Part shown: positions 1 through 64,000 of the stretch, piece by piece
Layout: every line of letters begins with the position of its first letter
How positions within the stretch are numbered: position 1 is the stretch's first letter
NCBI RefSeq assembly: GCF_002854065.1
Contig: NZ_CP024147.1
Direction: 5' to 3' (one strand)
From: Escherichia coli
GTDB taxonomy: Bacteria > Pseudomonadota > Gammaproteobacteria > Enterobacterales > Enterobacteriaceae
Length of the DNA stretch: 64,000 nucleotides
The notes under the pieces: generated by a model
Database searches by the model: none
What the model saw: only the letters and a program-made list of their open reading frames with translations
What the model was told of the DNA's origin: nothing
Made by a program: the position numbers and the translations under genes

Positions 1-152
1 CTTTTTAGGGAGCAAGTAAGTCTAAGCAAACCTTAACAGCAGAGAATTCCGATATTAGATGTAAATATATGTCTATCTATTTGAAAACCCTTAAGTTGTT
101 AAGGGTAACTTTACATAAAAGTGTGAACAAGCTGGCACAAATTGTTTAATGT
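1..152 (-). promoter_or_regulatory. Intergenic region downstream of ogt, probably the upstream/promoter region of fnr (fnr itself lies beyond the window edge)
   Basis: Non-coding AT-rich sequence 3-prime of ogt; in the K-12 arrangement fnr follows ogt on the same strand. No specific binding site was confidently identified. Confidence 0.3.
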
Positions 153-668
153 TTACAGCAAAAGATAACCTTCGTGGCGCAATAACCACTCTTTTCGCTG
201 AACTCCGCCTGCATATCCGGTCATGGTGCCGTTTCGGCCAATAACCCGATGGCAAGGTACGACGATGCTGATGGGATTCGATCCGTTTGCCGCACCAACG
301 GCACGCGCCGCGCCAGGGCGGCCCAATTGTTCAGCCAGTTGGCCGTAATGCATTACCTGCCCGCAGGGAATGGTGCGTAGTGTTTTCCAGACTTCGCGCT
401 GAAATGGCGTCCCCCCTGTGGCAGTGGGAAGCGTATCAATAATGCTAAGATTACCGGCAAAATAATCACGAAGCTTGTCGCTTAAACCGCCTGGGTTGGT
501 GGCAGAAATGCGCTCATAGCCTTCTTTGCGATAATGGATGTCCAGAAGCTGCACCATGCGTTCGCTGTACTCTTCCCATTCAACCGCCCGCAGACGAAAT
601 TGCTCATCGCAAATCACCCACAGTGGACCCAGTGGCGTGGCAATTTTTTCTTCAAGTAATCTCAGCAT
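153..668 (-). CDS. ogt: O6-methylguanine-DNA methyltransferase
   Basis: 171-aa ORF with the PCHRV active-site cysteine motif; sequence recognised as Ogt. Confidence 0.92.
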
Positions 669-678
669 CCGTTCTCTC

Positions 679-747
679 TTAAGACAAACGTGGGTAAATC
701 CCCGGACCTATCGGCAGACCAACAAGATACCACGCCAGCAACATCAG
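679..747 (-). pseudogene. abgT: 3-prime remnant of abgT (aminobenzoyl-glutamate transporter) truncated by IS1
   Basis: Minus-strand reading ends ...[22 protein letters not shown]-stop a few bp upstream of the ogt start and runs directly into the IS1 end at 748; hydrophobic transporter-like C-terminus. Identity inferred from the K-12 neighbourhood. Confidence 0.55.
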
Positions 748-802
748 GGTGATGCTGCCAACTTACTGATTTAGTGTATGATGGTGTTTTTGAGGTGCTC
801 CA

Positions 803-1078
803 GTGGCTTCTGTTTCTATCAGCTGTCCCTCCTGTTCAGCTACTGACGGGGTGGTGCGTAACGGCAAAAGCACTGCCGGACATCAGCGCTATCTCTGCTC
901 TCACTGCCGTAAAACATGGCAACTGCAGTTCACTTACACCGCTTCTCAACCCGGTACGCACCAGAAAATCATTGATATGGCCATGAATGGCGTTGGATGC
1001 CGGGCAACCGCCCGCATTATGGGCGTTGGCCTCAACACGATTTTCCGCCATTTAAAAAACTCAGGCCGCAGTCGGTAA
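803..1078 (+). CDS. insA: IS1 InsA (transposition inhibitor / N-terminal part of transposase)
   Basis: 91-aa [43 protein letters not shown]..., recognised as InsA. Confidence 0.93.
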
Positions 1079-1500
1079 CCTCGCGCATACAGCCGGGCAG
1101 TGACGTCATCGTCTGCGCGGAAATGGACGAACAGTGGGGATACGTCGGGGCTAAATCGCGCCAGCGCTGGCTGTTTTACGCGTATGACAGGCTCCGGAAG
1201 ACGGTTGTTGCGCACGTATTCGGTGAACGCACTATGGCGACGCTGGGGCGTCTTATGAGCCTGCTGTCACCCTTTGACGTGGTGATATGGATGACGGATG
1301 GCTGGCCGCTGTATGAATCCCGCCTGAAGGGAAAGCTGCACGTAATCAGCAAGCGATATACGCAGCGAATTGAGCGGCATAACCTGAATCTGAGGCAGCA
1401 CCTGGCACGGCTGGGACGGAAGTCGCTGTCGTTCTCAAAATCGGTGGAGCTGCATGACAAAGTCATCGGGCATTATCTGAACATAAAACACTATCAATAA
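997..1500 (+). CDS. insB: IS1 InsB reading frame (expressed as InsAB' transposase by a -1 frameshift at A6C)
   Basis: 167-aa ORF in the -1 frame relative to insA, overlapping its 3-prime end; A6C slippery motif at 1054..1060. Confidence 0.9.
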
Positions 1501-1515
1501 GTTGGAGTCATTACC

Positions 1516-1656
1516 GGTTCGTAGCTGACTAAACGTGAGTTCTTGCATCAACAGTCGCGCCGCGCTATTGGCATAAATTAACTGTTCCTCAAAGGGCGAA
1601 ACGATCCAGACAGGACTGGTGAGTAAGTCCAGGGTATTGAAGTTGTGCGTAATCAT
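1516..1656 (-). pseudogene. dgcM: 5-prime remnant (47 codons) of diguanylate cyclase dgcM (ydaM) truncated by IS1
   Basis: Minus-strand reading MITHNFNTLDLLTSPVWIVSPFEEQLIYANSAARLLMQELTFSQLRT runs directly into the IS1 right end at 1515; divergent from zntB as in K-12. Identity is from memory of the DgcM N-terminus and gene context. Confidence 0.6.
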
Positions 1657-1889
1657 TGAGATCCCATTATTTTTATCAATTTTTGTTGCTATCCGATCGC
1701 AAAAAAGCCACATCATATGATCAGATAATTCTGATAATGATAGACGCTATTTAACACTTCACACGGTTTGTATACGGAAAAGCATTTTGCTTTTTGTATT
1801 CAATTTAGACAGAATTTTATTAATCATTTCAGGGTAATGGGGTGATGAGATGTTGCGTAACAGGGCCAGAAGGCTAGACTACAAAATAA

Positions 1890-2894
<1,005 letters not shown>

Positions 2895-2940
2895 CAAAAG
2901 CAATTTTTCCGGCTATCTGTATACAAAAACGCCGCAAAGT

Positions 2941-2954
2941 TTGAGCGAAGTCAA
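2941..2954 (+). promoter_or_regulatory. FNR-type box TTGAGCGAAGTCAA upstream of FnrS
   Basis: Matches TTGAT-N4-ATCAA at 8 of 10 positions; centred about 41 bp upstream of the proposed FnrS 5-prime end, as expected for a class II FNR promoter. Confidence 0.6.
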
Positions 2955-2989
2955 TAAACTCTCTACCCATTCAGGGCAATATCTCTCTT

Positions 2990-3111
2990 GCAGGTGAATG
3001 CAACGTCAAGCGATGGGCGTTGCGCTCCATATTGTCTTACTTCCTTTTTTGAATTACTGCATAGCACAATTGATTCGTACGACGCCGACTTTGATGAGTC
3101 GGCTTTTTTTT
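2990..3111 (+). ncRNA. fnrS: FnrS small regulatory RNA (FNR-activated, Hfq-dependent)
   Basis: Sequence GCAGGTGAATGCAACGTCAAGCGATGGGCG...CTTACTTCCTTTTTTGAATTACTGCATAGC... ending in hairpin GCCGACTttgatgAGTCGGC plus T8; lies in the zntB-dbpA intergenic region, where fnrS maps in K-12. Confidence 0.8.
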
Positions 3112-3168
3112 GCCTGTTATTTATCAGCGTCTACCCTTTAAGAGTCCACCCAATGACCGGAGGGAAAT

Positions 3169-3342
3169 ATGACGACACTTATTTATTTGCAAATTCCTGT
3201 CCCTGAACCGATTCCTGGCGATCCTGTTCCAGTTCCCGATCCGATCCCTCGCCCGCAACCCATGCCTGACCCACCACCCGATGAAGAACCGATTAAATTG
3301 TCGCATCGTGAGCGTAGATCTGCGAGGATACGCGCCTGCTAA
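3169..3342 (+). CDS. Small proline-rich protein (57 aa), possibly the K-12 small protein annotated in the zntB-dbpA gap
   Basis: ATG preceded by GGAGGG; translation MTTLIYLQIPVPEPIPGDPVPVPDPIPRPQPMPDPPPDEEPIKLSHRERRSARIRAC. Below the 60-aa cutoff of the ORF track. Coding status unverified. Confidence 0.4.
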   Translation: MTTLIYLQIPVPEPIPGDPVPVPDPIPRPQPMPDPPPDEEPIKLSHRERRSARIRAC

Positions 3343-3371
3343 CTTTGCGTCGATGACCACGAGAATAGATT

Positions 3372-4745
3372 GTGACCGCTTTTTCTACCCTGAATGTTTT
3401 GCCTCCCGCCCAACTCACGAACCTTAATGAGTTGGGTTATTTAACCATGACGCCGGTGCAGGCCGCCGCGCTTCCGGCGATCCTTGCCGGAAAAGATGTT
3501 CGCGTGCAGGCGAAAACTGGCAGCGGCAAAACGGCGGCTTTTGGCCTCGGCTTGTTACAGCAAATTGATGCGTCGCTATTTCAAACCCAGGCTTTAGTGC
3601 TGTGTCCTACGCGTGAACTGGCGGATCAGGTGGCAGGTGAATTGCGTCGGCTGGCGCGTTTTCTGCCAAATACCAAAATTTTGACGTTGTGCGGTGGTCA
3701 ACCGTTCGGTATGCAGCGTGATTCGTTGCAACATGCGCCGCATATTATCGTGGCAACGCCGGGCCGTTTGCTGGATCACCTGCAAAAAGGCACGGTATCA
3801 CTGGATGCGCTGAATACTTTGGTGATGGATGAGGCCGACCGCATGCTGGATATGGGATTTAGCGATGCCATTGATGATGTCATCCGTTTTGCGCCGGCAT
3901 CTCGACAGACGCTTCTGTTTTCGGCAACCTGGCCGGAAGCCATCGCCGCAATCAGCGGACGAGTGCAACGCGATCCTTTGGCGATTGAAATTGACTCAAC
4001 AGATGCTTTGCCACCCATTGAACAACAATTTTATGAGACATCCAGTAAAGGCAAAATTCCTCTGTTGCAACAGTTATTAAGCTTGCATCAGCCATCCTCT
4101 TGCGTGGTGTTTTGCAATACCAAAAAAGATTGCCAGGCTGTCTGCGACGCGCTGAATGAAGTAGGGCAAAGTGCATTGTCATTACACGGCGATTTGGAGC
4201 AACGCGATCGCGATCAGACCCTGGTACGTTTTGCTAACGGTAGCGCCCGTGTACTGGTCGCGACTGATGTTGCTGCGCGTGGTCTGGATATTAAATCGCT
4301 TGAGCTGGTGGTGAACTTTGAGCTGGCGTGGGACCCTGAAGTTCATGTACATCGCATCGGTCGTACAGCTCGTGCAGGAAATAGCGGTCTGGCGATCAGT
4401 TTCTGTGCTCCGGAAGAAGCACAGCGGGCCAATATCATTTCTGACATGTTGCAGATAAAACTTAACTGGCAAACGCCGCCAGCTAATAGTTCCATTGTGA
4501 CGCTGGAAGCAGAAATGGCAACGTTGTGTATCGATGGCGGGAAAAAAGCCAAAATGCGCCCGGGTGATGTATTAGGTGCACTGACAGGAGATATCGGGCT
4601 TGATGGCGCAGATATAGGCAAAATCGCCGTGCATCCGGCGCATGTCTATGTCGCGGTCCGTCAGGCTGTTGCTCATAAAGCATGGAAACAGTTACAGGGC
4701 GGGAAGATTAAAGGAAAAACGTGCCGGGTGCGGTTATTAAAATAA
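3372..4745 (+). CDS. dbpA: ATP-dependent RNA helicase DbpA (DEAD-box, 23S rRNA-specific)
   Basis: 457-aa ORF with GSGKT Walker A and DEAD (VMDEADRML) motifs; GTG start. Confidence 0.93.
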   Translation: MTAFSTLNVLPPAQLTNLNELGYLTMTPVQAAALPAILAGKDVRVQAKTGSGKTAAFGLGLLQQIDASLFQTQALVLCPTRELADQVAGELRRLARFLPNTKILTLCGGQPFGMQRDSLQHAPHIIVATPGRLLDHLQKGTVSLDALNTLVMDEADRMLDMGFSDAIDDVIRFAPASRQTLLFSATWPEAIAAISGRVQRDPLAIEIDSTDALPPIEQQFYETSSKGKIPLLQQLLSLHQPSSCVVFCNTKKDCQAVCDALNEVGQSALSLHGDLEQRDRDQTLVRFANGSARVLVATDVAARGLDIKSLELVVNFELAWDPEVHVHRIGRTARAGNSGLAISFCAPEEAQRANIISDMLQIKLNWQTPPANSSIVTLEAEMATLCIDGGKKAKMRPGDVLGALTGDIGLDGADIGKIAVHPAHVYVAVRQAVAHKAWKQLQGGKIKGKTCRVRLLK

Positions 4746-4782
4746 TGAAATGTTGAATTGCCGGGTGCAAGAGTAAACATCT

Positions 4783-4866
4783 TATTCGGGATTGCCGGAT
4801 GCGACGCTGGCCGCGTCTTATCCGGCCTCCATAAGAGTAGCCCGATACGCTTGCGCATCGGGCGCT
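4783..4866. repeat. REP/BIME-type extragenic palindromic elements
   Basis: GCCGGATGCGACGC...CTTATCCGGCC and GCCCGATACGCTTGCGCATCGGGC palindromic units between the convergent dbpA and ttcA. Confidence 0.7.
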
Positions 4867-4873
4867 ATCCTGG

Positions 4874-5809
4874 TTATTTCACTTCAACCACATTCAGCCG
4901 TAACTCATCCAACTGATTTTCATCTTCTTCTGGCTGCCAGCCCGCCGGTTGTAGTGGGATCTCTTCGCGATCAAACGCCAGATCACCCCCGTTAACCACT
5001 TCAGAACCGTGGGTGATGCCTTTGAAATCGAACAGGTTGGTATCGCACAGATGCGACGGCACCACATTCTGCATCGCGCTGAACATCGTCTCGATACGCC
5101 CTGGATAACGTTTATCCCAGTCACGCAACATGTCAGCAATCACCTGACGTTGCAGGTTAGGCTGTGAACCGCACAGGTTGCACGGAATAATGGGGAACGC
5201 TTTTGCATCGGCAAATCGCTGAATATCTTTCTCGCGGCAGTAGGCCAGCGGACGAATAACGATATGTTTGCCATCATCGCTCATCAGTTTCGGAGGCATA
5301 CCTTTCATCTTGCCGCCGTAGAACATATTTAAGAACAGCGTCTGCAGGATATCGTCACGATGGTGACCCAGCGCGATCTTCGTCGCCCCCAGTTCCGTTG
5401 CGGTACGATAAAGAATACCGCGACGAAGGCGAGAACACAGTGAGCAAGTGGTTTTGCCCTCTGGAATCTTCTCTTTCACGATACCGTAAGTGTTCTCTTC
5501 AACAATCTTGTACTCAACGCCCAGCTTTTCAAGATACTCGGGCAGAACGTGCTCCGGGAAGCCCGGTTGCTTTTGATCGAGGTTAACAGCCACCAGCGAA
5601 AAATTGATTGGCGCGCTTTGCTGCAAATTGCGCAGAATCTCCAGCATGGTATAGCTGTCTTTACCCCCGGAGAGGCAAACCATGATGCGATCGCCTTCTT
5701 CAATCATATTGAAGTCAGCAATGGCTTCGCCCACGTTACGACGCAGGCGTTTTTGTAATTTGTTCAGGTTGTATTGTTCTTTCTTGCTAATTTCTTGATT
5801 TTGCGACAT
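4874..5809 (-). CDS. ttcA: tRNA 2-thiocytidine(32) synthetase TtcA
   Basis: 311-aa ORF with PP-loop SGGKDS and Cys-X-X-Cys motifs. Confidence 0.92.
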
Positions 5810-5951
5810 TTAAAAGCGACTCAATTCGTTATATGGCATCAGAAGAGTATGCGTCATGCCGGAACGCCCAGCATAAGAAATCTGATATAAAAACTGTGGC
5901 GTGTATGGTACGGATTAGAGAGGAAAATGTCAGCACATTTGCGAAATGAAT

Positions 5952-5977
5952 CAAAAAGCCCGCAGCAATGTGCGGGC
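5952..5977 (-). terminator. Rho-independent terminator downstream of uspF
   Basis: GCCCGCA/TGCGGGC hairpin followed by a U-run on the minus strand, just 3-prime of the uspF stop. Confidence 0.7.
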
Positions 5978-5984
5978 GTTAGTG

Positions 5985-6500
<516 letters not shown>

Positions 6501-6525
6501 TTAGATCAAAGGAGGAATAATAAGC

Positions 6526-6551
6526 AGAAAAAGCCCGCCATAACAGCGGGC
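6526..6551 (-). terminator. Rho-independent terminator downstream of ompN
   Basis: GCCCGC...GCGGGC hairpin followed by a U-run on the minus strand immediately after the ompN stop. Confidence 0.7.
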
Positions 6552-6559
6552 AGGAGGAT

Positions 6560-7693
6560 TTAGAACTGATAAACCAGACCTAAAGCGACAATATCATCGG
6601 TAGAGATGCCGTTGGCAGCGTAGAAACTGTCATCTTCATCCAACAGGTTGATTTTATAGTCAACATAAGTGGACATGTTTTTATTGAAATAGTAAGTCGC
6701 GCCAACATCGGCGTATTTAACCAGATCTTTATCATCAACACCTGCCGGGTTGTCTGCACCACCGGCAGCGTGCAGGTCACGGCCTTTAGACATCAGGAAA
6801 GAGACTGCCGGACGCAGACCAAAATCAAACTGGTACTGTGCAGTGACTTCAAAGTTCTGGGTTTTGTTCGCAACTGCATAATCGCTGTCGCCAAACGGGG
6901 TCATATTACGCGTTTCTGAATACATGGTTGCCAGGTAAATATTGTTAGCATCGTATTTTAGCCCAGCAGTCCACGCGTCTGCTTTATCACCACCCGCCGC
7001 AGTATGGTTAACCTGGTCATTGGTGCGGTCAGAAGAGGTGTATGCCGCACCAGCGCTAAAGCCCATGCCTAAATCATATGTTGTGGAAAGACCCCAGCCG
7101 TCACCGTTTTCATGGCGAACATCACGTCCGTTGTTGGTGCCTTCCTGACCATTACTGGCACCTTCGTTGTTACCTTGATACTGCACCGCGAAGTTCAGAC
7201 CATTTACCAGACCGAAGAAATCAGTATTACGATAAGTCGCGACGCCATTGGCACGACCAGTCATAAAGTTGTCTGCATTGGTATAAGAGTCACCGCCAAA
7301 TTCAGGCAGCATATCGGTCCAGCCTTCGATGTCGTACATTACGCCATAATTACGTCCGTAATCGAAAGAACCGTAATCTGCAAATTTCAGTCCGGCAAAT
7401 GCCAGACGGGTCCATGACTGGTTTTTTGAAGATTCAGTGTTGTTTGCCTGAATATTGTATTCCCATTGACCGTAGCCAGTAAGTTGATCGTTAATTTGGG
7501 TTTCGCCTTTAAAACCCAGACGCGCATAGCTCTGGTCGCCATCTTTCGCTGAATTATCAGAAAAATAATGCAGGCCATCAACTTTGCCATACAGATCTAA
7601 TTTGTTGCCGTCTTTATTATAAACTTCGGCTGCATGTGCAGCACCTGCGGCGATCAGGGCAGGAATTAAAAGTGCCAGTACTTTGCTTTTCAT
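6560..7693 (-). CDS. ompN: Outer membrane porin OmpN
   Basis: 377-aa ORF with signal peptide [21 protein letters not shown], porin beta-barrel features and C-terminal ...LVYQF. Confidence 0.9.
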
Positions 7694-7920
7694 TGAATAA
7701 ATCCTTTAGTTATTTTATTTGCCTTTTATCCCCATTTCGGGGAGTGAAAACATCCTAAAGGAGAAGTTCAGTTAGCCGATAAATATCATTTGTTACGCCT
7801 TAAGTAAAACCTTAATCAAATAATTCCTCTGAAATGATAATAAGTCTGGTGAATGTATCGAAGATAATACATACAAAATAAAAATTATACTTTTTATTTT
7901 CTATACGTTATTCTGCGCGG

Positions 7921-8029
7921 GTTATATGCCTTTATTGTCACAGATTTTATTTTCTGTTGGGCCATTGCATTGCCACTGATTTTCCAACATATAAAAAGAC
8001 AAGCCCGAACAGTCGTCCGGGCTTTTTTT
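7921..8029 (+). ncRNA. micC: MicC small RNA (Hfq-dependent repressor of ompC)
   Basis: Sequence GTTATATGCCTTTATTGTCACAGATTTTATTTTCTGTTGGGCC... ending in GCCCGAACAGTCGTCCGGGC plus T7; sits in the ompN-pfo intergenic region, divergent from ompN. Confidence 0.85.
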
Positions 8030-8057
8030 AGAATTGGATAATCCTTATCCAGAGCAT

Positions 8058-11000
8058 TTAATCGGTGTTGCTTTTTTCCGCTTTTCCGGCCATTTGTGCC
8101 AGGAAGTCATAGCGTTTTTGCAAATCAGCTGCAGCATCTTTCCATAACTGTTCTGCCACTTCTGGCTGCTGCGAATTCAGACGACGGAAACGTTGCTCGT
8201 GAAGTAACGTTTCTTCCAGTGCTTCTGACGGCGGGCGTGAATCCAGCGCCAGCGGCAGTTTGCCTTCATCGGCACGACGCGGATCGAAGCGATATAGCGG
8301 CCAGAAGCCGGTAGCTGTGAGTTGGCGCATCTGGTCATGGCTGAGTGCCAGATCGTAACCATGCTCTTCACACGGGCTATAAGCAATGATCAGCGATGGT
8401 CCCGGATACGCTTCCGCTTCCTGAATCGCTTTCACCGTCTGGTTCAGTTGCGCGCCGAGAGAAATCTGCGCCACATAAACATGACCGTACATCATCATAC
8501 TGACGCCAAGATCTTTACGCGCTTTACGTTTGCCGTGCTCGCCAAATTTAGTTACTGCACCCAGCGGTGTCGCTTTCGACGCCTGACCACCGGTGTTGGA
8601 ATAGCATTGCGTATCCAGCACCAGAATGTTGACGTTTTCCGTCAAACTCAATACATGATCCAGACCGCCAAAGCCGATATCGTAAGCCCAGCCGTCGCCA
8701 CCAATCAGCCAGATTGATTTTTCTACCAGTGCATCTGCGTCACGCAGCAGTTCATGTGCTTCGGCAACATCGTTGAGTTGCTGGCGTAAAGCTGCGACCT
8801 GTTCTCGACGAACCTCTGGCGTAGCGTCTGATTTCAACGCCGTCAGTAATTCCGCCGGGATTTTATCGGCAAATTGATCCAGCAGACGCAGCACGCGGAC
8901 ACGGTGTTGATCGACCGTCAGGCGGAAACCAAGGCCAAATTCGGCATTATCTTCAAATAGAGAGTTCGCCCATGCCGGCCCACGACCGTTGGCATCGGTG
9001 GTATACGGTGTAGAGGGCAGGTTACCGCCATAAATTGAAGAACAGCCGGTGGCGTTAGCGATCAACATCCGGTCGCCATAGAGCTGAGTCAGCAATTTAA
9101 TATACGGCGTCTCGCCACAACCGGAGCAAGCACCGGAATATTCAAACAGCGGTGTAATCAGCTGCGATGTACGAATATCAATACGTTCCAGTTTGCTACG
9201 GTCTATTTCTGGCAGGTTGAGGAAGAAATCGTAATTGATTTTCTCTTCTTCGACATGTTCCAGGCGAGACATCATATTGATGGCTTTAATCTCTGGATTC
9301 TGACGGTCTTTCGCCGGGCAAACTTCGACGCACAGGTTACAACCGGTGCAATCTTCCGGTGCCACCTGCAAGACATATTTCTGCCCGCGCATATCACGCG
9401 ATTTCACATCCAGCGAATGCAGGCTGGCAGGGGCGTTTTCCATCGCTTCAGGCGGCACCACTTTTGCGCGAATAGCTGAGTGTGGGCAAGCGGCAACGCA
9501 GTGGTTACATTGGGTACAGAGTTCCTCTTTCCAGATGGGGATCTCTTCGGCGATATTGCGTTTTTCCCAGCGTGTAGTGCCCATCGGCCAGGTGCCGTCT
9601 GGCGGCAGCGCCGAAACGGGGAGGGCATCACCAAGCCCGGCGAGCATCGCAGCGGTTACGGTTTTCACGAAATCAGGGGCGGCATCGGAAACCACTGGCG
9701 GTCGATTGGCGCTGTGCGGATTTACCGGTTGCAACGGAACTTCTTCTACGGATTCACGCGCCAGCGCCAGAGCCTGCCAGTTGCGCTCCACCAGATCCTG
9801 GCCTTTGCTACTGTAACTTTTGGCAATCGCACCCTGCAATTCTGCGAGGGCGCTATCGCCAGGCAGAATTTGCGTCAGATGGAAAAAAGCCATCTGCATG
9901 ACGGTATTAATACGGGCCGCCAGGCCACATTCGCGGGCGATTTTCGCTGCGTTAATCACATAGAAGCACGCTTTTTTCTGGTTTAACACGGCCTGAACTT
10001 CTTGCGGCAAGCGCGACCACACTTCATCTGCGCTGTACGGCGTGTTGAGCAGGAAAATGCCGCCAGGTTTTAAACGCTCAGCCATCTGATATTTATCGAT
10101 AAACTGCAACTGGTGGCAGCCAACAAAATCAGCCTGGGAAATGAGATAAGCGGAACGAATCGGCTGTTCGCTCACTCGAAGGTGAGAAACCGTCAGACCG
10201 CCCGCCTTTTTGGAGTCGTAAACAAAATAGCCCTGTGCGTACCACGGCGTGGAATTACCGATAATCTTGATATTGTTTTTGGTCGCGGAAACGCTGCCAT
10301 CACTACCAAGGCCATAAAACAAGGCTTCCAGTTTCGCCGAGTTTGGCAGGGTGTTTTCCGGCAACGGCAGTGACAGATTGGTCACATCATCGTAAATACC
10401 AACCGTAAAGCGCGCTTTCGGTTTAGCCGCGTTGAGCTCGGCAAATACCGCCAGTACACAGTCCGGGCCAAATTCTTTGGATGAAAGACCATAGCGCCCA
10501 CCAATGACACGGGGCAGAGTTTCGCGCTCGCCATTATTAAAGGCTTCTGCCAGTGCGGTCATTACATCCAGATAGAGCGGTTCTGCCTGGGCACCGGGTT
10601 CTTTGGTTCTGTCCAGTACCGCTACGCTGCGTACGGATCCCGGCAGAGCTTGCAGCAAGTGTTTGGCGGAGAAGGGACGGTACAGGCGAACTTTCAGCAC
10701 GCCAACTTTTTCGCCACGGGTTAGCAATTCATCAACCACTTCTTCACAGGTGCCAATGGCAGAGCCCATCAGGATAATCACCCGTTCCGCTTGCGGATGC
10801 CCGTAATATTCAAACGGCTGATACTGACGACCTGTCGCGGCAGAGAAATCATTCATCGCCTGTTCAACATGGTCATAGACCGCGTTGTACCATGGGTTGG
10901 TGGCTTCGCGAGACTGGAAATAAGTGTCAGGATTGGCGGACGTACCGCGGATCACCGGATGTTCCGGGTTGAGCGCCCGGGCGCGATGAGCATCAATTTC

Positions 11001-11582
11001 GGCCTGCGGCATGAGATCAAGAATAGTGTCATCGGCCAGCGGGACAATTTTATTGATTTCGTGGGACGTACGGAAACCATCAAAGAAATGAATAAATGGC
11101 ACGCGGCTTTTCAGCGTCGCGATGTGCGAAATGAGAGCAAAGTCTTGCGCTTCCTGGACGTTTGCCGCACACAACATCGCGCAACCCGTCTGGCGCACCG
11201 CCATGACGTCGGAATGATCGCCAAAAATAGAGAGTGCATGTGTGGCAACGGTACGTGCCGCTACATGCAGGACAAACGGTGTGAGTTCGCCTGCCAGTTT
11301 GTACAGCGTCGGGATCATCAGCAGCAAACCCTGCGATGACGTAAACGATGTTGAAAGGGCACCCGTCTGCAAAGCGCCATGCACGGTAGCGATAGCACCC
11401 GCTTCCGACTGCATTTCAACCACGCGTGGTGTGTCTCCCCAAACGTTCTTCAAGCCGTTTCCGGCCCAGGCATCAGCCTGTTCTGCCATCGTGGAACTGG
11501 GGGTAATAGGGTAGATGGCGATAACTTCACTGGTGCGAAACGCCACCGAAGCAACCGCGCCATTACCGTCAATAGTAATCAT
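8058..11582 (-). CDS. pfo: Pyruvate:flavodoxin oxidoreductase (PFOR family)
   Basis: 1174-aa ORF with 4Fe-4S ferredoxin cysteine clusters (CTQCNHCVAACP, CTGCNLCVEVCP) and a TPP-binding domain; recognised as YdbK. Confidence 0.92.
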   Translation of the reverse strand: MITIDGNGAVASVAFRTSEVIAIYPITPSSTMAEQADAWAGNGLKNVWGDTPRVVEMQSEAGAIATVHGALQTGALSTSFTSSQGLLLMIPTLYKLAGELTPFVLHVAARTVATHALSIFGDHSDVMAVRQTGCAMLCAANVQEAQDFALISHIATLKSRVPFIHFFDGFRTSHEINKIVPLADDTILDLMPQAEIDAHRARALNPEHPVIRGTSANPDTYFQSREATNPWYNAVYDHVEQAMNDFSAATGRQYQPFEYYGHPQAERVIILMGSAIGTCEEVVDELLTRGEKVGVLKVRLYRPFSAKHLLQALPGSVRSVAVLDRTKEPGAQAEPLYLDVMTALAEAFNNGERETLPRVIGGRYGLSSKEFGPDCVLAVFAELNAAKPKARFTVGIYDDVTNLSLPLPENTLPNSAKLEALFYGLGSDGSVSATKNNIKIIGNSTPWYAQGYFVYDSKKAGGLTVSHLRVSEQPIRSAYLISQADFVGCHQLQFIDKYQMAERLKPGGIFLLNTPYSADEVWSRLPQEVQAVLNQKKACFYVINAAKIARECGLAARINTVMQMAFFHLTQILPGDSALAELQGAIAKSYSSKGQDLVERNWQALALARESVEEVPLQPVNPHSANRPPVVSDAAPDFVKTVTAAMLAGLGDALPVSALPPDGTWPMGTTRWEKRNIAEEIPIWKEELCTQCNHCVAACPHSAIRAKVVPPEAMENAPASLHSLDVKSRDMRGQKYVLQVAPEDCTGCNLCVEVCPAKDRQNPEIKAINMMSRLEHVEEEKINYDFFLNLPEIDRSKLERIDIRTSQLITPLFEYSGACSGCGETPYIKLLTQLYGDRMLIANATGCSSIYGGNLPSTPYTTDANGRGPAWANSLFEDNAEFGLGFRLTVDQHRVRVLRLLDQFADKIPAELLTALKSDATPEVRREQVAALRQQLNDVAEAHELLRDADALVEKSIWLIGGDGWAYDIGFGGLDHVLSLTENVNILVLDTQCYSNTGGQASKATPLGAVTKFGEHGKRKARKDLGVSMMMYGHVYVAQISLGAQLNQTVKAIQEAEAYPGPSLIIAYSPCEEHGYDLALSHDQMRQLTATGFWPLYRFDPRRADEGKLPLALDSRPPSEALEETLLHEQRFRRLNSQQPEVAEQLWKDAAADLQKRYDFLAQMAGKAEKSNTD

Positions 11583-11855
11583 ATGACACCCTTACATTGC
11601 GCAAATGAGGGGCGCACGAAATTGCTGCGCGCCCAGTAGTAATCTTTCAATTTTAGCAAATGGCTTTCTTCTGCATTTTCGCTTTTGTGTCCCCCACATC
11701 AGAGTAATGAATGTTTTGATCAAACAGAGGGCAAAAAAATAGCCATAAAAAAGTAAAAATGCGGGGCAACGCGCAGGACAGCTCTCGACGCCGCCCTCTG
11801 TGCTGCCTATTATTTATGGCGGTGTCGTTTGGCTTGAAGATCAGAGGAAGAAGAG

Positions 11856-12122
11856 ATGCGAGCAGCGTTTTGGGTAGGGTGTGCCGCTTTATTGTTGTCG
11901 GCGTGTAGTAGTGAGCCTGTTCAGCAGGCGACTGCGGCGCACGTAGCGCCAGGTTTAAAAGCGTCGATGTCCAGTAGTGGAGAAGCAAATTGTGCAATGA
12001 TCGGCGGTTCGCTTTCTGTTGCCCGTCAACTGGATGGTACGGCGATTGGGATGTGTGCATTACCCAACGGCAAACGCTGTAGCGAACAGTCACTTGCCGC
12101 CGGGAGCTGTGGCAGCTATTAA
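11856..12122 (+). CDS. ydbJ: Small lipoprotein YdbJ (DUF333)
   Basis: 88-aa ORF with lipobox LLSAC. Confidence 0.8.
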   Translation: MRAAFWVGCAALLLSACSSEPVQQATAAHVAPGLKASMSSSGEANCAMIGGSLSVARQLDGTAIGMCALPNGKRCSEQSLAAGSCGSY

Positions 12123-12541
12123 TTCATTAAATCCGCCAGCTTATAAGTTAATGTCTGTTTCGCGGTCGCCAGCGTTAACTGGTTCGCGGTCAGATCCACT
12201 TGTGCACCTTCTTTCAGCATTTCGCTAATGGTGTTATCGAGTTCATTAAGCTGCGGGTTAGCGCACATCATACGGGTCATTGCCAGCCCTTTGGCTGTCA
12301 GTTCACCATTAGACAGTTTGCCTTCACCGCTAAAGCGGTTACACATGCTGCCGGAAATCATCATTTTTTCACCAAAGCTGATTTCTGGCGGATTTTTATC
12401 GCTGGTCACGGGCTTACCGTTTACGCTTTCCAGCACAAAGCGATGATGCTGTAGCTGTTCTGGCGTAACAGCAATTTTGTCATTACTTACACATCCCGCC
12501 ATCAGCAGGCTTAGCGCAACAAACGCGGCTACTTTCTTCAT
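12119..12541 (-). CDS. hslJ: Heat-shock lipoprotein HslJ
   Basis: 140 aa from MKKVAAFVALSLLMAGC (lipobox). The ORF-track start at 12553 is a 4-codon extension. Confidence 0.88.
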   Translation of the reverse strand: MKKVAAFVALSLLMAGCVSNDKIAVTPEQLQHHRFVLESVNGKPVTSDKNPPEISFGEKMMISGSMCNRFSGEGKLSNGELTAKGLAMTRMMCANPQLNELDNTISEMLKEGAQVDLTANQLTLATAKQTLTYKLADLMN

Positions 12542-12651
12542 TGTGGTTCTCAATTACAGTTTCTGACTCAGGACTATTTTAAGAATAGAGAATGAAAGGT
12601 CATTGGGGATTATCTGAATCAGCTCCCCTGGATTGCAGGGGAGCGGCAAGA

Positions 12652-13641
12652 TTAAACCAGTTCGTTCGGGCAGGTTTCACCTTTTTCCAGATTGCTTAAG
12701 TTTTGCAGCGTAGTCTGAGAAATACTGGTCAGAGCTTCTGCTGTCAGGAATGCCTGGTGCCCGGTAAACAGCACGTTGTGGCAGGCGGACAGGCGACGGA
12801 ATACGTCATCCTGGATCACGTCGTTGGATTTATCTTCAAAGAACAGATCGCGTTCGTTCTCATACACGTCCATACCCAACGAACCAATTTTCTGATTTTT
12901 CAGCGCTTCAATTGCTGCCTGAGAATCAATCAATGCACCGCGACTGGTATTGACGATCATCACGCCATTTTTCATCTGATCGAAGGCGGCTTCGTTCAAC
13001 AGATGGTAGTTTTCCGGTGTCAGCGGGCAGTGCAGAGAGATAACGTCTGATTCAGAGAACAGGGTTGGCAGATCGACATACTCCACACCGAGTTCCAGCG
13101 CCGCTGCACTTGGATACGGATCGAACGCCAGCAGACGCATACCAAAACCTTTCAGAATGCGCAGCATCGCCACACCGATTTTACCGGTACCGATAACGCC
13201 TGCCGTTTTGCCATACATAGTAAAGCCAGTCAGACCTTCTAGAGAGAAGTTGGCGTCACGGGTACGCTGATACGCGCGGTGAATACGGCGGTTCAGCGTC
13301 ATCATCATACCGATGGCGTGTTCAGCAACGGCCTCTGGATCATAGGCTGGAACACGGACTACTTTCAGCCCCAGTTCTTTTGCCGCGTCAAGGTCGACGT
13401 TATTGAAACCGGCACAGCGCAGGGCGATATATTTAACGCCGTGCTTTTTCAGCTCTTCCAGCACCGGGCGGCTGCCGTCATCGTTTACGAAAATACATAC
13501 TGCTTCGCAGCCATTGGCAGTTTTAGCGGTTTTTTCCGTCAGCAGAAAGTCAAAAAATTCCAGCTCAAAGCCAAAGGACTCGTTCACCTGTTGCAGGTAC
13601 TTCTTGTCGTACTGTTTTGTGCTATAAACGGCGAGTTTCAT
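12652..13641 (-). CDS. ldhA: Fermentative D-lactate dehydrogenase (NAD-dependent)
   Basis: 329-aa ORF with D-isomer 2-hydroxyacid dehydrogenase NAD-binding motif GVIGTGKIG. Confidence 0.95.
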   Translation of the reverse strand: MKLAVYSTKQYDKKYLQQVNESFGFELEFFDFLLTEKTAKTANGCEAVCIFVNDDGSRPVLEELKKHGVKYIALRCAGFNNVDLDAAKELGLKVVRVPAYDPEAVAEHAIGMMMTLNRRIHRAYQRTRDANFSLEGLTGFTMYGKTAGVIGTGKIGVAMLRILKGFGMRLLAFDPYPSAAALELGVEYVDLPTLFSESDVISLHCPLTPENYHLLNEAAFDQMKNGVMIVNTSRGALIDSQAAIEALKNQKIGSLGMDVYENERDLFFEDKSNDVIQDDVFRRLSACHNVLFTGHQAFLTAEALTSISQTTLQNLSNLEKGETCPNELV

Positions 13642-13848
13642 AAGACTTTCTCCAGTGATGTTGAATCACATTTAAGCTACTAAAAATATTTTACAAAATT
13701 TCAAATTTAATTGAAAGCTATGGCGATATTGAAAAATTCATCAACAACTATGCTTAGTGTAGGCGCAACCTTCAACTGAACGGTTAAACATGCCACAATA
13801 CCCGTATTGAATGCTTAATTTTTCGCTAAATCAGGATATTAACTACCC

Positions 13849-16488
13849 ATGCTGGGTAAATATAAAGCCGTTCTCGCGCTGTTATTACTGATTATTCTTG
13901 TGCCGTTGACGCTGCTGATGACGCTCGGGCTGTGGGTTCCCACGCTGGCGGGCATCTGGCTACCGCTCGGGACACGTATTGCATTAGATGAAAGCCCACG
14001 CATTACGCGTAAAGGTTTAATCATTCCCGATCTCCGTTATCTGGTGGGAGATTGTCAGCTTGCGCATATCACCAACGCCAGCCTTTCACATCCCAGCCGC
14101 TGGTTATTGAACGTCGGCACGGTAGAACTTGATTCTGCTTGTCTGGCGAAATTGCCGCAGACGGAGCAATCGCCAGCTGCTCCAAAAACCCTCGCGCAAT
14201 GGCAGTCCATGCTGCCTAACACCTGGATCAATATTGATAAACTGATTTTTTCTCCCTGGCAGGAATGGCAGGGAAAACTCTCTCTCGCATTAACCTCCGA
14301 TATCCAGCAACTGCGTTATCAGGGCGAAAAAGTTAAATTTCAAGGCCAGCTGAAAGGGCAACAACTTACAGTCAGCGAACTGGATGTCGTCGCGTTTGAA
14401 AATCAGCCGCCGGTTAAACTGGTGGGGGAATTTACTATGCCGCTAGTGCCGGATGGACTTCCTGTAAGTGGTCATGCTACTGCGACGTTAAACTTGCCGC
14501 AGGAACCGTCACTGGTAGATGCCGAGCTGGACTGGCAGGAAAATAGCGGGCAATTGATTGTGCTGGCACGGGATAACGGCGATCCGTTGCTCGATTTGCC
14601 GTGGCAAATTACGCGTCAACAATTGACCGTAAGCGATGGTCGCTGGAGCTGGCCGTATGCAGATTTTCCTTTGAGTGGCCGACTGGGTGTCAAAGTCGAC
14701 AACTGGCAGGCAGGGCTTGAGAACGCTCTGGTCAGCGGACGACTGAGTGTGCTGACCCAGGGGCAAGCGGGTAAGGGCAACGCGGTGCTTAATTTTGGCC
14801 CAGGAAAATTAAGCATGGATAACAGCCAGCTGCCTCTGCAGCTGACCGGTGAAGCGAAACAGGCGGACCTCATTTTATATGCCCGTTTACCTGCGCAGGT
14901 AAGTGGAAGTCTGTCTGACCCAACGCTGACCTTTGAGCCAGGCGCGTTACTTCGTTCAAAGGGAAGAGTCATCGATTCGCTGGACATCGATGAAATCCGC
15001 TGGCCTTTAGCGGGTGTAAAAGTCACCCAACGTGGTGTTGACGGACGTTTGCAGGCCATTTTGCAGGCGCATGAAAATGAACTGGGCGATTTCGTGCTGC
15101 ATATGGATGGGCTGGCGAATGATTTTCTCCCTGACGCTGGCCGCTGGCAGTGGCGCTACTGGGGAAAAGGGAGTTTTACACCGATGAATGCCACCTGGGA
15201 TGTCGCAGGAAAAGGTGAGTGGCATGACAGCACGATTACGCTGACCGATCTCTCCACCGGTTTCGACCAGTTACAATACGGTACGATGACGGTAGAAAAG
15301 CCGCGATTAATTCTCGACAAGCCCGTCGTCTGGGTACGTGACGCACAGCATCCCTCCTTCAGCGGCACGCTGTCACTGGACGCCGGGCAAACGCTGTTCA
15401 CTGGCGGCAGTGTGTTACCGCCATCAACCTTAAAATTTAGCGTCGATGGGCGCGATCCGACGTATTTCCTCTTTAAAGGCGATTTACATGCTGGTGAGAT
15501 TGGCCCGGTTCGGGTAAATGGTCGCTGGGACGGTATTCGTCTGCGCGGTAATGCCTGGTGGCCTAAACAATCACTGACTGTATTCCAGCCGCTGGTGCCA
15601 CCCGACTGGAAGATGAACTTACGCGATGGTGAACTGTATGCTCAGGTTGCATTTTCTGCTGCGCCTGAACAAGGATTCCGCGCGGGAGGGCACGGCGTGT
15701 TGAAAGGCGGTAGTGCCTGGATGCCAGATAATCAGGTTAACGGTGTCGATTTTGTCCTGCCTTTCCGTTTTGCCGATGGAGCCTGGCATCTGGGGACTCG
15801 CGGCCCCGTTACGTTGCGAATTGCCGAAGTGATTAATCTGGTGACAGCGAAAAATATTACGGCTGATTTGCAAGGGCGTTATCCGTGGACTGAAGAAGAA
15901 CCATTGCTGTTGACTGATGTTAGCGTCGATGTGTTAGGCGGTAACGTGCTGATGAAACAATTACGTATGCCGCAACATGACCCGGCGCTGTTGCGGCTGA
16001 ATAATCTCTCATCCAGCGAACTGGTTAGCGCCGTCAATCCGAAACAATTTGCCATGTCCGGGGCATTTAGTGGTGCATTGCCGTTATGGCTGAACAATGA
16101 AAAATGGATTGTCAAAGAGGGCTGGTTGGCAAACGCGGGGCCGATGACGCTGCGTCTGGATAAAGACACTGCAGATGCGGTGGCCAAAGACAATATGACC
16201 GCTGGAACTGCCATCAACTGGTTGCGTTATATGGAAATCAGTCGCTCATCAACAAGGATTAATTTAGATAATCTCGGTGTGTTAACCATGCAGGCCAACA
16301 TTTCGGGCACCAGTCGCGTCGATGGTAAAAGCGGTACGGTAAACCTTAATTATCACCATGAAGAGAATATTTTTACGTTATGGCGCAGTTTACGCTTTGG
16401 CGATAATCTCCAGGTATGGCTGGAGCAGAATGCCCAGCTACCGGAAACTGGCTGCCCATCAGGAAAAGAGTGTGAGGAAAAACAATGA
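13849..16488 (+). CDS. ydbH: AsmA-like inner-membrane protein YdbH (TamB/YhdP paralogue)
   Basis: 879-aa ORF with N-terminal TM anchor and a long beta-rich periplasmic region. Confidence 0.88.
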   Translation: MLGKYKAVLALLLLIILVPLTLLMTLGLWVPTLAGIWLPLGTRIALDESPRITRKGLIIPDLRYLVGDCQLAHITNASLSHPSRWLLNVGTVELDSACLAKLPQTEQSPAAPKTLAQWQSMLPNTWINIDKLIFSPWQEWQGKLSLALTSDIQQLRYQGEKVKFQGQLKGQQLTVSELDVVAFENQPPVKLVGEFTMPLVPDGLPVSGHATATLNLPQEPSLVDAELDWQENSGQLIVLARDNGDPLLDLPWQITRQQLTVSDGRWSWPYADFPLSGRLGVKVDNWQAGLENALVSGRLSVLTQGQAGKGNAVLNFGPGKLSMDNSQLPLQLTGEAKQADLILYARLPAQVSGSLSDPTLTFEPGALLRSKGRVIDSLDIDEIRWPLAGVKVTQRGVDGRLQAILQAHENELGDFVLHMDGLANDFLPDAGRWQWRYWGKGSFTPMNATWDVAGKGEWHDSTITLTDLSTGFDQLQYGTMTVEKPRLILDKPVVWVRDAQHPSFSGTLSLDAGQTLFTGGSVLPPSTLKFSVDGRDPTYFLFKGDLHAGEIGPVRVNGRWDGIRLRGNAWWPKQSLTVFQPLVPPDWKMNLRDGELYAQVAFSAAPEQGFRAGGHGVLKGGSAWMPDNQVNGVDFVLPFRFADGAWHLGTRGPVTLRIAEVINLVTAKNITADLQGRYPWTEEEPLLLTDVSVDVLGGNVLMKQLRMPQHDPALLRLNNLSSSELVSAVNPKQFAMSGAFSGALPLWLNNEKWIVKEGWLANAGPMTLRLDKDTADAVAKDNMTAGTAINWLRYMEISRSSTRINLDNLGVLTMQANISGTSRVDGKSGTVNLNYHHEENIFTLWRSLRFGDNLQVWLEQNAQLPETGCPSGKECEEKQ

Positions 16489-16670
16489 AAATAGTGATAG
16501 CCGCGTTTGCGTCCTCTTTTATGTTGGTTGGTTGCACGCCTCGCATTGAAGTGGCTGCGCCGAAAGAGCCAATCACCATTAATATGAACGTTAAAATTGA
16601 GCATGAAATCATCATTAAAGCGGATAAGGACGTTGAAGACCTGCTCAAAACCCGTAGCGATCTATTTTGA
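16485..16670 (+). CDS. ynbE: Lipoprotein YnbE
   Basis: 61-aa ORF with lipobox MLVGC; 4-bp overlap (ATGA) with the ydbH stop. Confidence 0.85.
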   Translation: MKIVIAAFASSFMLVGCTPRIEVAAPKEPITINMNVKIEHEIIIKADKDVEDLLKTRSDLF

Positions 16671-16674
16671 GGTG

Positions 16675-17001
16675 ATGATGAAAAGAACATTACTCATAGC
16701 TGTATGGGCCATTGGCCTGATGAGCGACAGTGCAATGGCTTTAACCCTGAACGAAGCCAGAAGTCAGGGGCGGGTAGGTGAAACGCTTAACGGTTACCTG
16801 GTGGCGCTACAAACGGATGCCGAAACACAGGCATTAGTAAAAGATATTAATGAAGCTCGTAACCATAGTTATCAACAACTGGCAAAGCAAAATAATGTAT
16901 CCACTAAAGAGATAGCCAAACTGGCTGGACAAAAGCTTGTTGCTCGCGCGAAGTCGGGGCAATATGTTCAGGGAATTAATGGTAAATGGTTGCGCAAATA
17001 A
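16675..17001 (+). CDS. ydbL: Periplasmic protein YdbL (DUF1318)
   Basis: 108 aa from MMKRTLLIAVWAIGLMSDSAMA (signal peptide); start 5 bp after the ynbE stop. Confidence 0.82.
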   Translation: MMKRTLLIAVWAIGLMSDSAMALTLNEARSQGRVGETLNGYLVALQTDAETQALVKDINEARNHSYQQLAKQNNVSTKEIAKLAGQKLVARAKSGQYVQGINGKWLRK

Positions 17002-17408
17002 ATTATAGTTGGCTACAAAATGTATCTATTAATGATCTTTTACAGTATTTAAACTGACGTTAGCATGCTTAATTACCGTGGGTATTTCTACAAAAACCTT
17101 ATATATCCTTCCCTTAAATAACAAATCATTACCAATATATATGTAATCACAAAATATATATGCAGCGTCAATGAATTATTAGTGTGTTTTTGTTTTTTGT
17201 CGTTAATTTTTAGATTGAAGTGAGTTTTTTGTGGAATATAATTCCATCAACTGTTTTTTTGTATGCTTTTACTTGCCTGATTTTAATATTGATTTTGTGA
17301 ATTATATAAGCATTTCTTTATTGCTTATTTCACTATGAATATTTACTACGATTTATCTTCAAATTCTGCATGGCTTGTTACGCACGGTCTAGATCTAAGG
17401 AATTTTAT

Positions 17409-20400
17409 ATGCAAAGGAAAAAATTATTGTCTGTTTGTGTTGCCATGGCGTTAAGTAGCCAGACATGGGCTGCGGATACTTCAATACCCGACTCAACCGA
17501 AAAAACACGTAAGTCCAGTAAGATAACATGTCCGGCAAATATTCATTCCCTGAGCAAAGAGCAGCTAGAAAATTTATCCGCGGAGTGCAGAGAAAATAAA
17601 GATAGTGCAGTTTTACCATGGGCAGCTGCAGGTCTTGCTGCAGTAGCTACGGGAATTGCTATATATACCTTAAGTGACGATGACAATCACCACCATAATA
17701 ACTCCCCAGTTCCGGATGATGGCGGTGATACGCCAGTTCCGCCAGACGACGGCGGTGATACGCCGGTTCCGCCAGATGACGGCGGTGATACGCCGGTTCC
17801 GCCAGATGACGGCGGTGATACGCCAGTTCCGCCAGATGACGGCGGTGATACGCCAGTTCCGCCAGATGACGGCGATGATACGCCGGTTCCGCCAGATGAC
17901 GGCGGTGATACGCCAGTTCCGCCAGATGACGGCGGTGATACGCCAGTTCCGCCAGATGACGGCGGTGATACGCCGGTTCCACCAGATGATGGCGGTGATA
18001 CGCCAGTTCCAGACGACGGCGGTGATACGCCTGTTCCGCCAGACGATGGTGGCGATACCCCGGTTAAACACGATCCTGTCGTCTATAAAAATGACGTAAC
18101 CTGGGATCAGGACGCGAAAACCGTCAAAATTCGCGAAACCACCTTTACCTACAGCCAAAATGCCGATGGGAGTTACACCTTAACCGCGCCTGATGGCCTG
18201 ACGACGATAGTCAAGGGCTGGACAGTCCATGACGACAGCAACACCGTCATCTTTGATGGCGTAAATACGGCAGGTGGCATCACCTGGAGCTACGACGATG
18301 ATGGGCTCATCCATATCACTAAAGAGGCCGGTGTCGTTGTTGATGGCACAACCGGAACTGCGATTGATTTTGGTAATGCGATCATCACCGATCAGGGCGG
18401 CAATACGGCGCTGAATGGCGGTACTGTCATGACGGTTGAGGGTGACAACATCACCCTCAACAACGACGGTAAAACGACCGCCATCGGCGAGGGTTCGGTC
18501 GTTGGTATCCTTACTGGTGACGATATCACTATCAATAACAACGGCGAGACGGAAGTTGACGGCGGTACCGCAGTAATCATCAATGGCGATAATGCTACGC
18601 TGAACACTGCGGGCGACTCGACCATCACCAATGGTGGTACGGGTAGCCTTATCAATGGCGATAATGCGCGGGTCGATAATCAAGGTACCATGAGCGTTGA
18701 CGGTGAGAATTCCACTGGCTCGAAAATTGTCGGTGACGGTGCCACCATCAAACAGGAAGGCGACTTATACGTAAGCGGTGGTGCGCACGGTATTGACGTT
18801 GACGGCAATGATACGTTCGTTAGCAACAAAGGTAATATTACGGTCATCGAAGATAACTCTATTGGCATGCTGCTTGATGGTGATGGCGTCAGCGTGATCA
18901 ACATGGGCGACCTCAATGTTGGTCAGGCCGCAGCGGGTGAAAATGCCATTGGCATTCAGATCGACGGTGATAATGCGACATTTGTTAACGTTGGTGATAT
19001 TTCCGCGACCAATGCCGGAACCGGTGTCAGCGTTGCTGGGGATAAAGCTAATATTTCACTCGCGGGTGGGTTAGACGTTGGGGATTTCTCCACCGGTCTT
19101 GATGTCTCTGGCAATAATAACAACATGACGCTGGCGACTTATGAGCTGAATGTGACAGGGCAAAAAGCGACGGGTGTTAATGTTTCGGGTGATGGCAATA
19201 CGATTGAAATCGCAGGCAGCATTCTGGTTGATAAAGATCAGAAAGCCGATAATGCGCAACCTTACTTCTTTAATCCCTCAACCGGCGTAAATATCAGCGG
19301 TAATAACAATGACGTCACGCTGGATGGTCAGTTAACCGTTGTTGCTGATAGCGAAACCACTACGCGTTCCTATGCAAGTTACGACGGTGCTCAGGAGCAC
19401 ATTGCGGGTATTGTTATTGCTGGCGATGACAATACCTTCACGCTTAATGGCGGTGTCCATTTTGTCGGTGAAAAAAATGTCATGGATGATGGCTCAAAAC
19501 CTGCCGCATCTCGTCGTGGTATCGGAGATACACCGCTTATGAGCGTTGATGGGCATTCCTCAGTCTACCTCAATGGTGAGTCAACCATCAGCGGTGAGTT
19601 CCCGCTGGGTTTCGAAAATCTCATTCAACTGAGTAATGGCGCGGAGCTGGAGATTGGCGCTGACGCAACGTTTGATATGAGTGATGTGGATTCTTTCACT
19701 TATTATTATCGTGTAGCGTTATCCACTATTAGTATTGATTATGGTGCGAAGGCGACAAACAACGGTGAAGTGGAACTGAAAAATATCGGTTTTGCGGCTG
19801 CCTGGAATAAAGATTCAACGGTAATCAATAACGGATCCATTGGCCTGGCGATGTACGATTTTGGTACCGACCCGGCACCAAAAGTCTTTGACGTTGAATA
19901 CGGTGGGATTGGCGTTAACAATGGTACCATGACCACCAAAATGATGAATCAGCACAGTGTGCTGAATTATCCGGCAGAGTGGAACTTGTCTGATGGTACC
20001 TCTTTCAATAACAAGGCATTAGGGCTGACAGGTATGCTTGCCAGCTACTCGTCATCCATTCTGAACGGCGAAACGGGCATTATTGATATGTATGGCCGTG
20101 GCAGTGTAGGGATGCTAGCCATCGATAAATCAACCGCGGATAACGAAGGGCAAATCACCCTGGATACGCTGTGGGTTGATGAAAATGATGAAACATCGCT
20201 GCGTAATAATGTTGCAAATAGCACGGCGAAAGATTTCGGTGTGGGAATGGCTTCAGGTACCGATGCCTATAATGGGGCATTAACTAAAGCCACGGCAACC
20301 AACCACGAGAATGGTGTGATTACTGTCTACAACGCCGGTGCGGGGATGGCGGCGTATGGGAATACTAATACGGTCATTAACCAGGGAACCATCAACCTGG

Positions 20401-23273
20401 AGAAAAATGAAAATTACAACGATTCTCTCGGTGTGAATAAACTCGTCGGCATGGCGGTTTATCACGAAGGCACCGCCATTAATGACCAGACAGGCGTAAT
20501 CAACATTAACGCGGAAAATGGTCAGGCATTCTATAACGATGGCACTGGGCTTATTATCAACTATGGCACAATTTGTACCTTTGGCGTTTGCCAGGGGGCC
20601 GATGAATATAATCCAACGGATAATTATATTGCCGATTTATATGATCATGGCGATGTATTAAGTTCTGCGGGTGAGACCGTATTATTATCGTCAGGTGCGA
20701 TTATCAACGGGGATGTCACCAGTGCGGGTGCTGTTAAAAATGGAACGATCAGGATACTCGAAAATGGTGCGCTGGTTAACGAGTCGAGCGGAACCATTAG
20801 CTCAGCCATCGTCGTGAATGAAGGCGGTGCGTTAACCAATGAAGGTGTATTGAACACGGTGACTCTGGAAGGAGGAACCTTCAATAACAACGGAACGCTT
20901 AATGACGTCGTAAAAATTGAGAAAAACAGCAACGCGGTAATTAATAACACCGGTTCCCTGTCAACTTTACAACTTCACGATGGTACGGTGAATAACAGCG
21001 GTATTGCGTCGGCGCGCGTTAACGCTCAGGGCGATGCGGTATTCAATAACCTTGCAGGCGGCGAGGCGCGTAAAGGCGCGATTCTCTATAACTCTGCGGT
21101 AGTGAATAACGCGGGTACCTGGAAAATGGGTTATCAGGATGAAAACAACAATGCCGGGACGCTGGATATTGACGATAAGTCAACGTTCAACAACAGCGGC
21201 AAACTCATCCTTGATAACAGCAAAAACGCCATTCGCTTCCAGGGCAGCAATGCTAACGCCACGTTATATAACACCGGTGAAATGACGCTGGATGCCGCAT
21301 TAGGTGCGGGCGCTATTCACTACGACGATGGCGCCAGCCAGTTTATTAACAAGGGCGTGGTGGATGCGAAAGTCACCGTGGCGGTAAGTACTGCCGGTGC
21401 GACAGAAAGCGATGCCTTCTTGTGGAACCAGGATGGCGGGGTAATTAACTTCGATAAAGACAACGCCAGCGCGGTTAAATTCACCCACAACAACTATGTT
21501 GCTCTCAACGATGGTGTAATGAACATCAGCGGCAACAACGCCGTGGCGATGGAAGGCGATAAAAACGCACAGCTGGTTAACAACGGTGTTATCAATCTCG
21601 GTACCGAAGGCACCACCGATACCGGATTGACTGGTATGCAACTGGATGCCAATGCCACCGCCGATGCGGTAATTGAGAACAACGGCACGATCAATATTTT
21701 TGCTAACGACTCGTTTGCGTTCAGCGTACTGGGCACAGAAGGTCATATCGTTAACAACGGTACGGTGGTGATTGCCGACGGCGTGACTGGTTCGGGGTTG
21801 ATTAAGCAGGGCGACAGCGTGAATGTGGAAGGGGTGAACGGCAACAGCGGTAACAATACCGAAGTGCATTACACCGACTACACGTTGCCGGACATGCCAA
21901 GCTCTTACACCACTTCACCTTTCAGTGAAACGACTGATAGCGGTAGTAGCGATGGCAGCAGTAACAATCTTAACGGCTATATCGTCGGTACCAACGTTGA
22001 TGGCAGCGCCGGTAAACTGAAGGTCAACAACGCCAGCATGAATGGTGTCGGGATCAACACCGGTTTCGCCGCCGGTACGGCAGACACCACGGTCAGTTTC
22101 GACAACGTGGTGGAAGGCATCAACCTGACCGACGCCGATGCCATCACCTCAACGTCCGTGGTATGGACCGCCAAAGGCAGCACCGATGCCAGCGGCAACG
22201 TTGACGTCATCATGAGCAAAAACGCCTACACCGATGTGGCGACCGATGCTTCGGTGAACGATGTGGCGAAGGTACTGGATGCGGGTTACACCAATAACGA
22301 GCTGTATACCAGCCTGAACGTGGGCACCACTGCTGAACTGAATAGCGCCCTGAAGCAGGTGAGCGGTAGCCAGGCGACCACGGTATTCCGTGAAGCGCGT
22401 GTGTTAAGCAACCGCTTCAGCATGCTGGCGGATGCCGCGCCGAAGGTGGGTAACGGTCTGGCGTTCAACGTTGTTGCGAAAGGCGATCCACGTGCCGAGT
22501 TAGGTAATAATACCGAATACGACATGCTGGCATTGCGTAAAACCATCGACCTGAGCGAAAGCCAGACGATGAGTCTGGAGTACGGTATCGCTCGTCTCGA
22601 TGGTGATGGTGCGCAGAAAGCGGGTGGTAATGGCGTCACAGGTGGTTATAGCCAGTTCTTTGGCCTGAAACATCAGATGTCCTTCGACAACGGCATGAAC
22701 TGGAATAACGCATTGCGTTATGACGTTCACAACCTTGACAGTAGCCGTTCGATTGCATTTAGCAACACAAACAAAACGGCTGATACCGACGTGAAGCAGC
22801 AGTACCTGGAGTTCCGCAGCGAAGGGGCGAAGACTTTCGAACCGAGCGAAGGACTGAAGGTTACGCCATATGCGGGTGTAAAACTGCGTCACTCGCTGGA
22901 AGGCGGCTATCAGGAGCGCAATGCCGGAGACTTTAACCTGAGCATGAACAGCGGCAGCGAAACGGCGGTGGACAGCATCGTCGGGCTGAAACTGGACTAC
23001 GCAGGGAAAGGCGGCTGGAGCGCGAATGCGACGCTGGAAGGCGGGCCGAACCTGAGCTACAGCAAGAGCCAGCGCACGGCAAGCCTTGCAGGGGCAGGCA
23101 GCCAGCACTTTAACGTCGATGACGGTCAGAAGGGCGGCGGTATCAACAGCCTGGCGAGCGTCGGCGTGAAGTACAGTAGCAAAGAAAGTTCGCTGAATCT
23201 GGATGCGTATCACTGGAAAGAGGACGGCATCAGCGACAAAGGCGTGATGCTGAACTTTAAGAAAACGTTCTAA
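17409..23273 (+). CDS. ydbA: Autotransporter (type Va) adhesin-like protein YdbA, apparently intact
   Basis: About 1954 aa: signal peptide MQRKKLLSVCVAMALSSQTWA, PPDDGGDTPV tandem repeats, long Gly/Asn/Thr-rich beta-helix passenger, C-terminal beta-barrel ending ...MLNFKKTF. Confidence 0.85.
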   Translation: MQRKKLLSVCVAMALSSQTWAADTSIPDSTEKTRKSSKITCPANIHSLSKEQLENLSAECRENKDSAVLPWAAAGLAAVATGIAIYTLSDDDNHHHNNSPVPDDGGDTPVPPDDGGDTPVPPDDGGDTPVPPDDGGDTPVPPDDGGDTPVPPDDGDDTPVPPDDGGDTPVPPDDGGDTPVPPDDGGDTPVPPDDGGDTPVPDDGGDTPVPPDDGGDTPVKHDPVVYKNDVTWDQDAKTVKIRETTFTYSQNADGSYTLTAPDGLTTIVKGWTVHDDSNTVIFDGVNTAGGITWSYDDDGLIHITKEAGVVVDGTTGTAIDFGNAIITDQGGNTALNGGTVMTVEGDNITLNNDGKTTAIGEGSVVGILTGDDITINNNGETEVDGGTAVIINGDNATLNTAGDSTITNGGTGSLINGDNARVDNQGTMSVDGENSTGSKIVGDGATIKQEGDLYVSGGAHGIDVDGNDTFVSNKGNITVIEDNSIGMLLDGDGVSVINMGDLNVGQAAAGENAIGIQIDGDNATFVNVGDISATNAGTGVSVAGDKANISLAGGLDVGDFSTGLDVSGNNNNMTLATYELNVTGQKATGVNVSGDGNTIEIAGSILVDKDQKADNAQPYFFNPSTGVNISGNNNDVTLDGQLTVVADSETTTRSYASYDGAQEHIAGIVIAGDDNTFTLNGGVHFVGEKNVMDDGSKPAASRRGIGDTPLMSVDGHSSVYLNGESTISGEFPLGFENLIQLSNGAELEIGADATFDMSDVDSFTYYYRVALSTISIDYGAKATNNGEVELKNIGFAAAWNKDSTVINNGSIGLAMYDFGTDPAPKVFDVEYGGIGVNNGTMTTKMMNQHSVLNYPAEWNLSDGTSFNNKALGLTGMLASYSSSILNGETGIIDMYGRGSVGMLAIDKSTADNEGQITLDTLWVDENDETSLRNNVANSTAKDFGVGMASGTDAYNGALTKATATNHENGVITVYNAGAGMAAYGNTNTVINQGTINLEKNENYNDSLGVNKLVGMAVYHEGTAINDQTGVININAENGQAFYNDGTGLIINYGTICTFGVCQGADEYNPTDNYIADLYDHGDVLSSAGETVLLSSGAIINGDVTSAGAVKNGTIRILENGALVNESSGTISSAIVVNEGGALTNEGVLNTVTLEGGTFNNNGTLNDVVKIEKNSNAVINNTGSLSTLQLHDGTVNNSGIASARVNAQGDAVFNNLAGGEARKGAILYNSAVVNNAGTWKMGYQDENNNAGTLDIDDKSTFNNSGKLILDNSKNAIRFQGSNANATLYNTGEMTLDAALGAGAIHYDDGASQFINKGVVDAKVTVAVSTAGATESDAFLWNQDGGVINFDKDNASAVKFTHNNYVALNDGVMNISGNNAVAMEGDKNAQLVNNGVINLGTEGTTDTGLTGMQLDANATADAVIENNGTINIFANDSFAFSVLGTEGHIVNNGTVVIADGVTGSGLIKQGDSVNVEGVNGNSGNNTEVHYTDYTLPDMPSSYTTSPFSETTDSGSSDGSSNNLNGYIVGTNVDGSAGKLKVNNASMNGVGINTGFAAGTADTTVSFDNVVEGINLTDADAITSTSVVWTAKGSTDASGNVDVIMSKNAYTDVATDASVNDVAKVLDAGYTNNELYTSLNVGTTAELNSALKQVSGSQATTVFREARVLSNRFSMLADAAPKVGNGLAFNVVAKGDPRAELGNNTEYDMLALRKTIDLSESQTMSLEYGIARLDGDGAQKAGGNGVTGGYSQFFGLKHQMSFDNGMNWNNALRYDVHNLDSSRSIAFSNTNKTADTDVKQQYLEFRSEGAKTFEPSEGLKVTPYAGVKLRHSLEGGYQERNAGDFNLSMNSGSETAVDSIVGLKLDYAGKGGWSANATLEGGPNLSYSKSQRTASLAGAGSQHFNVDDGQKGGGINSLASVGVKYSSKESSLNLDAYHWKEDGISDKGVMLNFKKTF
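17706..18064 (+). repeat. About 12 tandem copies of a 30-bp repeat (one 27-bp unit) encoding PPDDGGDTPV within ydbA
   Basis: Near-identical head-to-tail units GATGACGGCGGTGATACGCCAGTTCCGCCA with occasional wobble changes; one unit encodes GDDTPV. The mirror-image ORFs in the track here are repeat artefacts. Confidence 0.9.
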
Positions 23274-23294
23274 TTTTTAGCATGTGATACACAA

Positions 23295-23326
23295 ACCGCA
23301 ACGCTGATACAGGTTGCGGTTTTTTA
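23295..23326 (+). terminator. Rho-independent terminator downstream of ydbA
   Basis: ACCGCAAC...GTTGCGGT hairpin followed by TTTTT; a partial REP-like GCCGGATGCGACGC follows. Confidence 0.8.
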
Positions 23327-23492
23327 TTGCCGGATGCGACGCTTGACTTATCTTTTGCTGTCTAATGTTTTGGTGTCTTTCAGGACAATAGTGCTACTCA
23401 TCCAGAAATCTTGTTTACGCCTTCGCATTATTTATCTCTTTTCGTTTCTATACTGATTTTTCTTAATCCGTTTTATTACAGGGCAGGGTGCG

Positions 23493-24353
23493 ATGAGCAG
23501 CAATACATTTACTCTCGGTACAAAATCCGTTAACCGTCTTGGTTATGGCGCGATGCAACTGGCAGGTCCTGGGGTTTTTGGCCCCCCAAGAGATCGCCAC
23601 GTCGCTATAACTGTGCTGCGCGAGGCGCTGGCATTGGGCGTCAATCACATTGATACCAGCGACTTTTATGGTCCGCACGTCACCAATCAGATTATCCGCG
23701 AAGCGCTTTATCCTTACTCTGACGACCTGACAATTGTCACTAAAATTGGTGCGCGGCGTGGAGAGGACGCTTCCTGGTTGCCCGCCTTTTCTCCGGCAGA
23801 GCTGCAAAAAGCGGTACACGATAATCTACGTAATCTCGGCCTGGACGTACTGGATGTGGTTAACCTGCGCGTGATGATGGGGGATGGTCATGGCCCGGCG
23901 GAAGGATCGATTGAAGCCAGCCTGACCGTGCTGGCAGAGATGCAACAACAAGGCCTGGTAAAACATATTGGCCTAAGCAACGTCACACCGACGCAGGTTG
24001 CAGAGGCGCGCAAGATTGCCGAAATCGTCTGTGTGCAGAACGAATACAACATTGCTCATCGTGCTGATGACGCAATGATTGAAGCTTTGGCTCGTGACGG
24101 CATTGCCTACGTGCCGTTCTTTCCGCTCGGGGGCTTTACGCCGCTGCAATCTTCCACGCTTTCCGATGTTGCTGCGAGCTTGGGTGCAACACCAATGCAG
24201 GTGGCGCTGGCGTGGCTGTTACAACGTTCACCGAATATTTTGCTGATCCCAGGGACGTCTTCTGTTGCGCATTTACGGGAGAATATGGCTGCTGAAAAAT
24301 TGCATCTTTCTGAGGAAGTGTTGTCTACGTTGGATGGTATTTCGCGAGAATAA
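23493..24353 (+). CDS. pdxI: Aldo-keto reductase, pyridoxine 4-dehydrogenase PdxI (YdbC)
   Basis: 286-aa ORF with AKR-family motifs (IDTSDFYG, GLSNV). Confidence 0.88.
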   Translation: MSSNTFTLGTKSVNRLGYGAMQLAGPGVFGPPRDRHVAITVLREALALGVNHIDTSDFYGPHVTNQIIREALYPYSDDLTIVTKIGARRGEDASWLPAFSPAELQKAVHDNLRNLGLDVLDVVNLRVMMGDGHGPAEGSIEASLTVLAEMQQQGLVKHIGLSNVTPTQVAEARKIAEIVCVQNEYNIAHRADDAMIEALARDGIAYVPFFPLGGFTPLQSSTLSDVAASLGATPMQVALAWLLQRSPNILLIPGTSSVAHLRENMAAEKLHLSEEVLSTLDGISRE

Positions 24354-24362
24354 CGAATATAC

Positions 24363-24399
24363 AAAAGGGAAAGATGCATTTCCCTTTTGTTTCTTTTTT
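24363..24399 (+). terminator. Rho-independent terminator downstream of pdxI
   Basis: AAAAGGGAAA...TTCCCTTTT hairpin followed by a T-rich run. Confidence 0.75.
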
Positions 24400-24416
24400 A
24401 ATGGCATGGAGTGCAT

Positions 24417-25715
24417 ATGTTTAAGCCCAGGATTTGCAGCTGGATAGGTTTACTTCCCCTGTTTATGCTGAGTCTTCCAGTACAGGCGGAACTTCGATGC
24501 GTTGCAAATGCAGTTGATATTGAACCTTTTTTTTCTGCGGCTACCGCTGAAGATAAACAACAAGTTGAACAAGCTATCAACAGTAGCGTGAATCTTGTCC
24601 CCTTCGGTTTATCTGCATCGGACTGGAAAGTGCATCGTGGCGATTTAGTGGTAGAAGGTAATATAGAGAGTAATCAAAAATTGATTGTTCTTGGCAATTT
24701 GACAGTCAAAGGTAATATTTCCACTTTCTCTCTTTCTAATCCATGGGTTATTCTCGGTAACGTGACGGCAACGAATATAGTTACGGATTCACCACTGTTA
24801 ATTACCGGTTCGATAAATGCAAGTGGACTGGTATTTATCGACTCATATTACGATAATCCGTCTACGATTAAGGGGAGTATTAATGCGCGCGGGATATTTA
24901 TCAATGACATAATTGCACCTGTTGTTGCGTCTTCGACAAATAGTGAATTCATGGTCCGTGCGAGTGACAAAAATGACACTGAAAATGTCAAAAAAGCGCT
25001 GATGATAATAAATCCTGATGCATATTATTGGGGTCTAATAAATGATGAAGATGCTCTGAAAGAAATTTTTAAGCGAAGCAATATTCGCATGGCAGGGAAT
25101 GTCTGTAATCAGATGAAAAAAGAAGCGCTGTTTCGCCCTAAGCCTTCTCCTGAGTTAGTGCAGGAATTGCAAATGCTGGATGAAGGCAACGTTGCTGCAT
25201 TTGAAGGACGAGATATTGCGACATTTGATCTTGCCATAATGCGAACTCTCCCAAGGCTTAAAGGAATTTCAGCTAACCTACGCAAACAACTTATTAATAG
25301 CAATGATGGACAAACGATTGCAAGTATGGCGAGATATATGCCTGACAATGAGATTCTGGAGTTGACCGATCAGCAATTGGGTTACCAGCCTGTTGTTCTG
25401 GGGTTGCTCGACCGTGAACCGCTCTCTGTCGAAATAATGACGCGAATGAGTCATCTACCTGATGGTGTCGGTCCGTTGAATCTTGCGCTACGTGAAAATC
25501 TCCCTCTGGATATCGTCATGACTCTGGCGAAAAGAGATTGGGATATGATCATTCAGGAGCTTTATAAAGATGCGTGGTTATTGCCCGAATCCATTATTGA
25601 TGGCTATATCCGCAGTGATGATTCCTCTATTCGTCAGGTCGGTGCTGGAGGACAACTCACCTACAATCAGGCAATGCAGTTGGCGAACGATTCATCAAAC
25701 GATGTTGTCACAAGC
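24417..25715 (+). pseudogene. ydbD: ydbD N-terminal fragment (disrupted by IS1)
   Basis: Signal-peptide ORF MFKPRICSWIGLLPLFMLSLPVQA... runs into IS1 at 25716 and stops 27 nt inside it; the two halves total about 770 codons, matching the K-12 YdbD length as I recall it. Confidence 0.8.
25707..25715. repeat. Left 9-bp target-site duplication GTCACAAGC of IS1 copy 2
   Basis: Identical 9-mer immediately flanks both ends of the IS1 (25707..25715 and 26484..26492). Confidence 0.9.
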
Positions 25716-25770
25716 GGTGATGCTGCCAACTTACTGATTTAGTGTATGATGGTGTTTTTGAGGTGCTCCA

Positions 25771-26046
25771 GTGGCTTCTGTTTCTATCAGCTGTCCCTCC
25801 TGTTCAGCTACTGACGGGGTGGTGCGTAACGGCAAAAGCACTGCCGGACATCAGCGCTATCTCTGCTCTCACTGCCGTAAAACATGGCAACTGCAGTTCA
25901 CTTACACCGCTTCTCAACCCGGTACGCACCAGAAAATCATTGATATGGCCATGAATGGCGTTGGATGCCGGGCAACCGCCCGCATTATGGGCGTTGGCCT
26001 CAACACGATTTTCCGCCATTTAAAAAACTCAGGCCGCAGTCGGTAA
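25771..26046 (+). CDS. insA: IS1 InsA
   Basis: 91-aa ORF identical to insA of copy 1. Confidence 0.93.
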
Positions 26047-26468
26047 CCTCGCGCATACAGCCGGGCAGTGACGTCATCGTCTGCGCGGAAATGGACGAAC
26101 AGTGGGGATACGTCGGGGCTAAATCGCGCCAGCGCTGGCTGTTTTACGCGTATGACAGTCTCCGGAAGACGGTTGTTGCGCACGTATTCGGTGAACGCAC
26201 TATGGCGACGCTGGGGCGTCTTATGAGCCTGCTGTCACCCTTTGACGTGGTGATATGGATGACGGATGGCTGGCCGCTGTATGAATCCCGCCTGAAGGGA
26301 AAGCTGCACGTAATCAGCAAGCGATATACGCAGCGAATTGAGCGGCATAACCTGAATCTGAGGCAGCACCTGGCACGGCTGGGACGGAAGTCGCTGTCGT
26401 TCTCAAAATCGGTGGAGCTGCATGACAAAGTCATCGGGCATTATCTGAACATAAAACACTATCAATAA
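25965..26468 (+). CDS. insB: IS1 InsB reading frame (InsAB' by -1 frameshift)
   Basis: 167-aa ORF; differs from copy 1 by one residue (S vs R). Confidence 0.9.
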
Positions 26469-26483
26469 GTTGGAGTCATTACC

Positions 26484-26492
26484 GTCACAAGC
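26484..26492. repeat. Right 9-bp target-site duplication GTCACAAGC of IS1 copy 2
   Basis: Direct repeat of 25707..25715. Confidence 0.9.
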
Positions 26493-27500
26493 TTAGCGTT
26501 AAAGCTGGCAGAGATGAAACACCATGGTCAATTGTTGCGGATGACGCCACAAGAGAGTGACAAAATAGCAGTATATTTATACCAAAAATTCGAGAATGAC
26601 GATGATCTAATAGGTGCGTTATTTTTAGCGTTGCCAGATAACTTACAGTTTAATTTTGTTAAAAGGATGGAGAAAAAATCCCCTGCCTACTTTTGCTGTC
26701 GGGATATGCAGATAATTCACTCTGACGCTGCTTTACAACGGTTATTGACACGTTTCAACGATCCTGAGGGGTGGAGTAATCTGGCGAAAAATCAGTATCT
26801 GAGCACGTCGATGAAACAAAAAATTTGGCAACGTGCTTTATCGCATCGGAAAAATAATCCCAAAGCAGATTCAGATGCATATGAAACCAGCGCTGATATG
26901 ATTTTGTCTGAGCTTATCAGCTACGGTGAAGTTGATGACCAGATGCTATTAAATGCCACCTCTCTGATACGTTCGGACGACTGGGACTTTTTAGAGAGAG
27001 CATTAATTAGTTGGGATAATTTACCCGCTGTTGTTCTCAAGGAATTACAGCAAAACACGCCACGCAATGATATTTGGGCGAAGTTTTTTCTGAGGCAGGA
27101 AAACAGTTCCCGTGCGCAGGTTAACGAAGCGTTACGTGTTTATTATGCACTAGACCCCGATGCGTTAGCACAACTGGATGTACTGGCAAAACAACCGGAT
27201 CGTATATGGTGGAGTACACTGGCGAAAAGCAATCTCACATTTTTCAAGTTCGGCGCACTTAACAACCGCCACACACCGCCTGCGGTACTGGCGGCAGAAA
27301 TTGATCCCGAGTGGTGGATTGTGGCGATGAATAATCCCCGTTTTCCAGTTGATGTATTAAAGGCGAGGCTGAAACGTGATCCTTTGCTGGCGTTAGAGCT
27401 TGTTAACCCTGAACTGGATTTAGTTCGCCAGCTGGCGCTTAACGGTAAGACGCGCGCAATACGGGAACAAGCGATGAGAAAACTTGATGAGTTGTATTGA
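26484..27500 (+). pseudogene. ydbD: ydbD C-terminal fragment (disrupted by IS1)
   Basis: Open frame continues from the duplicated target site to the stop at 27500 (ORF track shows it from an internal Met at 26514). Confidence 0.8.
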
Positions 27501-27669
27501 ATAACAGCGTAATAATTTTTAACCACTTGATTTATTGGGATAATCATTCCTGACAGTGAGTCCCCAATACCTTGATATATTCTGAATTTTTAATGAAGCG
27601 TCGTGTTGCGATATCTCCGTCAGGGGAATTGATGCACCATAGCGCAAACCGAATTATCAAGGATTGATA

Positions 27670-28275
27670 ATGACGCTCTACCAGATAAAACCGCTCTTTC
27701 AGTCGCTGTTAAGGCCGACGATGTTTTGGCTTTATAAGCACCATGTTACAGCGAATCACATCACTCTTGCTGCACTGGCGCTTTCTCTTATTACCGGATT
27801 GCTGTTGATGTTGGTCGCACAACCCATCCTCTTTTTGCTATTGCCCATCGTGCTTTTTATCCGTATGGCACTCAATGCGCTGGATGGCATGTTGGCGCGT
27901 GAGTGCAATCTGCAAACACGTCTGGGGGCGATTTTGAATGAAACTGGCGATGTTATTTCCGATATTGCGCTCTATTTACCGTTTTTATTTTTACCAGAAA
28001 GTAACGCATCACTCGTAATACTCATGTTATTTTTCACCATATTGACTGAGTTTTGCGGTTTACTCGCGCAGACGATTAACAGTATTCGCAGTTATGCCGG
28101 TCCATTCGGCAAAAGCGATCGTGCGTTAATATTTGGGTTGTGGGGGCTGGCCGTTGCCATTTATCCACAGTGGATGCAATGGAATAATCTTTTATGGGGC
28201 ATTGCTTCAATTCTGCTTATCTGGACTGCGATTAATCGTTGTCGGAGTGTGCTCCTGATGAGTGCTGAAAGATAA
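27670..28275 (+). CDS. ynbA: CDP-alcohol phosphatidyltransferase family inner-membrane protein YnbA
   Basis: About 201 aa, multi-TM, with a D-G-x2-A-R...G-x3-D-x3-D type motif (ALDGMLARE...GDVISD). Confidence 0.8.
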   Translation: MTLYQIKPLFQSLLRPTMFWLYKHHVTANHITLAALALSLITGLLLMLVAQPILFLLLPIVLFIRMALNALDGMLARECNLQTRLGAILNETGDVISDIALYLPFLFLPESNASLVILMLFFTILTEFCGLLAQTINSIRSYAGPFGKSDRALIFGLWGLAVAIYPQWMQWNNLLWGIASILLIWTAINRCRSVLLMSAER

Positions 28276-29171
28276 TGCTGGAAAAATCTCTGGCAACACT
28301 TTTCGCGTTGTTAATTTTAGCAACGCTGATAAACCGTTTTCGGGTATGGCGGTTACCGGAGAGAAAAGAGGATGAAGTTACATTACGTATTCGTACCTGG
28401 TGGGGTATCGTCATTTGTTTTTCACTGGTGATTTCAGGTCCACGCTGGATGACGTTGACGTTTTTTGCGCTGATAAGTTTTCTGGCATTGAAAGAATATT
28501 GTACGCTTATATCCGTACATTTTCCGCGTTGGTTATATTGGGTTATTCCTCTTAACTATTTGCTTATCGGTTTTAATTGCTTTGAGCTGTTTCTGTTATT
28601 TATACCTTTGGCTGGGGTTCTGATATTAACCACCTGGCGAGTTTTAGTAGGTGATACCTCCGGTTTTCTGCATACCGTGAGCGCCATTTTTTGGGGCTGG
28701 ATAATGACCGTTTTCGCCTTGAGTCATGCCGCCTGGTTATTAATGTTGCCAACCACAAATACCCAGGGCGGGGCGTTACTGGTGTTATTTCTTTTGGCGT
28801 TAACAGAGTCAAACGATATTGCACAGTATTTATGGGGGAAATCCTGCGGCAGAAGAAAAGTGGTCCCCAAAGTCAGCCCGGGAAAAACGCTGGAAGGTCT
28901 GGTGGGGGGCGTAATCACCACCATGATTGCGTCACTGATTATTGGGCCGTTGCTGACACCGCTAAATACATTACAGGCATTATTAGCGGGTTTGTTAATT
29001 GGTATTAGTGGTTTTTGCGGCGATGTAGTGATGTCAGCCATCAAACGAGATATTGGTGTTAAAGATAGCGGAAAACTATTACCAGGACATGGCGGACTCC
29101 TTGACAGGATTGACTCATTAATTTTCACCGCTCCGGTATTTTTTTATTTTATTCGCTACTGCTGTTACTGA
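28275..29171 (+). CDS. ynbB: CDP-diglyceride synthetase (CdsA)-like membrane protein YnbB
   Basis: 298-aa multi-TM ORF; C-terminal region resembles the CdsA cytidylyltransferase signature (...LPGHGGLLDRIDSL); overlaps the ynbA stop (TAATG). Confidence 0.8.
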   Translation: MLEKSLATLFALLILATLINRFRVWRLPERKEDEVTLRIRTWWGIVICFSLVISGPRWMTLTFFALISFLALKEYCTLISVHFPRWLYWVIPLNYLLIGFNCFELFLLFIPLAGVLILTTWRVLVGDTSGFLHTVSAIFWGWIMTVFALSHAAWLLMLPTTNTQGGALLVLFLLALTESNDIAQYLWGKSCGRRKVVPKVSPGKTLEGLVGGVITTMIASLIIGPLLTPLNTLQALLAGLLIGISGFCGDVVMSAIKRDIGVKDSGKLLPGHGGLLDRIDSLIFTAPVFFYFIRYCCY

Positions 29172-29186
29172 AGGAAAATAGAGAAA

Positions 29187-32250
<3,064 letters not shown>

Positions 32251-32303
32251 GTGGATTGAGATGTGGACTGAATATCTACAGTCCACATCAAGACTGTGTC
32301 CGG

Positions 32304-32918
<615 letters not shown>

Positions 32919-33109
32919 TTATAGATGTTTGAATGGGCGATGCCCCGTTGCTTGCTGACACTTTATTCACAATCCTGCCACAGAGATAGCGCAATAAATC
33001 GAAGCCTATGTTCGAATTTATTGAACAACGCATAGAAAGCCGCGATATGGTACTCTATATCTATCATTTAAAAGAAAATTAATCAGGCAGCCTACTGCCC
33101 TCTAACGTT

Positions 33110-36100
33110 ATGACAGAACAACAAAAATTGACCTTTACAGCCTTGCAGCAGCGGCTGGATTCGCTGATGCTGCGTGACAGACTGCGTTTTTCTCGCCGTC
33201 TGCACGGCGTGAAGAAGGTTAAAAATCCTGATGCACAACAGGCCATTTTCCAGGAGATGGCGAAAGAGATTGACCAGGCGGCAGGGAAAGTCCTGCTGCG
33301 TGAAGCGGCACGACCGGAAATTACTTATCCTGACAATTTGCCGGTTAGTCAGAAAAAACAGGACATTCTCGAAGCGATTCGTGATCACCAGGTGGTAATC
33401 GTCGCCGGGGAAACGGGTTCTGGTAAAACGACTCAGTTACCGAAAATCTGTATGGAGCTGGGGCGCGGGATTAAAGGGCTGATCGGCCATACCCAGCCGC
33501 GTCGCCTGGCGGCAAGAACGGTGGCGAACCGTATTGCGGAAGAGCTGAAAACGGAGCCGGGCGGTTGCATCGGTTACAAAGTGCGTTTCAGCGATCACGT
33601 AAGTGATAACACGATGGTCAAGCTGATGACCGACGGTATCCTGCTGGCGGAGATCCAGCAAGACCGCCTGCTGATGCAGTACGACACCATCATTATCGAT
33701 GAAGCGCACGAACGTAGCCTGAATATCGATTTTCTGCTCGGTTATTTGAAAGAGTTGCTGCCGCGGCGTCCTGACCTAAAAATCATTATCACTTCCGCGA
33801 CTATCGACCCGGAACGCTTTTCGCGCCACTTTAATAATGCGCCGATTATCGAAGTCTCCGGTCGGACCTATCCGGTGGAAGTGCGCTATCGCCCGATTGT
33901 TGAAGAAGCCGATGACACCGAGCGCGATCAGTTGCAGGCGATTTTTGACGCCGTAGACGAACTAAGCCAGGAAAGCCCCGGCGACATTCTGATCTTTATG
34001 AGCGGCGAGCGGGAAATTCGTGATACCGCCGATGCGCTGAACAAGCTGAACTTACGCCATACCGAAATCTTGCCGCTTTATGCGCGGCTTTCGAATAGCG
34101 AACAGAACCGCGTGTTCCAGTCGCACAGCGGGCGACGCATTGTGCTGGCGACCAACGTCGCGGAAACCTCGCTGACCGTACCGGGGATTAAATACGTTAT
34201 CGACCCCGGTACGGCGCGTATCAGCCGCTACAGCTATCGCACCAAAGTGCAGCGTTTGCCGATTGAGCCGATTTCCCAGGCGTCTGCCAATCAGCGTAAA
34301 GGCCGCTGTGGTCGTGTGTCCGAAGGGATCTGTATTCGTCTCTATTCCGAAGACGATTTCCTCTCGCGCCCGGAGTTTACCGATCCGGAGATTCTGCGTA
34401 CCAACCTGGCCTCGGTTATTTTGCAGATGACCGCGCTGGGGCTGGGCGATATCGCTGCGTTCCCGTTTGTCGAAGCACCGGATAAACGCAATATCCAGGA
34501 TGGCGTGCGTCTGCTCGAAGAACTGGGCGCGATCACCACGGATGAACAGGCCAGCGCCTATAAACTGACGCCGCTCGGTCGCCAGCTCTCGCAGTTGCCT
34601 GTCGACCCACGTCTGGCGCGTATGGTGCTGGAAGCGCAAAAACATGGCTGCGTGCGTGAGGCGATGATTATCACGTCTGCGCTCTCCATTCAGGATCCGC
34701 GCGAACGTCCGATGGACAAACAGCAGGCATCGGACGAAAAACATCGTCGCTTCCACGACAAAGAGTCTGACTTCCTCGCGTTTGTGAATCTGTGGAATTA
34801 TCTTGGCGAGCAGCAAAAGGCGCTTTCTTCCAACGCCTTCCGTCGCCTGTGTCGTACCGATTATCTCAACTATCTGCGCGTGCGCGAATGGCAGGATATC
34901 TACACCCAGTTGCGCCAGGTGGTGAAAGAACTCGGCATTCCGGTGAACAGCGAACCGGCGGAATATCGCGAAATTCACATTGCGTTGCTGACGGGTTTGC
35001 TTTCCCATATCGGCATGAAAGATGCCGATAAACAAGAATATACCGGCGCACGTAACGCGCGTTTCTCTATCTTCCCCGGTTCTGGTTTATTCAAAAAACC
35101 GCCGAAATGGGTAATGGTGGCGGAACTGGTAGAAACCAGCCGCCTGTGGGGGCGCATTGCTGCGCGTATCGACCCGGAATGGGTGGAGCCTGTCGCTCAG
35201 CATTTGATTAAACGTACCTACAGCGAACCGCACTGGGAACGGGCGCAGGGCGCGGTGATGGCAACGGAAAAAGTCACTGTTTATGGTTTGCCGATTGTTG
35301 CCGCGCGCAAGGTCAACTACAGCCAGATCGATCCGGCGTTATGCCGTGAACTCTTTATTCGCCATGCGCTGGTGGAAGGTGACTGGCAGACGCGTCACGC
35401 ATTCTTCCGTGAAAACCTGAAACTACGGGCGGAAGTAGAAGAGCTGGAACACAAATCACGTCGCCGCGATATTCTGGTTGATGACGAAACGCTGTTTGAG
35501 TTCTACGACCAGCGCATCAGCCACGATGTAATCTCCGCTCGTCACTTCGACAGCTGGTGGAAAAAAGTCAGCCGCGAAACGCCTGATTTGCTCAACTTTG
35601 AAAAGAGCATGTTGATCAAAGAAGGGGCGGAAAAAATCAGCAAGCTGGATTACCCGAACTTCTGGCATCAGGGCAATCTCAAGCTGCGTTTGAGCTATCA
35701 GTTTGAGCCCGGCGCGGATGCTGACGGTGTGACCGTACATATTCCGCTGCCGTTACTTAACCAGGTTGAGGAAAGCGGGTTTGAATGGCAGATCCCCGGT
35801 CTGCGCCGCGAACTGGTGATTGCTCTGATTAAATCGTTGCCGAAACCGGTACGCCGTAATTTTGTACCCGCGCCAAACTACGCCGAAGCGTTTTTAGGCC
35901 GCGTCACACCGCTGGAGTTACCGTTGCTTGACAGCCTTGAGCGCGAGTTACGGCGGATGACCGGCGTTACCGTTGACCGCGAAGACTGGCACTGGGATCA
36001 GGTGCCCGATCACCTGAAAATCACCTTCCGCGTGGTGGATGACAAAAACAAGAAGCTAAAAGAAGGGCGCTCGCTACAAGATCTGAAAGATGCGCTGAAA

Positions 36101-37012
36101 GGCAAAGTGCAGGAAACGCTGTCTGCGGTGGCGGATGACGGTATCGAGCAGAGCGGCTTACATATCTGGAGTTTTGGTCAGTTGCCGGAAAGCTACGAAC
36201 AGAAGCGTGGTAACTACAAAGTGAAGGCGTGGCCGGCGCTGGTGGATGAGCGCGACAGTGTGGCGATCAAACTGTTTGATAACCCGCTGGAGCAAAAACA
36301 GGCAATGTGGAACGGTCTTCGCCGTCTACTGCTGCTGAATATTCCCTCGCCGATCAAGTATTTACATGAGAAGTTACCAAACAAAGCCAAGCTTGGACTG
36401 TACTTTAACCCGTATGGCAAAGTGCTGGAGCTGATCGACGACTGTATCTCCTGCGGTGTGGATAAATTGATCGACGCCAATGGTGGCCCGGTCTGGACGG
36501 AAGAAGGCTTTGCTGCGCTGCATGAAAAAGTGCGTGCCGAACTGAACGACACGGTGGTGGATATTGCGAAGCAGGTCGAGCAAATCCTTACGGCAGTGTT
36601 CAATATCAACAAGCGTCTGAAAGGGCGGGTGGATATGACCATGGCGCTGGGGCTTTCTGACATTAAAGCGCAGATGGGCGGGTTGGTATATCGCGGTTTT
36701 GTCACTGGTAACGGCTTCAAACGGCTGGGCGACACGCTGCGTTATTTGCAGGCGATTGAAAAACGGCTGGAAAAACTGGCGGTTGATCCACATCGCGATC
36801 GTGCACAGATGCTGAAAGTCGAAAACGTCCAGCAGGCGTGGCAGCAATGGATCAACAAACTGCCGCCTGCACGTCGTGAGGATGAAGACGTGAAAGAGAT
36901 CCGTTGGATGATAGAAGAGCTGCGCGTTAGTTACTTCGCTCAACAACTTGGTACGCCTTATCCGATTTCAGATAAGCGTATTTTGCAGGCGATGGAGCAG
37001 ATTAGCGGTTAA
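33110..37012 (+). CDS. hrpA: ATP-dependent RNA helicase HrpA (DEAH-box)
   Basis: 1300-aa ORF with GETGSGKTTQ Walker A and DEAH motif (IIDEAHERS). Confidence 0.93.
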   Translation: MTEQQKLTFTALQQRLDSLMLRDRLRFSRRLHGVKKVKNPDAQQAIFQEMAKEIDQAAGKVLLREAARPEITYPDNLPVSQKKQDILEAIRDHQVVIVAGETGSGKTTQLPKICMELGRGIKGLIGHTQPRRLAARTVANRIAEELKTEPGGCIGYKVRFSDHVSDNTMVKLMTDGILLAEIQQDRLLMQYDTIIIDEAHERSLNIDFLLGYLKELLPRRPDLKIIITSATIDPERFSRHFNNAPIIEVSGRTYPVEVRYRPIVEEADDTERDQLQAIFDAVDELSQESPGDILIFMSGEREIRDTADALNKLNLRHTEILPLYARLSNSEQNRVFQSHSGRRIVLATNVAETSLTVPGIKYVIDPGTARISRYSYRTKVQRLPIEPISQASANQRKGRCGRVSEGICIRLYSEDDFLSRPEFTDPEILRTNLASVILQMTALGLGDIAAFPFVEAPDKRNIQDGVRLLEELGAITTDEQASAYKLTPLGRQLSQLPVDPRLARMVLEAQKHGCVREAMIITSALSIQDPRERPMDKQQASDEKHRRFHDKESDFLAFVNLWNYLGEQQKALSSNAFRRLCRTDYLNYLRVREWQDIYTQLRQVVKELGIPVNSEPAEYREIHIALLTGLLSHIGMKDADKQEYTGARNARFSIFPGSGLFKKPPKWVMVAELVETSRLWGRIAARIDPEWVEPVAQHLIKRTYSEPHWERAQGAVMATEKVTVYGLPIVAARKVNYSQIDPALCRELFIRHALVEGDWQTRHAFFRENLKLRAEVEELEHKSRRRDILVDDETLFEFYDQRISHDVISARHFDSWWKKVSRETPDLLNFEKSMLIKEGAEKISKLDYPNFWHQGNLKLRLSYQFEPGADADGVTVHIPLPLLNQVEESGFEWQIPGLRRELVIALIKSLPKPVRRNFVPAPNYAEAFLGRVTPLELPLLDSLERELRRMTGVTVDREDWHWDQVPDHLKITFRVVDDKNKKLKEGRSLQDLKDALKGKVQETLSAVADDGIEQSGLHIWSFGQLPESYEQKRGNYKVKAWPALVDERDSVAIKLFDNPLEQKQAMWNGLRRLLLLNIPSPIKYLHEKLPNKAKLGLYFNPYGKVLELIDDCISCGVDKLIDANGGPVWTEEGFAALHEKVRAELNDTVVDIAKQVEQILTAVFNINKRLKGRVDMTMALGLSDIKAQMGGLVYRGFVTGNGFKRLGDTLRYLQAIEKRLEKLAVDPHRDRAQMLKVENVQQAWQQWINKLPPARREDEDVKEIRWMIEELRVSYFAQQLGTPYPISDKRILQAMEQISG

Positions 37013-37036
37013 CCCTGCTATTTGCCTGATAAATCT

Positions 37037-37069
37037 AAAACCCGGTAAGCATTTAGCGCCGGGTTTTTT
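37037..37069 (+). terminator. Rho-independent terminator downstream of hrpA
   Basis: AAAACCCGG...CCGGGTTTT hairpin followed by a T-run. Confidence 0.7.
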
Positions 37070-37283
37070 ATTAATTCTAAAACGGTAAGGGCAAAAATTC
37101 AGGAATTCAGAAAAATACAATTCTCTGCTGCAAGATGAATAATGTTTATCTACAGCATTTCCTTAAAAGATATGTCAGGCTTGCGGAGTGGCGGTTAAGG
37201 AAATACGACTTCCTCCTTTCAGAGTGCTCCGCTTCTCACTATTATCTCACGCAGTATTCTTAAGGGAACGATAAGGAGGAACC

Positions 37284-38084
37284 ATGAACATTACCCCGTT
37301 TCCGACGCTTTCGACGGCAACTATAGATGCCATAAATGTTATCGGACAGTGGCTGGCGCAGGATGATTTCTCCGGTGAGGTGCCGTATCAGGCTGATTGC
37401 GTCATACTTGCAGGAAATGCGGTTATGCCGACTATCGATGCGGCATGTAATATTGCTCGCGATCAGCAAATTCCTTTACTGATTAGTGGTGGTATCGGTC
37501 ACTCGACAACTTTTTTGTATAGCGCCATCGCACAGCATCCGCACTACAACACTATCCGCACCACTGGCAGAGCAGAAGCGACCATCCTGGCGGATATCGC
37601 TCATCAGTTCTGGCATATTCCGCATGAAAAAATCTGGATTGAAGACCAGTCAACAAACTGCGGTGAAAACGCACGCTTTAGCATCGCGCTATTGAATCAG
37701 GCCGTAGAACGAGTTCATACGGCTATCGTTGTACAGGACCCCACCATGCAGCGGCGCACGATGGCAACGTTCCGCCGTATGACCGGGGACAATCCCGATG
37801 CACCCCGCTGGTTGAGTTATCCCGGATTCGTTCCTCAGTTAGGAAAGAACGCAGACAGTGTAATCTTTATTAATCAGTTACAAGGATTATGGCCGGTTGA
37901 GCGTTATCTCTCACTACTCACTGGCGAGCTGCCGCGTTTACGCGATGATAGCGATGGCTACGGTCCCCGCGGGCGAGATTTTATCGTTCACGTTGATTTT
38001 CCGGCAGAAGTCATTCAGGCATGGCAAACGCTGAAACACGATGCGGTGCTCATCGAGGCGATGGAAAGTCGCTCGTTACGTTAA
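37284..38084 (+). CDS. ydcF: DUF218-domain protein YdcF
   Basis: 266-aa ORF; recognised as YdcF. Confidence 0.82.
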
Positions 38085-38280
38085 AAATTGCCCGTTTGTG
38101 AACCACTTGTTTGCAAACGGGCATGACTCCTGACTTTTATTTCTGCCTTTTATTCCTTTTACACTTGTTTTTATGAAGCCCTTCACAGAATTGTCTTTTC
38201 ACGATGCCGTCTCTATGATGATTGATGTTAATTAACAATGTATTTACCAAAAACAAACATATAAATCACAGGAGTCGCCC

Positions 38281-39720
38281 ATGTCAGTACCCGTTCAACA
38301 TCCTATGTATATTGATGGACAGTTTGTTACCTGGCGTGGAGACGCATGGATTGATGTGGTAAACCCTGCTACAGAGGCTGTCATTTCCCGCATTCCCGAT
38401 GGTCAGGCCGAGGATGCCCGTAAGGCAATCGATGCAGCAGAACGTGCACAACCTGAATGGGAAGCGTTGCCTGCCATTGAACGCGCCAGTTGGTTGCGCA
38501 AAATCTCCGCCGGGATCCGCGAATGCGCCAGTGAAATCAGTGCGCTGATTGTTGAAGAAGGGGGCAAGATCCAGCAGCTGGCTGAAGTCGAAGTGGCTTT
38601 TACTGCGGACTATATCGATTACATGGCTGAGTGGGCACGGCGTTATGAAGGCGAGATTATTCAAAGCGATCGTCCAGGAGAAAATATTCTACTATTTAAA
38701 CGTGCACTTGGCGTGACTACCGGCATTCTGCCGTGGAACTTCCCGTTCTTCCTCATTGCCCGCAAAATGGCTCCCGCTCTTTTGACCGGTAATACCATCG
38801 TCATTAAACCCAGTGAATTTACGCCAAACAATGCGATTGCATTCGCCAAAATCGTCGATGAAATAGGCCTTCCGCGCGGCGTGTTTAACCTTGTTCTGGG
38901 GCGTGGTGAAACCGTTGGGCAAGAACTGGCGGGTAACCCAAAGGTCGCAATGGTCAGTATGACAGGCAGCGTCTCTGCAGGTGAGAAGATCATGGCGACT
39001 GCGGCGAAAAACATCACCAAAGTGTGCCTGGAACTGGGGGGTAAAGCACCAGCTATCGTAATGGACGATGCCGATCTTGAACTGGCAGTCAAAGCCATCG
39101 TTGATTCACGCGTCATTAATAGTGGGCAAGTGTGTAACTGTGCAGAACGTGTTTATGTACAGAAAGGCATTTATGATCAGTTCGTCAATCGGCTGGGTGA
39201 AGCGATGCAGGCGGTTCAATTTGGTAACCCCGCTGAACGCAACGACATTGCGATGGGGCCGTTGATTAACGCCGCGGCGCTGGAAAGGGTCGAGCAAAAA
39301 GTGGCGCGCGCAGTAGAAGAAGGGGCGAGAGTGGCGTTGGGTGGCAAAGCGGTAGAGGGGAAAGGATATTATTATCCGCCGACATTGCTGCTGGATGTTC
39401 GCCAGGAAATGTCGATTATGCATGAGGAAACCTTTGGCCCGATGCTGCCGGTGGTCGCATTTGACACGCTGGAAGATGCTATCTCAATGGCTAATGACAG
39501 TGATTACGGCCTGACCTCATCAATCTATACCCAAAATCTGAACGTCGCGATGAAAGCCATTAAAGGGCTGAAGTTTGGTGAAACTTACATCAACCGTGAA
39601 AACTTCGAAGCTATGCAAGGCTTCCACGCCGGATGGCGTAAATCCGGTATTGGCGGCGCAGATGGTAAACATGGCCTGCATGAATATCTGCAGACCCAGG
39701 TGGTTTATTTACAGTCTTAA
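38281..39720 (+). CDS. aldA: Lactaldehyde dehydrogenase (NAD-dependent aldehyde dehydrogenase A)
   Basis: 479-aa ORF with ALDH catalytic Cys and Glu motifs (GQVCNCAERV, LELGGKAP). Confidence 0.93.
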   Translation: MSVPVQHPMYIDGQFVTWRGDAWIDVVNPATEAVISRIPDGQAEDARKAIDAAERAQPEWEALPAIERASWLRKISAGIRECASEISALIVEEGGKIQQLAEVEVAFTADYIDYMAEWARRYEGEIIQSDRPGENILLFKRALGVTTGILPWNFPFFLIARKMAPALLTGNTIVIKPSEFTPNNAIAFAKIVDEIGLPRGVFNLVLGRGETVGQELAGNPKVAMVSMTGSVSAGEKIMATAAKNITKVCLELGGKAPAIVMDDADLELAVKAIVDSRVINSGQVCNCAERVYVQKGIYDQFVNRLGEAMQAVQFGNPAERNDIAMGPLINAAALERVEQKVARAVEEGARVALGGKAVEGKGYYYPPTLLLDVRQEMSIMHEETFGPMLPVVAFDTLEDAISMANDSDYGLTSSIYTQNLNVAMKAIKGLKFGETYINRENFEAMQGFHAGWRKSGIGGADGKHGLHEYLQTQVVYLQS

Positions 39721-39726
39721 TGAGTG

Positions 39727-39756
39727 AAAGAGGCGGAGGTTTTTTCCCTCCGCCTG
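39727..39756. terminator. Hairpin between the convergent aldA and gapC (possible bidirectional terminator)
   Basis: AGGCGGAGG-ttttttc-CCTCCGCCT perfect 9-bp stem; the U-tract context is atypical, so function is uncertain. Confidence 0.4.
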
Positions 39757-39762
39757 TGCGCG

Positions 39763-40764
39763 TCAGAGTTTAGCGAATTTTTCGAGGGTGCGAATAAGCT
39801 GCGTGACGAAGCCATATTCGTTATCGTACCAGGCGACCGTTTTCACCAGTTGTAAATCGCCCACGGCGGTAATTTCCGTTTGCGTGGCATCAAACACTGA
39901 ACCGAAATGGCTGCCAATGATATCGGAAGAGACTATTTCTTCATCGGTATAACCAAATGACTCGTTATTGGTGGTTGCTTGTTTAAGTGCGTTATTCACC
40001 TCTTCGGCAGTCACTTTTTTTCCGAGAATGGACACCAGCTCAGTGACCGAACCTGTTTTCACCGGTACGCGTTGCGCATGACCTTTCAGTTTGCCGCTCA
40101 GTTCCGGTATCACCAGACCAATGGCTTTTGCCGCCCCCGTAGTGTGGGGAATGATATTTTCTGCCGCGGCGCGTGAAGCACGTAAATCTTTACCACGCGG
40201 GCCATCCACCAGTGACTGGGTGCCAGTATAGGCATGAATGGTCGTCATCGTGCCGACTTCTATCCCGAAACTGTCATGCAAGGCTTTGGCCATCGGCGCA
40301 AGACAGTTAGTAGTGCATGATGCCACGGAAACAATGGTGTCGTTGCCATCCAGAGTGTCGTCATTGACGTTATAAACGATAGTTTTCATTTCACCGGCAG
40401 GGGCGGAAATCAACACCTTCTTCGCGCCAGCATCAAGATGCGCCTGCGATTTCTCGGCGGAGGTATAAAAGCCAGTACATTCGACAATGATTTCTGTACC
40501 TTTCGCTTTCCACGGAATATTTTTAGCCTCTTTTTCGGCGTAAACCGCGATACTTTTCCCATTAACGATAAGTGAATCTTCCGTAAAATCAACGCTCCAG
40601 GGGAACGGTCCGTAGTTTGAATCATGTTTCAGCAGGTAGGCGAGAATTTTTGGAGAAGTGAGATCATTAATAGCGACAACGTCTATGTTGCTTTTGACTT
40701 CAAGTAATCGACGCAACACCAGTCGACCGATACGACCAAAACCGTTAATACCAACTTTACTCAT
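39763..40764 (-). CDS. gapC: Glyceraldehyde-3-phosphate dehydrogenase GapC, intact reading frame
   Basis: 333-aa uninterrupted ORF with NAD-binding NGFGRIGR and catalytic [10 protein letters not shown] motifs. Confidence 0.85.
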
Positions 40765-40952
40765 GGTTTTCTCCTGTCAGGAACGTTCGGATGAAAATTG
40801 ATCCTTTCCAGGCTTAGACCAGGATGGCGGGATGGGCAATCTCCATTCTTACAGTGAAACGTAACGTACTGAAAACGGGTGAACAATATTTAATGAAATT
40901 TTGAGAAAAGCCCGTTATGTTAACGGAAAATTATGTTAAAGCAGGAAATGTT

Positions 40953-41483
40953 ATGAAAAATAAATACTCAAGGTTACAAATCAGCATTCACTGGCTGGTC
41001 TTTTTGCTGGTTATCGCAGCGTATTGCGCAATGGAGTTTCGGGGTTTCTTCCCACGTAGCGATCGGCCGCTCATCAACATGATTCATGTTTCCTGTGGCA
41101 TCTCAATTCTCGTGCTGATGGTGGTTCGTCTTTTGTTAAGACTGAAATACCCAACCCCGCCGATTATACCTAAGCCGAAACCGATGATGACGGGACTGGC
41201 GCATTTGGGACATTTGGTGATTTATCTCCTGTTTTTTGCGCTGCCAGTGATTGGTTTGGTGATGATGTATAACCGGGGCAACCCGTGGTTTGCGTTTGGT
41301 TTGACGATGCCTTACGCTTCAGAGGCCAATTTCGAACGGGTAGATAGCTTAAAGTCGTGGCATGAAACGCTGGCGAATCTGGGATATTTTGTCATCGGTT
41401 TGCACGCTGCGGCTGCACTGGCACACCACTATTTCTGGAAGGACAACACACTTCTACGCATGATGCCGCGTAAACGTTCCTGA
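40953..41483 (+). CDS. cybB: Cytochrome b561
   Basis: 176 aa from MKNKYSRLQISIHWLVFLLV..., four-TM haem-binding protein. The ORF-track start at 40917 is a 12-codon extension. Confidence 0.85.
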   Translation: MKNKYSRLQISIHWLVFLLVIAAYCAMEFRGFFPRSDRPLINMIHVSCGISILVLMVVRLLLRLKYPTPPIIPKPKPMMTGLAHLGHLVIYLLFFALPVIGLVMMYNRGNPWFAFGLTMPYASEANFERVDSLKSWHETLANLGYFVIGLHAAAALAHHYFWKDNTLLRMMPRKRS

Positions 41484-41492
41484 AGGATATTT

Positions 41493-41557
41493 AAAGAAAA
41501 CGCCTGTACTAAAACCGACCCGTGGTACAGGCGAAGAATACGGGTCTACATCGGAAG
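41493..41557 (-). ncRNA. rydC: RydC small RNA (Hfq-binding)
   Basis: Minus strand reads CTTCCGATGTAGACCCGTATTCTTCGCCTGTACCACGGGTCGGTTTTAGTACAGGCGTTTTCTTT, recalled as RydC with its pseudoknot-forming repeats; lies between cybB and ydcA. Confidence 0.75.
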
Positions 41558-41727
41558 CGCCTATTATATTTATTTGTATGACAAATAAAACCATAATCCT
41601 TGCCCATACGTCCATCTGGCTTATTTTTAATCAATTCACCCGATCTTTGATCTCATCAACGGTATCAAAATAAACCAGCGTATAACGTTCAAATCGAACA
41701 TAAGATTCGATAAACCATGGAGGTTAT

Positions 41728-41901
41728 ATGAAAAAACTGGCACTTATTTTGTTTATGGGAACGCTTGTTTCCTTTTATGCCGATGCTGGGCGCAAACCCT
41801 GTTCTGGTTCGAAAGGGGGGATCTCACACTGTACGGCAGGCGGCAAATTTGTCTGTAATGATGGTTCTATTAGTGCCTCGAAAAAAACATGCACTAACTG
41901 A
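41728..41901 (+). CDS. ydcA: Small secreted protein YdcA
   Basis: 57-aa ORF MKKLALILFMGTLVSFYADAGRKPCSGSKGG... with signal peptide, preceded by GGAGG. Below the ORF-track cutoff. Confidence 0.75.
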   Translation: MKKLALILFMGTLVSFYADAGRKPCSGSKGGISHCTAGGKFVCNDGSISASKKTCTN

Positions 41902-41972
41902 AGTGTAAAAGGGGTGCCATGAGAAAATGAATCTGCTAGTCAGATGCGCGGGGAAAATCCCCGCGCTTGCCC

Positions 41973-42122
<150 letters not shown>

Positions 42123-42520
42123 AGCCTTTCTCCTTGCCGGATGGCGGGTAAGAGGCTAACATCTGAATTGCTTGGTTCATTCGTTGGCCTCGGTTGATAG
42201 AAATATCGGTCGGGGCCTTCGTCTTTCTGATTCCCGGTTAGCCTGAAAACAGAAAGTCTCAGGCACCCGTGAGCATCCTATGTGGTTTCCTTAGGGACGA
42301 AAATAATCACCTGACGAAATTGCGTGCTGTTTTCCAGAATTTTTCGTCATTCGGGTTAGCCAGTTTAACCATTCGTTACTCTCTTCATTCCAATGGCATT
42401 AATCTTCTCTGCAATAATTGTTGTAAAAATGTGACGCAAAGAGGCTTTTAGTCGTAAGTAATTACCGTCAAATGCCGATGACTATCTATCAGGAGTAAAC
42501 CTGGACGAGAGACAACGGTA

Positions 42521-44161
42521 ATGAATACAACTCCCTCACAGCGATTAGGTTTTTTGCATCACATCAGGTTGGTTCCGTTATTTGCCTGCATTCTAGGCGG
42601 TATCTTAGTTCTATTCGCATTAAGTTCAGCCCTGGCTGGCTATTTCCTCTGGCAGGCCGATCGCGATCAGCGTGATGTTACTGCGGAGATTGAGATTCGG
42701 ACCGGGTTAGCGAACAGTTCAGATTTTTTGCGTTCAGCCCGGATCAATATGATTCAGGCCGGGGCTGCGAGTCGTATTGCGGAAATGGAAGCAATGAAGC
42801 GAAATATTGCGCAAGCCGAATCGGAGATTAAACAGTCGCAGCAAGGTTATCGTGCTTATCAGAATCGGCCGGTGAAAACACCTGCTGATGAAGCCCTCGA
42901 CACTGAATTAAATCAACGCTTTCAGGCTTATATCACGGGTATGCAACCTATGTTGAAATATGCCAAAAATGGTATGTTTGAAGCAATTATCAATCATGAA
43001 AGTGAGCAGATCCGAACGCTGGATAATGCTTATACCGATATTTTGAACAAAGCCGTTAAGATACGTAGCATCAGAGCCAACCAACTGGCGGAACTGGCCC
43101 ATCAGCGCACCCGCGTGGGTGGGATGTTCATGATTGGCGCGTTTGTGCTTGCCCTGGTCATGACGCTGATAACATTTATGGTGCTACGACAGATCGTCAT
43201 TCGTCCACTGCAACATGCCGCACAACGGATTGAAAAAATCGCCAGTGGCGATCTGACGATGAATGATGAACCGGCGGGTCGTAATGAAATCGGTCGCTTA
43301 AGTCGTCATTTACAGCAAATGCAGCATTCACTGGGGATGACAGTAGGGACTGTTCGACAGGGCGCGGAAGAGATTTATCGTGGCACCAGCGAAATTTCCG
43401 CTGGCAATGCGGACCTTTCATCTCGCACCGAAGAACAAGCGGCGGCAATTGAACAAACTGCCGCCAGCATGGAGCAACTCACTGCGACGGTGAAACAGAA
43501 TGCGGATAACGCGCATTATGCCAGTAAACTGGCGCAAGAGGCTTCTATTAAAGCCAGCGATGGTGGGCAGACGGTTTCCGGTGTAGTAAAAACGATGGGC
43601 GCTATCTCCACGAGTTCGAAGAAAATTTCTGAGATCACCGCCGTCATCAACAGTATTGCTTTCCAGACGAATATTCTGGCACTGAATGCTGCCGTTGAAG
43701 CTGCGCGAGCGGGTGAGCAAGGGCGTGGATTTGCCGTTGTCGCCAGCGAAGTACGGACACTCGCAAGCCGCAGCGCTCAGGCGGCGAAAGAGATTGAAGG
43801 CTTGATCAGTGAATCAGTCAGGTTAATTGACCTGGGGTCGGATGAGGTGGCAACGGCAGGGAAAACCATGAGCACTATTGTTGATGCCGTCGCGAGTGTC
43901 ACACATATCATGCAGGAAATCGCCGCTGCCTCGGATGAACAAAGTAGAGGCATAACTCAGGTTAGCCAGGCGATTTCTGAAATGGATAAGGTGACGCAAC
44001 AGAATGCTTCTCTGGTAGAAGAGGCCTCAGCAGCGGCGGTGTCCCTTGAAGAACAGGCGGCACGATTAACTGAGGCGGTGGACGTATTCCGTCTGAACAA
44101 ACATTCTGTGTCGGCAGAACCTCGCGGAGCGGGTGAACAAGTTAGTTTCGCTACGGTGTGA
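42521..44161 (+). CDS. trg: Methyl-accepting chemotaxis protein III (ribose/galactose sensor)
   Basis: 546-aa ORF with two TM segments, HAMP domain and conserved MCP signalling domain. Confidence 0.92.
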
Positions 44162-44198
44162 AAATGTTCAAGGAGGGATCGACAGATCCCTTCACCTT

Positions 44199-45122
44199 TC
44201 AGAACGGCATTGATTTTCGAATAGCGTTAATCATCAACTGGCAACCAGAAGAGAACGTCGCATCTACGCGGGTCAGTATTCCAATCGGTTCGCCTGCACC
44301 ATGTCCCGGAACAGGCAGGGCCACCAGCGTGGCATGACGCAGGTCGTCTTTTACAGCGCCAGAAGGGACAAACCACACGTAATCGTATTCAACCGTAAGT
44401 TGACGGGATAGCGAAGCAGACAGCGTTTCGATACAACCCGAAGGAATTTTACATCCCTGGCTCTGCACTAATGCATCTGAATGCTGGCGTGGCGCAGTGC
44501 CTTCTGGTGATACAACGACCGGCCATTCCAGCACCCGGCTTAGCGTTACGTTCTCCTGAAGTAGCGGATGATTAGGGCGGACAACCAGCTTCAGCGATTC
44601 AAGAAACAGCAGTTCGTAATTAAGCCCGGTCATCAGTTCAGGATCTGACATCCGACCAATGCCGATATCGATTTCCCCGGTTTTCAAACCCGCCAGAATC
44701 ATAGGGTTACTCATTGTCGCAACTTGCAAGGTCGTCTCTTTTTGTTGCTGATGAAACTGACCTATAACCGAAGGTAATATCCCCAGTGCCGCAGTAGGTA
44801 GTGCACCAACCCTGACGACATCATTATTAGGACCTTCTTTACGATGAAGCGACTGTCCGGCAGTGTTGATGGCGTCAAGTACTCTGACTGCATGCGTTAA
44901 AAATTGTTCGCCGGGTAAGGTAAGTTGCGCCCCCTGACGACCACGCTCAAACAAGCGAGCGCCCGTCAGCTGCTCCAGTTCATTTAATGTCTTAGAGAGC
45001 GCAGGTTGACTCAAATTAAGGGTTTCAGCCGCGCGCCCCAAAGTTCCTTGTTGTGCGACAGCTACGAATGTATGAAGGTGGCGCAAACGGATGCGCTGAC
45101 TAAACAGACTATTTTTTTCCAT
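44199..45122 (-). CDS. ydcI: LysR-family transcriptional regulator YdcI
   Basis: 307 aa from MEKNSLFSQRIRLRHLHTFVAVAQQGTLGRAAETLNLSQ (LysR HTH). The ORF-track start at 45263 is an extension. Confidence 0.88.
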   Translation of the reverse strand: MEKNSLFSQRIRLRHLHTFVAVAQQGTLGRAAETLNLSQPALSKTLNELEQLTGARLFERGRQGAQLTLPGEQFLTHAVRVLDAINTAGQSLHRKEGPNNDVVRVGALPTAALGILPSVIGQFHQQQKETTLQVATMSNPMILAGLKTGEIDIGIGRMSDPELMTGLNYELLFLESLKLVVRPNHPLLQENVTLSRVLEWPVVVSPEGTAPRQHSDALVQSQGCKIPSGCIETLSASLSRQLTVEYDYVWFVPSGAVKDDLRHATLVALPVPGHGAGEPIGILTRVDATFSSGCQLMINAIRKSMPF

Positions 45123-45338
45123 AAGCGATGTTAAAAACGAAGCGGTGTCGCTGACAAGTGAAGTTGTTTGCTTATGATAACTTGATTGCAAAATATTATT
45201 AACAATTAAAGCAATTATGTTACAGCAAAATGGATAATATTGATGTTTTCGCGGCGAGATCACAGTTTGTAAATTCTTCCCGCCAGAGTGAATGCGGTTA
45301 CCTACACTCCAGATTACTGACCACTGGAGGCAGACACT

Positions 45339-46682
45339 ATGGCGAACAGCATCACGGCGGATGAGATTCGGGAACAGTTTTCGCAGGCAATGTCAGCCAT
45401 GTACCAGCAAGAAGTTCCGCAATATGGCACGCTGCTGGAACTGGTAGCTGATGTGAATCTGGCTGTGCTGGAAAACAATCCTCAACTGCACGAAAAAATG
45501 GTAAATGCAGACGAGCTGGCGCGACTGAATGTTGAACGTCATGGGGCGATTCGCGTTGGGACTGCACAAGAGCTTGCTACTCTTCGGCGGATGTTTGCCA
45601 TTATGGGGATGTACCCGGTGAGCTATTACGATCTCTCGCAGGCAGGGGTGCCGGTACATTCGACAGCATTTCGGCCCATTGATGATTCTTCTCTGGCGCG
45701 TAATCCCTTCCGCGTTTTTACCTCCTTACTCCGCCTTGAGCTTATCGAGGACGAAATTTTGCGCCAGAAAGCGGCGGAGATTCTGCGTCAGCGCGATATC
45801 TTCACCCCACGTTGTCGACAACTGTTAGAGGAGTATGACCAGCGGGGCGGTTTTAACGAAACACAGGCACAGGAGTTTGTGCAGGAAGCCCTGGAAACGT
45901 TTCGCTGGCACCAGTCAGCAACGGTAGATGAAGAAACCTATCGCGCCTTGCACAACGAACATCGGTTGATTGCTGATGTGGTCTGTTTTCCTGGATGCCA
46001 TATCAACCATCTGACGCCACGTACGCTGGATATTGACCGGGTGCAGTCGATGATGCCTGAATGCGGAATTGAACCAAAAATTCTGATCGAAGGGCCGCCG
46101 CGCCGCGAGGTACCGATTTTACTACGCCAGACCAGCTTTAAAGCACTGGAAGAGACGGTGTTGTTTGCGGGGCAGAAACAGGGCACGCATACTGCGCGCT
46201 TTGGTGAAATTGAGCAGCGTGGCGTGGCATTAACGCCGAAAGGGCGACAACTGTATGATGATCTTCTGCGTAACGCTGGAACCGGGCAGGATAATCTCAC
46301 TCACCAAATGCATTTACAGGAAACCTTCCGCACTTTTCCTGACAGTGAGTTTTTAATGCGTCAGCAAGGGCTGGCATGGTTCCGGTACCGTCTGACGCCT
46401 TCAGGTGAGGCGCATCGTCAGGCGATTCATCCCGGAGACGATCCACAGCCCTTAATTGAACGTGGTTGGGTCGCGGCGCAACCCATTACCTATGAAGATT
46501 TCTTGCCCGTTAGCGCGGCGGGGATCTTCCAGTCAAATCTGGGTAATGAAACGCAGGCGCGCAGCCACGGTAATGCCAGTCGCGAAGCATTTGAGCAGGC
46601 GTTGGGTTGTCCGGTTTTGGATGAGTTCCAGCTTTATCAGGAAGCGGAAGAACGCAGTAAACGTCGCTGTGGTTTGCTTTAA
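45339..46682 (+). CDS. ydcJ: DUF1338-family protein YdcJ
   Basis: 447-aa ORF divergent from ydcI. Confidence 0.82.
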   Translation: MANSITADEIREQFSQAMSAMYQQEVPQYGTLLELVADVNLAVLENNPQLHEKMVNADELARLNVERHGAIRVGTAQELATLRRMFAIMGMYPVSYYDLSQAGVPVHSTAFRPIDDSSLARNPFRVFTSLLRLELIEDEILRQKAAEILRQRDIFTPRCRQLLEEYDQRGGFNETQAQEFVQEALETFRWHQSATVDEETYRALHNEHRLIADVVCFPGCHINHLTPRTLDIDRVQSMMPECGIEPKILIEGPPRREVPILLRQTSFKALEETVLFAGQKQGTHTARFGEIEQRGVALTPKGRQLYDDLLRNAGTGQDNLTHQMHLQETFRTFPDSEFLMRQQGLAWFRYRLTPSGEAHRQAIHPGDDPQPLIERGWVAAQPITYEDFLPVSAAGIFQSNLGNETQARSHGNASREAFEQALGCPVLDEFQLYQEAEERSKRRCGLL

Positions 46683-46906
46683 ATTCTGACCATCCGCCTT
46701 TGCAAAAATTTGCCTGATTTTACAAACGAATCAGGCTCATCCCATCGACATAAAAAAATTCCCGATTTATGCATATTCTCTCAGTTCAACAATTGGATTA
46801 TTAATAAATATTGTCTAGAGTGAGCGGTCATAAATAAGCACTTTCTTGCCGCTGAAAACGACCAGCGCGGGACCATTCACAACACCAGAAGGACTCACTT
46901 TCAGGT

Positions 46907-48562
46907 ATGGATCGTAGACGATTTATTAAAGGTTCAATGGCTATGGCCGCCGTGTGCGGTACCAGCGGCATTGCTTCTCTTTTTTCTCAGGCGGCATTCG
47001 CGGCAGATTCTGATATTGCCGACGGGCAAACCCAGCGTTTTGACTTCTCCATTCTTCAGTCAATGGCGCATGACTTAGCGCAAACAGCGTGGCGTGGTGC
47101 GCCTCGTCCGTTACCTGACACTCTGGCGACAATGACGCCGCAGGCTTATAACAGTATTCAATACGACGCCGAGAAATCGCTCTGGCATAACGTTGAGAAC
47201 CGTCAACTGGACGCTCAGTTCTTCCATATGGGAATGGGATTCCGTCGCCGCGTTCGTATGTTTTCTGTAGATCCAGCAACACATCTGGCGCGTGAAATTC
47301 ACTTTCGCCCGGAGTTGTTCAAATACAACGATGCAGGTGTTGATACCAAACAATTAGAAGGGCAAAGCGATCTCGGCTTTGCCGGTTTTCGCGTGTTTAA
47401 AGCCCCCGAACTGGCGCGCCGTGATGTAGTATCATTCCTCGGCGCGAGTTATTTCCGCGCCGTTGATGATACATATCAATACGGTTTGTCGGCCCGCGGC
47501 CTGGCGATCGACACTTACACCGACAGTAAAGAAGAGTTCCCCGACTTTACCGCCTTCTGGTTTGATACGGTAAAACCGGGGGCAACTACCTTTACCGTTT
47601 ATGCGTTGCTCGATAGTGCCAGCATTACTGGTGCCTATAAGTTCACTATCCATTGTGAGAAAAGTCAGGTGATTATGGATGTGGAAAATCACCTGTATGC
47701 GCGCAAAGACATTAAACAGCTGGGCATTGCGCCGATGACCAGTATGTTCAGCTGCGGTACTAATGAACGTCGGATGTGCGACACCATTCATCCGCAAATT
47801 CATGACTCTGATCGTCTGTCCATGTGGCGGGGCAACGGCGAGTGGATTTGCCGTCCGCTGAATAATCCGCAAAAATTGCAGTTCAATGCTTACACCGACA
47901 ACAACCCGAAAGGGTTTGGTTTATTGCAACTGGATCGTGACTTCTCCCATTATCAGGACATTATGGGCTGGTATAACAAACGCCCAAGTCTGTGGGTGGA
48001 ACCGCGTAACAAGTGGGGTAAGGGCACCATCGGCCTGATGGAAATCCCAACAACGGGCGAAACGCTGGATAACATTGTCTGCTTCTGGCAGCCAGAAAAA
48101 GCTGTAAAGGCGGGTGATGAGTTTGCATTCCAGTATCGTCTGTACTGGAGTGCGCAACCGCCTGTTCATTGCCCATTAGCGCGCGTTATGGCGACGCGTA
48201 CCGGCATGGGCGGTTTCCCGGAAGGTTGGGCGCCAGGTGAACACTATCCCGAAAAATGGGCGCGTCGTTTTGCCGTCGATTTCGTTGGTGGTGATCTGAA
48301 AGCTGCCGCACCAAAAGGCATTGAGCCGGTGATTACGCTTTCCAGTGGGGAAGCGAAGCAAATCGAAATTCTTTATATTGAACCCATTGATGGTTATCGT
48401 ATTCAGTTTGACTGGTATCCGACGTCGGACTCCACTGATCCGGTCGATATGCGGATGTATCTGCGTTGTCAGGGCGACGCTATCAGTGAAACATGGCTGT
48501 ATCAGTATTTCCCGCCAGCGCCGGATAAACGTCAGTATGTTGACGACCGCGTGATGAGTTAA
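46907..48562 (+). CDS. opgD: Glucans biosynthesis protein D (periplasmic, Tat-exported)
   Basis: 551-aa ORF with twin-arginine signal [16 protein letters not shown]...AFA. Confidence 0.92.
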
Positions 48563-48701
48563 TCGTTTTTTCTTCGGCACCTTCTTCGGGAGGTGCCGTC
48601 TGGTTAAACACGATCCCGCTCGCATTTTTCCCTAAGTTAAATGAGTAATCTGATGGTGTGTATTTCAGATACACCTTGTCAGCCACTAACAGGGAGTGCG
48701 T

Positions 48702-48926
48702 ATGTTTCCAGAATATCGAGATTTAATATCCCGTCTGAAAAACGAAAATCCTCGCTTTATGTCCTTGTTCGATAAACACAATAAACTTGATCATGAAATT
48801 GCCAGAAAGGAAGGTTCCGACGGTCGAGGGTACAATGCGGAAGTGGTCCGCATGAAAAAACAAAAGCTACAGTTAAAAGATGAGATGCTCAAAATCCTGC
48901 AGCAGGAGAGCGTCAAAGAGGTGTAA
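48702..48926 (+). CDS. ydcH: Small DUF465-family protein YdcH
   Basis: 74 aa from MFPEYRDLISRLKNENPRF... Confidence 0.8.
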   Translation: MFPEYRDLISRLKNENPRFMSLFDKHNKLDHEIARKEGSDGRGYNAEVVRMKKQKLQLKDEMLKILQQESVKEV

Positions 48927-48933
48927 ACTTTCC

Positions 48934-48958
48934 TAAGCCGCCAGCCAGGCGGCTTTTT
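48934..48958 (+). terminator. Rho-independent terminator downstream of ydcH
   Basis: AAGCCGCC-agccag-GCGGCTT hairpin followed by TTTTTT. Confidence 0.8.
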
Positions 48959-48985
48959 TAACAACTGCATGGATTGACTGGAGAT

Positions 48986-49525
48986 AAGATGACTGAAACG
49001 ATAAAAGTAAGCGAATCACTTGAATTACATGCTGTTGCAGAAAATCACGTCACTCCTCTTTATCAGTTAATCTGTAAAAATAAAACCTGGTTACAGCAGT
49101 CGCTAAACTGGCCGCAGTTCGTTCAGAGTGAAGAGGACACGCGAAAAACGGTGCAGGGTAATGTGATGTTGCATCAACGCGGCTATGCCAAAATGTTCAT
49201 GATTTTCAAAGAAGATGAACTTATCGGCGTTATCTCGTTTAATCGTATTGAACCACTGAATAAAACCGCTGAAATAGGCTACTGGCTGGACGAATCTCAT
49301 CAGGGGCAGGGGATCATTTCTCAGGCGCTGCAGGCACTGATTCATCATTACGCCCAGTCTGGTGAACTTAGACGCTTCGTGATCAAATGTCGGGTGGACA
49401 ATCCGCAAAGCAACCAGGTCGCTTTGCGCAATGGTTTTATCCTTGAAGGTTGCCTGAAACAGGCTGAGTTTCTGAATGATGCCTATGATGATGTGAACTT
49501 ATACGCGCGTATTATCGATTCATAA
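48986..49525 (+). CDS. rimL: Ribosomal protein L7/L12 serine N-acetyltransferase
   Basis: 179 aa from [16 protein letters not shown]...; GNAT fold. Confidence 0.88.
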
Positions 49526-50500
49526 TAACCCTGCCAGCGGCGTTCGCGTAATGCGCTCCTCGCCGTTAATGACTTTTGGACCACGGACATGAACCGTGTC
49601 GCCATCAAAGGCTTCAACGACGGCGTGGTCGGTTAACTCCACATGGTTTTCAATTATCACCGCACCTGTAATACGGCTCTCACCTTGTATTACAACCTGC
49701 TCGTCGAGCAGAATCGGTCCACCACGTACCACGGCATTTCCGCCAATCAAGACATGATGTTTTAACACACAATTACCTTCCACAATGGCATATTCCGCCA
49801 CCTGCGAACTGTAATGAATCGTTGGAATGGCATCTTCTTCTATGCCAGCTTTCACCTGCGCGTGACCGTAGACTTTAGCGCAATCGCATAGCCAGACGTT
49901 GTTCTCTTTATTACCTTCAATACTGGCAAAATCAAAAACTTCGGCGCGATGTTCAATAAAAGCATACCGGACGACGGCATCGCCATAAATTTGTGCCTGG
50001 TGGACAATACGCGAGGCGCTAATCCTTGCGCGATCATAAATTTGGAGCAGGAGTTGATGGTCGGGCGTTAAGCCTTGTGCTGCGACGATCATAGAATGTT
50101 GATTAATTAAGGCGTGACCAAATATTCTACATTGCCCGCAAACCAGTGAGTCATGAATGGTGACACTGTCACTTATATATGCACCCTGGCTGATTTCACT
50201 ATTATCGATCCAGACATTATCCGTTGCGTAAACCTCTCCCCACAGCACGCTGGTGCCGGTGATGCGCGTATTACCGGAAATCACCGCTCCGCCGAACGCA
50301 ATAGCATTCTGGTCGTAAATCCAGCAATTTCCTTCCTGTGCTAACACCGTTTCGCGATCGATCCAGCCGCCAGCGGTTCCTGCTATCACATCGTTAAAAT
50401 CGCTCATGGCGATAATCTGCCGTAATAACACACTTTTTTTAGTGCCATCATCCTGATAACTAAAGGCTCGCTGGTCTTCACTTAGACGATATTTGCGCAT
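49520..50500 (-). CDS. ydcK: Hexapeptide-repeat (left-handed beta-helix) protein YdcK
   Basis: 326-aa ORF with repeated [LIV]-G-x4 hexapeptide motifs; 3-prime end overlaps rimL by 6 bp (convergent). Confidence 0.85.
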
Positions 50501-50623
50501 AGCGTTTTCCCACAGGTGACTTACTATAACCGTAGCAAATTCTGCGGCTCTGGCTATGCTCGAGAAAATTCCATAAAATGCATTTCAAATATACTTTATA
50601 AATTAAACAAAATGAGTAAGAAG

Positions 50624-51616
50624 ATGCAGAGCGATAAAGTGCTCAATTTGCCGGCAGGCTACTTTGGTATTGTGTTGGGGACGATAGGAATGGGATTTGC
50701 CTGGCGCTATGCCAGTCAGGTTTGGCAGGTCAGCCACTGGTTAGGGGATGGGCTGGTGATTCTGGCGATGATCATCTGGGGATTATTGACTAGCGCATTT
50801 ATTACCCGACTCATACGCTTTCCGCATAGCGTGCTGGCGGAAGTTCGCCATCCAGTGCTGAGCAGTTTTGTGAGTTTGTTTCCGGCAACGACGATGCTGG
50901 TGGCGATTGGTTTTGTTCCGTGGTTTCGCCCACTGGCGGTGTGCCTGTTCAGTTTTGGTGTCGTGGTTCAGTTGGCTTATGCCGCCTGGCAAACTGCGGG
51001 ATTATGGCGCGGATCTCACCCTGAAGAAGCTACCACGCCTGGACTGTATCTGCCGACAGTTGCCAACAACTTTATCAGCGCAATGGCCTGTGGTGCGTTG
51101 GGCTACACCGACGCCGGTCTGGTGTTTTTAGGCGCAGGCGTTTTCTCATGGCTAAGCCTTGAACCGGTGATCTTGCAGCGTCTGCGCAGTTCGGGAGAAT
51201 TACCCACGGCACTGCGGACATCTCTCGGCATTCAACTCGCTCCTGCGCTGGTGGCCTGTAGTGCCTGGCTGAGCGTCAACGGCGGCGAGGGTGACACGCT
51301 GGCGAAAATGCTTTTCGGTTATGGACTGCTGCAACTGCTGTTTATGCTACGTCTGATGCCATGGTATCTCTCCCAGCCATTTAATGCTTCATTCTGGAGT
51401 TTCTCGTTCGGCGTATCTGCACTGGCAACCACCGGTTTGCATCTGGGGAGTGGCAGCGATAATGGATTTTTCCATACGCTGGCGGTGCCGCTGTTTATCT
51501 TTACCAATTTTATTATTGCAATACTGCTCATCCGTACTTTTGCGCTTCTGATGCAGGGAAAATTGTTAGTCAGAACCGAGCGCGCCGTTTTAATGAAAGC
51601 AGAGGACAAAGAATGA
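50624..51616 (+). CDS. tehA: Tellurite resistance protein TehA (ion channel/efflux family)
   Basis: 330 aa from [30 protein letters not shown]; ten-TM protein. Confidence 0.9.
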
Positions 51617-52206
51617 TTATTCGTGACGAAAACTATTTTACTGATAAATATGAATTAACCCGCACACACTCTGAAGTACTGGAAGCGGTGAAAGTGGTTA
51701 AACCGGGTAAAACGCTGGATCTGGGCTGTGGCAATGGTCGTAACAGTCTTTACCTGGCAGCCAATGGTTATGATGTTGACGCATGGGATAAAAATGCCAT
51801 GAGTATCGCCAACGTCGAGCGCATTAAATCTATTGAAAATCTGGATAATTTACACACTCGGGTCGTTGATCTGAATAACCTCACATTTGCTGGACAGTAC
51901 GATTTTATTCTTTCGACTGTGGTGCTGATGTTCCTTGAGGCTAAAACCATCCCAGGGCTGATTGCTAATATGCAACGTTGCACTAAACCTGGCGGTTACA
52001 ACCTGATTGTGGCGGCGATGGATACCGCTGATTATCCATGTACCGTCGGCTTCCCGTTTGCCTTCAAAGAGGGAGAATTACGTCGATATTACGAAGGCTG
52101 GGAGAGGGTGAAATACAATGAAGACGTCGGCGAGCTGCACCGCACCGACGCCAACGGTAATCGTATTAAACTGCGTTTCGCCACGATGCTGGCACGTAAA
52201 AAATGA
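51613..52206 (+). CDS. tehB: Tellurite methyltransferase TehB (SAM-dependent)
   Basis: 197-aa ORF with methyltransferase motif [11 protein letters not shown]; 4-bp overlap with the tehA stop. Confidence 0.92.
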
Positions 52207-52509
52207 CCCGGTAAGAACAAAGCGCGTGAAAATTCCCCACGCTGAGATGGTTTACTGTCCTTCTTTTCGGTAAGCATATTTTTTATCGAAGGGATGTGAA
52301 ATTAATCACAGTAGTCGAAGTTTTTTAGCAGCTTAACTTACTGAAATTTAACTACTGATGATTGACTTAGCCCCTTTTGCGGCATTGACTATGTCGTCTG
52401 AAAAGGGGCTAAAAAAATTTATTTTCACCAACACTTTTTTTGCCACAACACGAAGCGGCGCTTTTTGCTATAACTTAAAAAGTAATATAATCATCTCAGG
52501 AAACTATTC

Positions 52510-53178
52510 ATGCGTACCACATCATTTGCGAAAGTTGCAGCTTTATGCGGCTTGTTGGCTCTGTCTGGTTGTGCCTCTAAAATCACCCAGCCAGATAAAT
52601 ATTCTGGTTTTTTAAACAATTACTCTGATTTAAAAGAAACAACCTCGGCTACAGGTAAACCGGTTTTACGTTGGGTAGACCCGAGTTTTGATCAAAGCAA
52701 ATATGACAGCATCGTCTGGAACCCAATCACTTATTATCCGGTACCGAAACCTTCGACCCAGGTAGGGCAGAAAGTTCTGGGTAAAATTTTGAACTATACC
52801 AACACCGAAATGAAAGAAGCGATAGCGCAGCGTAAACCACTGGTTACCACCGCGGGGCCGCGTAGTCTGATTTTCCGTGGGGCCATTACCGGTGTAGATA
52901 CCAGTAAAGAAGGGCTGCAATTCTATGAAGTGGTTCCTGTTGCATTAGTGGTTGCGGGGACGCAAATGGCTACAGGCCACCGTACCATGGATACACGCTT
53001 GTATTTTGAAGGTGAGCTGATTGATGCAGCGACTAATAAACCGGTTATCAAAGTCGTTCGTCAGGGCGAAGGTAAAGACCTGAATAACGAAAGTACGCCA
53101 ATGGCTTTCGAAAATATTAAACAAGTTATTGATGACATGGCGACCGATGCCACCATGTTTGACGTTAACAAAAAGTAG
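52510..53178 (+). CDS. ydcL: Lipoprotein YdcL (DUF3313)
   Basis: 222-aa ORF with lipobox LALSGC. Confidence 0.85.
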   Translation: MRTTSFAKVAALCGLLALSGCASKITQPDKYSGFLNNYSDLKETTSATGKPVLRWVDPSFDQSKYDSIVWNPITYYPVPKPSTQVGQKVLGKILNYTNTEMKEAIAQRKPLVTTAGPRSLIFRGAITGVDTSKEGLQFYEVVPVALVVAGTQMATGHRTMDTRLYFEGELIDAATNKPVIKVVRQGEGKDLNNESTPMAFENIKQVIDDMATDATMFDVNKK

Positions 53179-53186
53179 TTCCAGAC

Positions 53187-53211
53187 GCGCCATCGTTAGA
53201 TGGCGCTTTTT
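53187..53211 (+). terminator. Rho-independent terminator between the convergent ydcL and ydcO
   Basis: GCGCCATC-gtta-GATGGCGC perfect 8-bp stem followed by TTTTT. Confidence 0.8.
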
Positions 53212-53212
53212 A

Positions 53213-54391
53213 TTATCGGTTTCTGTCAGCGATTAAATTCAACACCACGTAACAAACGCCTCCGGCAATTAATCCCCAAAACGCAGAACCAATCCCGACC
53301 AGCGTCAATCCACTTGCCGTTACCAGAAATGCCACCACCGCCGCGTCGCGCTCACGCTCACGCTCATTATGCAGCGCCTGATACAAACTGCCGCCAATGG
53401 TACTCAACAGCGCCAGACCTGCCAGCATCTGGATCCAACTTACGGGCAGGGCAGCCATCATCCCGGTAATGGCACTACCAAACAGACCTGCGAGCAAATA
53501 GAAAATGCCTGCAACGGCAGCTGCCAGCCAACGTTGGTCTTTATCCGGATGCGCTTCCGGGCTTTGGCAAATAGCCGCGGTGATTGCCGCAATACCGACG
53601 GAATAAACGCCGAAAGGGGAAAAAACCAGTGCCAGCAATCCAGTAAATACAATTAATGGCGAAACAGGAGCCGAATATCCGGCTGCTTTCATTGCTGCGA
53701 TACCCGGTGCGTTTTGCGATGCCATCGTCACCAGAAAAAGGGGGAGTGCAACGCTCAGGCTGTGAGCAAACGAAAAATCAGGGGTAATATAAGTGGGGAG
53801 AACGGGTTTAAAGACAACATCAGTTGTGACAACGTCACCTTGCGCGATAACGATCACGATCCCAATAATCATCGCGGCAATTACCGCATAGCGCGGCGCA
53901 ACGGCCTTGGTTGCCAGCCATACCAGCAACATACTTCCACACAACGTAAATTGACCGTCCAGACTGGCAAACGCCTGTAAACCAAAGCGTAATAAAATCC
54001 CGGCAAGCATTGCCGCCGCAAGCGAGTGCGGAATAATGCGCATCAGACGAGCAAAGAGTCCCGTTATGCCGCAGAGGACTATTAACGCGTTGGTGACAAT
54101 AAAAACGCCGATGGCTTCGTTAAGTGTTAGTCCCTGCAATCCGGTGACCAACAAAGCCGCGCCAGGCGTTGACCATGCGGTGAGAACAGGTACGCGATAC
54201 CATAATGTCAGAGTCAGCGTACTGACGCCCATTGCCAGCCCCAGCGCCGTCATCCAGCCAGAGATTTGTGCAGTGGTGGCTCCGGCGACAATCGCTGCTT
54301 GCCAGATTATTGCCGCTGAACTGGCGTAGCCAATTAATACCGCCAGAAACCCCGCCAGTAGCGTGGGTGGAGGAACAGAAAACAGACGCAT
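53213..54391 (-). CDS. ydcO: BenE-family inner-membrane transporter YdcO
   Basis: About 392 aa from MRLFSVPPPTLLAGFLAVLIGY..., highly hydrophobic multi-TM protein. The ORF-track start at 54514 is an extension. Confidence 0.85.
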   Translation of the reverse strand: MRLFSVPPPTLLAGFLAVLIGYASSAAIIWQAAIVAGATTAQISGWMTALGLAMGVSTLTLTLWYRVPVLTAWSTPGAALLVTGLQGLTLNEAIGVFIVTNALIVLCGITGLFARLMRIIPHSLAAAMLAGILLRFGLQAFASLDGQFTLCGSMLLVWLATKAVAPRYAVIAAMIIGIVIVIAQGDVVTTDVVFKPVLPTYITPDFSFAHSLSVALPLFLVTMASQNAPGIAAMKAAGYSAPVSPLIVFTGLLALVFSPFGVYSVGIAAITAAICQSPEAHPDKDQRWLAAAVAGIFYLLAGLFGSAITGMMAALPVSWIQMLAGLALLSTIGGSLYQALHNERERERDAAVVAFLVTASGLTLVGIGSAFWGLIAGGVCYVVLNLIADRNR

Positions 54392-54482
54392 AGTCACCTC
54401 GTGCGTTATAGCGTACAGGCACCGTAGCATTTGTCCGTTATAACGCACAAGTGATAAACTTCCGTTTTGCCGGAGGAGTCGC

Positions 54483-55019
54483 ATGGAAAATCTCGCTCGC
54501 TTTTTATCCACCACACTTAAACAACTACGTCAGCAGCGCGGCTGGAGTCTTTCGCGACTGGCAGAAGCGACGGGCGTTTCTAAAGCAATGTTAGGACAGA
54601 TTGAGCGTAATGAGTCCAGCCCGACGGTCGCGACATTATGGAAAATTGCCACTGGGTTGAACGTGCCCTTTTCGACATTTATTTCTCCGCCACAGTCCGC
54701 TACGCCTTCAGTTTATGATCCACAACAGCAGGCGATGGTGATCACTTCGCTGTTTCCTTATGATCCACAACTCTGCTTTGAACACTTCTCGATTCAGATG
54801 GCACCCGGTGCAATAAGCGAATCGACGCCCCATGAGAAGGGGGTAATCGAACATGTCGTCGTCATTGATGGACAACTTGATCTGTGCGTTGATGGTGAAT
54901 GGCAGACCCTTAATTGTGGGGAAGGCGTTCGATTTGCTGCAGACGTCACGCATATCTATCGTAATGGTGGGGAGCAAACCGTACATTTTCATTCCCTCAT
55001 CCATTACCCGCGCAGTTAA
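54483..55019 (+). CDS. sutR: XRE-family HTH regulator with cupin domain (sulfur-utilisation regulator)
   Basis: 178-aa ORF with N-terminal HTH (LSRLAEATGVSKAMLGQIERNESSPT) and C-terminal cupin; divergent from ydcO. Confidence 0.85.
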   Translation: MENLARFLSTTLKQLRQQRGWSLSRLAEATGVSKAMLGQIERNESSPTVATLWKIATGLNVPFSTFISPPQSATPSVYDPQQQAMVITSLFPYDPQLCFEHFSIQMAPGAISESTPHEKGVIEHVVVIDGQLDLCVDGEWQTLNCGEGVRFAADVTHIYRNGGEQTVHFHSLIHYPRS

Positions 55020-55091
55020 GCGGGAAAACTATTTCGCAACGTCGCGCTTGTGGCTAAAATAGCCGCCATTTTTCAGCTACTGGATAAGAAT

Positions 55092-57053
55092 GTGACCGTA
55101 TCTTCTCATCGACTTGAACTGTTAAGCCCGGCACGCGATGCCGCCATTGCCCGCGAAGCTATTTTGCACGGTGCCGATGCTGTTTATATCGGCGGCCCTG
55201 GTTTTGGTGCCCGTCATAATGCCAGTAATAGCCTGAAAGATATTGCCGAGTTGGTGCCGTTTGCCCATCGTTATGGTGCAAAAATTTTCGTCACGCTTAA
55301 CACCATTTTGCATGATGATGAGCTGGAACCCGCGCAACGGCTGATTACTGACCTCTACCAGACCGGTGTCGATGCGCTGATTGTTCAGGATATGGGGATT
55401 CTGGAACTTGATATTCCGCCGATTGAACTGCACGCCAGTACGCAGTGCGACATTCGTACAGTAGAAAAAGCGAAGTTCCTCTCTGATGTTGGCTTCACGC
55501 AGATTGTGCTGGCGCGAGAGCTGAATCTTGATCAGATCCGCGCGATTCACCAGGCCACGGACGCGACCATTGAATTCTTTATTCATGGCGCACTGTGCGT
55601 GGCCTATTCGGGTCAGTGCTACATTTCTCATGCGCAAACAGGGCGTAGCGCCAACCGTGGCGATTGCTCACAGGCGTGCCGTTTGCCATACACATTGAAA
55701 GACGATCAGGGGCGGGTGGTTTCCTATGAAAAACATCTGCTGTCGATGAAAGATAACGATCAGACTGCCAACCTCGGCGCGCTGATTGATGCTGGCGTAC
55801 GCTCCTTCAAGATTGAAGGGCGTTACAAAGATATGAGCTACGTGAAGAATATCACCGCCCATTATCGCCAGATGCTGGATGCCATTATTGAAGAACGTGG
55901 TGATCTGACGCGCGCTTCATCAGGTCGTACTGAACATTTCTTTGTTCCATCGACGGAAAAGACTTTCCATCGTGGTAGCACAGATTATTTTGTGAATGCC
56001 CGTAAAGGCGATATTGGCGCGTTCGATTCGCCGAAATTTATCGGCCTGCCGGTGGGTGAAGTATTGAAAGTGGCGAAAGATCATCTCGATGTTGCCGTTA
56101 CCGATCCACTGGCAAATGGCGATGGCCTGAACGTGTTGATTAAACGTGAAGTCGTCGGTTTTCGTGCCAATACGGTCGAGAAAACCGGAGAAAATCAGTA
56201 CCGCGTCTGGCCCAATGAAATGCCAGCAGATTTGCACAAAATTCGCCCGCATCACCCACTAAACCGTAATCTTGATCATAACTGGCAGCAGGCACTGACA
56301 AAAACCTCCAGCGAACGTCGGGTGGCGGTAGACATTGAACTGGGCGGTTGGCAGGAACAATTGATTCTGACCCTCACCAGTGAAGAGGGGGTCAGCATCA
56401 CGCATACGCTGGATGGGCAGTTCGACGAAGCCAATAACGCCGAAAAAGCAATGAACAATCTGAAGGATGGTCTGGCAAAACTGGGGCAAACCATCTATTA
56501 CGCCCGCGATGTGCAAATTAATTTGCCGGGGGCACTGTTTGTACCAAACAGTCTGTTAAACCAGTTCCGCCGTGAAGCTGCTGACATGCTGGATGCTGCG
56601 CGTCTTGCCAGTTACCAGCGCGGCAGCCGTAAACCGGTTGCTGATCCTGCGCCGGTTTATCCGCAAACGCATCTGAGTTTCCTCGCGAACGTTTACAACC
56701 AGAAAGCGCGTGAATTTTATCATCGCTATGGTGTGCAGCTGATTGACGCGGCGTATGAGGCACATGAAGAGAAGGGCGAAGTCCCGGTGATGATCACCAA
56801 GCATTGTCTGCGCTTTGCCTTTAATTTGTGCCCGAAACAGGCGAAAGGCCATATCAAAAGCTGGAAGGCTACGCCAATGCAACTGGTTAACGGCGATGAA
56901 GTATTAACGCTAAAGTTTGATTGCCGCCCATGCGAGATGCACGTTATTGGCAAAATCAAAAATCACATACTGAAAATGCCGTTACCGGGAAGCGTAGTGG
57001 CATCCGTAAGTCCGGATGAGCTGCTGAAAACATTGCCGAAGCGAAAAGGGTAA
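55092..57053 (+). CDS. ydcP: Peptidase U32-family protein YdcP (RlhA, needed for 23S rRNA 5-hydroxycytidine)
   Basis: 653 aa if started at the in-frame GTG at 55092 (MTVSSHRLELLSPARD...); U32 collagenase-like fold. The ORF track begins at an upstream GTG (55050). Confidence 0.82.
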   Translation: MTVSSHRLELLSPARDAAIAREAILHGADAVYIGGPGFGARHNASNSLKDIAELVPFAHRYGAKIFVTLNTILHDDELEPAQRLITDLYQTGVDALIVQDMGILELDIPPIELHASTQCDIRTVEKAKFLSDVGFTQIVLARELNLDQIRAIHQATDATIEFFIHGALCVAYSGQCYISHAQTGRSANRGDCSQACRLPYTLKDDQGRVVSYEKHLLSMKDNDQTANLGALIDAGVRSFKIEGRYKDMSYVKNITAHYRQMLDAIIEERGDLTRASSGRTEHFFVPSTEKTFHRGSTDYFVNARKGDIGAFDSPKFIGLPVGEVLKVAKDHLDVAVTDPLANGDGLNVLIKREVVGFRANTVEKTGENQYRVWPNEMPADLHKIRPHHPLNRNLDHNWQQALTKTSSERRVAVDIELGGWQEQLILTLTSEEGVSITHTLDGQFDEANNAEKAMNNLKDGLAKLGQTIYYARDVQINLPGALFVPNSLLNQFRREAADMLDAARLASYQRGSRKPVADPAPVYPQTHLSFLANVYNQKAREFYHRYGVQLIDAAYEAHEEKGEVPVMITKHCLRFAFNLCPKQAKGHIKSWKATPMQLVNGDEVLTLKFDCRPCEMHVIGKIKNHILKMPLPGSVVASVSPDELLKTLPKRKG

Positions 57054-57103
57054 AACGCCAGTTTTCTGGTTACTCACAACTTATTGAATCTGCATGATAT
57101 TGC

Positions 57104-57139
57104 CTGCCGGGTAAGGCGTTACGCCGCATCCGGCATCAA
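57104..57139. repeat. REP element
   Basis: GCCTGCCGGGTAAGGCGTTACGCCGCATCCGGCA palindromic unit between ydcP and yncJ. Confidence 0.7.
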
Positions 57140-57144
57140 ACGAC

Positions 57145-57375
57145 TCAACGTTGTCCCGCTTCTGGTTTGCGCGATTTTTGCCAGTAAAAATGCTCGCGCA
57201 AACCTTCCGCCGACTCTTCCGCCACAGCACGCAATTCATCGCTGTCCGCTTCATGACGCAGCTGATGATCCACATTCTTTACCCACACAAATTCATGTCC
57301 TTTGTGCCCTGCCATGAGTTGTCCTGAGAACAGCGCACACGTTAATAAGACAACCGATAACGCCTTCGTAAACAT
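57145..57375 (-). CDS. yncJ: Small secreted protein YncJ (DUF2554)
   Basis: 76-aa ORF with signal peptide MFTKALSVVLLTCALFSGQLMA. Confidence 0.82.
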   Translation of the reverse strand: MFTKALSVVLLTCALFSGQLMAGHKGHEFVWVKNVDHQLRHEADSDELRAVAEESAEGLREHFYWQKSRKPEAGQR

Positions 57376-57546
57376 CCTGCCACCTTTTTCTTACCTTTTG
57401 CCGCTATGATGCCGATCGTTTCTTGAGGTTATTATTCAGTTTTGCAAATTAGCGCAAAGAAATTCTGGAATCTTCCTTCCTGATTTTGCATTGCATTCTG
57501 CCGTTGCGGCGATTTAGTGCTATTTTCGAGCAAATTACACACGGAG

Positions 57547-57564
57547 GTAAACACTAATGTTTAC
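57547..57564. promoter_or_regulatory. Inverted repeat GTAAACA-ctaa-TGTTTAC in the hicA promoter region (candidate HicB operator)
   Basis: Perfect 7-bp arms directly upstream of a TATACT -10-like hexamer and the hicA start. Function is inferred, not demonstrated. Confidence 0.45.
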
Positions 57565-57596
57565 TTTGTTGATATACTCAGCGGCAGGGAGGCGAT

Positions 57597-57773
57597 GTGA
57601 AACAAAGCGAGTTCAGACGTTGGCTCGAATCTCAGGGCGTCGATGTAGCGAATGGCAGCAACCATTTGAAACTCAGGTTTCATGGGATGCGCAGTGTCAT
57701 GCCGCGTCACCCCTGCGATGAGATTAAAGAACCATTGCGTAAAGCAATCCTGAAACAACTCGGTTTGAGTTAA
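57597..57773 (+). CDS. hicA: HicA mRNA-interferase toxin (type II toxin-antitoxin)
   Basis: 58-codon ORF with GTG start, MKQSEFRRWLESQGVDVANGSNHLKLRFHGMRSVMPRHP...; below the ORF-track cutoff. Confidence 0.85.
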   Translation: MKQSEFRRWLESQGVDVANGSNHLKLRFHGMRSVMPRHPCDEIKEPLRKAILKQLGLS

Positions 57774-57797
57774 TCGCCAATTAAAAAGGTTAATGAC

Positions 57798-58235
<438 letters not shown>

Positions 58236-58313
58236 TTACAGTTAACGAAAAGTTGTCATTTTTAACAACTGATATAGACTGCCGAATCATCTGCACATAA
58301 TTACGATTCGATA

Positions 58314-59720
58314 ATGAAAAAATACCAGCAGCTTGCAGAACAATTACGCGAGCAGATTGCGTCGGGTATCTGGCAACCCGGCGATCGTTTGCCTTCGTTG
58401 CGTGACCAGGTGGCGCTTTCTGGCATGAGCTTTATGACTGTCAGCCATGCCTATCAGTTGCTCGAAAGTCAGGGATATATTATCGCACGACCGCAGTCGG
58501 GTTATTACGTTGCGCCACAGGCAATAAAAATGCCGAAAGTGCCAGTCATTCCAGTCACTCGAGATGAAGCAGTCGATATCAACACTTATATTTTTGATAT
58601 GTTGCAGGCCAGTCGCGATCCGTCGGTCGTTCCGTTTGCCTCGGCCTTTCCCGACCCGCGACTTTTCCCCCTCCAACAACTAAACCGCTCGCTGGCGCAG
58701 GTAAGCAAAACCGCCACAGCGATGAGTGTGATTGAAAACTTACCGCCAGGAAACGCAGAACTGCGTCAGGCTATTGCTCGTCGCTATGCCTTACAGGGCA
58801 TCACCATTTCTCCTGATGAAATTGTCATCACTGCCGGGGCGTTAGAAGCATTAAACCTCAGTTTGCAAGCGGTAACTGAACCGGGCGATTGGGTGATAGT
58901 AGAGAATCCTTGTTTCTATGGCGCGTTGCAGGCGCTGGAACGGCTACGGCTGAAAGCGTTATCGGTAGCGACGGATGTTAAAGAAGGGATCGATCTTCAG
59001 GCGCTGGAACTGGCGTTGCAGGAGTATCCGGTGAAAGCGTGCTGGCTGATGACTAATAGCCAGAATCCACTCGGATTTACCTTAACGCCGCAAAAAAAAG
59101 CACAACTGGTGGCGTTGCTCAATCAGTACAACGTAACGCTGATTGAAGATGACGTTTACAGCGAACTTTATTTTGGACGGGAAAAACCGCTGCCTGCGAA
59201 AGCGTGGGATCGCCACGATGGCGTTTTGCATTGCTCTTCGTTTTCGAAATGTCTGGTGCCTGGTTTTCGTATTGGTTGGGTCGCCGCCGGAAAACATGCA
59301 CGTAAAATTCAACGCTTGCAGCTGATGAGTACGCTTTCCACCAGCTCACCGATGCAGCTTGCGCTGGTGGATTACCTTTCCACGCGCCGATATGACGCCC
59401 ATCTTCGTCGCCTGCGTCGCCAGCTTGCGGAACGTAAACAACGTGCCTGGCAGGCACTGCTGCGTTATCTGCCTGCGGAAGTGAAAATTCATCATAATGA
59501 CAGCGGTTATTTTCTCTGGCTGGAGCTCCCCGAGCCGTTAGATGCCGGCGAATTGAGCCTGGCGGGACTGACGCATCATATCAGTATTGCGCCGGGTAAA
59601 ATGTTTTCTACCGGTGAAAACTGGTCACGTTTTTTTCGTTTTAATACCGCGTGGCAGTGGGGAGAACGTGAAGAACAGGCGGTAAAACAATTAGGCAAAC
59701 TTATTCAAGAACGGCTGTAA
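58314..59720 (+). CDS. ydcR: MocR/GntR-family regulator with aminotransferase-like (PLP) domain
   Basis: 468-aa ORF with N-terminal GntR HTH and C-terminal class I aminotransferase fold. Confidence 0.88.
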   Translation: MKKYQQLAEQLREQIASGIWQPGDRLPSLRDQVALSGMSFMTVSHAYQLLESQGYIIARPQSGYYVAPQAIKMPKVPVIPVTRDEAVDINTYIFDMLQASRDPSVVPFASAFPDPRLFPLQQLNRSLAQVSKTATAMSVIENLPPGNAELRQAIARRYALQGITISPDEIVITAGALEALNLSLQAVTEPGDWVIVENPCFYGALQALERLRLKALSVATDVKEGIDLQALELALQEYPVKACWLMTNSQNPLGFTLTPQKKAQLVALLNQYNVTLIEDDVYSELYFGREKPLPAKAWDRHDGVLHCSSFSKCLVPGFRIGWVAAGKHARKIQRLQLMSTLSTSSPMQLALVDYLSTRRYDAHLRRLRRQLAERKQRAWQALLRYLPAEVKIHHNDSGYFLWLELPEPLDAGELSLAGLTHHISIAPGKMFSTGENWSRFFRFNTAWQWGEREEQAVKQLGKLIQERL

Positions 59721-59964
59721 TAGCGTTTAATTTAATTCCTCTTAGATTGGGTAATATGAATTTCGAATAGCAGTCATATTTCCTAACTCCTTGTCTATAC
59801 TCCAGAAGATAACCTTACAGAAGGCATAATGCGCGGTAGCTCACAACCTGATTAAATTTTCTCAGGGGCGAAGGTGTGCCTGCAAGCCGCCGTCTATGGT
59901 TAAACAAGGAGATATTTTTACGGCACGGCGGCTGAACAATTAATTACGACAGGAGTAAGACCTT

Positions 59965-61110
59965 ATGAGCAAGACATTTGCCCGCAGCAGCCTGTGTGCG
60001 CTCAGCATGACAATAATGACCGCTCACGCCGCCGAACCGCCTACCAATTTAGATAAACCGGAAGGGCGACTGGATATTATCGCTTGGCCGGGATATATCG
60101 AACGCGGACAAACTGATAAACAATACGACTGGGTAACGCAATTCGAAAAAGAGACAGGCTGCGCGGTGAATGTTAAAACCGCCGCGACTTCCGATGAAAT
60201 GGTCAGTCTGATGACCAAAGGGGGTTACGATCTGGTTACGGCATCCGGCGATGCCTCGCTGCGTTTGATTATGGGTAAACGCGTGCAGCCGATTAATACC
60301 GCATTGATTCCCAACTGGAAAACGCTCGATCCGCGCGTGGTTAAAGGCGACTGGTTTAACGTGGGCGGCAAAGTTTACGGCACACCTTACCAATGGGGGC
60401 CGAACCTGCTGATGTACAACACTAAAACCTTCCCGACGCCGCCGGATAGCTGGCAAGTGGTTTTTATTGAGCAAAATCTGCCGGACGGCAAGAGCAATAA
60501 AGGCCGCGTTCAGGCTTATGATGGCCCTATCTATATTGCGGACGCTGCGTTGTTCGTTAAAGCCACTCAGCCGCAGTTGGGCATCAGCGATCCGTATCAA
60601 CTCACCGAAGAACAGTACCAGGCGGTGCTGAAAGTGCTGCGCGCTCAACACAGTTTGATCCATCGCTACTGGCATGACACTACCGTGCAAATGAGCGATT
60701 TCAAAAACGAGGGTGTGGTTGCTTCCAGTGCCTGGCCCTATCAGGCCAACGCCCTGAAAGCCGAAGGCCAGCCTGTCGCTACCGTATTTCCGAAAGAGGG
60801 CGTTACCGGTTGGGCTGACACTACCATGCTACATAGCGAAGCGAAACATCCGGTTTGCGCCTACAAATGGATGAACTGGTCATTAACGCCAAAAGTGCAG
60901 GGCGATGTGGCGGCCTGGTTTGGCTCGTTACCAGTCGTGCCGGAAGGGTGTAAAGCCAGTCCGTTATTAGGCGAAAAAGGTTGTGAAACCAACGGTTTTA
61001 ACTATTTCGACAAAATCGCCTTCTGGAAAACGCCTATAGCAGAAGGGGGCAAGTTTGTTCCCTACAGTCGCTGGACGCAGGATTACATTGCCATTATGGG
61101 CGGTCGCTAA
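59965..61110 (+). CDS. ydcS: Periplasmic polyamine-type ABC substrate-binding protein YdcS
   Basis: 381-aa ORF with signal peptide; PotD/PotF-like. Confidence 0.88.
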   Translation: MSKTFARSSLCALSMTIMTAHAAEPPTNLDKPEGRLDIIAWPGYIERGQTDKQYDWVTQFEKETGCAVNVKTAATSDEMVSLMTKGGYDLVTASGDASLRLIMGKRVQPINTALIPNWKTLDPRVVKGDWFNVGGKVYGTPYQWGPNLLMYNTKTFPTPPDSWQVVFIEQNLPDGKSNKGRVQAYDGPIYIADAALFVKATQPQLGISDPYQLTEEQYQAVLKVLRAQHSLIHRYWHDTTVQMSDFKNEGVVASSAWPYQANALKAEGQPVATVFPKEGVTGWADTTMLHSEAKHPVCAYKWMNWSLTPKVQGDVAAWFGSLPVVPEGCKASPLLGEKGCETNGFNYFDKIAFWKTPIAEGGKFVPYSRWTQDYIAIMGGR

Positions 61111-61127
61111 CTTCGCTGGGGTGCTTT

Positions 61128-62141
61128 ATGACGTACGCAGTGGAGTTTGACAACGTCTCGCGGTTGTACGGCGACGTGCGCGCAGCAGATGGCGTCAGTA
61201 TTGCGATAAAAGATGGTGAGTTCTTCTCTATGCTGGGGCCGTCCGGCTCCGGCAAAACCACCTGCCTGCGCCTGATTGCTGGCTTCGAACAGCTTTCCGG
61301 CGGGGCTATCTCTATCTTTGGTAAACCCGCCAGCAATCTGCCACCGTGGGAGCGGGACGTGAATACTGTCTTTCAGGACTACGCGCTATTTCCGCATATG
61401 TCGATTCTTGACAATGTCGCCTATGGGCTGATGGTCAAAGGCGTGAATAAAAAGCAGCGGCACGCAATGGCGCAAGAGGCGCTGGAGAAAGTGGCGTTGG
61501 GGTTTGTACAGCAACGTAAACCGTCACAACTTTCTGGTGGTCAGCGCCAGCGGGTTGCTATCGCCAGAGCATTGGTGAATGAACCGCGCGTATTGCTGTT
61601 GGATGAACCGCTCGGCGCACTGGATCTCAAATTGCGTGAGCAGATGCAGCTGGAACTGAAAAAACTGCAACAGTCTCTCGGTATCACTTTTATCTTCGTT
61701 ACCCACGATCAGGGCGAAGCGTTATCGATGTCCGATCGTGTGGCGGTTTTCAATAATGGACGCATTGAGCAGGTCGATTCCCCGCGCGATCTCTATATGC
61801 GCCCGCGCACGCCGTTTGTTGCCGGGTTCGTTGGTACATCGAATGTTTTTGATGGACTGATGGCAGAGAAACTTTGTGGCATGACGGGAAGCTTCGCCCT
61901 GCGACCGGAACATATCCGCCTCAACACTCCTGGTGAACTGCAGGCCAATGGCACGATCCAGGCGGTGCAATATCAGGGCGCGGCAACTCGTTTTGAACTG
62001 AAATTGAACGGCGGTGAAAAACTGCTTGTGAGTCAGGCTAATATGACAGGCGAAGAACTGCCTGCCACGCTCACGCCCGGACAACAGGTGATGGTTTCCT
62101 GGTCGCGTGATGTGATGGTGCCGCTGGTCGAGGAGAGGTGA
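61128..62141 (+). CDS. ydcT: ABC transporter ATP-binding protein YdcT
   Basis: 337-aa ORF with Walker A GPSGSGKTT, ABC signature LSGGQRQR and Walker B LLLDEP. Confidence 0.9.
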   Translation: MTYAVEFDNVSRLYGDVRAADGVSIAIKDGEFFSMLGPSGSGKTTCLRLIAGFEQLSGGAISIFGKPASNLPPWERDVNTVFQDYALFPHMSILDNVAYGLMVKGVNKKQRHAMAQEALEKVALGFVQQRKPSQLSGGQRQRVAIARALVNEPRVLLLDEPLGALDLKLREQMQLELKKLQQSLGITFIFVTHDQGEALSMSDRVAVFNNGRIEQVDSPRDLYMRPRTPFVAGFVGTSNVFDGLMAEKLCGMTGSFALRPEHIRLNTPGELQANGTIQAVQYQGAATRFELKLNGGEKLLVSQANMTGEELPATLTPGQQVMVSWSRDVMVPLVEER

Positions 62142-63083
62142 ATGGCGATGAATGTATTGCAATCACCTTCACGTCCAGGTCTGGGTAAGGTGTCCGGTTT
62201 CTTCTGGCGGAATCCGGGACTGGGGCTGTTTTTGCTGCTGCTTGGCCCGCTAATGTGGTTTGGCATTGTCTATTTCGGCTCGCTGCTAACACTGCTATGG
62301 CAGGGCTTTTATACCTTTGACGATTTCACCATGTCGGTAACGCCGGAACTGACGTTGGCGAATATCCGTGCGCTGTTTAATCCGGCGAATTACGACATCA
62401 TTCTCCGCACGCTGACTATGGCTGTGGCAGTCACTATCGCCAGCGCCATTCTGGCTTTTCCAATGGCGTGGTATATGGCGCGCTATACCAGTGGAAAAAT
62501 GAAAGCGTTTTTTTATATCGCGGTAATGTTGCCGATGTGGGCGAGCTACATTGTTAAAGCCTATGCCTGGACGTTATTGCTGGCAAAAGATGGCGTGGCT
62601 CAGTGGTTTTTACAACATCTGGGGCTGGAACCACTGCTGACTGCGTTCCTTACATTACCTGCGGTGGGCGGCAATACGCTGTCAACTTCCGGGCTGGGGC
62701 GCTTTCTGGTGTTTCTCTATATCTGGCTGCCGTTCATGATCCTGCCCGTGCAGGCGGCGCTTGAGCGTTTGCCGCCGTCATTGTTGCAGGCGTCAGCTGA
62801 TCTCGGCGCACGTCCACGACAAACCTTTCGCTATGTGGTGCTGCCGCTGGCGATCCCGGGTATTGCCGCTGGCTCTATCTTTACCTTCTCACTCACACTG
62901 GGTGATTTTATCGTCCCGCAACTGGTTGGCCCTCCAGGATATTTTATCGGCAATATGGTTTATTCCCAGCAGGGGGCGATTGGCAATATGCCGATGGCGG
63001 CGGCATTCACCCTGGTGCCGATTGTTCTCATCGCACTGTACCTGGCGTTCGTGAAACGTCTGGGAGCGTTCGATGCACTCTGA
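62142..63083 (+). CDS. ydcU: ABC transporter permease YdcU
   Basis: 313-aa multi-TM ORF directly after ydcT. Confidence 0.88.
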
Positions 63084-63867
63084 ACGCGCACCGTTTTTCC
63101 TCAAACTGGCGGCCTGGGGCGGCGTAGTTTTCCTACATTTTCCTATCCTGATTATCGCCGCCTATGCGTTTAACACTGAAGATGCGGCGTTTAGTTTTCC
63201 ACCGCAAGGCCTGACGCTGCGCTGGTTTAGCGTGGCAGCACAGCGTAGTGATATTCTTGATGCCGTGACACTGTCACTTAAAGTGGCGGCGCTGGCGACA
63301 TTAATCGCGCTGGTGTTAGGGACGCTTGCAGCTGCCGCGCTGTGGCGACGAGACTTTTTCGGCAAAAACGCCATTTCGCTGTTACTGCTGCTGCCCATTG
63401 CGCTGCCGGGCATTGTCACTGGTCTGGCGCTATTAACCGCTTTTAAAACCATCAATCTGGAGCCGGGATTTTTCACCATCGTGGTCGGCCATGCGACTTT
63501 TTGCGTAGTGGTGGTGTTTAACAATGTCATCGCCCGTTTTCGCCGCACCTCGTGGAGTCTGGTTGAGGCGTCAATGGATCTTGGGGCCAATGGCTGGCAA
63601 ACCTTCCGCTACGTAGTGTTGCCGAATCTCAGTTCGGCGTTACTGGCAGGAGGAATGCTGGCGTTTGCCTTGTCGTTCGATGAAATCATCGTTACGACCT
63701 TTACGGCAGGTCATGAACGAACGTTACCGTTGTGGTTGCTCAATCAGCTTGGGCGACCGCGTGATGTACCGGTAACTAACGTGGTGGCACTGCTGGTTAT
63801 GTTGGTAACAACCTTGCCGATCCTGGGGGCCTGGTGGCTAACCCGCGAAGGCGACAATGGTCAATAA
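63073..63867 (+). CDS. ydcV: ABC transporter permease YdcV
   Basis: 264-aa multi-TM ORF overlapping the ydcU stop. Confidence 0.88.
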
Positions 63868-63888
63868 CCACTGATACAGGAATATGCT

Positions 63889-64000
63889 ATGCAACATAAG
63901 TTACTGATTAACGGAGAACTGGTTAGCGGCGAAGGGGAAAAACAGCCTGTCTATAATCCGGCAACGGGGGACGTTTTACTGGAGATTGCCGAGGCATCCG
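63889..64000 (+). CDS. patD: Gamma-aminobutyraldehyde dehydrogenase PatD (YdcW), 5-prime end only; continues beyond the window
   Basis: ATG after an AGGA ribosome-binding site; translation MQHKLLINGELVSGEGEKQPVYNPATGDVLLEIAEAS. Confidence 0.8.
   Translation, partial: MQHKLLINGELVSGEGEKQPVYNPATGDVLLEIAEAS

Follow-up and report, generated by a model that had tools for sequence, protein, structure and literature searches.

Near the left end of the stretch of Escherichia coli DNA analysed here (64 kb in length, hereafter the window), a complete insertion sequence lies between fragments of abgT and dgcM, which raises the question of what DNA has been lost at this site, by what route, and with what consequence for the genes that remain. 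The element (748..1515, plus strand) was identified as a complete IS1 of the IS1B type, with its left and right inverted repeats located at 748-770 and 1493-1515, respectively. These 23-nt terminal repeats (GGTGATGCTGCCAACTTACTGAT ...) are imperfect, being 78% complementary, and the inverted-repeat pattern occurs at only two places in the window, both of them IS1 copies, with none expected by chance. The ORF list places insA at 803..1078 and gives 997..1500 for the insB' frame; the AAAAAAC of the A6C frameshift motif occupies 1054..1060, and all three are intact. The first-pass annotation had called the element IS1, and its length of 768 bp, terminal repeats, two reading frames and frameshift motif bear this out. 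IS1 copies in E. coli strains CUWW06, 100416 and TOK-001 are identical to it (768/768). That of CUWW06 is annotated in RefSeq as an IS1B-family transposase with a programmed frameshift, and the product of the identical copy matches the Pfam families Zn_ribbon_InsA, HTH_Tnp_IS1 and DDE_Tnp_IS1 (PF03811, PF12759 and PF03400).

The 9-mers beside this IS1, caacatcag (739..747) and ggttcgtag (1516..1524), differ from each other, so that there is no target-site duplication, as had been claimed. Its lack marks a rearrangement after insertion and is no argument against the identity of the element as IS1. A second IS1 in the window, located within ydbD (25707..26492, with the IS1 itself at 25716..26483, plus strand), possesses a perfect 9-bp target-site duplication (gtcacaagc); the lack of one is therefore specific to the first copy rather than a trait of IS1 in this genome. 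The two copies differ by one nucleotide, G444T, which changes Arg to Ser in InsB.

The left flank (1..747) aligns to ogt and the last 69 bp of abgT of K-12. The ogt gene (O6-alkylguanine DNA methyltransferase) is an intact coding sequence (153..668, minus strand; a 171-aa ORF aligning to K-12 ogt) and is 100% identical to the corresponding flank of 100416 and CUWW06. Between it and the left end of IS1 lies a 3' stub of abgT (679..747, minus strand), consisting of 22 codons and the stop codon, whose translation is the C-terminus of K-12 AbgT. The right end of IS1 abuts a 5' stub of dgcM (1516..1656, minus strand; start codon at 1654..1656), which aligns to codons 1-47 of K-12 dgcM and lacks most of the PAS sequence as well as the GGDEF domain. 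Both stubs agree with the first-pass annotation, as does the mapping of the flanks to the abgT 3' end and the dgcM 5' end of K-12; they do lie apart in that genome, but by 7,339 bp and not by the 8-9 kb that had been claimed. The frame of the dgcM stub continues into IS1 to form a chimeric ORF of 73 aa ending at 1435 (47 dgcM codons and 26 IS1-derived codons). The retained dgcM promoter should drive a transcript that crosses the 47 codons of the stub and enters IS1 from its right end (1435..1656, minus strand), antisense to insB. An exact-sequence look-up of chimeric ORFs (dgcM-IS1 of 73 aa and 93 aa; ydbD-IS1 of 443 aa) found none on record.

Right of the stub, the dgcM promoter and 5'UTR are retained together with the ynaN/zntB upstream region (1657..1910), collinear with K-12 and 100416. 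Here ynaN is located at approximately 1850..1897 (plus strand), as placed by shifting the K-12 annotation by the alignment offset. The first complete gene right of the scar is zntB, which is intact (1911..2894, plus strand; a 327-aa ORF matching the K-12 annotation), and the order in the window is ynaN, zntB, FnrS, ynaL and dbpA. Rfam matches at the gathering threshold were obtained in the window for FnrS, MicC, RydC and Sok (2990..3107, 7918..8038, 41494..41557 and 42117..42268, respectively), with none for McaS anywhere in the window. The Rac prophage is also absent: ttcA (4874..5809) is immediately followed by uspF and ompN (region 4874..6491), whereas K-12 has intR and Rac beside ttcA.

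Relatives of the window strain were found by a look-up of the exact NifJ protein of the window; its Ogt and DbpA proteins are too widespread to single out the clone. The nearest genomes are CUWW06 (NZ_CP182139.1, complete), 100416 (NZ_CM128593.1) and several drafts, with 99.97-100% identity in collinear DNA. The flanks of the IS1 match 100416 at 747/747 positions on the left and 10,368/10,371 on the right. Over 24 kb, no complete E. coli genome exceeds 98.9% identity to the window, a low whole-query value that is due to the relatives carrying IS1 deletions of their own and variable ydbA repeats. A Shigella origin, considered on account of this value, was rejected in view of the 99.97-100% identity of these E. 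coli strains in the collinear parts. The order of the locus in 100416 is ogt, a 144-bp abgT 3' remnant, a 196-bp abgR remnant, genes for an AraC-family regulator, an HlyD-family protein and a DHA2 MFS efflux permease, then smrA, dgcM, ynaN and zntB. Of mcaS, 74/94 nt survive in 100416 between the AraC gene and the abgR remnant. The abgT stub of the window (69 bp) is what remains of the 144-bp abgT remnant found in the closest relatives.

The abg operon is absent from the nearest genomes, and K-12 is without the AraC/HlyD/DHA2-MFS cassette. Across 5,426 complete E. coli genomes, this cassette adjoins smrA in 1,317 (approximately a quarter) and abgBA is absent from 1,224; at least 80% of dgcM is present in 5,370 (99%). 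The locus is polymorphic in E. coli (the segment at L025 12298..16222 of 100416 is missing from the window). Since the nearest relatives already lack the abg operon and a full mcaS, comparison of the sequences indicates that both were lost before IS1 acted, in an older event independent of IS1.

In 100416, the points corresponding to the two IS1 junctions are 5,785 bp apart (missing interval L025rc 9673..15457). Relative to this genome, the window has lost 75 bp of the abgT remnant, the abgR and mcaS remnants, the AraC/HlyD/MFS cassette, smrA and codons 48-410 of dgcM. The first-pass annotation held that the flanks are not adjacent in K-12; this was found there, at the greater distance given above, and also in 100416. 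The IS flanks are thus non-adjacent in near-identical relatives and the DNA between them is absent from the window, as is found with an adjacent deletion. The first-pass annotation also listed aminobenzoyl-glutamate utilisation, McaS and DgcM as lost: the strain is indeed without abgTBA/abgR, McaS, smrA and a functional dgcM, but removal of the abg operon and McaS by the IS1 event itself does not hold, as the relatives already keep remnants only.

Queries of 120 nt across each junction gave no contiguous match to the left or the right junction in the 5,426 complete E. coli genomes; the few matches reported as 100% covered are made up of two pieces bridged over 234-413 bp. When JGI metagenome contigs were scanned for the exact patterns, the left junction and the right junction gave 0 matches each. 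The allele is private to the source strain, and the mechanism is one already known.

A comparable scar was identified in CUWW06 at the same locus, where an identical IS1 is present in the same orientation, but with its left junction displaced by +245 bp and its right junction by +259 bp relative to the window. This scar, which lies between ogt and ynaN, is flanked by the 9-mers gatctcgtc and cggaaaagc and is associated with a 5,799-bp deletion. The two strains share the same clone-level background (3 mismatches in 15.5 kb) and have lost nearly the same interval (5,799 and 5,785 bp). They differ in that CUWW06 still has all 144 bp of the abgT remnant and a portion of that of abgR, so that its ogt promoter is intact, whereas its dgcM is completely lost, including the promoter-proximal 259 bp. 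The offset of both junctions of CUWW06 from those of the window points to two or more deletion steps. The first-pass annotation had proposed an IS-mediated adjacent deletion; a deletion at the IS1 is upheld, but a single event is unlikely given the offset of both junctions around the same IS1 in CUWW06. The window state cannot have arisen from the CUWW06 state, nor the reverse, but a single further one-ended deletion in each strain would lead to both from a shared intermediate. We infer that this intermediate would have had the left junction of CUWW06 and the right junction of the window.

The locus probably carries, to judge from these comparisons, the scar of stepwise IS1 adjacent deletion from a founder insertion, in a lineage in which IS1 is very active. 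In an ancestor shared by the window strain and CUWW06, a founder IS1 would have inserted somewhere in the interval. An end of this IS1 would then have attacked a nearby target by intramolecular replicative transposition, with loss of the DNA between the IS1 end and the target, while the IS1 itself would have stayed in place and gained one new junction. Adjacent deletion would have happened at least twice, once per side, and with a deletion on each side neither original junction nor the 9-bp duplication would survive. Among the relatives found, there was no simple IS1 insertion with a duplication at either junction or inside the interval; as no founder insertion was observed, the founder is hypothetical. 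Adjacent deletions promoted by IS1 were already known in the 1970s, and Reif and Saedler are reported to have described them in the gal region in 1975. The present scar resembles the classical IS1-promoted deletions (framework in PMC11708052) in its intact IS1 at the junction, the missing duplication, flanks that are non-contiguous in relatives and nested endpoints. It differs from them in that both junctions are unlike those of the sister strain, from which two or more rounds are deduced, and in the hypothetical nature of its founder. When the duplication beside an IS is missing, the usual explanation is either adjacent deletion or recombination between IS copies (PMC11708052).

One-ended series, in which one junction is held in common with a founder, were found for two other sets of IS1 copies, whereas the junctions of the scar are absent from the 5,426 genomes. 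The first set concerns the IS1 in ydbD. At this locus the window has the founder state, while CUWW06 keeps the right junction and its left junction has moved to window position 17317, removing ydbA through the 5' part of ydbD. The left junction is at 17658 in 100416 and the draft L020, and 100416 has its right junction at 29926 (in ynbC). The ydbA frame, which encodes a BigA-type autotransporter, is intact in the window (1,967 aa; 17370..23273) and has internal repeats at approximately 17700..18070, the copy number of which varies among close relatives. The K-12 copy of ydbA is interrupted by IS elements. In 100416, a further simple IS1 is found between cybB and gapC (L033 2487..3254), with the duplication tgcccatcc; this insertion is absent from the window and is more evidence of very recent IS1 activity in the clone.

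The second set comes from an unrelated lineage. The CX21-type strains, the ST536 mussel strains and ECONIH5 have one abgT junction in common and three different right junctions; these lie in mcaS, in dgcM (of which a 255-bp stub is left) and in ynaN, and form a nested one-ended series. As in the window, an IS1 of the same orientation separates abgT from the smrA/dgcM/zntB region, and mcaS, smrA, dgcM and ynaN are progressively lost. However, the IS1 is a different variant (34 mismatches), the abgT junction is another one (1,158 bp of abgT retained) and the background is K-12-like with the abg operon; these events are independent of those in the window. Other independent IS1-linked stubs of dgcM measure 294 bp (MB51) and 300 bp (strain 98224), and in TOK-001 the dgcM-ynaN spacer contains a simple IS1 insertion flanked by an 8-bp duplication. 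Either a hot spot or selection could account for the recurrence of IS1 at the dgcM 5' region.

The scar might instead be the product of homologous (RecA-dependent) recombination between two direct IS1 copies, one at the abgT-stub site and the other at codon 47 of dgcM, that excised 5.8 kb and left one hybrid IS1. Adjacent deletion and recombination between direct IS1 copies leave the same product, a single IS1 with unrelated flanking 9-mers, and the sequence of the scar alone cannot separate them. The lineage does hold many identical IS1 copies at close range, and recombination between IS copies is listed as a frequent cause of missing duplications (PMC11708052). This origin is nonetheless unlikely: an IS1 at either breakpoint occurs in 0/5,426 complete E. 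coli genomes and has no metagenome match, and four sites within 6 kb would each have had to receive an IS1 of their own to account for both the window and CUWW06. In addition, the ydb and CX21/ST536/ECONIH5 series fix one junction and vary the other, which is the one-ended pattern of adjacent deletion.

It is also conceivable that the IS1-linked deletions of the window strain and of CUWW06 arose independently of each other. One such course would be a single-step insertion of IS1 with a 5.8-kb deletion and no duplication (termed IS-Del), occurring separately in each strain. It requires the fewest events, one per strain, and duplication-less IS-Del events have been proposed for other IS families (PMC11708052); the recurrence of IS1-linked dgcM truncations in unrelated lineages also shows that parallel events occur. 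On the other hand, the events in long-term evolution lines that combine an IS with a deletion all involve IS150 and are classed as adjacent deletions (PMC11708052), and the loss of nearly the same 5.8 kb by two sisters, with the same IS1 orientation, would be a coincidence unless selection were strong. A single-step origin is therefore regarded as very unlikely.

The course set out in the first-pass annotation, namely one IS1 adjacent deletion in a K-12-like ancestor that removed abgT-abgB-abgA-abgR-mcaS-smrA-dgcM (7.3 kb), is less credible again and highly improbable. It draws on the mapping of the flanks to K-12 abgT and dgcM at their 7,339-bp spacing, but their identity to K-12 is only 98.3% on the left and 99.0% on the right, whereas they are 100% and 99.97% identical to strains that are without the abg operon and that possess the remnants and the efflux cassette; this cassette lies beside smrA in 5/5 close relatives with an intact dgcM. 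An assembly artefact, in which two IS1 copies around a 5.8-kb segment were collapsed into one, can be set aside almost entirely: a 768-bp IS1 repeat does break or collapse short-read assemblies, and contigs of the draft relatives end inside IS1, but the contiguous 64-kb window resolves two IS1 copies that differ by 1 nt and the complete CUWW06 genome has an analogous deletion.

The scar affects the genes at both of its ends. On the left, the published map of the ogt promoter was placed on the window, K-12 and 100416. This map comprises an extended -10 element (TGGTATCTT), the NarL II site at -44.5 (TATCTTTTTGGTGGTA) and the NarL I site at -77.5 (TACTTACTATTCGTTA) (PMC7419079, main text and Supplementary Fig. 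S3). Without either one of the NarL sites ogt is not induced by nitrate, and NarL I is overlapped by a Fis site (PMC7419079). What remains in the window is a truncated promoter (669..747, minus strand) that keeps the extended -10 (724..732) and the inferred transcript start (approximately 717). IS1 begins at about -31 (junction 747/748) and replaces NarL II, NarL I and the Fis site; the tandem 7-2-7 NarL sites of this promoter (Squire 2009; Ruanto 2020) are thus gone in the window and intact in K-12, 100416 and CUWW06. With both NarL operators lost, ogt is predicted to be without nitrate induction and should no longer respond to nitrate/NarL. A consensus scan of the strand concerned gave no outward promoter in the left end of IS1 that could drive ogt. 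The TTGGCA of the IS1 inverted repeat, 26 nt from the retained -10, was considered in this connection and rejected. The truncation of the ogt promoter was not mentioned in the first-pass annotation.

On the right, the protein affected is DgcM, which together with PdeR and MlrA activates csgD in the model that PMC6029578 summarises. As dgcM is cut to 47 codons without GGDEF, induction of curli and cellulose is predicted to be impaired: in a dgcM null, the DgcM/PdeR/MlrA switch would be incapable of activating csgD, and both products should drop. The genes csgD, mlrA and pdeR lie outside the 64-kb window, and all phenotypic consequences given here are predictions. The smrA gene and the efflux cassette are also lost with the IS1 scar.

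Losses of this kind have been described in other E. coli. In Shigella and pathogenic E. coli, genes for curli and for diguanylate cyclases, dgcM among them, have been inactivated time and again (PMC11327459), and an IS1 in csgB is cited in PMC6029578. The window strain resembles the IS-driven reduction of these organisms in the recurrent loss of curli or c-di-GMP genes. It differs in that dgcM of S. flexneri is inactivated by a nonsense mutation (PMC11327459), in contrast to the IS1 deletion described here. At least five further IS1 junctions that truncate or remove dgcM were found in unrelated lineages. It is rather doubtful that the loss of dgcM at this locus was selected as opposed to being neutral decay; if it was, a single IS1 scar would have cut biofilm signalling as well as alkylation repair loose from environmental cues.

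In one respect, the scar is a routine example of IS1-driven genome reduction, and IS-mediated loss of curli and c-di-GMP genes is already well documented. Together, the window and its sister genomes would trace, as a clean comparative series, how IS1 deletions proceed stepwise from a founder insertion. The locus also illustrates that the DNA deleted by an IS event is wrongly assigned when K-12 serves as the reference. For the organism itself, the prediction is of a natural dgcM null that also carries a natural truncation of the ogt promoter, which could matter for the phenotyping of this clone.

Follow-up and report, generated by a model that had tools for sequence, protein, structure and literature searches.

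The fnrS locus and its upstream FNR box in the zntB-dbpA interval of an Escherichia coli genome

Genes of the interval and identity of the small RNA

We studied the interval between zntB and dbpA in a stretch of Escherichia coli DNA of 64,000 nucleotides, the whole of which is referred to here as the window. Read in the direction of the positive strand, the region contains zntB (1911..2894, positive strand), an FNR-binding site (2941..2954), the gene for a small RNA of 122 nt (2990..3111, positive strand), the small-protein gene ynaL (3169..3342, positive strand) and dbpA (3372..4745); the names zntB and dbpA were taken from the RefSeq annotation of matching E. coli genomes. A preliminary description of the sequence had placed a 122-nt RNA matching FnrS in the zntB-dbpA gap. 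Both the place and the identification held (see below), and to the contents of the gap we add ynaL, which had gone unmentioned. On the combined evidence, none of which contradicts this reading, the segment 2941..3111 is almost certainly the fnrS locus, i.e., an FNR-activated promoter followed by the gene for a 122-nt, Hfq-assisted sRNA that pairs with target mRNAs.

A scan of the whole window with Rfam 15 gave a match of the FnrS family (RF01796) to 2990..3107 in the positive strand. The match covered model positions 1-119 of 119 and scored 134.8 bits (gathering score 60; E = 4.4e-24), which is far beyond chance; the Rfam hit that the preliminary description had anticipated was thus obtained over the full length of the model. 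A permissive local Rfam scan of both strands returned no credible match besides FnrS. The DUF2815 RNA, aligned to 3028..3137 in the negative strand with 19.4 bits (gathering score 41.2; E = 0.79), was discarded as a chance match.

In the curated MG1655 record, K-12 fnrS (b4699) is an ncRNA of 122 nt located at 1409129..1409250 of NC_000913.3, between zntB and ynaL. Alignment of positions 2895..3371 of the window with the K-12 sequence showed that all 122 nucleotides of the RNA were identical (122/122), as was the promoter from -74 to +1. Three single-base differences were present in the aligned interval: at 2915, upstream of the FNR box; at 3159, between the terminator and ynaL; and at 3234, a synonymous change within ynaL. 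Because the RNA and the promoter are identical, the experiments performed on K-12 FnrS apply to the window sequence, and we infer from the same identity that transcription of the RNA would be FNR-dependent in the window strain. FnrS in the window is therefore an already known, well-characterised sRNA found in its normal place, with no new biology in the element itself.

The region is widespread in the species: positions 2850..3400 matched, at an identity of at least 95%, in 5392 of 5426 complete E. coli genomes. The remaining 34 genomes gave no match and, separately, 6 of the 5393 matching places were on records labelled as plasmids. Deletions or mislabelling of replicons could account for these unmatched genomes and plasmid-labelled records.

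The RefSeq (PGAP) annotation of the region in strain CUWW06, whose sequence was 99.99% identical to the window over 1775..9000, includes zntB, ynaL and dbpA and lacks fnrS, and no fnrS feature was annotated under the match in any of the best 12 matching strains. These records bear out the earlier remark that FnrS is missed by ORF-based annotation. Since FnrS was absent from the RefSeq annotations checked, its recovery from the raw sequence indicates that the scan was working correctly, and it counts as a fair annotation catch rather than a discovery. The significance of the finding is confined to this annotation point; within the FNR anaerobic regulon, FnrS itself is a central arm of post-transcriptional control.

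The FNR box and the fnrS promoter

For comparison, one genome per species was scanned with a degenerate pattern that described the 5' stem-loop of FnrS, which gave 120 loci in Enterobacterales; since several positions of the 5' stem were set by this pattern, the invariance there is in part built in. The upstream regions were aligned without gaps on the RNA 5' end (117 distinct sequences), and the RNA alignment and consensus fold comprised 109 distinct homologs. Counts of start and stop codons, lengths and terminators refer to 115 homologs, with the search for stops limited to 260 nt.

The FNR-binding site, TTGAGCGAAGTCAA, was located at 2941..2954 in the positive strand. Of the 14 positions of this palindromic sequence, 12 agree with the consensus TTGAT-N4-ATCAA, and the two mismatches leave the TTGA and TCAA cores intact. 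Counted from the annotated FnrS 5' end (2990), the box has its centre at -42.5, and the textbook class II site has its centre at -41.5; with this refinement, the upstream FNR box was correctly assigned to the class II position in the preliminary description. The arrangement found here, an inverted repeat close to -41.5 that overlaps the -35 position, is that of a class II FNR-activated promoter. It also matches the K-12 data: fnrS has an FNR ChIP-seq peak with one site at -42.5, a position published for both fnrS and ydhY, and sigma-70 occupancy at the gene is higher without O2 (Myers et al. 2013, PMC3688515).

A search of the window with the box pattern (TTGAT-N4-ATCAA, up to two mismatches) found 47 matches against 37.4 +/- 5.4 expected from shuffled sequences, a difference that is not significant, and the pattern count was not used as evidence by itself. 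What makes the box significant is that its position is fixed and that it is conserved across species, not how often the pattern occurs. Among the 117 distinct Enterobacterales homologs, the TTGA and TCAA cores were 93-100% conserved, with columns -48, -47 and -39 to -36 reaching 98-100%, and the motif [TC]TGA-N6-TCAA occurred in the same register in 106. No indel was observed between the FNR box and +1 in this set; two of the 117 homologs had the box at -41.5.

Downstream of the box, the spacer columns from -30 to -18 were unconserved and carried almost no information, and G-14, C-13, A-12 and T-8 were 97-98% conserved across the same homologs. From these conserved columns we assigned a probable -10 hexamer, CAATAT, at 2977..2982 in the positive strand (-13 to -8). 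A search of 2700..3500 found no sigma-70 consensus promoter, and a -35 element was not recognisable at the fnrS promoter because the FNR box overlaps the -35 position. The absence of a sigma-70 consensus is in keeping with an activator-dependent promoter of class II, where the site of the activator takes the place of the -35 element.

Note that an A-tract at 2925..2929 (-65 to -61), just upstream of the FNR box, was also conserved across Enterobacterales: the frequency of A at -64 to -61 was 73-93% in the 117 homologs, with 93% at -62. At class II promoters this position is the docking place of the C-terminal domain of the RNA polymerase alpha subunit. The tract could alternatively belong to the site of a second regulator.

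Structure of the RNA, its origin and its neighbours

The RNA begins with a 5' stem-loop at 2990..3036 in the positive strand (nt 1-47; -14.7 kcal/mol) and ends with an intrinsic terminator at 3084..3111 in the same strand, formed by a hairpin (3084..3103) and an eight-U tail (3104..3111). The stem of the terminator has 8 bp, five of them G-C pairs, and a folding energy of -12.4 kcal/mol. RNA lengths in the homologs clustered at 120-123 nt, and a hairpin followed by a T run ended the RNA in 114 of 115 of them. In the consensus fold of 109 homologs, 6 of the 21 consensus pairs showed compensatory changes and two helices were supported. In the 5' stem-loop these changes affected alignment pairs 10-35, 11-34 and 18-27; in the terminator, the pair of columns 106-124 was A-U in 49 sequences and G-C in 49, and that of columns 107-123 was C-G in 78 and U-A in 26. 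The strong intrinsic terminator recognised in the initial reading, a hairpin with eight T, is thus both conserved and covarying. Folding of the single sequence was set aside as evidence, with z = -1.67 and 14 of 200 shuffles folding as well, and covariation was used instead. By analogy with other Hfq-dependent sRNAs, the terminator is likely to be the Hfq-binding 3' module as well.

Two other terminator-like sites were rejected. The one at 3015..3027 (positive strand) is part of the FnrS 5' stem-loop, and the one at 2979..2963 (negative strand) lies in the unconserved promoter spacer, where there is no gene to terminate.

The promoter data bear on the origin of the RNA, which might instead be a processing product of the zntB mRNA, released from its 3' UTR, and have no promoter of its own, the FNR-like box then being a chance match. 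In 117 homologs the distances of the box and the -10 from the conserved 5' end are constant, with no gaps, although the columns on either side vary, and at the fnrS promoter an FNR ChIP-seq peak and an occupancy by sigma-70 that depends on O2 have been published (PMC3688515). Processing from zntB therefore appears very improbable, even though the box pattern alone occurs at chance frequency, no terminator-like site separates the zntB stop (2894) from FnrS (2895..2989) or from its terminator, and zntB lies just upstream in the same strand in the window and in 84 of the 91 loci for which enough sequence was available. Additional, longer RNAs may arise by read-through from zntB, which does not replace the fnrS promoter. 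Transcripts of zntB probably terminate at the end of FnrS and would in that case contain the FnrS sequence in their 3' UTR, an arrangement with which the tight synteny of the two genes (84/91) is consistent. FnrS tracks zntB rather than dbpA, which followed FnrS in 26 of 84 loci.

A coding role of the region was weighed against the same set of homologs. Two six-frame ORFs in the positive strand overlap the RNA, one of 72 aa with a TTG start (2988..3206) and one of 47 aa with an ATG start (2998..3141), and if either encoded a small protein, the RNA would be an mRNA or a dual-function sRNA. The TTG of the longer ORF was present in 13 of 115 homologs, 95 having TCG or CCG instead, and the distance to the first stop in its frame varied between 14 codons and more than the 260 nt examined; in the frame of the shorter ORF it varied between 3 codons and more than the same limit, and indels occur within the RNA across homologs. 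The ATG at 2998 was kept in 109 of 115 homologs with AGGUGA before it; however, it sits inside the conserved 5' stem, and the Shine-Dalgarno-like AGGUGA abuts it without spacing. Given that this ATG is in a conserved stem and that the frame lengths vary, the conservation is explained by the RNA and not by a peptide, so that a protein product of either frame seems extremely improbable. The ORF 2988..3206, which overlaps the start of ynaL in another frame, had been considered probably non-coding from the outset, and its rare start codon and unconserved length agree with that judgement.

The gene ynaL (3169..3342, positive strand), which encodes a proline-rich small protein of 57 aa (MTTLIYLQIPVPEPIPGDPVPVPDPIPRPQPMPDPPPDEEP...), is separated by 57 nt from the FnrS terminator upstream and by 29 nt from dbpA downstream. 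Its translation in the window is identical to the published YnaL sequence; the protein, listed between fnrS and dbpA, was detected in K-12 by epitope tagging, and ynaL and dbpA were suggested to form an operon (PMC6001520). The long proline run of YnaL suggests slow translation that would depend on elongation factor P. Among the homologous loci, ynaL was restricted to 13 from the closer relatives of E. coli, and these relatives are also the only ones in which dbpA and ynaL come after FnrS. No consensus promoter was found between the FnrS terminator and ynaL. Transcription from the fnrS promoter might partly read through the terminator into ynaL and then dbpA, in which case YnaL and the RNA helicase DbpA would be coupled to anaerobiosis; we regard this read-through as unlikely, as the strength of the FnrS terminator counts against it.

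Target pairing, related systems and wider context

A C/U-rich stretch, AUAUUGUCUUACUUCCUUUUUUG, at 3029..3051 in the positive strand (nt 40-62 of the RNA) is conserved and mostly single-stranded, and was predicted to be the target-pairing (seed) region. In the homolog alignment, T43, T44, G45 and T46 were invariant and T48, T49, A50, T52 and T53 were at least 90% conserved. The predicted folds left nt 48-62 unpaired and placed nt 40-47 at the base of the 5' stem-loop.

We co-folded the FnrS of the window with positions -45..+21 of K-12 sodB. The gain was -23.6 kcal/mol, against -6.9 +/- 2.8 kcal/mol for shuffled targets, and none of 300 shuffles reached it. In the predicted complex, nt 40-62 of FnrS cover sodB -18..+4, where both the Shine-Dalgarno sequence and the AUG are located, nt 1-8 are paired to +13..+20 of sodB, and both FnrS hairpins are kept. 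The duplex of the 20-nt linker by itself with sodB (-10.2 kcal/mol) was not significant, as 76 of 500 shuffles were as good. A duplex of full-length FnrS with sodB (-50.2 kcal/mol) was discarded in favour of the cofold; it is unrealistic because it ignores intramolecular structure. The pairing prediction supports, without proving, an occlusion of the sodB ribosome-binding site.

Two reports (PMC11572966; PMC3688515) present FnrS as an FNR-controlled RNA that is expressed on the switch to anaerobic growth and represses genes not needed without oxygen. In the first, FnrS pairs directly with the iscR 5'-UTR and represses the gene, with Hfq improving the pairing (PMC11572966), and the second attributes to FnrS eleven operons of the indirect FNR regulon, sodB included (PMC3688515).

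Taken with the features described above, these data suggest the following course of events for the window. Under anaerobiosis, the oxygen-sensing activator FNR would bind the box at 2941..2954, centred at -42.5, and the bound FNR would recruit RNA polymerase to the promoter, which contains a -10 (about 2977..2982) and lacks a -35. Transcription would run from 2990 to the intrinsic terminator at 3084..3111 and yield the 122-nt RNA. Together with the chaperone Hfq, FnrS would then pair with the translation-initiation regions of mRNAs that are unneeded without oxygen, e.g., those of sodB and iscR. The pairing, through the C/U-rich single-stranded stretch and the 5' end, would block ribosome binding and lower mRNA levels. 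FNR occupancy, anaerobic induction, Hfq dependence and target repression are drawn from the K-12 literature and, by identity of sequence, would extend to the window strain.

K-12 FnrS (b4699, RF01796) shares with the window the same 122 nt, promoter, FNR box and terminator and the flanking genes zntB, ynaL and dbpA, with no difference within the element. The homologs in Yersinia, Serratia, Pantoea, Erwinia, Photorhabdus, Edwardsiella and other Enterobacterales have in common with it the 5' stem-loop, the C/U-rich linker, the terminator, the box at -42.5 and the place downstream of zntB, whereas the second hairpin and the length of the linker vary. In Pantoea and Erwinia the left half-site of the box is CTGAT, as compared with TTGAG in the window. 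The Hfq sRNAs RyhB (iron starvation) and OxyS (oxidative stress), which likewise shut off unneeded mRNAs, follow the same logic, in which a stress- or condition-sensing regulator controls one sRNA that represses many mRNAs by pairing at the ribosome-binding site; their sequences, however, are unrelated to FnrS and their regulators are different, so that they are not members of the family. RyhB and FnrS have targets in common in the Fe-S and rseA networks (PMC11572966).

The wider context of the locus differs from that of K-12. An IS1 copy of 768 bp was present at 748..1515, 100% identical to an IS1B-family element annotated in CUWW06. To its left are ogt (153..668, negative strand) and a short remnant of abgT, and to its right the match with K-12 starts within the 5' portion of dgcM and continues from there. 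The region of K-12 from abgT to dgcM is thus missing from the window, and this IS1-associated deletion upstream of the locus puts ogt within about 1.2 kb of zntB. The insertion point of the IS1 is about 250 bp different from that in CUWW06. Because the abgT-to-dgcM region is missing, the distance between fnrS and fnr, a gene immediately beyond the edge of the window, would be only some 3 kb.

On the other side of the locus, ttcA, uspF and ompN are contiguous (about 4870..7700), as in CUWW06. In K-12 the Rac prophage is adjacent to ttcA; the window strain appears to lack this prophage, and as a result the MicC sRNA is only 5 kb from FnrS. MicC (RF00121) was found at 7918..8038 in the positive strand, between ompN and nifJ/ydbK, with 125.4 bits against a gathering score of 90. 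Two further RNAs were matched in the negative strand: the RydC sRNA (RF00505) at 41494..41557, with 92.5 bits against 48, and the sok antitoxin RNA of a hok/sok-type toxin-antitoxin locus (RF01794) at 42117..42268, with 111.5 bits against 59. The RydC and sok RNAs are about 600 bp apart.

Follow-up and report, generated by a model that had tools for sequence, protein, structure and literature searches.

The closest described relative of the gene studied here is ynaL of Escherichia coli K-12. VanOrsdel et al. (2018; PMC6001520) placed the 57-aa YnaL between fnrS and dbpA, detected it in MG1655 by SPA tagging on the chromosome, and proposed an operon link of ynaL with dbpA. Unannotated at that time, YnaL was also positive in a tetracycline ribosome-profiling screen (PMC6001520). 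A literature search for a functional study of YnaL, be it of its function, a partner or a phenotype, found none, and a PDB search for YnaL relatives likewise gave none.

Several other known systems resemble ynaL in part. SecM-secA, TnaC-tnaA and MifM-yidC2 likewise have a short ORF a few tens of nucleotides upstream of a gene, and ynaL is like them in its weak downstream start region, its hard-to-translate proline motif and its conserved peptide sequence. Unlike them, the ynaL ORF survives without the downstream gene in several genera, its stall motif is not invariant, and an alternative RNA structure is unsupported. The proline-rich spacer of TonB, an (EP)n-(KP)n rod, has the alternating X-Pro pattern in common with YnaL, a pattern for which a polyproline-II rod is expected. 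The Pro-rich antimicrobial peptides, such as oncocin, apidaecin and Bac7, bind the ribosomal exit tunnel and are strongly cationic. YnaL is like them in being short and Pro-rich and in carrying one PRP motif, and it is encoded beside a helicase whose site of action is the peptidyl-transferase centre. However, the Pro-rich part of YnaL is acidic, and the PDB search showed no sequence relationship.

Identity and position of the ynaL gene

We analysed a 64-kb window, that is, the whole stretch of DNA under study, in which zntB (1911-2894), fnrS (2990-3107), ynaL (3169-3342) and dbpA (3372-4745) follow one another, all on the plus strand. The ORF list gives ynaL an ATG at 3169, 57 sense codons and a TAA at 3340-3342. 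The 57-aa product, MTTLIYLQIPVPEPIPGDPVPVPDPIPRPQPMPDPPPDEEPIKLSHRERRSARIRAC, carries the RefSeq name "proline-rich small protein YnaL" (WP_001296046.1) and matches the Pfam family PF23677, 'Protein YnaL-like', with E=2.1e-40 and 136.9 bits against a cut-off of 27. The alignment runs end to end, with residues 1-57 on profile positions 1-57. All 57 of the 57 residues are identical to the YnaL printed in PMC6001520, and, as in E. coli K-12, the gene lies between fnrS and dbpA; this is the same gene, with no difference in sequence or position. Of 5426 complete E. coli genomes, 5390 contain the 521-bp segment 2880-3400 at no less than 95% identity by megablast; among the matches listed, ynaL is annotated beneath all 24 full-length ones. 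It is practically certain that the ORF is ynaL and a real protein gene.

An earlier note on this DNA, made without knowledge of the annotation, had described a 57-codon ORF with a strong ribosome-binding site lying right after the FnrS terminator. These descriptions agree with what we find. The Shine-Dalgarno sequence GGAGGG is read at 3159-3164 on the plus strand, 4 nt ahead of the ATG. The fnrS sRNA gene (plus strand, Rfam RF01796, 134.8 bits) ends in a terminator with a stem at 3084-3103 and a T-run reaching about 3111, and ynaL starts about 58 nt past that T-run. Epitope tagging and ribosome profiling, which the note had suggested as checks, are both already published and were both positive (PMC6001520). 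The note had thus come upon something real but not new, and had missed the existing annotation of ynaL. As a discovery the gene carries little weight: it is annotated, named and experimentally detected, and since its validation in 2018 it has been carried by RefSeq, EcoCyc-type annotation and Pfam. What goes beyond the 2018 paper is fnrS as the constant neighbour of ynaL and the conserved DNA in its last 18 codons.

At the left end of the window, an IS1 transposase ORF (997-1513; Pfam DDE_Tnp_IS1, E=2e-78) abuts the truncated 5' end of dgcM (1514-1656, minus strand). K-12-like collinearity starts only at 1514, inside dgcM and about 47 codons from its start, and the remainder of dgcM is not in the first 6 kb of the window. 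The dgcM gene, which encodes a diguanylate cyclase, appears to be IS1-disrupted in this strain.

The proline-rich core as a selected protein segment

A scan of a genome collection gave 30 loci, counted here as species, from Escherichia, Salmonella, Citrobacter, Enterobacter, Lelliottia, Silvania, Pseudocitrobacter and Klebsiella. The order zntB-fnrS-ynaL-dbpA holds in 30 of the 30. Conservation of the frame, which the earlier note had named as a check, is complete: ynaL is open from its ATG in 30/30 species, and every insertion, deletion or other length difference is a multiple of three. The Shine-Dalgarno sequence GGAGGG is kept in 24/30, and the other six have the near variants GGAGGC, AAAGGG, AAGGGG and AGAGGGG.

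We then estimated selection on the acidic alternating-proline core (codons 18-41, 3220-3291, plus strand, DPVPVPDPIPRPQPMPDPPPDEEP) by pooled Nei-Gojobori counts over 14 divergent representatives. The core has a dN/dS of 0.08 with a dS of 1.2, next to 0.04 and 1.5, respectively, for dbpA. Compared with distant homologues, including those of Phytobacter and Erwinia type, the first and second codon positions of the core are identical at 30-35 of 38 sites (about 85-90%), whereas the third positions are identical at only 3-9 of 19, which is near random. Since synonymous sites are saturated and non-synonymous sites conserved, the Pro-rich core of ynaL is a real, selected protein segment. Purifying selection on its amino-acid sequence is strong, and the consensus is SDPVPTDPVPxPDPIPRPQPMPDP.

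The unusual composition noticed earlier, a chain of alternating prolines followed by a basic tail, is as described. Proline accounts for 16 of the 57 residues of YnaL; residues 10-41 hold 16 prolines in 32 positions, in strict x-P alternation, and are acidic, with seven Asp/Glu and one Arg. The tail reads RERRSARIRAC. Of the 521 stop-free stretches in the window that reach 50 aa or more, no other has a 32-residue segment with as many as 16 prolines; the runner-up has 11. The first 15-17 residues are poorly conserved and mostly hydrophobic. AlphaFold2 models the Pro-rich part with a pLDDT of about 90 as an extended chain with no helix or strand. We propose that the selected product may be the polypeptide itself and not only a cis-acting leader. 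In this proposal the core of about 25 residues would form an extended, polyproline-II-like rod behind a short, variable, hydrophobic N-terminus, and the rod would act in trans by binding a partner. That YnaL is trans-acting, with the acidic Pro rod as the functional, partner-binding part, is a reading to which our analysis would give an even chance.

Against the TonB model, YnaL gives a weak profile match (E=2.9e-4) at positions 80-112. TonB membership was rejected, as YnaL scores 20.8 bits where the cut-off is 315 and only the Pro-rich spacer aligns; YnaL has neither the TonB C-terminal domain nor a transmembrane anchor of normal length. Judged from the sequences, the likeness between YnaL and TonB is compositional, with no evidence of homology.

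Some copies of ynaL depart from the common form. E. coli E69 (3501-3641 of locus L009) carries an in-frame 33-nt deletion that leaves 46 aa. In Klebsiella michiganensis (120-374 of L039) the stop is lost, and the resulting 84-aa ORF overlaps the dbpA start; about 1000 contigs carry this form. The match of E. coli STEC388 (H25) to 2880-3400 breaks near 3180 and is split between two places, and disrupted or frameshifted copies also occur among the proteins P0133, P0137 and P0146. The interruption of ynaL in some strains suggests that the gene is dispensable, at least under some conditions. Dispensability and the short length of 57 codons are what a chance ORF without function would show. Such an ORF would not be expected to have a Pfam match at E=2e-40, a frame intact in 30 of 30 species, a place in nearly all complete E. 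coli genomes and a proline content at the extreme of all stop-free stretches in the window, and we give this explanation next to no credence.

Neighbours and transcription of ynaL

A profile search for YnaL in 1.84 billion representative proteins returned only 32 matches, whose sources (Phytobacter, Kosakonia, Scandinavium, Klebsiella, Erwinia and Mixta) are, by their names, Enterobacteriaceae and Erwiniaceae. Distant homologues keep the core and have a different ending, for example ...PDPPFDPDPRPIVDPPPHR. In three of these genomes dbpA does not follow ynaL directly. Phytobacter diazotrophicus (L033) and an unclassified Enterobacter (L037) both have the order zntB-fnrS-ynaL-terminator, followed by a convergent ttcA; an Erwinia-type contig (L034) has zntB-fnrS-ynaL-terminator-ttcA-dbpA. 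FnrS upstream of ynaL was confirmed by Rfam in all three. It is therefore fnrS, not dbpA, that invariably accompanies ynaL, and adjacency to dbpA is a feature of one clade only. We conclude that ynaL is a genuine small-protein gene of Enterobacteriaceae and Erwiniaceae, and a translated one according to the published MG1655 data.

Over the 30 species, synonymous diversity within zntB is lowest in about its last 13 codons (2853-2894, codons ~315-327), and the FNR box of the fnrS promoter, TTGAG-cgaa-GTCAA, lies at 2941-2954, just downstream of the zntB end. The low diversity at the zntB 3' end is probably the constraint of a promoter or upstream element reaching into the CDS. Three plus-strand copies of the heptamer TCTACCC fall within 430 nt: at 2962-2968 in the fnrS promoter spacer, at 3130-3136 in the candidate ynaL -10 region and at 3384-3390 in codons 5-7 of dbpA. 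Seven copies are present in the window as a whole, where 3.4 would be expected, and this clustering is statistically unconvincing because the heptamer was chosen after being seen. TACCCAT at 2964-2970 fits the NarL heptamer consensus TACYYMT.

A simple scan with a 9-of-12 threshold found no strong sigma-70 promoter in 2800-3500. Sites were also scored for conserved position with an approximate sigma-70 position-weight matrix, its frequencies following published compilations. Within the fnrS-dbpA interval, the sigma-70-like site whose position is best conserved is a candidate ynaL promoter at 3110-3137 on the plus strand, below the threshold of the simple scan and with a -35 of TTGCCT (3110-3115) that abuts the T-run of the fnrS terminator, a 16-nt spacer and a -10 of TACCCT (3132-3137). 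Its median score over the 30 species is 7.4 bits, compared with 4.9 at the 99th percentile of the coding background. None of the 30 species departs from the octamer TCTACCCT at 3130-3137, which lies past the fnrS terminator and ahead of the ribosome-binding site of ynaL; the Erwinia-type locus L034 has TTGCCA-17-TATGCT at the same position. On this evidence ynaL is most likely transcribed from its own weak, predicted promoter abutting the fnrS terminator.

Read-through from fnrS was also considered as the main source of a ynaL-dbpA mRNA. FnrS is FNR-induced, and in Shigella dbpA is down in anaerobiosis by -1.86 log2 (PMC4229854); this source is unlikely, since dbpA falls under that condition. 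Pairing of FnrS with the start regions of the two genes found no support. The duplex with the ynaL start region has an energy of -13.1 kcal/mol, equalled by 16% of shuffles, and that with the dbpA start region -11.3 kcal/mol, equalled by 30%; the FnrS pairing site is unconserved across species. A rival explanation is that RNA or DNA is conserved here, for instance as a promoter region, a target of FnrS or a longer FnrS transcript, and that the ORF is incidental. The constant position of ynaL directly after fnrS fits this explanation, as does the constraint at the DNA level on codons 41-46 and 50-56. Yet the core has the reverse pattern, with its synonymous sites saturated and its non-synonymous sites conserved, the protein has been detected experimentally (PMC6001520), the FnrS-ynaL duplex is matched in energy by 16% of shuffles, and in 2900-3500 no Rfam family other than FnrS was matched even at E<=10. 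We judge the explanation very improbable and keep to ynaL as a protein gene.

Downstream of ynaL lies dbpA (3372-4745, plus strand; Pfam DEAD, Helicase_C and DbpA), which encodes a DEAD-box 23S rRNA helicase. It begins 29 nt past the ynaL stop with a GTG start and a weak ribosome-binding site, and across the 30 species the gap is 14-29 nt. A scan of 3112-3500 found no terminator between the two genes. The ancestral ynaL terminator would be absent from the Escherichia/Salmonella/Citrobacter/Enterobacter/Klebsiella clade. With no terminator and a gap of only 14-29 nt, ynaL and dbpA probably share a transcript, and a degree of translational coupling would be plausible as well. The dbpA start region itself is strongly conserved. 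Positions 3358-3386 (CGAGA-N8-GTGACCGCTTTTTC) are nearly invariant in the 30 species, the region reads TGACCGCTTTTTC in 25 of them, and the Erwinia-type locus, where dbpA comes after ttcA, has the close variant AGAGAGTAATTTGTGAGCGCTTTTTC. The first codons of dbpA show the lowest synonymous diversity within that gene.

This arrangement is what would be expected if ynaL were mainly a cis-acting leader ORF governing dbpA translation or transcript integrity. Ribosomes slowed at DPPPD, in an EF-P-dependent manner, or at the rare codons AGA-AGG-AUA would then open or occupy conserved blocks at the ynaL 3' end, and the sequence of the peptide would count only while it is a nascent chain. The close spacing, the lack of a terminator and the GTG start with its weak ribosome-binding site in the 30 species all speak for such a leader, as does the operon link suggested by VanOrsdel et al. 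(PMC6001520). The low dN/dS is itself no obstacle, because arrest peptides are also conserved in their amino acids, so that dN/dS alone leaves room for a cis role in the dbpA-linked clade. The motif DPPPD adds to this side of the argument, as it joins tripeptides that reportedly depend strongly on EF-P.

The motif is, however, not constant. DPPPD is kept in 25 of the 30 species; four (E. albertii and three Citrobacter loci) have DPSPD and C. amalonaticus has DPPQE, so that PPP is lost in 5/30, and E. albertii YnaL has no Pro-Pro anywhere. Moreover, ynaL with the same core is kept where it has its own terminator and no adjacent dbpA, as in L033, L034 and L037, and it is thus not simply a dbpA leader. 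We regard a leader function as the main role of ynaL as distinctly unlikely, while a cis leader role could coexist with a trans role of YnaL. The earlier note had left it at a small protein or a leader. The SPA tag, the ribosome profiling and the dN/dS of 0.08 bear out the protein; the leader as primary role is disfavoured.

Conserved DNA blocks at the 3' end of ynaL

The last part of ynaL behaves quite differently from the core. Over codons 42-57, dS drops to 0.13 and dN/dS is about 1. Two blocks on the plus strand stand out in the 30-species alignment. Block 1 (3289-3305, CCGATTAAA(T/A)TGTCGCA, codons 41-46, PIKLSH) is identical in the 30 species save for the one T/A position. In Block 2 (3316-3336, AGATCTGCGAGGATACGCGCC, codons 50-56, RSARIRA), positions 3317-3336 are invariant in the 30 species and 3316 is G in two Salmonella loci. 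A 10-nt variable spacer parts the blocks, and the four codons between them vary freely. In essentially all 30 species the same codons are used, CCG ATT AAA TTG TCG CAT in Block 1 and AGA TCT GCG AGG ATA CGC GCC in Block 2; the latter include the three rarest codons of E. coli, AGA, AGG and ATA. Synonymous diversity in the blocks is 0.00-0.01 (0.00 in Block 1), whereas dbpA and zntB average 0.46. All 686 eight-codon windows of these two genes lie above the blocks, and the lowest of them are at the dbpA start and at the zntB 3' end, the latter overlapping the fnrS promoter. Block 2 has one copy in the whole window.

Block 2 follows dbpA rather than the ynaL reading frame. In Kosakonia (L041), in L040 (labelled Salmonella enterica) and in L042, ynaL ends just after Block 1, and Block 2, as AGATCTG[C/A]GAGGATACGCGCC, persists as non-coding spacer upstream of dbpA. 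Since Block 2 is kept outside the ORF, it is a DNA or RNA element and not a peptide feature. Where dbpA is not downstream, Block 2 is absent. Neither block is found in L033, L034 or L037, the last of which keeps P-Y-K-L-S by means of different codons. Thus the blocks, like the adjacency of dbpA, are features of one clade only, and we infer that they belong to a dbpA-associated non-coding element of the Escherichia/Salmonella/Citrobacter/Enterobacter/Klebsiella clade. The basic tail RSARIRAC, together with its rare codons, is probably a by-product of this dbpA-linked element and not a selected peptide feature. Taken as a whole, a small protein YnaL combined with dbpA-linked DNA blocks is the best explanation of the locus, and we hold it to be quite likely.

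Ultraconserved DNA at the ynaL 3' end, beside the dbpA start region, is also what a leader acting on dbpA would call for, and Block 1 is paired with the GUG and codons 2-5 of dbpA when the E. coli RNA is folded to minimum free energy. This helix is absent from the RNAalifold consensus, and both of its sides are invariant, so that covariation cannot decide on it. Further RNA results speak against the leader. Folding stability is not unusual in 3270-3420 (z=0.03) or in 3108-3200 (z=-0.28), and there is no covarying helix, as RNAalifold gives only weak local stems without compensatory changes. The rare codons, for their part, are untranslated in Kosakonia, L040 and L042, where the ORF stops before Block 2.

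Several specific forms of a regulatory element were tried and rejected. A UCGCA/UGCGA stem and a GCG-AGGAUA-CGC hairpin with a CsrA-like GGA loop are broken by the natural change C3323A in L040 and L041, and the CsrA-like GGA of Block 2 is lost in K. michiganensis (L039), where GAGGAT has become GACGCT; the variants in these three loci are not compensatory. A mimic of 23S rRNA hairpin 92 serving DbpA autoregulation was dismissed too. E. coli hairpin 92 is AUGGC-UGUUC-GCCAU; the ynaL-dbpA spacer holds no similar hairpin or UGUUC loop and shares only chance 7-8-mers with it.

The natural variants of Block 2 are compatible with a -10-type element on either strand (plus, TGnGANGNT; minus, TANNNT), and Block 1 contains a -10-like TAAATT/TAAAAT. 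With the approximate matrix applied to the 30 species, no conserved -35 was found for the internal candidates on the plus strand, TAAATT (3294) and TGcGAGGAT (3321), or for those on the minus strand, TATCCT (3330) and GACAAT (3302). A control element could take the form of an internal promoter, with TAAAWT in Block 1, or TGnGAGGAT plus a GC-rich discriminator in Block 2; equally, a binding site within the 5' untranslated region could be what is conserved. The 20-nt invariant part of Block 2 offers a concrete and cheap target for studies of dbpA regulation.

The constancy of fnrS argues against the published suggestion to seek the function of YnaL mainly in relation to DbpA. A joint reading would take the last 54 nt of ynaL as an ultraconserved, hitherto undescribed control element for dbpA, a gene for a ribosome-assembly helicase, and fnrS-ynaL as an ancient two-gene module, and we consider it possible, though unlikely. 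If it were true, ribosomes finishing ynaL over AGA-AGG-AUA would couple dbpA output to the translational state of the cell, and the Pro-rich protein of the fnrS-ynaL module would have a role tied to the physiology of FnrS or ZntB.

Follow-up and report, generated by a model that had tools for sequence, protein, structure and literature searches.

A probable vacant attachment site of Rac type at the 5' end of ttcA in an Escherichia coli chromosome

We have analysed a 64-kb stretch of an Escherichia coli chromosome (hereafter the window), and the 26 bp at positions 5760..5785, within the 5' coding end of ttcA, very probably constitute an unoccupied attB for the Rac family of lambdoid prophages, those that carry an IntR-type tyrosine integrase. 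The initial annotation had already pointed to a vacant attachment site here, and had located it in the intergenic DNA between ttcA and uspF (5810..5984). The vacancy is borne out by the colinear flanks and by the single copy of the core, but not the location, since the core belongs to ttcA and lies 25-50 bp to the left of that interval, that is, outside the intergenic DNA. An empty ttcA site is in itself an already described and very common polymorphism of E. coli. Both the emptiness and its effect on TtcA have been published (PMC4632033), so that the relevance of the present case is one of annotation context only.

Layout of the ttcA-uspF junction

The two genes that border the junction are intact and lie on the minus strand. 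One is ttcA, coding for the tRNA 2-thiocytidine-32 synthetase (4874..5809, minus strand, 311 aa in the ORF list), and the other is uspF, coding for universal stress protein F (5985..6419, minus strand, 144 aa), a gene annotated as uspF in the matching genomes and whose translation is one residue apart from K-12 UspF. The native spacer found upstream of ttcA and downstream of uspF (5810..5984) measures exactly 175 bp from the ttcA start codon to the uspF stop codon. About 175 bp had been given originally as the distance from ttcA to the uspF terminator, a figure that is right for the length but not for the endpoint, as the terminator is inside the interval and the gap runs up to the uspF stop codon. 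The terminator scan placed this intrinsic terminator (5948..5977, minus strand; GCCCGCACATTGCTGCGGGC then TTTTTGATTC) directly downstream of the stop codon (5985..5987), with the stem at 5958..5977 (minus strand) and TTTTT after it, all of it within the spacer.

Little else could be recognized in these 175 bp. The ORF listing has no frame of at least 60 aa wholly inside 5810..5984, and a single ORF (5946..6248, plus strand) begins within the spacer and continues antisense into uspF. Neither Rfam families (at gathering thresholds) nor tRNA genes (ARAGORN) were detected in the interval, and the lack of a tRNA at the junction indicates that this is not an att site of the tRNA type. The MG1655 counterpart of the spacer, from ttcC to uspF, is free of annotated features. 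We considered one weak promoter-like match (5933..5905, minus strand, 9/12 matches) as the native ttcA promoter and dropped it, because the number of promoter-like matches in the scan (a total of 2, with 1.8 expected from shuffles) was not above chance.

Absence of Rac from the window

In MG1655 (NC_000913.3, RefSeq annotation) the order of genes is dbpA, ttcA, Rac, the pseudogene ttcC, uspF, ompN, micC and ydbK, and the feature named “cryptic prophage Rac” occupies 1411899..1434958 (23,060 bp). The position of Rac given in the initial annotation, ca. 23 kb in the interval between ttcA and uspF of K-12, was thus correct, and the two genes are not neighbors in that strain, as Rac sits between them. 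Its gene complement includes intR, xisR, rcbA, ralR/ralA, recT, recE, racC, kilR, sieB and racR, together with ydaS to ydaW, trkG, stfR, tfaR, pinR, ynaE and others. When the K-12 region 1406000-1438000 was used as blastn query against the 64-kb window, only two segments matched, positions 1654-5942 of the K-12 locus with window 1514-5802, and positions 28960-32001 with window 5760-8798. The remaining ca. 23 kb of K-12 Rac had no match anywhere in the window. In other words, the window has in common with the K-12 lysogen (attL in ttcA, attR at ttcC) both flanks and the core sequence, and differs from it by the absence of the 23,060-bp element and of the second copy of the core.

This agrees with the earlier statement that integrase and phage genes are missing between ttcA and uspF, as there is no such ORF in the 175-bp gap and no Rac-internal DNA in the window, and no prophage was found along the 64 kb. 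The Rac cargo (intR, xisR, recET, ralR/ralA, kilR, sieB, racR, trkG, stfR, pinR and others) is missing at the locus. The absence of Rac-encoded functions, as it had been proposed, holds for the ttcA-uspF locus and for the 64-kb window, which is the extent covered. The locus is therefore one without the RecET recombinase, KilR, the RalR/RalA toxin-antitoxin pair, SieB, RacR, TrkG and the tail-fibre genes.

The attachment core

The core, TTGTTCAGGTTGTATTGTTCTTTCTT (5760..5785, 26 bp), is identical in the window, in K-12 attL and in K-12 attR, and corresponds to codons 9-17 of ttcA. It occurs once in the 64-kb window (both strands searched) and twice in the K-12 locus, where the copies at positions 5900 and 28960 are 23,060 bp apart and mark the exact limits of the annotated Rac. 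The comparison with K-12 attL and attR that had been suggested as a check was carried out as a three-way alignment. On the left the window follows the attL side of K-12 as far as the core, and on the right it follows the attR side (ttcC, spacer and uspF), so that the window corresponds to the reconstituted attB with a single 26-bp core. The differences from the attR side are one base beside the core (5786, G in the window and A in K-12) and two small ones in the spacer, which over its end-to-end alignment with the K-12 attR flank shows 1 substitution and one 1-bp indel in a run of A. We looked for four signs to the contrary, namely a Rac gene in 5810..5984, a second core nearby, ttcA and uspF adjacent in K-12, and a TtcA beginning with MQENQQIT in the window, and none of them was found.

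The same core serves Rac-like prophages at ttcA other than K-12 Rac (CP-933R, Sp10 and Rac-SA53), although these are occupied sites with elements of ca. 50 kb, whereas the site in the window is vacant. Two att sites of 26 bp are annotated in the record of phage Rac-SA53 (KU052037.1). The sequence of one, labelled “attB”, is exactly TTGTTCAGGTTGTATTGTTCTTTCTT, and the other, labelled “attP”, departs from it at 3 positions. No free phage with a core-bearing attP was found in the phage collection; the matches were host-flanked, prophage-derived records (Rac-SA53, SPF_0923 and vB_EcoS-683R6), and PHB10 gave one weak partial match. Judging from the 26/26 identity of the core with K-12 attL, K-12 attR and the “attB” of Rac-SA53, the site in the window would still be competent for IntR-mediated integration. 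Rac-like temperate phages may find here a putative free site for their integration, and some phages of this kind carry, in other strains, candidate effector-like DUF1076 cargo.

The TtcA N-terminus and a model of integration

The state of the site can also be read from the first 17 codons of ttcA (5759..5809, minus strand). In K-12 this stretch persists at attR, where it forms the pseudogene ttcC, while at attL a surrogate borne by the prophage has taken its place. The first 51 nt of ttcA in the window match ttcC of K-12 at 49/51 positions, and the prophage-supplied version at K-12 attL at 44/51. Accordingly, TtcA of the window begins MSQNQEIS, like the translation of K-12 ttcC and like TtcA of 100416 and LH50-c, two strains with an empty site; the full translation is identical to theirs. 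Compared with K-12 TtcA there are differences at residues 2, 3, 6 and 8, plus residue 290. A start of the type MQENQQIT or MQDNQQIT was found in K-12, in a second Rac-bearing strain and in a strain bearing a prophage remnant.

This variation has an experimental precedent. The excision of Rac in K-12 was shown to alter four N-terminal residues of TtcA, converting TtcA into TtcA' (Liu et al., 2015; Sci Rep 5:16074, PMC4632033), and in the same work the TtcA' form was also found in strains without a rac-like prophage and was read by the authors as ancestral. The window and K-12 after Rac excision have the same arrangement (ttcA with the 26-bp core, then the spacer, then uspF), and both show the same change with respect to the K-12 lysogen, S2, Q3, E6 and S8 against Q2, E3, Q6 and T8. 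The excised K-12 is, however, a laboratory product, while the window represents the natural state of a chromosome. We infer that TtcA is made here with its native N-terminus and that ttcA is transcribed from its native upstream region.

These features would fit a model in which an IntR-type tyrosine integrase recombines the phage attP with the 26-bp core, as expected from general knowledge of lambdoid phages and from the K-12 work (PMC4632033). Integration would split, within the core, the first eight codons of ttcA and the DNA upstream of them from the rest of the gene. The displaced native start would then be carried ca. 23 kb or more away to lie beside uspF, and ttcC of K-12 would be this displaced start together with the attR copy of the core. 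The end of the phage would bring in first eight codons that are similar, albeit not identical, along with their own upstream DNA. With such a phage-supplied start ttcA would stay open and four N-terminal residues would be altered. The window lacks this integration event, and ttcA has kept its native 5' end and upstream region, followed directly by the uspF terminator and uspF.

Frequency of the vacant site in E. coli

We searched 5,426 complete RefSeq genomes of E. coli with a 601-bp junction query (window 5600-6200), and the junction was contiguous in 2,485 of them (46%). The classes of non-contiguous genomes were taken from an evenly spaced sample of the ranking (n = 30). In this sample ca. 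one third of the genomes break exactly at window position 5760, the first base of the core, 5 out of 30 (ca. 1/6) break at position 5913, and a few keep the ttcA side alone. Inspection of individual strains illustrates what can be found at the site. In OkiPb01687 uspF is adjoined by a lambdoid prophage that carries tail genes and DUF1076 cargo, and HUM3355 has a true Rac, with intR, xisR, ralR, recT and recE beside ttcA. Occupied Rac sites such as those of K-12 and HUM3355 have an intR-type integrase just upstream of ttcA and the core doubled as attL and attR, while the window has neither.

The inspected genome of the 5913 type, M16807 (NZ_CP031256.1, 17799..19984), carries at ttcA a decayed remnant of ca. 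2.3 kb, in which one fragment of an integrase and one of a DUF1627 protein are found together with a metal ABC permease gene that has a frameshift. In this strain attR and ca. 100 bp of the spacer have been deleted and the prophage-type N-terminus of TtcA has been kept, in contrast to the full spacer and native N-terminus of the window. Strain 100416 (NZ_CM128593.1) has a 601-bp junction 100% identical to that of the window. This strain and LH50-c (NZ_CP100500.1) are natural empty-site strains with the order dbpA-ttcA-uspF-ompN-nifJ, as in the window, although both are without the IS1-associated deletion (abgT to dgcM) found upstream in it.

Origin of the vacant site

There are several ways in which a chromosome could come to show this junction. 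Our preferred reading, inferred from the comparison with its relatives, is that the site is ancestral and was never occupied. The opposite reading is that a Rac-like prophage was once there and that the site was restored, either by precise excision through IntR/XisR or through recombination that brought in an empty allele from a different strain, the emptiness being then secondary. Excision of Rac is documented experimentally and regenerates exactly this attB and the TtcA' sequence (PMC4632033); besides, filled and vacant sites are each common among E. coli genomes, implying that prophages have been gained and lost here repeatedly, and the window is a mosaic in its similarity to different strains. 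Precise excision would leave the core flanked by nothing but bacterial DNA and is thus indistinguishable by sequence from a site that was never occupied. Secondary emptiness has no positive trace in its favor, and none would be expected. Nevertheless, strain 100416, which comes closest to the window in this segment (99.97% identity over 12.7 kb), likewise has an empty site with an identical junction, and inheritance of the empty site is then the simplest reading. We consider a restored site unlikely, though it deserves some weight. A more elaborate version, in which the site became empty only recently as the lineage went through IS1-driven genome reduction, and in which the loss of Rac cargo (recET, kilR, ralR, trkG) together with the reversion to native TtcA amounts to adaptive streamlining, takes its motivation from the two IS1 copies and the 7.3-kb IS1-associated deletion in the window, whose junction is in no complete E. 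coli genome. It appears to us quite improbable.

The junction could alternatively be the scar of an imprecise deletion or decay of a prophage, with no intact attB left. Scar-type remnants do occur at ttcA, as the genomes that break at 5913 and the example of M16807 make clear. The window, in contrast, can be aligned with each of the K-12 flanks base by base across its one core, preserves the complete 175-bp spacer without any integrase fragment and has a native TtcA N-terminus, and we regard a deletion scar as ruled out by this colinearity, the complete spacer and the native N-terminus. An artefact of assembly, in which a prophage was collapsed across the repeated core, is a generic possibility for any element flanked by direct repeats, with nothing in the data pointing to it. 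Against it, sequencing reads are far longer than a repeat of 26-51 bp, TtcA begins as it does in empty-site strains and the same contiguous junction appears in 2,485 independently finished genomes, so that its probability must be close to nil.

The wider window

Over its whole length, which runs from ogt to the ydcS-ydcV region, the window is colinear with the E. coli/Shigella chromosome. The main departures from reference strains are two IS1 copies and one IS1-associated deletion. The first copy (748..1515) is complete, with 768 bp, and has no target-site duplication (flanks ...caacatcag / ggttcgtag...). It stands in place of 7,339 bp of strain LH50-c that comprise most of abgT, all of abgB, abgA, abgR and smrA, and dgcM except for its first ca. 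144 nt, a loss that is consistent with an IS1-mediated adjacent deletion. The IS1/dgcM deletion junction was not found as one contiguous piece in any complete E. coli genome, the top matches being two pieces joined. The second copy (25716..26483), in the same orientation as the first and with a 9-bp target duplication (GTCACAAGC), interrupts ydbD, leaving the ORFs 24411..25742 and 26514..27500.

The window as a whole had no match among the complete E. coli genomes of the collection. Similarity was distributed as a mosaic. Positions 1513..14200 are 99.97% similar to strain 100416 and positions 50001..64000 are 100% similar to CUWW06, whereas the best match was only ca. 98-99% over 1..25000 and over 25001..50000. 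This pattern, seen at the level of sequence similarity, suggests that recombination may have taken place, or that the window may come from a source such as Shigella or a not yet sequenced E. coli lineage that the complete-genome collection does not include.

Other features are of more local interest. An intact autotransporter ORF of 1,967 aa (17370..23273), in which a 30-bp (10-aa) unit is repeated in tandem ca. 14 times at 17652..18071, occupies the position at which LH50-c has an “autotransporter domain-containing protein”. It is directly followed by pdxI, from which it follows that the paa cluster, which precedes pdxI in an O104:H4 strain, is missing from the window and likewise from this position in LH50-c and M16807. 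Two further elements of E. coli O104:H4 (FDAARGOS_348) are not present in the window, namely the 1.7-kb IS200/IS605 tnpA-insQ element beside ydcO (window 53213/53214) and the IS1 between hrpA and ydcF (window 37118..37125). The only Rfam matches in the window were four small RNAs at their expected positions, FnrS (2990..3107), MicC (7918..8038), RydC (41494..41557) and sokB, the antitoxin RNA of the hokB locus (42117..42268).

Follow-up and report, generated by a model that had tools for sequence, protein, structure and literature searches.

The MicC small RNA gene and its promoter region between ompN and pfo in an Escherichia coli genome

The DNA separating the porin gene ompN from its neighbor pfo raises a simple question: does it carry an RNA gene in this Escherichia coli strain, and if it does, where does the RNA begin and end, and what would it act on? 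An earlier note on the 64,000-nucleotide stretch analyzed here (the window) had assigned positions 7694 to 8029 to the small RNA (sRNA) MicC, placing it on the strand opposite to ompN with a terminator of its own and naming it as a trans regulator of ompC. Our analysis leaves us nearly certain that positions 7921 to 8029 (plus strand) are E. coli micC, encoding an Hfq-dependent sRNA that pairs with the ompC leader and lowers OmpC. Within this statement, the family identity, the identity to K-12, the gene neighborhood, the conservation of structure, and the complementarity between seed and target come from the present work. Expression, Hfq dependence, OmpC repression, H-NS repression of the common promoter region, and OmpR control are points taken from the literature.

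MicC at this position is already known and does not depart from the published picture. It was reportedly described in 2004 by Chen et al., it is curated in Rfam, and it is annotated in K-12, and the locus therefore carries little weight as a discovery. What is gained is a set of exact boundaries (sRNA at 7921 to 8029, promoter region at 7694 to 7920) and a K-12-like allele in the window's strain. MicC is of wider relevance for antibiotic permeability, through the amount of OmpC; a 2026 preprint also links it to the host fitness of extraintestinal pathogenic E. coli (ExPEC) (bioRxiv 10.64898/2026.07.27.741068).

Family identity and boundaries of the sRNA gene

With gathering thresholds applied, Rfam 15 gave four matches in the full 64 kb of the window. 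The match to RF00121 (MicC) spanned 7918 to 8038 on the plus strand and covered model positions 1 to 123 of 123; its score was 125.4 bits (gathering score, 90; E = 1.9e-19). The earlier note had staked its MicC assignment on a covariance-model hit, and the hit lies above the gathering score. A rescan of 7600 to 8100 with permissive filters returned no second family above threshold and left the MicC result unchanged. Two low-scoring candidates in the rescanned region, Leu_leader (20.4 bits; gathering score, 50) and Thr_leader (18.9 bits; gathering score, 55), overlapped the hairpin of the terminator, and we dismissed both as look-alikes of a terminator. The 21-nt 5' end of MicC occurs once in the window, at 7921 to 7941, versus 0 occurrences expected by chance.

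The comparison with K-12 points the same way. The record of K-12 MG1655 holds the noncoding RNA micC (b4427) between ompN (b1377) and ydbK (b1378), which is the equivalent position, and the intergenic regions are 99% identical. The two sequences do not differ between 7921 and the end of the terminator stem; the window's T-run has 7 T, versus 9 T in K-12, and this longer T-run accounts for the 111-nt length of the K-12 RefSeq micC feature. Apart from the T-run, the ompN-pfo intergenic region differs from K-12 only by substitutions at 7895 (-26) and 7900 (-21), both in the micC promoter spacer and upstream of the RNA. A 551-bp query (7600 to 8150) was matched in 5,412 of 5,426 complete E. coli genomes, in two of them at 100%. 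RefSeq records there name the genes flanking micC ompN and nifJ, and the sRNA itself is left unannotated by PGAP in them.

The other three Rfam matches lie elsewhere in the window. A full-length FnrS sRNA (RF01796; 134.8 bits; gathering score, 60), another known Hfq-dependent sRNA, occupies 2990 to 3107 (plus strand). On the minus strand, RydC (RF00505; 92.5 bits) was found at 41494 to 41557 and the sok antitoxin RNA (RF01794; 111.5 bits) at 42117 to 42268, about 560 bp from RydC. The sok match implies a chromosomal hok/sok-type toxin-antitoxin locus beside rydC.

The genes on either side of micC were identified from their open reading frames (ORFs). ompN (6560 to 7693, minus strand) encodes a 377-aa quiescent porin of the OmpC family and is transcribed away from micC. 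Its ORF scored 593 bits against NCBIfam model NF007841 (porin OmpC subfamily; cutoff, 484), and RefSeq applies the label "porin OmpN" in a strain that is 100% identical over the 551-bp query, which takes in just the first ~94 bp of ompN. On the other side, pfo, also called ydbK or nifJ (8058 to 11582, minus strand), is convergent with micC and encodes an 1,174-aa pyruvate:ferredoxin (flavodoxin) oxidoreductase (1,629 bits against TIGR02176; cutoff, 911). ORFs, domain models, and the RefSeq and K-12 annotations thus agree in placing micC on the plus strand, opposite to ompN and inside the ompN-pfo intergenic region, as had been claimed.

The boundaries given previously can be refined. The interval 7694 to 8029 runs from one base past the ompN start codon to the final T of the MicC T-run. 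Read directly, it consists of an AT-rich stretch followed by GTTATATGCCTTTATTGTCAC... and then by a GC-rich hairpin (AAGCCCGAAC AGTC GTCCGGGCTT) and TTTTTTT. It does contain MicC, but the sRNA occupies just 7921 to 8029 (plus strand; 109 nt up to the last T of the T-run); the remaining part, 7694 to 7920, or about two thirds of the interval, is promoter DNA without RNA. The RNA's conserved start, together with a -10 hexamer at the correct spacing, puts the probable 5' end at 7921, and the 3' ends are expected to scatter inside the T-run.

Two further ORFs were noted on the ompN side of the locus. A 40-aa ORF with a GTG start (7636 to 7758, plus strand) overlaps the start of ompN and was set aside as a mechanical ORF without support. 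At 4874 to 5809 (minus strand), the window has an intact 311-aa ORF in the position of ttcA (annotated as ttcA by RefSeq in the identical strain). In K-12, the cryptic prophage Rac ends at this spot, which also has a fragment of the pseudogene ttcC, and Rac therefore appears to be absent from this attachment site in the window's strain.

Conservation of the RNA and its terminator

To follow the locus across species, species-representative genomes were scanned as plain DNA with a seed pattern. This yielded 30 loci from Escherichia, Citrobacter, Salmonella, Superficieibacter, Pseudocitrobacter, and two metagenome-assembled genomes (MAGs). In the alignment of the 30 distinct sequences, the 5' 21 nt were invariant, the middle of the RNA was variable, and the terminator stem was invariant. 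The invariance of the seed is not independent of the search, as the pattern fixed 19 of the 21 5' bases; information on conservation comes from the two bases left free, from the central stem, and from the terminator. Four homologues were shorter, at 100 to 103 nt: two from Superficieibacter (L005 and L015), one from an Enterobacteriaceae MAG (L024), and one from Pseudocitrobacter (L028). They have the same seed and terminator, and their central region is different and unalignable to the central stem of E. coli and Citrobacter.

The OmpN and Pfo proteins of the window served as tblastn queries against the surroundings of the 30 loci. A convergent pfo was present 117 to 146 bp from the MicC 5' end at each locus having downstream sequence, and most loci had a divergent OmpN-type porin about 224 to 294 bp upstream of MicC. 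No OmpN-type porin was found (tblastn E value, 1e-10) in the ~4.3 kb upstream at L023 (Salmonella enterica arizonae) or in the ~3.1 kb upstream at L029 (diarizonae), both of which have micC and the convergent pfo. The pairing of porin and sRNA is therefore not universal.

The structure that we evaluated was the Rfam consensus mapped onto the window sequence. Overall, 92.5% of cells were paired in the 30 sequences, and the covariation score of 0.153 was higher than in all 500 shuffles and in every slid control, the slid controls being a comparison in which a mapped consensus is favored. In the central stem-loop (7955 to 7989, plus strand; stem 7955 to 7961 with 7983 to 7989 in the Rfam consensus structure), both partners had changed in five of the seven pairs, and 83% of cells were paired across the 30 species sequences; the four shorter homologues supply most of the unpaired cells in these counts. 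RNAalifold, applied to the MAFFT alignment of the 30 sequences, recovered the terminator and not the central stem. Folding 7921 to 8029 as a single sequence gave no significant result (z = -1.75, a level also reached by 14 of 200 shuffles), and in the structure of minimum free energy the seed was paired and not free. Single-sequence folding was set aside as evidence in either direction.

The RNA ends in a Rho-independent terminator (8001 to 8029, plus strand), in which 8001 to 8010 form a hairpin with 8015 to 8024 and the T-run of 7 T occupies 8023 to 8029. The 10 positions of the hairpin stem comprise nine pairs and one A.C mismatch (8008/8017), and 8 of the 10 are invariant across the 30 loci. 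The mismatch is confined to the window/K-12 type and L031 (Escherichia sp.); an A-U pair takes its place in the remaining 28 of the 30 aligned sequences. The proximal face of Hfq binds a 3' U-tail of ~7 nt or more at a Rho-independent terminator, and the 7 T that follow the hairpin at 8001 to 8024 give MicC this feature of Hfq-dependent sRNAs.

A simple terminator scan made no plus-strand call at the MicC hairpin, owing to the A.C mismatch. On the minus strand, a G.T wobble stands in place of the mismatch, GTCTTTTTAT follows the hairpin, and the scanner calls a terminator 34 nt past the pfo stop codon. This makes it plausible that the hairpin acts as a bidirectional terminator common to the convergent micC and pfo. 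MicC does have the terminator attributed to it, from the hairpin to the last T at 8029, although it may not be exclusively its own. Read-through of pfo at such a common terminator could yield an antisense RNA to MicC.

The same minus-strand call could be read in another way, namely, that the hairpin and T-run are the bidirectional terminator of pfo/ydbK and that the ~80 nt upstream are untranscribed spacer, the remnant of a silent or decayed micC allele. The two promoter-spacer substitutions and the T-run shorter than that of K-12 would fit such decay, and micC is strongly repressed by H-NS under standard conditions (PMC5745476). Yet the RNA-coding part is base for base that of the experimentally characterized K-12 gene, and the -10 hexamer and the block at -46 to -31 (see below) are intact and conserved across genera. 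The seed and the central stem are kept across species with compensatory changes, which argues for selection on the RNA, and the locus is near universal in E. coli. We consider a silent allele extremely improbable.

Promoter region shared with ompN

The 227 bp at 7694 to 7920 (~28% G+C) form a common AT-rich region for the divergent promoters of ompN and micC. They are the exact 227-nt fragment of Dam et al., whose primers SD3 and SD4 match both ends. Dam et al. cloned this fragment as the promoter region of ompN-lacZ and micC-lacZ fusions (PMC5745476). In an hns mutant, the micC and ompN fusions were derepressed about 11-fold and 6-fold, respectively, and both were induced by beta-lactams and by sigmaE depletion, with no sigmaE core motif in the ompN-micC intergenic region (PMC5745476).

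We aligned the 110 bp upstream of the RNA start from the 30 loci (Escherichia, Citrobacter, Salmonella, Superficieibacter, and Pseudocitrobacter). Two elements stood out on the plus strand. The hexamer TATTCT at 7909 to 7914 (-12 to -7) is kept in most of the loci and is the probable -10 element of micC. Farther upstream, a near-invariant 16-bp block, AAAATAAAAATTATAC, lies at 7875 to 7890 (-46 to -31 of micC) between variable flanks in the 30 upstream regions. The block is more highly conserved across the five genera than the -10 hexamer, and the DNA between the two is variable. From its position and from general knowledge of promoters, AAAATAAAAATTATAC may combine a proximal UP-element-like A-tract with a weak -35 element (TTATAC, 18-bp spacer), or it may be a regulator-binding site. 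A scan for strict consensus promoters did not call the micC promoter.

Other conserved blocks in the intergenic region are GTGAATG at 7849 to 7855 and CTTAA..AATAATTC at 7811 to 7828. Together with AAAATAAAAATTATAC, these upstream blocks might form the operator of a putative regulator that controls micC jointly with the quiescent ompN, a proposal that we regard as a long shot. If true, a dedicated regulator of this kind would explain the published coinduction of micC and ompN by beta-lactams and sigmaE depletion. A promoter-like site on the minus strand (7861 to 7834) was considered as a candidate for ompN; one such site was found versus 1.8 expected in shuffles, and we make no claim for it.

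Pairing with ompC and relation to known systems

As ompC lies outside the window, we used the K-12 ompC leader as a stand-in. Its 150 nt show at least 99% identity in 5,358 of 5,371 E. coli genomes, which makes it a usable proxy. The 5' seed of MicC (nt 1 to 22; 7921 to 7942, plus strand) is complementary to the leader of the ompC mRNA: RNAduplex paired MicC nt 1 to 22 with ompC positions -47 to -14 at -26.5 kcal/mol. Two helices, of 15 bp and 6 bp, make up the duplex, and the mRNA strand forms an internal loop between them. Shuffles of the 30-nt MicC 5' end gave a mean of -13.6 (standard deviation, 2.5), and none of 1,000 was as good as the native sequence.

This computed pairing matches the "22-bp duplex near the start codon" already published. 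MicC, 109 nt long, is described as forming a 22-bp duplex close to the start of ompC and as inhibiting the binding of 30S (PMC5745476, after Chen et al. 2004); its association with Hfq and its lowering of OmpC are described for K-12 (PMC5745476, after Zhang et al. 2003 and Chen et al. 2004). OmpC is also downregulated by MicC in ExPEC strain UTI89 (bioRxiv 10.64898/2026.07.27.741068). The trans regulation of ompC named in the earlier note is thus backed here by the seed duplex, with the repression itself being a published result (PMC5745476, after Chen et al. 2004).

These observations are consistent with the following course of events. A promoter of its own, lying in the 227-bp AT-rich region, would drive micC, and transcription would end at the intrinsic terminator, giving an Hfq-dependent sRNA of ~109 nt. 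The single-stranded 5' end of this sRNA (nt 1 to 22) would then pair in trans with the ompC leader, at a site immediately upstream of the ribosome-binding site. This pairing would block 30S binding and leave the cell with less OmpC porin.

It is possible, though in our view rather unlikely, that the RNA is MicC and that an important part of its action in E. coli lies beyond ompC, on mRNAs for motility, chemotaxis, or metabolism, or through targeting of coding sequences with RNase E. In the 2026 preprint, deleting micC in ExPEC UTI89 is reported to have phenotypes independent of OmpC, but the same source calls OmpC "its only known target," with no direct non-ompC target validated in E. coli (bioRxiv 10.64898/2026.07.27.741068). 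The precedent for coding-sequence targeting is in Salmonella, where MicC pairs at codons 23 to 26 of ompD and acts via RNase E (PMC3333887). 

The closest relative is K-12 MicC (micC b4427, RF00121). The window shares with it the ompN-micC-ydbK/pfo locus and its strands, the 22-nt ompC-complementary seed, and the A.C mismatch in the terminator; unlike K-12, it has a T-run of 7 rather than 9 T and the substitutions at -26 and -21. The MicF/ompC pair (RF00033 type) offers a parallel in arrangement. There too, an sRNA gene is divergent from a porin gene and represses another major porin in trans, by pairing of its 5' end near the ribosome-binding site, and the intergenic region is AT-rich and bound by H-NS (PMC5745476). 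The two sRNAs differ in RNA family, in sequence, and in target (ompF for MicF and ompC for MicC), and the porin next to MicF is a major, expressed one, whereas ompN, next to MicC, is quiescent. Salmonella MicC (L023 and L029) resembles the window's MicC in its 5' 21 nt, its terminator, and the convergent pfo. It differs in having a diverged central region, in lacking an OmpN-type porin within 3 to 4 kb upstream (arizonae and diarizonae), and in having an extra target, ompD, which it recognizes inside the coding sequence and subjects to RNase E-dependent decay (PMC3333887).

Follow-up and report, generated by a model that had tools for sequence, protein, structure and literature searches.

The analyzed stretch of Escherichia coli DNA (64,000 nucleotides, hereafter the window) very probably contains the intact ydbH-ynbE-ydbL operon of this species, which is under purifying selection and acts by the published mechanism, the inferred parts of that mechanism included. 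The gene layout, the translational coupling and the protein partnership proposed in an earlier note are real and were published previously, and nothing in them is new. Thus, the interpretation is right but not novel, because every element of it matches published experiments, and the finding is an ordinary one. If anything here is new, it is a divergent allele of the 3' part of the operon. [quoted passage not shown] The genes and their upstream region are the following.

13642..13848, plus strand: ldhA-ydbH intergenic region, 207 nt, 100% identity with K-12
13849..16488, plus strand: ydbH, 879 aa, AsmA-like protein anchored in the inner membrane, with a beta-groove that repeats
16485..16670, plus strand: ynbE, 61 aa, outer-membrane lipoprotein (PF13617)
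16678..17001, plus strand: ydbL, 107 aa, periplasmic chaperone-like modulator of YnbE, with an alternative in-frame ATG at 16675

All three reading frames are intact, lie on the plus strand and contain no frameshift or premature stop. Their coordinates, together with the profile matches, bear out the earlier description of a large AsmA-like gene followed by two small envelope-protein genes. YdbH matches PF11739 over residues 14-863 and profile positions 1-893 (E=5e-292, 972 bits, cut-off 26.3) and the NCBIfam equivalog NF007971 (1399.6 bits, cut-off 824); no solved structure is detectable for it by sequence. By inspection of the translation, the hydrophobic stretch AVLALLLLIILVPLTLLMTLGLWV (residues 7-30) is its putative N-terminal transmembrane anchor. 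YnbE matches PF13617 (E=1.7e-16, 60.1 bits, cut-off 25.8), and its lipobox L14-V15-G16-C17, encoded at 16524-16535 and followed by Thr at position +2, can be read from the translation. YdbL matches PF07027/DUF1318 (E=1.1e-30, 106.4 bits, cut-off 27), its residues 22-107 match PDB entry 28oj_A, a solved structure titled "Probable chaperone-like protein YdbL" (E=1.2e-38), and the end of its signal peptide, AMA followed by LTL, is readable in the translation.

The segment 13600-17400 is identical (100%) to that of strain 100416 and has matches in 5417 of 5426 complete genomes. In K-12, the same three genes (b1381-b1383) occur in the same order between ldhA and a variable paa/ydbA region. Over its first ~750 codons, ydbH shares ~98.7% of its nucleotides with K-12, and the whole YdbH protein has 97.8% amino-acid identity to its K-12 counterpart. 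The downstream flank differs: the window has an intact ydbA autotransporter gene, whereas K-12 has feaR and the paa genes.

The arrangement of the three genes is not a chance layout, because their order and strand are retained in all 80 related Enterobacterales loci, where YdbH identity falls to as low as 46%, and the overlap of ydbH with ynbE is found in 76 of 79. As in the window, ynbE lies directly between ydbH upstream and ydbL downstream in 80/80 loci. Among more distant homologs (33-35% identity), an ynbE-like gene is found immediately upstream of ydbL in three of three cases, and in one of them a YdbH-like C-terminus overlaps ynbE. This conserved architecture, along with the junction signals described below, provides independent comparative support for the published model. 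The flanks of the operon were compared in the same 80 loci. Downstream of ydbL, convergent feaR is observed in 26 loci from several genera, ydbA in two and neither gene in 52; on these counts, neither feaR nor ydbA could be accepted as the clearly ancestral flank. Upstream, divergent ldhA precedes ydbH in the window (minus strand) and in most of the 80 loci.

The promoter and the 5' untranslated region of the operon presumably lie within the ldhA-ydbH intergenic region. A simple consensus scan detected no sigma-70 site in this spacer, and the matches in the region as a whole (5 vs. 6.3 expected) are at the level of chance. The same holds for the consensus scans for promoters and terminators generally, in which the ldhA-ydbH and ydbL-ydbA spacers were empty save for one promoter-like site at 17215-17242. 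No Rfam family was found in positions 12000-24000.

The function of the operon has been established in K-12, the allele used in all published experiments. [quoted passage not shown] Hence both checks proposed in the earlier note, synthetic lethality and physical interaction, are already published for K-12. Its association of YhdP, TamB and YdbH with phospholipid transport agrees with the redundancy genetics, the conduction itself being putative. YnbE is the obligate outer-membrane partner of YdbH and multimerizes on the YdbH C-terminus; its beta-strand I30-I44 has a role in strand augmentation and multimerization, and W791 and W857 of YdbH are the sites of cross-linking to YnbE (PMC11126948). 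In the window, YnbE residues 10-51, including this strand, are identical to K-12, E52D and E55K are the only differences in the mature protein, and both tryptophans are retained despite 13 substitutions across YdbH residues 751-879.

In the published mechanism, YdbH, anchored in the inner membrane, extends its hydrophobic beta-groove across the periplasm, and the lipoprotein YnbE adds beta-strands to the YdbH C-terminus, completing a bridge from the inner to the outer membrane. This bridge putatively conducts phospholipids, redundantly with YhdP and TamB. Soluble periplasmic YdbL binds the C-terminal helix of YnbE and restrains runaway YnbE multimerization. We infer that the divergent allele in the window acts in the same way as the K-12 allele.

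Alternatively, YdbL would not be a transient chaperone but would belong to the finished YdbH-YnbE bridge as a structural subunit of fixed stoichiometry. Models with 1:1:1 composition from AlphaFold-Multimer and MultiFold2 place YdbL on the YdbH C-terminus alongside YnbE, native mass spectrometry demonstrates a 1:1 complex of YdbL with the C-terminal helix peptide of YnbE, and the W104A and K107A substitutions at the predicted YdbH-YdbL interface impair function (PMC11126948; bioRxiv 10.64898/2026.03.16.712125); moreover, ynbE and ydbL are neighbors in every locus examined. However, a strain without tamB, yhdP and the ydbH operon needs ydbH plus ynbE, and nothing more of the operon, in order to grow, the YdbH-YnbE cross-links remain without YdbL, and surplus YdbL is inhibitory and lowers YnbE multimerization, so we consider a subunit role unlikely. 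YdbL as a chaperone-like modulator is consistent with its solved structure and DegP sensitivity (bioRxiv 10.64898/2026.03.16.712125) and with the effects of its dosage on lethality, the YdbL:YnbE ratio being critical (PMC11126948). The earlier suggestion that YnbE and YdbL are stoichiometric partners thus holds in part: the ratio matters and binding is 1:1, but YdbL is dispensable and chaperone-like, a role as a bridge subunit being hypothetical.

Two other AsmA-like systems of the E. coli envelope are natural points of comparison. TamB, like YdbH, is a beta-groove protein anchored in the inner membrane and spans the envelope only together with a partner in the outer membrane, and TamB-TamA is redundant with YdbH for growth. 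The partners are different, TamA being an Omp85 beta-barrel and YnbE a multimerizing lipoprotein of 61 aa; TamB is much longer than YdbH, and no YdbL-like periplasmic modulator has been described for TamB-TamA. The paralog YhdP, redundant with both YdbH and TamB, is reportedly long enough to span the periplasm alone, unlike YdbH (bioRxiv 10.64898/2026.03.16.712125). Also unlike YdbH, it has no operon-encoded lipoprotein or chaperone partner described in the cited literature.

The three genes meet at two junctions of different structure, which contain the following signals.

16474..16477, plus strand: GAGG, the Shine-Dalgarno (SD) motif of ynbE, located within the coding sequence of ydbH and 7 nt ahead of the ynbE ATG
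16485..16488, plus strand: ATGA, the ynbE start over the ydbH stop, read from the sequence
16668..16672, plus strand: TGAGG, the ynbE stop inside the ydbL SD, read from the sequence

At the first junction, the ATGA overlap of ydbH and ynbE noted earlier is present. The window shares this overlap, the GAGG motif and the TGAGGTGATGATG junction with K-12 letter for letter. Coupling of this pair, also claimed earlier, has been measured in K-12: Huber et al. (2019) reported "strong translational coupling" of ydbH and ynbE via termination-reinitiation, for which the intragenic SD is "strictly essential" (PMC6728339). Ribosomes that end ydbH at ATGA would thus reinitiate on ynbE via the GAGG within ydbH, as demonstrated for the K-12 allele. 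The ydbH/ynbE pair is itself one of the five tested by Huber et al., and the hyfHI, astDB and menDH pairs similarly have an overlapping stop and start with an SD in the upstream gene (PMC6728339). In the 76 of 79 related loci mentioned above, the overlap between the ydbH stop and the first ynbE start amounts to 4 nt in 54 loci, 1 nt in 13 and 19-20 nt in nine; the other three have a gap of 2-9 nt. An SD-like motif precedes this start by no more than 16 nt in 77/79 loci.

The K-12 reporter fragment of Huber et al. spans -99 to +30, and local RNA structures were predicted at this junction (PMC6728339). In our folding of the same fragment, the energies are no better than those of shuffled sequences for either allele (z = 0.01 and 0.62). 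Identity to K-12 within the fragment is limited to 16461-16492, a 32-nt run shared by the two alleles. It could not be retained as a special conserved island, since other parts of the alleles share runs just as long (34 and 32 nt) and the probability of a run of at least 32 nt is 0.20 by shuffling. As this run is unexceptional, the argument from conservation rests on the 80-genome comparison.

The second junction, ynbE/ydbL, differs from the pairs of Huber et al. in that the genes do not overlap, the gap is 7 nt and the stop codon lies inside the SD. The start region of ydbL is ATGATG, with in-frame ATGs at 16675 and 16678. The earlier placement of the ydbL start 5 bp past ynbE corresponds to the first of these, which does exist in frame; the evidence favors the second, with its 7-nt gap, because it is annotated so, conserved so and better spaced. 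The 16678 start is used in the K-12 reference annotation and in the RefSeq annotation of the identical strain, its spacer from the SD is 5 nt (vs. 2 nt for 16675), and TGAGG-N5-ATG is found at the junction in 61/80 loci, TGAGG itself in 75/80 and the extra upstream ATG in just 29/80.

From this conserved geometry we infer translational coupling of ynbE and ydbL as well, which Kumar et al. raised as a possibility (PMC11126948). Since ydbL starts 7 nt beyond ynbE, behind an SD that holds the ynbE stop, its translation would follow that of ynbE, and such linkage would hold the YdbL:YnbE ratio inside the narrow range needed experimentally. Alternatively, ydbL could be translated independently, with the 30S subunit binding the SD GAGGTGAT (16669-16676) de novo and the short gap reflecting compact packing rather than coupling. 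This SD pairs with the anti-SD over a long stretch, the 5 nt that separate GAGG from the ATG at 16678 are a favorable spacing, its sequestration by a conserved RNA structure was not found, and bioBF, one of the five overlapping E. coli pairs of Huber et al., is uncoupled despite its overlap (PMC6728339); the wording of Kumar et al., limited to a possibility, leaves room for this reading too. On the other hand, the stop inside the SD in 75/80 loci and the 7-nt spacing in 61/80 exceed the needs of an independent ribosome-binding site, and the critical YdbL:YnbE ratio established genetically (PMC11126948) favors linked translation. We regard independent translation as plausible, but not as the probable explanation.

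A hairpin sequestering the ydbL SD was considered as a coupling device and rejected. In the minimum-energy fold of both E. coli alleles, the ynbE codons for Ile42-44 pair with the ydbL SD and start, AUCAUCAUY (16609-16617) pairing with GGUGAUGAU (16671-16679). Across 62 distinct sequences, 67.4% of cells pair vs. 66.7% in shuffles, 52-53 of the 62 do not form the central pairs, covariation is no greater than in shuffles, and RNAalifold found no consensus structure for this hairpin. The stem is a by-product of the Ile-Ile-Ile codons of Escherichia and ATGATG.

The 3' part of the operon differs strongly from that of K-12 and was considered as a separate feature.

16100..17001, plus strand: divergent 3' module allele, comprising approximately YdbH residues 751-879, ynbE and ydbL; its left end is placed approximately

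At about 16100, identity to K-12 drops from 98-100% to 81.8% (16100-16998), and dS relative to K-12 climbs from 0.044 to 0.64-2.7, with dN/dS of 0.01-0.16. Within this module of ~900 bp, 18% of nucleotides differ from K-12, as do 13 residues of YdbH, 6 of YnbE and 29 of YdbL. YdbL has 73% amino-acid identity to its K-12 counterpart and 107 residues instead of 108, with A59E and E60A among its other changes; it ends in WLRK and lacks Phe108 of K-12, a part of the DegP-recognition patch proposed for that protein (bioRxiv 10.64898/2026.03.16.712125). The absence of Phe108 leaves YdbL family membership unaffected: this residue is not a family feature, because just 2 of 82 sequences end in Phe, while 67 end in Lys.

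Such divergence, together with the absence of Phe108 and the charge reversal E55K in YnbE, could indicate a decaying or functionally altered copy that is not equivalent to the K-12 operon. This reading is highly improbable given the intact reading frames, the low dN/dS and the retention of every experimentally important residue. In YdbL, R28, E35, Y40, N58, R61, L68, N72, I79, K86, L87, R90, W104 and K107, which are needed in K-12 for function or YnbE binding (bioRxiv 10.64898/2026.03.16.712125), are all kept, and most of the 13 are invariant across the 82 sequences. Substitutions in K-12 at the changed positions E51, E60 and D77 are tolerated (bioRxiv 10.64898/2026.03.16.712125). Furthermore, successful lineages, O157:H7 among them, have this allele fixed, and the consensus of the 82 sequences has the states of the window (YnbE K55, YdbL A60 and C-terminal Lys), K-12 being the outlier.

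Another scenario is that the two E. coli alleles of the YdbH C-terminus/YnbE/YdbL module are functionally distinct or co-adapted sets, which we find quite doubtful. As the window type lacks YdbL Phe108 and has YnbE K55 and YdbL A60, its YdbL turnover through DegP, or its affinity between YnbE and YdbL, might not be the same as in the atypical K-12 type. In that case, conclusions from K-12 would transfer incompletely to O157:H7 and other Enterobacterales, and operons mixing the two alleles might function less well. Co-variation of YnbE E55K with YdbL positions 52, 55, 59, 60, 62, 63 and 76-78 was considered and rejected, no signal being seen; YnbE E55 occurs in one of the 82 sequences, and a K-12-type YdbL (locus L007) is paired with YnbE K55. 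The K-12 allele, on which all the experiments were done, is atypical at a few positions of the YnbE-YdbL region. Among complete E. coli genomes, 346 (~7%) are at least 99% identical to the window type and 5025 are at 80-90%; the allele of this minority is consensus-like, and its synonymous divergence from K-12 is that of a different genus.

The DNA can be assigned to E. coli, since segment 13600-17400 is 100% identical to E. coli strain 100416, whose RefSeq record names the identical three genes, and is matched by 5417 of the 5426 complete E. coli genomes. Coordinates read from the sequence place three ORFs on the plus strand at the positions proposed in the earlier note, and in profile searches YdbH, YnbE, and YdbL all score far above curated cut-offs.

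ydbH-ynbE-ydbL operon: features
13849-16488, plus strand: ydbH, 879 aa; PF11739, E=5e-292; NF007971 equivalog, 1399.6 bits vs a cut-off of 824
16474-16477, plus strand: GAGG motif, 7 nt 5' of the ynbE start (sequence read)
16485-16488, plus strand: ATGA, the ynbE ATG over the ydbH TGA (sequence read)
16485-16670, plus strand: ynbE, 61 aa; PF13617, E=1.7e-16
16668-16670, plus strand: ynbE stop, followed by GGTG and then ATGATG
ending at 17001, plus strand: ydbL-containing ORF; PF07027 (DUF1318), E=1.1e-30

As seen in the translations, YdbH has a hydrophobic anchor at its N-terminus, YnbE has an LVGC lipobox with Cys17, and YdbL has a signal peptide (...AMA/LTL).

The interpretation of this operon is already known, being wholly pre-empted by publications of 2019-2026. 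The earlier reading of the genes agrees with published genetics, binding, and coupling (PMC8593681, PMC8912898, PMC11126948, PMC6728339), and the synthetic-lethality and physical-interaction experiments that it proposed are already in the literature. Loss of YhdP, TamB, and YdbH together is lethal (PMC8593681, PMC8912898). YnbE, a lipoprotein of the outer membrane, forms multimers and cross-links to W791 and W857 in the C-terminal part of YdbH; without TamB and YhdP, ydbH and ynbE are enough for growth, and an increase in YdbL over YdbH/YnbE is lethal (PMC11126948). De'Ath et al. (2026) solved the YdbL structure, mapped its functional residues, and described 1:1 binding of YdbL to the YnbE C-terminal helix and degradation of YdbL by DegP, which a YnbE peptide prevents (bioRxiv 10.64898/2026.03.16.712125). 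This structure, PDB 28oj, matches the window's YdbL with E=1.2e-38. The suggestion that YnbE and YdbL are stoichiometric partners thus holds for the 1:1 complex of YdbL with the YnbE helix and for the importance of dosage, but YdbL is at most a putative structural subunit. YdbL is a dispensable, dosage-sensitive modulator, and the YdbH-YnbE bridge is a putative direct lipid transporter.

The ATGA overlap of ydbH and ynbE at 16485-16488 is present as described. Together with an intragenic SD, it was held responsible for 'strong translational coupling' (PMC11126948), and measurement of ydbH/ynbE coupling found the SD to be strictly essential (Huber et al., 2019; PMC6728339). For ynbE and ydbL we infer translational coupling. 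The start of ydbL, placed 5 bp after ynbE in the earlier note, requires a shift of 3 nt: an ATG does exist at 16675, but the second in-frame ATG, 16678, is favoured by several lines of evidence. It is used by the K-12 reference and by the record of the identical strain 100416, it alone fits the way in which the 2026 YdbL study numbers residues, and its spacer from GAGG is 5 nt vs 2 nt for 16675. Cross-species conservation also supports the second ATG, as the junction form TGAGG-N5-ATG occurs in 61/80 related loci and the extra upstream ATG in only 29/80. The RefSeq ydbL start (window 16675-16680) varies among E. coli genomes, being either the first ATG (109 aa) or the second (108 or 107 aa). 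For both E. coli alleles, folding predicts a 9-bp stem that covers the SD and start of ydbL; as a sequestering element it was rejected, being neither conserved nor accompanied by covariation. The two alleles share an identical 32-nt island where ydbH meets ynbE, which did not reach significance in their comparison (P=0.20).

The 80 related loci, one genome per species of Enterobacterales, were gathered via alignment of YdbL relatives and include Escherichia, Citrobacter, Salmonella, Klebsiella, Enterobacter, Kosakonia, Erwinia, Pantoea, Rahnella, and Cedecea. Gene order and orientation are kept in all 80, with YdbH identity down to 46%. The ydbH 3' end is intact in 79 loci; of these, 54 have a 4-nt overlap between the ydbH stop and the first ynbE start, 13 have a 1-nt overlap, nine have one of 19-20 nt, and only three have a gap, of 2-9 nt. 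An SD-like motif lies at most 16 nt upstream of this start in 77/79 loci, and the ynbE stop codon lies within the SD (TGAGG) in 75/80. In Rahnella bruchi (L078, ~4842-5019) ynbE and ydbL are 176 nt apart vs 7 nt, and a 15-nt unit (CAGCATCAAAAGAAG) in ~8 tandem copies fills the spacer; this insert may be non-coding or may extend YdbL with repeats at its N-terminus. In Citrobacter koseri NCTC10786 (L028) ydbH appears broken: the best single ORF segment covers residues 222-552 only and stops 973 nt before ynbE, with ynbE and ydbL intact. Either a pseudogene or a frameshift in the assembly may account for this.

Three far more distant YdbL homologs (33-35% identity) have a PF13617 gene directly 5'; in one a YdbH-like C-terminus overlaps this gene, and in another an unrelated DUF2058 gene takes the place of ydbH. 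The ynbE-ydbL pair is therefore the tightest unit. The pair can occur without an adjacent ydbH, as in one distant lineage (metagenome contig L089, 1-916), where the ynbE-like and ydbL-like genes follow a DUF2058 gene. A few metagenome-derived gene calls of 155-173 aa (P0062, P0065, and P0072) carry both PF13617 and PF07027 and are apparent YnbE-YdbL fusions. Since ynbE and ydbL of the window are in different frames, a frameshift would be required to join them, and the calls may reflect errors of assembly.

By nucleotide comparison, the operon's final ~900 bp (16100-17001; YdbH residues ~751-879, ynbE, and ydbL) are a deeply divergent allele. From hslJ to ydbH codon ~750 identity with K-12 is 98-100%, and from ~16100 to the ydbL stop it is 81.8%. 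The dS vs K-12 is 0.044 for ydbH codons 1-750, 0.64 for codons 751-879, 2.7 for mature ynbE, and 0.86 for mature ydbL. The values for the module resemble the divergence between E. coli and Salmonella. Among complete E. coli genomes this 3' module is sharply dimorphic: 346, O157:H7 among them, have at least 99% identity to the window's module, 28 have 95-99%, 5025 have 80-90% (the K-12 type), and 15 have 60-80%. YdbL of other Escherichia species is nearer to the window type than to K-12 (91-92% vs 76-77% for E. ruysiae and a multispecies Escherichia cluster; 82-83% vs 74-78% for E. marmotae and E. albertii).

By every test available, the window's copy would be functional. All three ORFs are intact, YdbH retains W791 and W857, the YnbE beta-strand is exactly that of K-12, and dN/dS of the mature proteins vs K-12 is 0.01-0.16. 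All YdbL residues whose substitution in K-12 harmed function or binding are kept; the differing positions include E51, E60, and D77, where substitutions in K-12 YdbL are tolerated (bioRxiv 10.64898/2026.03.16.712125).

At the allele-distinguishing positions, the consensus of 82 Enterobacterales sequences is the window's state, and K-12 is the outlier. The positions are YnbE residue 55 (window Lys, 80/82; K-12 Glu, 1/82), YdbL residue 60 (Ala, 71/82; Glu, 3/82), and the YdbL C-terminal residue (Lys, 67/82; Phe108, 2/82). Phe108 lies within a hydrophobic C-terminal patch proposed for DegP recognition (bioRxiv 10.64898/2026.03.16.712125). In the same 82 sequences no signal of YnbE-YdbL co-adaptation was found. 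All published experiments on the operon used K-12; the allele dimorphism and the atypical reference allele are minor, testable leads.

In four genomes sampled, window-type modules adjoin a ydbA-type gene, and K-12-type modules adjoin feaR or its remnant. The neighbouring paa region is known as a hotspot of heterogeneity (PMC4951805). Thus, the divergent block is most simply explained as the recombination flank of the variable paa-adjoining region. Among the 80 related loci, neither the ydbA nor the feaR form is clearly ancestral.

Features downstream of ydbL
17002-17369: ydbL-ydbA spacer, 368 nt, AT-rich
17215-17242: promoter-like site in this spacer, TTGAAG-16-TATAAT, 10 of 12
17370-23273: ydbA-type autotransporter gene directly 3' of ydbL, intact, 1967 aa; BigA_N and BigA_beta domains
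17715-18065: tandem array inside ydbA, 11.8 copies of a 30-nt unit, 91% matches

Promoter and terminator consensus matches did not exceed chance level, and Rfam returned no family over 12000-24000. The consensus scan predicted no intrinsic terminator on the plus strand of the spacer, and in the window's haplotype transcription of the ydbH operon might read on into ydbA. K-12, in contrast, has an inverted repeat (AACTAATTGGCGTTGCA...TGCAACGCCAATTAGTT) ahead of convergent feaR, and feaR, feaB, tynA, and paa genes at the ydbA site. The K-12 ydbA is described as an interrupted pseudogene (PMC4951805), and in strain 100416, identical to the window up to 17400, ydbA is cut by IS1. The tandem array encodes PPDDGGDTPV repeats in a proline-rich N-terminal region, and this repeat region is probably length-variable.

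Follow-up and report, generated by a model that had tools for sequence, protein, structure and literature searches.

In Escherichia coli K-12 MG1655, ydbL is followed by feaR, feaB, tynA, paaZ, paaA-K, paaX, paaY, and ynbG before ydbA is reached, and 19,185 bp separate the stop of ydbL from the start of ydbA. A first-pass annotation of the DNA analyzed here had given this order and a distance of about 19 kb, and the MG1655 map agrees. The fea/tynA/paa locus is enriched in mastitis strains. Heterogeneity has been noted for the paa locus, which lies between ydbH-ynbE-ydbL and ynbC, is present in about 80% of phylogroup A strains, and is subject to several independent internal deletions (PMC4951805). 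CFT073 lacks the region, and 0 of 28 O157:H7 isolates were tynA positive by PCR (PMC4640556). A 2026 paper on the metabolic capacities of E. coli lineages makes no mention of paa. A paa-less ydbL-ydbA haplotype of the O157:H7 type is already known from the literature as a strain-to-strain polymorphism.

We examined this locus in a 64-kb stretch of E. coli DNA, which we call the window. The flanks have the same order and orientation as in K-12 (ldhA, ydbH, ynbE, and ydbL to one side, with ydbA, pdxI, ydbD, and ynbA-D to the other), but the 17 catabolic and regulatory genes that K-12 carries between ydbL and ydbA are missing, and ydbA, which is broken by IS2 and IS30 in K-12, is intact. The ydbL stop codon occupies positions 16999 to 17001, and ydbA follows after 407 bp, as anticipated by the first-pass description of a direct succession across a gap of about 400 bp. 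The features referred to below are as follows.

12652-13641, minus strand: ldhA.
13849-16488, plus strand: ydbH (NCBIfam YdbH equivalog, 1399 bits).
16085-16112: left exchange point, from site-by-site calls of K-12-type versus E1V33-type positions.
16485-16670, plus strand: ynbE, allele of the putative donor type (Pfam Lipoprotein_19).
16678-17001, plus strand: ydbL, allele of the putative donor type (Pfam DUF1318).
17002-17408, plus strand: ydbL-ydbA spacer, 407 bp, AT rich, 5' of the putative donor-type ydbA.
17409-23273, plus strand: BigA/YdbA-family autotransporter gene, intact, 1954 aa, probably mostly of donor type.
17715-18065, plus strand: 30-nt tandem repeat, 11.8 copies with 91% matches, encoding PVPPDDGGDT near the autotransporter N terminus.
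22451-22880, plus strand: K-12-like patch within the block, present in the window and strain A16 and absent in EDL933.
23420-23443: right exchange point, 50 to 70 bp upstream of pdxI.
23493-24353, plus strand: pdxI (ydbC), of the E. coli type and the first gene beyond the right end of the putatively imported block.

The only open reading frames inside the block are ydbH, ynbE, ydbL, and ydbA. In the window, ydbD lies downstream of pdxI, and ydbD and ynbA-D together span 24411 to 32250.

No fea, tynA, or paa gene was detected anywhere in the 64-kb window, either as a DNA match to the K-12 interval or in searches with the 17 K-12 proteins, for which the sole hits were paralogue matches of 32% and 26% to an aldehyde dehydrogenase gene at 38281-39720. 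The first-pass annotation was thus right that the cluster is missing between ydbL and ydbA. Using positions 16950 to 17460 as a junction query against 5426 complete E. coli genomes, we found this junction in 374 (6.9%), always on the chromosome. Identity was 95 to 99% for 311 of the 374 matches; among the matches listed, O157:H7 and O55:H7 genomes, including EDL933, stood at 98.1 to 98.5%. The other 63 were at least 99% identical, and those listed came from otter, mink, frog, duck, cattle, human, and one unspecified source. Strain D8, from river water, carries the junction as well. The backgrounds of carriers include O157:H7, O55:H7, O157:H16, O78, and wildlife and water isolates. The paaA-K operon was present in 3171 of the 5426 genomes and a 1-kb paaA probe in 3146, leaving paaA missing from 42%. 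A chimeric junction-plus-paaA query matched 3520 genomes, which is exactly 374 + 3146. The two sets therefore do not overlap: by this count paaA is on no replicon of any junction-bearing genome (0/374), and the cluster does not sit elsewhere in any carrier. Furthermore, the exact YdbL protein of the window is widespread in public assemblies, and in none of its 10 distinct contexts did feaR come next; in all 10, what followed was the autotransporter gene or an IS1-mediated deletion. The first-pass annotation had proposed that phenylethylamine and phenylacetate catabolism would be lost unless the genes lay elsewhere. The counts for carriers, together with the PCR result for O157:H7, bear this out at the population level, and it is well supported from gene content that carriers would be unable to degrade 2-phenylethylamine or phenylacetate by the TynA/FeaB/Paa route.

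With its divergent ynbE and ydbL alleles, its spacer sequence (98.3 to 98.5% identical to O157:H7 and O55:H7 genomes at 100% coverage), and the lack of paa at the population level, the window has the O157:H7-type haplotype. It shares with O157:H7 strain EDL933 the ynbE and ydbL alleles (99.7% DNA identity over 16110-17001), a 98.3% identical spacer with one 5-bp and one 1-bp indel, the right breakpoint before pdxI, and the lack of fea/tynA/paa. Unlike the window, with its single 1954-aa open reading frame, EDL933 has the autotransporter split into two coding sequences of 1011 and 819 aa (L024 9466-15180), and its left breakpoint lies about 70 bp further left.

Compared with K-12, the window is a mosaic. 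Identity is about 99% up to approximately 16098, falls to 72 to 86% through the end of ydbH, ynbE, and ydbL (about 81% for the DNA of 16110-17001), is undetectable in the spacer, and is so low in the first 4 kb of ydbA that this part is almost unalignable; from approximately 23409 onward, it is 98 to 99% again. The proteins follow the same pattern. Residues 1 to 745 of YdbH are of the E. coli type, with 99.2% amino acid identity to K-12, and residues 746 to 879, of the putative donor type, have 90.3%; YnbE has 90.2% and YdbL only 72.2%.

A scan of YdbL with one genome per species gave 100% identity to Escherichia sp. E1V33, 90% to E. whittamii, 88% to "E. coli" SCPM-O-B-8794 (the representative of its own GTDB species), and 81% to E. 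albertii. E1V33 belongs to the GTDB species Escherichia sp004211955, which is separated from E. coli by average nucleotide identity and gene flow criteria and lies outside the E. coli biological species (PMC9830988). A literature search on strain E1V33 itself returned an unrelated match only. Over 16110-17001 the window and E1V33 are 99.4% identical in DNA, and in the 5' part of ydbH the window is 87.6% identical to E1V33 and 87.7% identical to E. whittamii. The contig of E1V33 breaks off within ydbA, in the 30-nt repeat array. A second sp004211955 genome, GCA_004323655.1 (contig RHJP01000030, here L026), carries the full locus and was aligned with the window along its length, with the following identities.

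9001 to about 16150 (left flank): about 88%.
16154-17800: 96 to 100% (99 to 100% up to 17650).
17937-19900 (ydbA passenger): 86 to 97%.
19934-21534: 95 to 100%, mostly 98 to 100%.
21534-21834: 91 to 94%.
21834-22434: 98 to 100%.
22434-22934: 79 to 89%, where the window is K-12-like.
22934-23434: 95 to 100%.
pdxI: 82 to 93%.

The window and sp004211955 are therefore 98 to 100% identical from the end of ydbH through ynbE, ydbL, and the spacer, and also in large parts of ydbA, in a neighborhood that is otherwise about 88% identical, which is species-level divergence. The sp004211955 order is ydbL-ydbA-pdxI-azoR; as in the window, ydbL leads directly to ydbA with no fea or paa genes. Unlike in the window, pdxI is followed straight by azoR and hrpA, without ydbD and ynbA-D (L026 19565-22640), and only a C-terminal 819-aa part of ydbA is called as a gene (L026 16886-19345). 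Our sample of this species comprised two genomes and one read set assembly.

In the window, K-12-type sites give way to E1V33-type sites at 16085-16112, and the reverse change falls at 23420-23443. Such sharp changes of nearest relative at both ends of a collinear set of genes are those of an import by homologous recombination between Escherichia species. The right switch is common to the window, D8, EDL933, and A16; on the left, EDL933 and D8 change type at 16012-16031, and A16 shows a mosaic. Over 16180-17700 (1521 bp), 7 fixed differences (0.46%) separate the four E. coli carriers from the two sp004211955 genomes; among the carriers, variation is limited to singletons, one shared site, and small indels. 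The mosaic structure and its breakpoints, the near-identity to sp004211955, and the absence of paaA from all carriers are direct observations. Putting the probability at roughly 75%, we propose that the window acquired its paa-less haplotype of the O157:H7 type through allelic replacement of a block of about 7.3 kb from an sp004211955-like lineage and not through a local deletion.

Under this proposal, the block (approximately 16.1 to 23.43 kb of the window) would have come from a non-coli Escherichia lineage, represented by sp004211955 (E1V33), and would have brought in the last 134 codons of ydbH, ynbE, ydbL, the spacer, ydbA, and the intergenic DNA downstream. The resident E. coli segment would have been swapped out by crossovers within ydbH and just upstream of pdxI. 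With a donor that had no fea or paa genes between ydbL and ydbA, the recipient would be left with 407 bp in place of the 19.2 kb of K-12; if the recipient carried the cluster beforehand, as we suppose, about 19 kb would have been removed. Transfer would have run from the sp004211955-like lineage to E. coli. This direction is favored because a single pair of breakpoints explains both the loss of likeness to K-12 and the gain of likeness to E1V33. The shared right end and the single allele group point to one introduction. However, the left breakpoints differ by 50 to 150 bp among carriers, which calls for either multiple events or secondary recombination; minor later exchanges within E. coli would account for both the ragged left edge and the patch at 22451-22880. 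Likewise, because the ydbA passenger (17.9 to 19.9 kb) is only 86 to 97% identical, either the sampled sp004211955 strains are not the exact donor or later exchanges have taken place there.

The first-pass annotation had called the AT-rich spacer typical of H-NS-bound regulatory or recombination-prone regions, and the implied loss at this place is not supported: the exchange points lie 0.9 kb upstream of it, in ydbH, and 6 kb downstream, before pdxI. The comparison with a paa-carrying strain that it had suggested, run here with K-12, found no detectable K-12 homologue of the spacer, which instead matches E1V33 at 99 to 100%. Overall, that interpretation is partly supported, being right in its call of gene content and phenotype and wrong in its mechanism. 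A genomic island associated with a tRNA gene or an integrase was rejected, as there is no tRNA in the 10- to 30-kb interval, no integrase among the open reading frames of the block, and only chance-level repeats. Chi sites were likewise rejected as the cause of the breakpoints, since none lies between 5597 and 35368. As a separate observation, Chi (GCTGGTGG) is absent from both strands over 5598-35367 (about 30 kb), and the window as a whole holds 11 copies against 1.8 expected by shuffling.

The same gene content has arisen elsewhere in E. coli in another form. About 19% of the genomes have a different paa-less junction with a K-12-type ydbL, as in the B2 strain Nissle 1917. Like the window, Nissle lacks fea and paa, and only an AT-rich spacer (374 bp, 31% GC) separates its ydbL from a large gene of the ydbA family. 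Unlike in the window, its ydbL is of the K-12 type (96% to K-12), its spacer runs collinear with the 64 bp downstream of ydbL and the 317 bp upstream of ydbA in K-12, its ydbA is a different allele (2845 aa), and ydbD is missing. K-12 and Nissle differ by an indel of 18,804 bp (feaR to paaY) whose edges lie 64 bp past ydbL and 13 bp past the paaY stop (L003 6271/6272 and 25075/25076; L004 14669), with no obvious direct repeat at its edges. The Nissle-type junction is an independent route to the same gene content and one of the genuine deletion derivatives in E. coli, which do not look like the window. If the window had arisen in that way, a K-12-like ancestor would have lost feaR to paaY by illegitimate or repeat-mediated recombination, and the spacer would consist of the fused remnants of the ydbL-feaR and paaY-ydbA intergenic regions. 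Deletions of this kind do occur: besides the clean 18.8-kb difference between K-12 and Nissle, some E. coli genomes keep remnants of feaR and paaY between a K-12-type ydbL and ydbA (H134 to H136), and the heterogeneity and independent internal deletions reported for the paa locus (PMC4951805) fit as well. The window, however, retains no fea or paa remnants, and its ynbE and ydbL are 19% diverged in DNA from the K-12 type, with YdbL at 72% protein identity. In global alignments, its spacer was no better matched than shuffled sequence to the Nissle spacer (z = 1.1) or to the fused ydbL-downstream and ydbA-upstream DNA of K-12 (z = 2.4); the same alignment of the Nissle spacer with the K-12 composite gave a z of 51. 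The window is therefore neither a Nissle-type junction nor an in situ deletion derivative of the K-12 cluster, and we regard a local deletion as very improbable.

A more serious competitor to import, albeit an unlikely one, is that the haplotype is an ancient native E. coli allele, kept as an old balanced polymorphism and exported to the sp004211955 lineage. Carriers are found in several backgrounds, and the window-type segment is 87.7% identical to E. whittamii, about the same as the flank (87.6%), whereas the K-12 type is the outlier at 81.5%. Indeed, the K-12-type ydbH 3' end, ynbE, and ydbL are about 81% identical to those of E. whittamii, E. albertii, and sp004211955, against 83 to 88% for the adjacent 5' part of ydbH, so the majority E. 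coli allele appears to sit on an unexpectedly long branch, and the history of the K-12-type allele may not be simple either. Export would nevertheless require the endpoints in sp004211955 to fall, at each end, within about 25 bp of the edges of the E. coli haplotype (16012-16031 in EDL933 and 23420-23443 in all carriers), and import needs just one pair of breakpoints; moreover, an old allele is at odds with a haplotype found in only 6.9% of genomes and with very low diversity. That the cluster is really present and was collapsed or misjoined at a low-complexity spacer has a negligible chance of being right. AT-rich, repeat-rich DNA does break assemblies, as the E1V33 contig illustrates by stopping in the 30-nt array, but 374 complete genomes produced by many laboratories share exactly this junction, as does the draft GCA_900449015.1 (UGBN01000001), whose match to the window is 99.96% across 18.3 kb and takes in the IS1 junction in ydbD, and a misjoin cannot generate divergence in the flanking genes. 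Allelic replacement from an sp004211955-like lineage is thus the reading that we carry forward.

The arrangement of K-12 is also found outside E. coli. The adjacency ydbL-feaR-feaB-tynA-paaZ occurs in Pseudocitrobacter, Pluralibacter, Cedecea, an unnamed enterobacterium, and Escherichia SCPM-O-B-8794 (loci among L007, L014, L017 to L020, and L022), and Raoultella has the same run from ydbL-feaR to paaZ with a 4-kb gap. This adjacency in other enterobacterial genera implies that the position of the cluster predates Escherichia and that its presence is the older state. Repeated loss from an ancestral K-12-like arrangement accounts for the absence of the cluster from E. albertii, E. whittamii, sp004211955, Citrobacter, and some E. 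coli. An insertion in K-12 as the source of the K-12/Nissle indel was rejected because ydbL and feaR are adjacent in Pseudocitrobacter, Pluralibacter, and Cedecea. E. whittamii (L006 10324-11013) and E. albertii (L008 5300-5524) have no ydbA, and their ydbL is followed by pdxI. In E. whittamii, the intergenic DNA still aligns (z = 12) with the spacer of the window and roughly the first 100 bp of ydbA, suggesting that ydbA was deleted there.

The first-pass annotation described the spacer as markedly AT rich with runs of T and A, and this proved accurate. Its GC content is 27.0%, against 49.6% across the window, and it contains T runs of 5 to 7 and one A5 run. Among 63,594 sliding windows of 407 bp it ranks 49th, and the sole cluster of positions below 32% GC in the 64 kb, which has the lowest GC content of the window, contains it. 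Its sequence is 99 to 100% identical to the sp004211955 genomes (100% in E1V33 up to the contig end) and homologous to the ydbL-pdxI intergenic region of E. whittamii (z = 12), so by alignment the spacer is most plausibly the donor's own 5' region of ydbA. The regions upstream of ydbA fall into two nonhomologous classes, that of the window and that of K-12 and Nissle, and both have 27 to 31% GC (28 to 31% in K-12 and Nissle). Low GC common to unrelated classes is consistent with a control region that has kept some property, for example the binding of nucleoid proteins. In being AT-rich DNA upstream of a horizontally acquired or surface protein gene, the spacer resembles H-NS-type regions; a scan with the H-NS consensus (TCGATAAATT, up to 2 mismatches) gave four matches with 2 mismatches, which is uninformative in DNA so AT rich. 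The best sigma-70-like site (TTGAAG-16-TATAAT, 17215-17242, plus strand, 10 of 12 positions) is a candidate ydbA promoter only, and the 3 promoter-like sites found in the spacer against 3.2 expected by shuffling are not evidence of function. The spacer would presumably hold the donor ydbA promoter, and any regulatory role is one that we infer. No terminator was found after ydbL in a terminator scan, no RNA family was found by Rfam in 16400-17900 (E ≤ 1), and repeats in and around the spacer were short direct and inverted ones at chance level, with no duplication resembling a target site.

The gene downstream of the spacer starts at an ATG at 17409, the same start as annotated by PGAP in strain D8, with AAGGAA 6 nt upstream and a signal peptide-like N terminus in the product. 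The protein belongs to the BigA/YdbA autotransporter family, with the BigA_N beta-barrel at residues 224 to 304, the BigA beta-sandwich (BigA_beta) at 1523 to 1606, and a C-terminal autotransporter region. The E values were 1.2e-31 for PF25784 and 1.2e-24 for PF25783. Salmonella BigA (NF033178) has the same BigA_N, BigA_beta, and C-terminal region, which aligns over residues 1313 to 1954, but the window protein scores 1077 bits against a model cutoff of 3400 bits and has a different passenger, so it is a relative within the family and not BigA itself. The gene is intact in the window, D8, and A16 (1951 to 1961 aa), its identity to the L026 locus is patchy (86 to 100%), and the copy number of the 30-nt repeat varies between strains.

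Beyond pdxI, an IS1 element (768 bp, 25716-26483) interrupts ydbD and is bounded by the 9-bp direct repeat GTCACAAGC at 25707-25715 and 26484-26492; its open reading frame (25965-26468) fits the model for the IS1 transposase. Another copy of IS1 occupies 748-1515. The IS1 junction in ydbD had no single-piece match among the complete genomes searched, and the window strain is not one of them. In several other genomes, ydbD carries IS1 at other positions, and the close relative L032 has an IS1-associated deletion from ydbA to ynbD.

The genes ydbH, ynbE, and ydbL form one operon, and the C terminus of YdbH, YnbE, and YdbL are mutually contacting parts of an intermembrane lipid bridge. Because the import begins at YdbH residue 746 and includes YnbE and YdbL, the interacting parts would have moved together. 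We lean, with only slightly better than even confidence, toward a wider claim. The paa-negative state of the whole O157:H7/O55:H7 lineage, and of about 7% of sequenced E. coli, may go back to one interspecies introgression in which a 7.3-kb block of a cryptic, sp004211955-like species, considered reproductively isolated from E. coli, overwrote the resident segment. In one step, this would have removed the 19-kb cluster and supplied a coadapted YdbH C-terminus/YnbE/YdbL lipid bridge module together with a different BigA-family adhesin gene and its AT-rich control region. The proposed interspecies origin adds a modest new detail of a well-known kind and would not surprise population geneticists. 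In practical terms, the message is that this strain belongs to the paa-negative group of E. coli. Mechanistically, its value lies in gene loss by allelic replacement from a lineage already without the genes, rather than by deletion. Finally, the natural hybrids, with an E. coli YdbH N terminus and the YdbH C terminus, YnbE, and YdbL of the putative donor, could inform studies of the lipid bridge.
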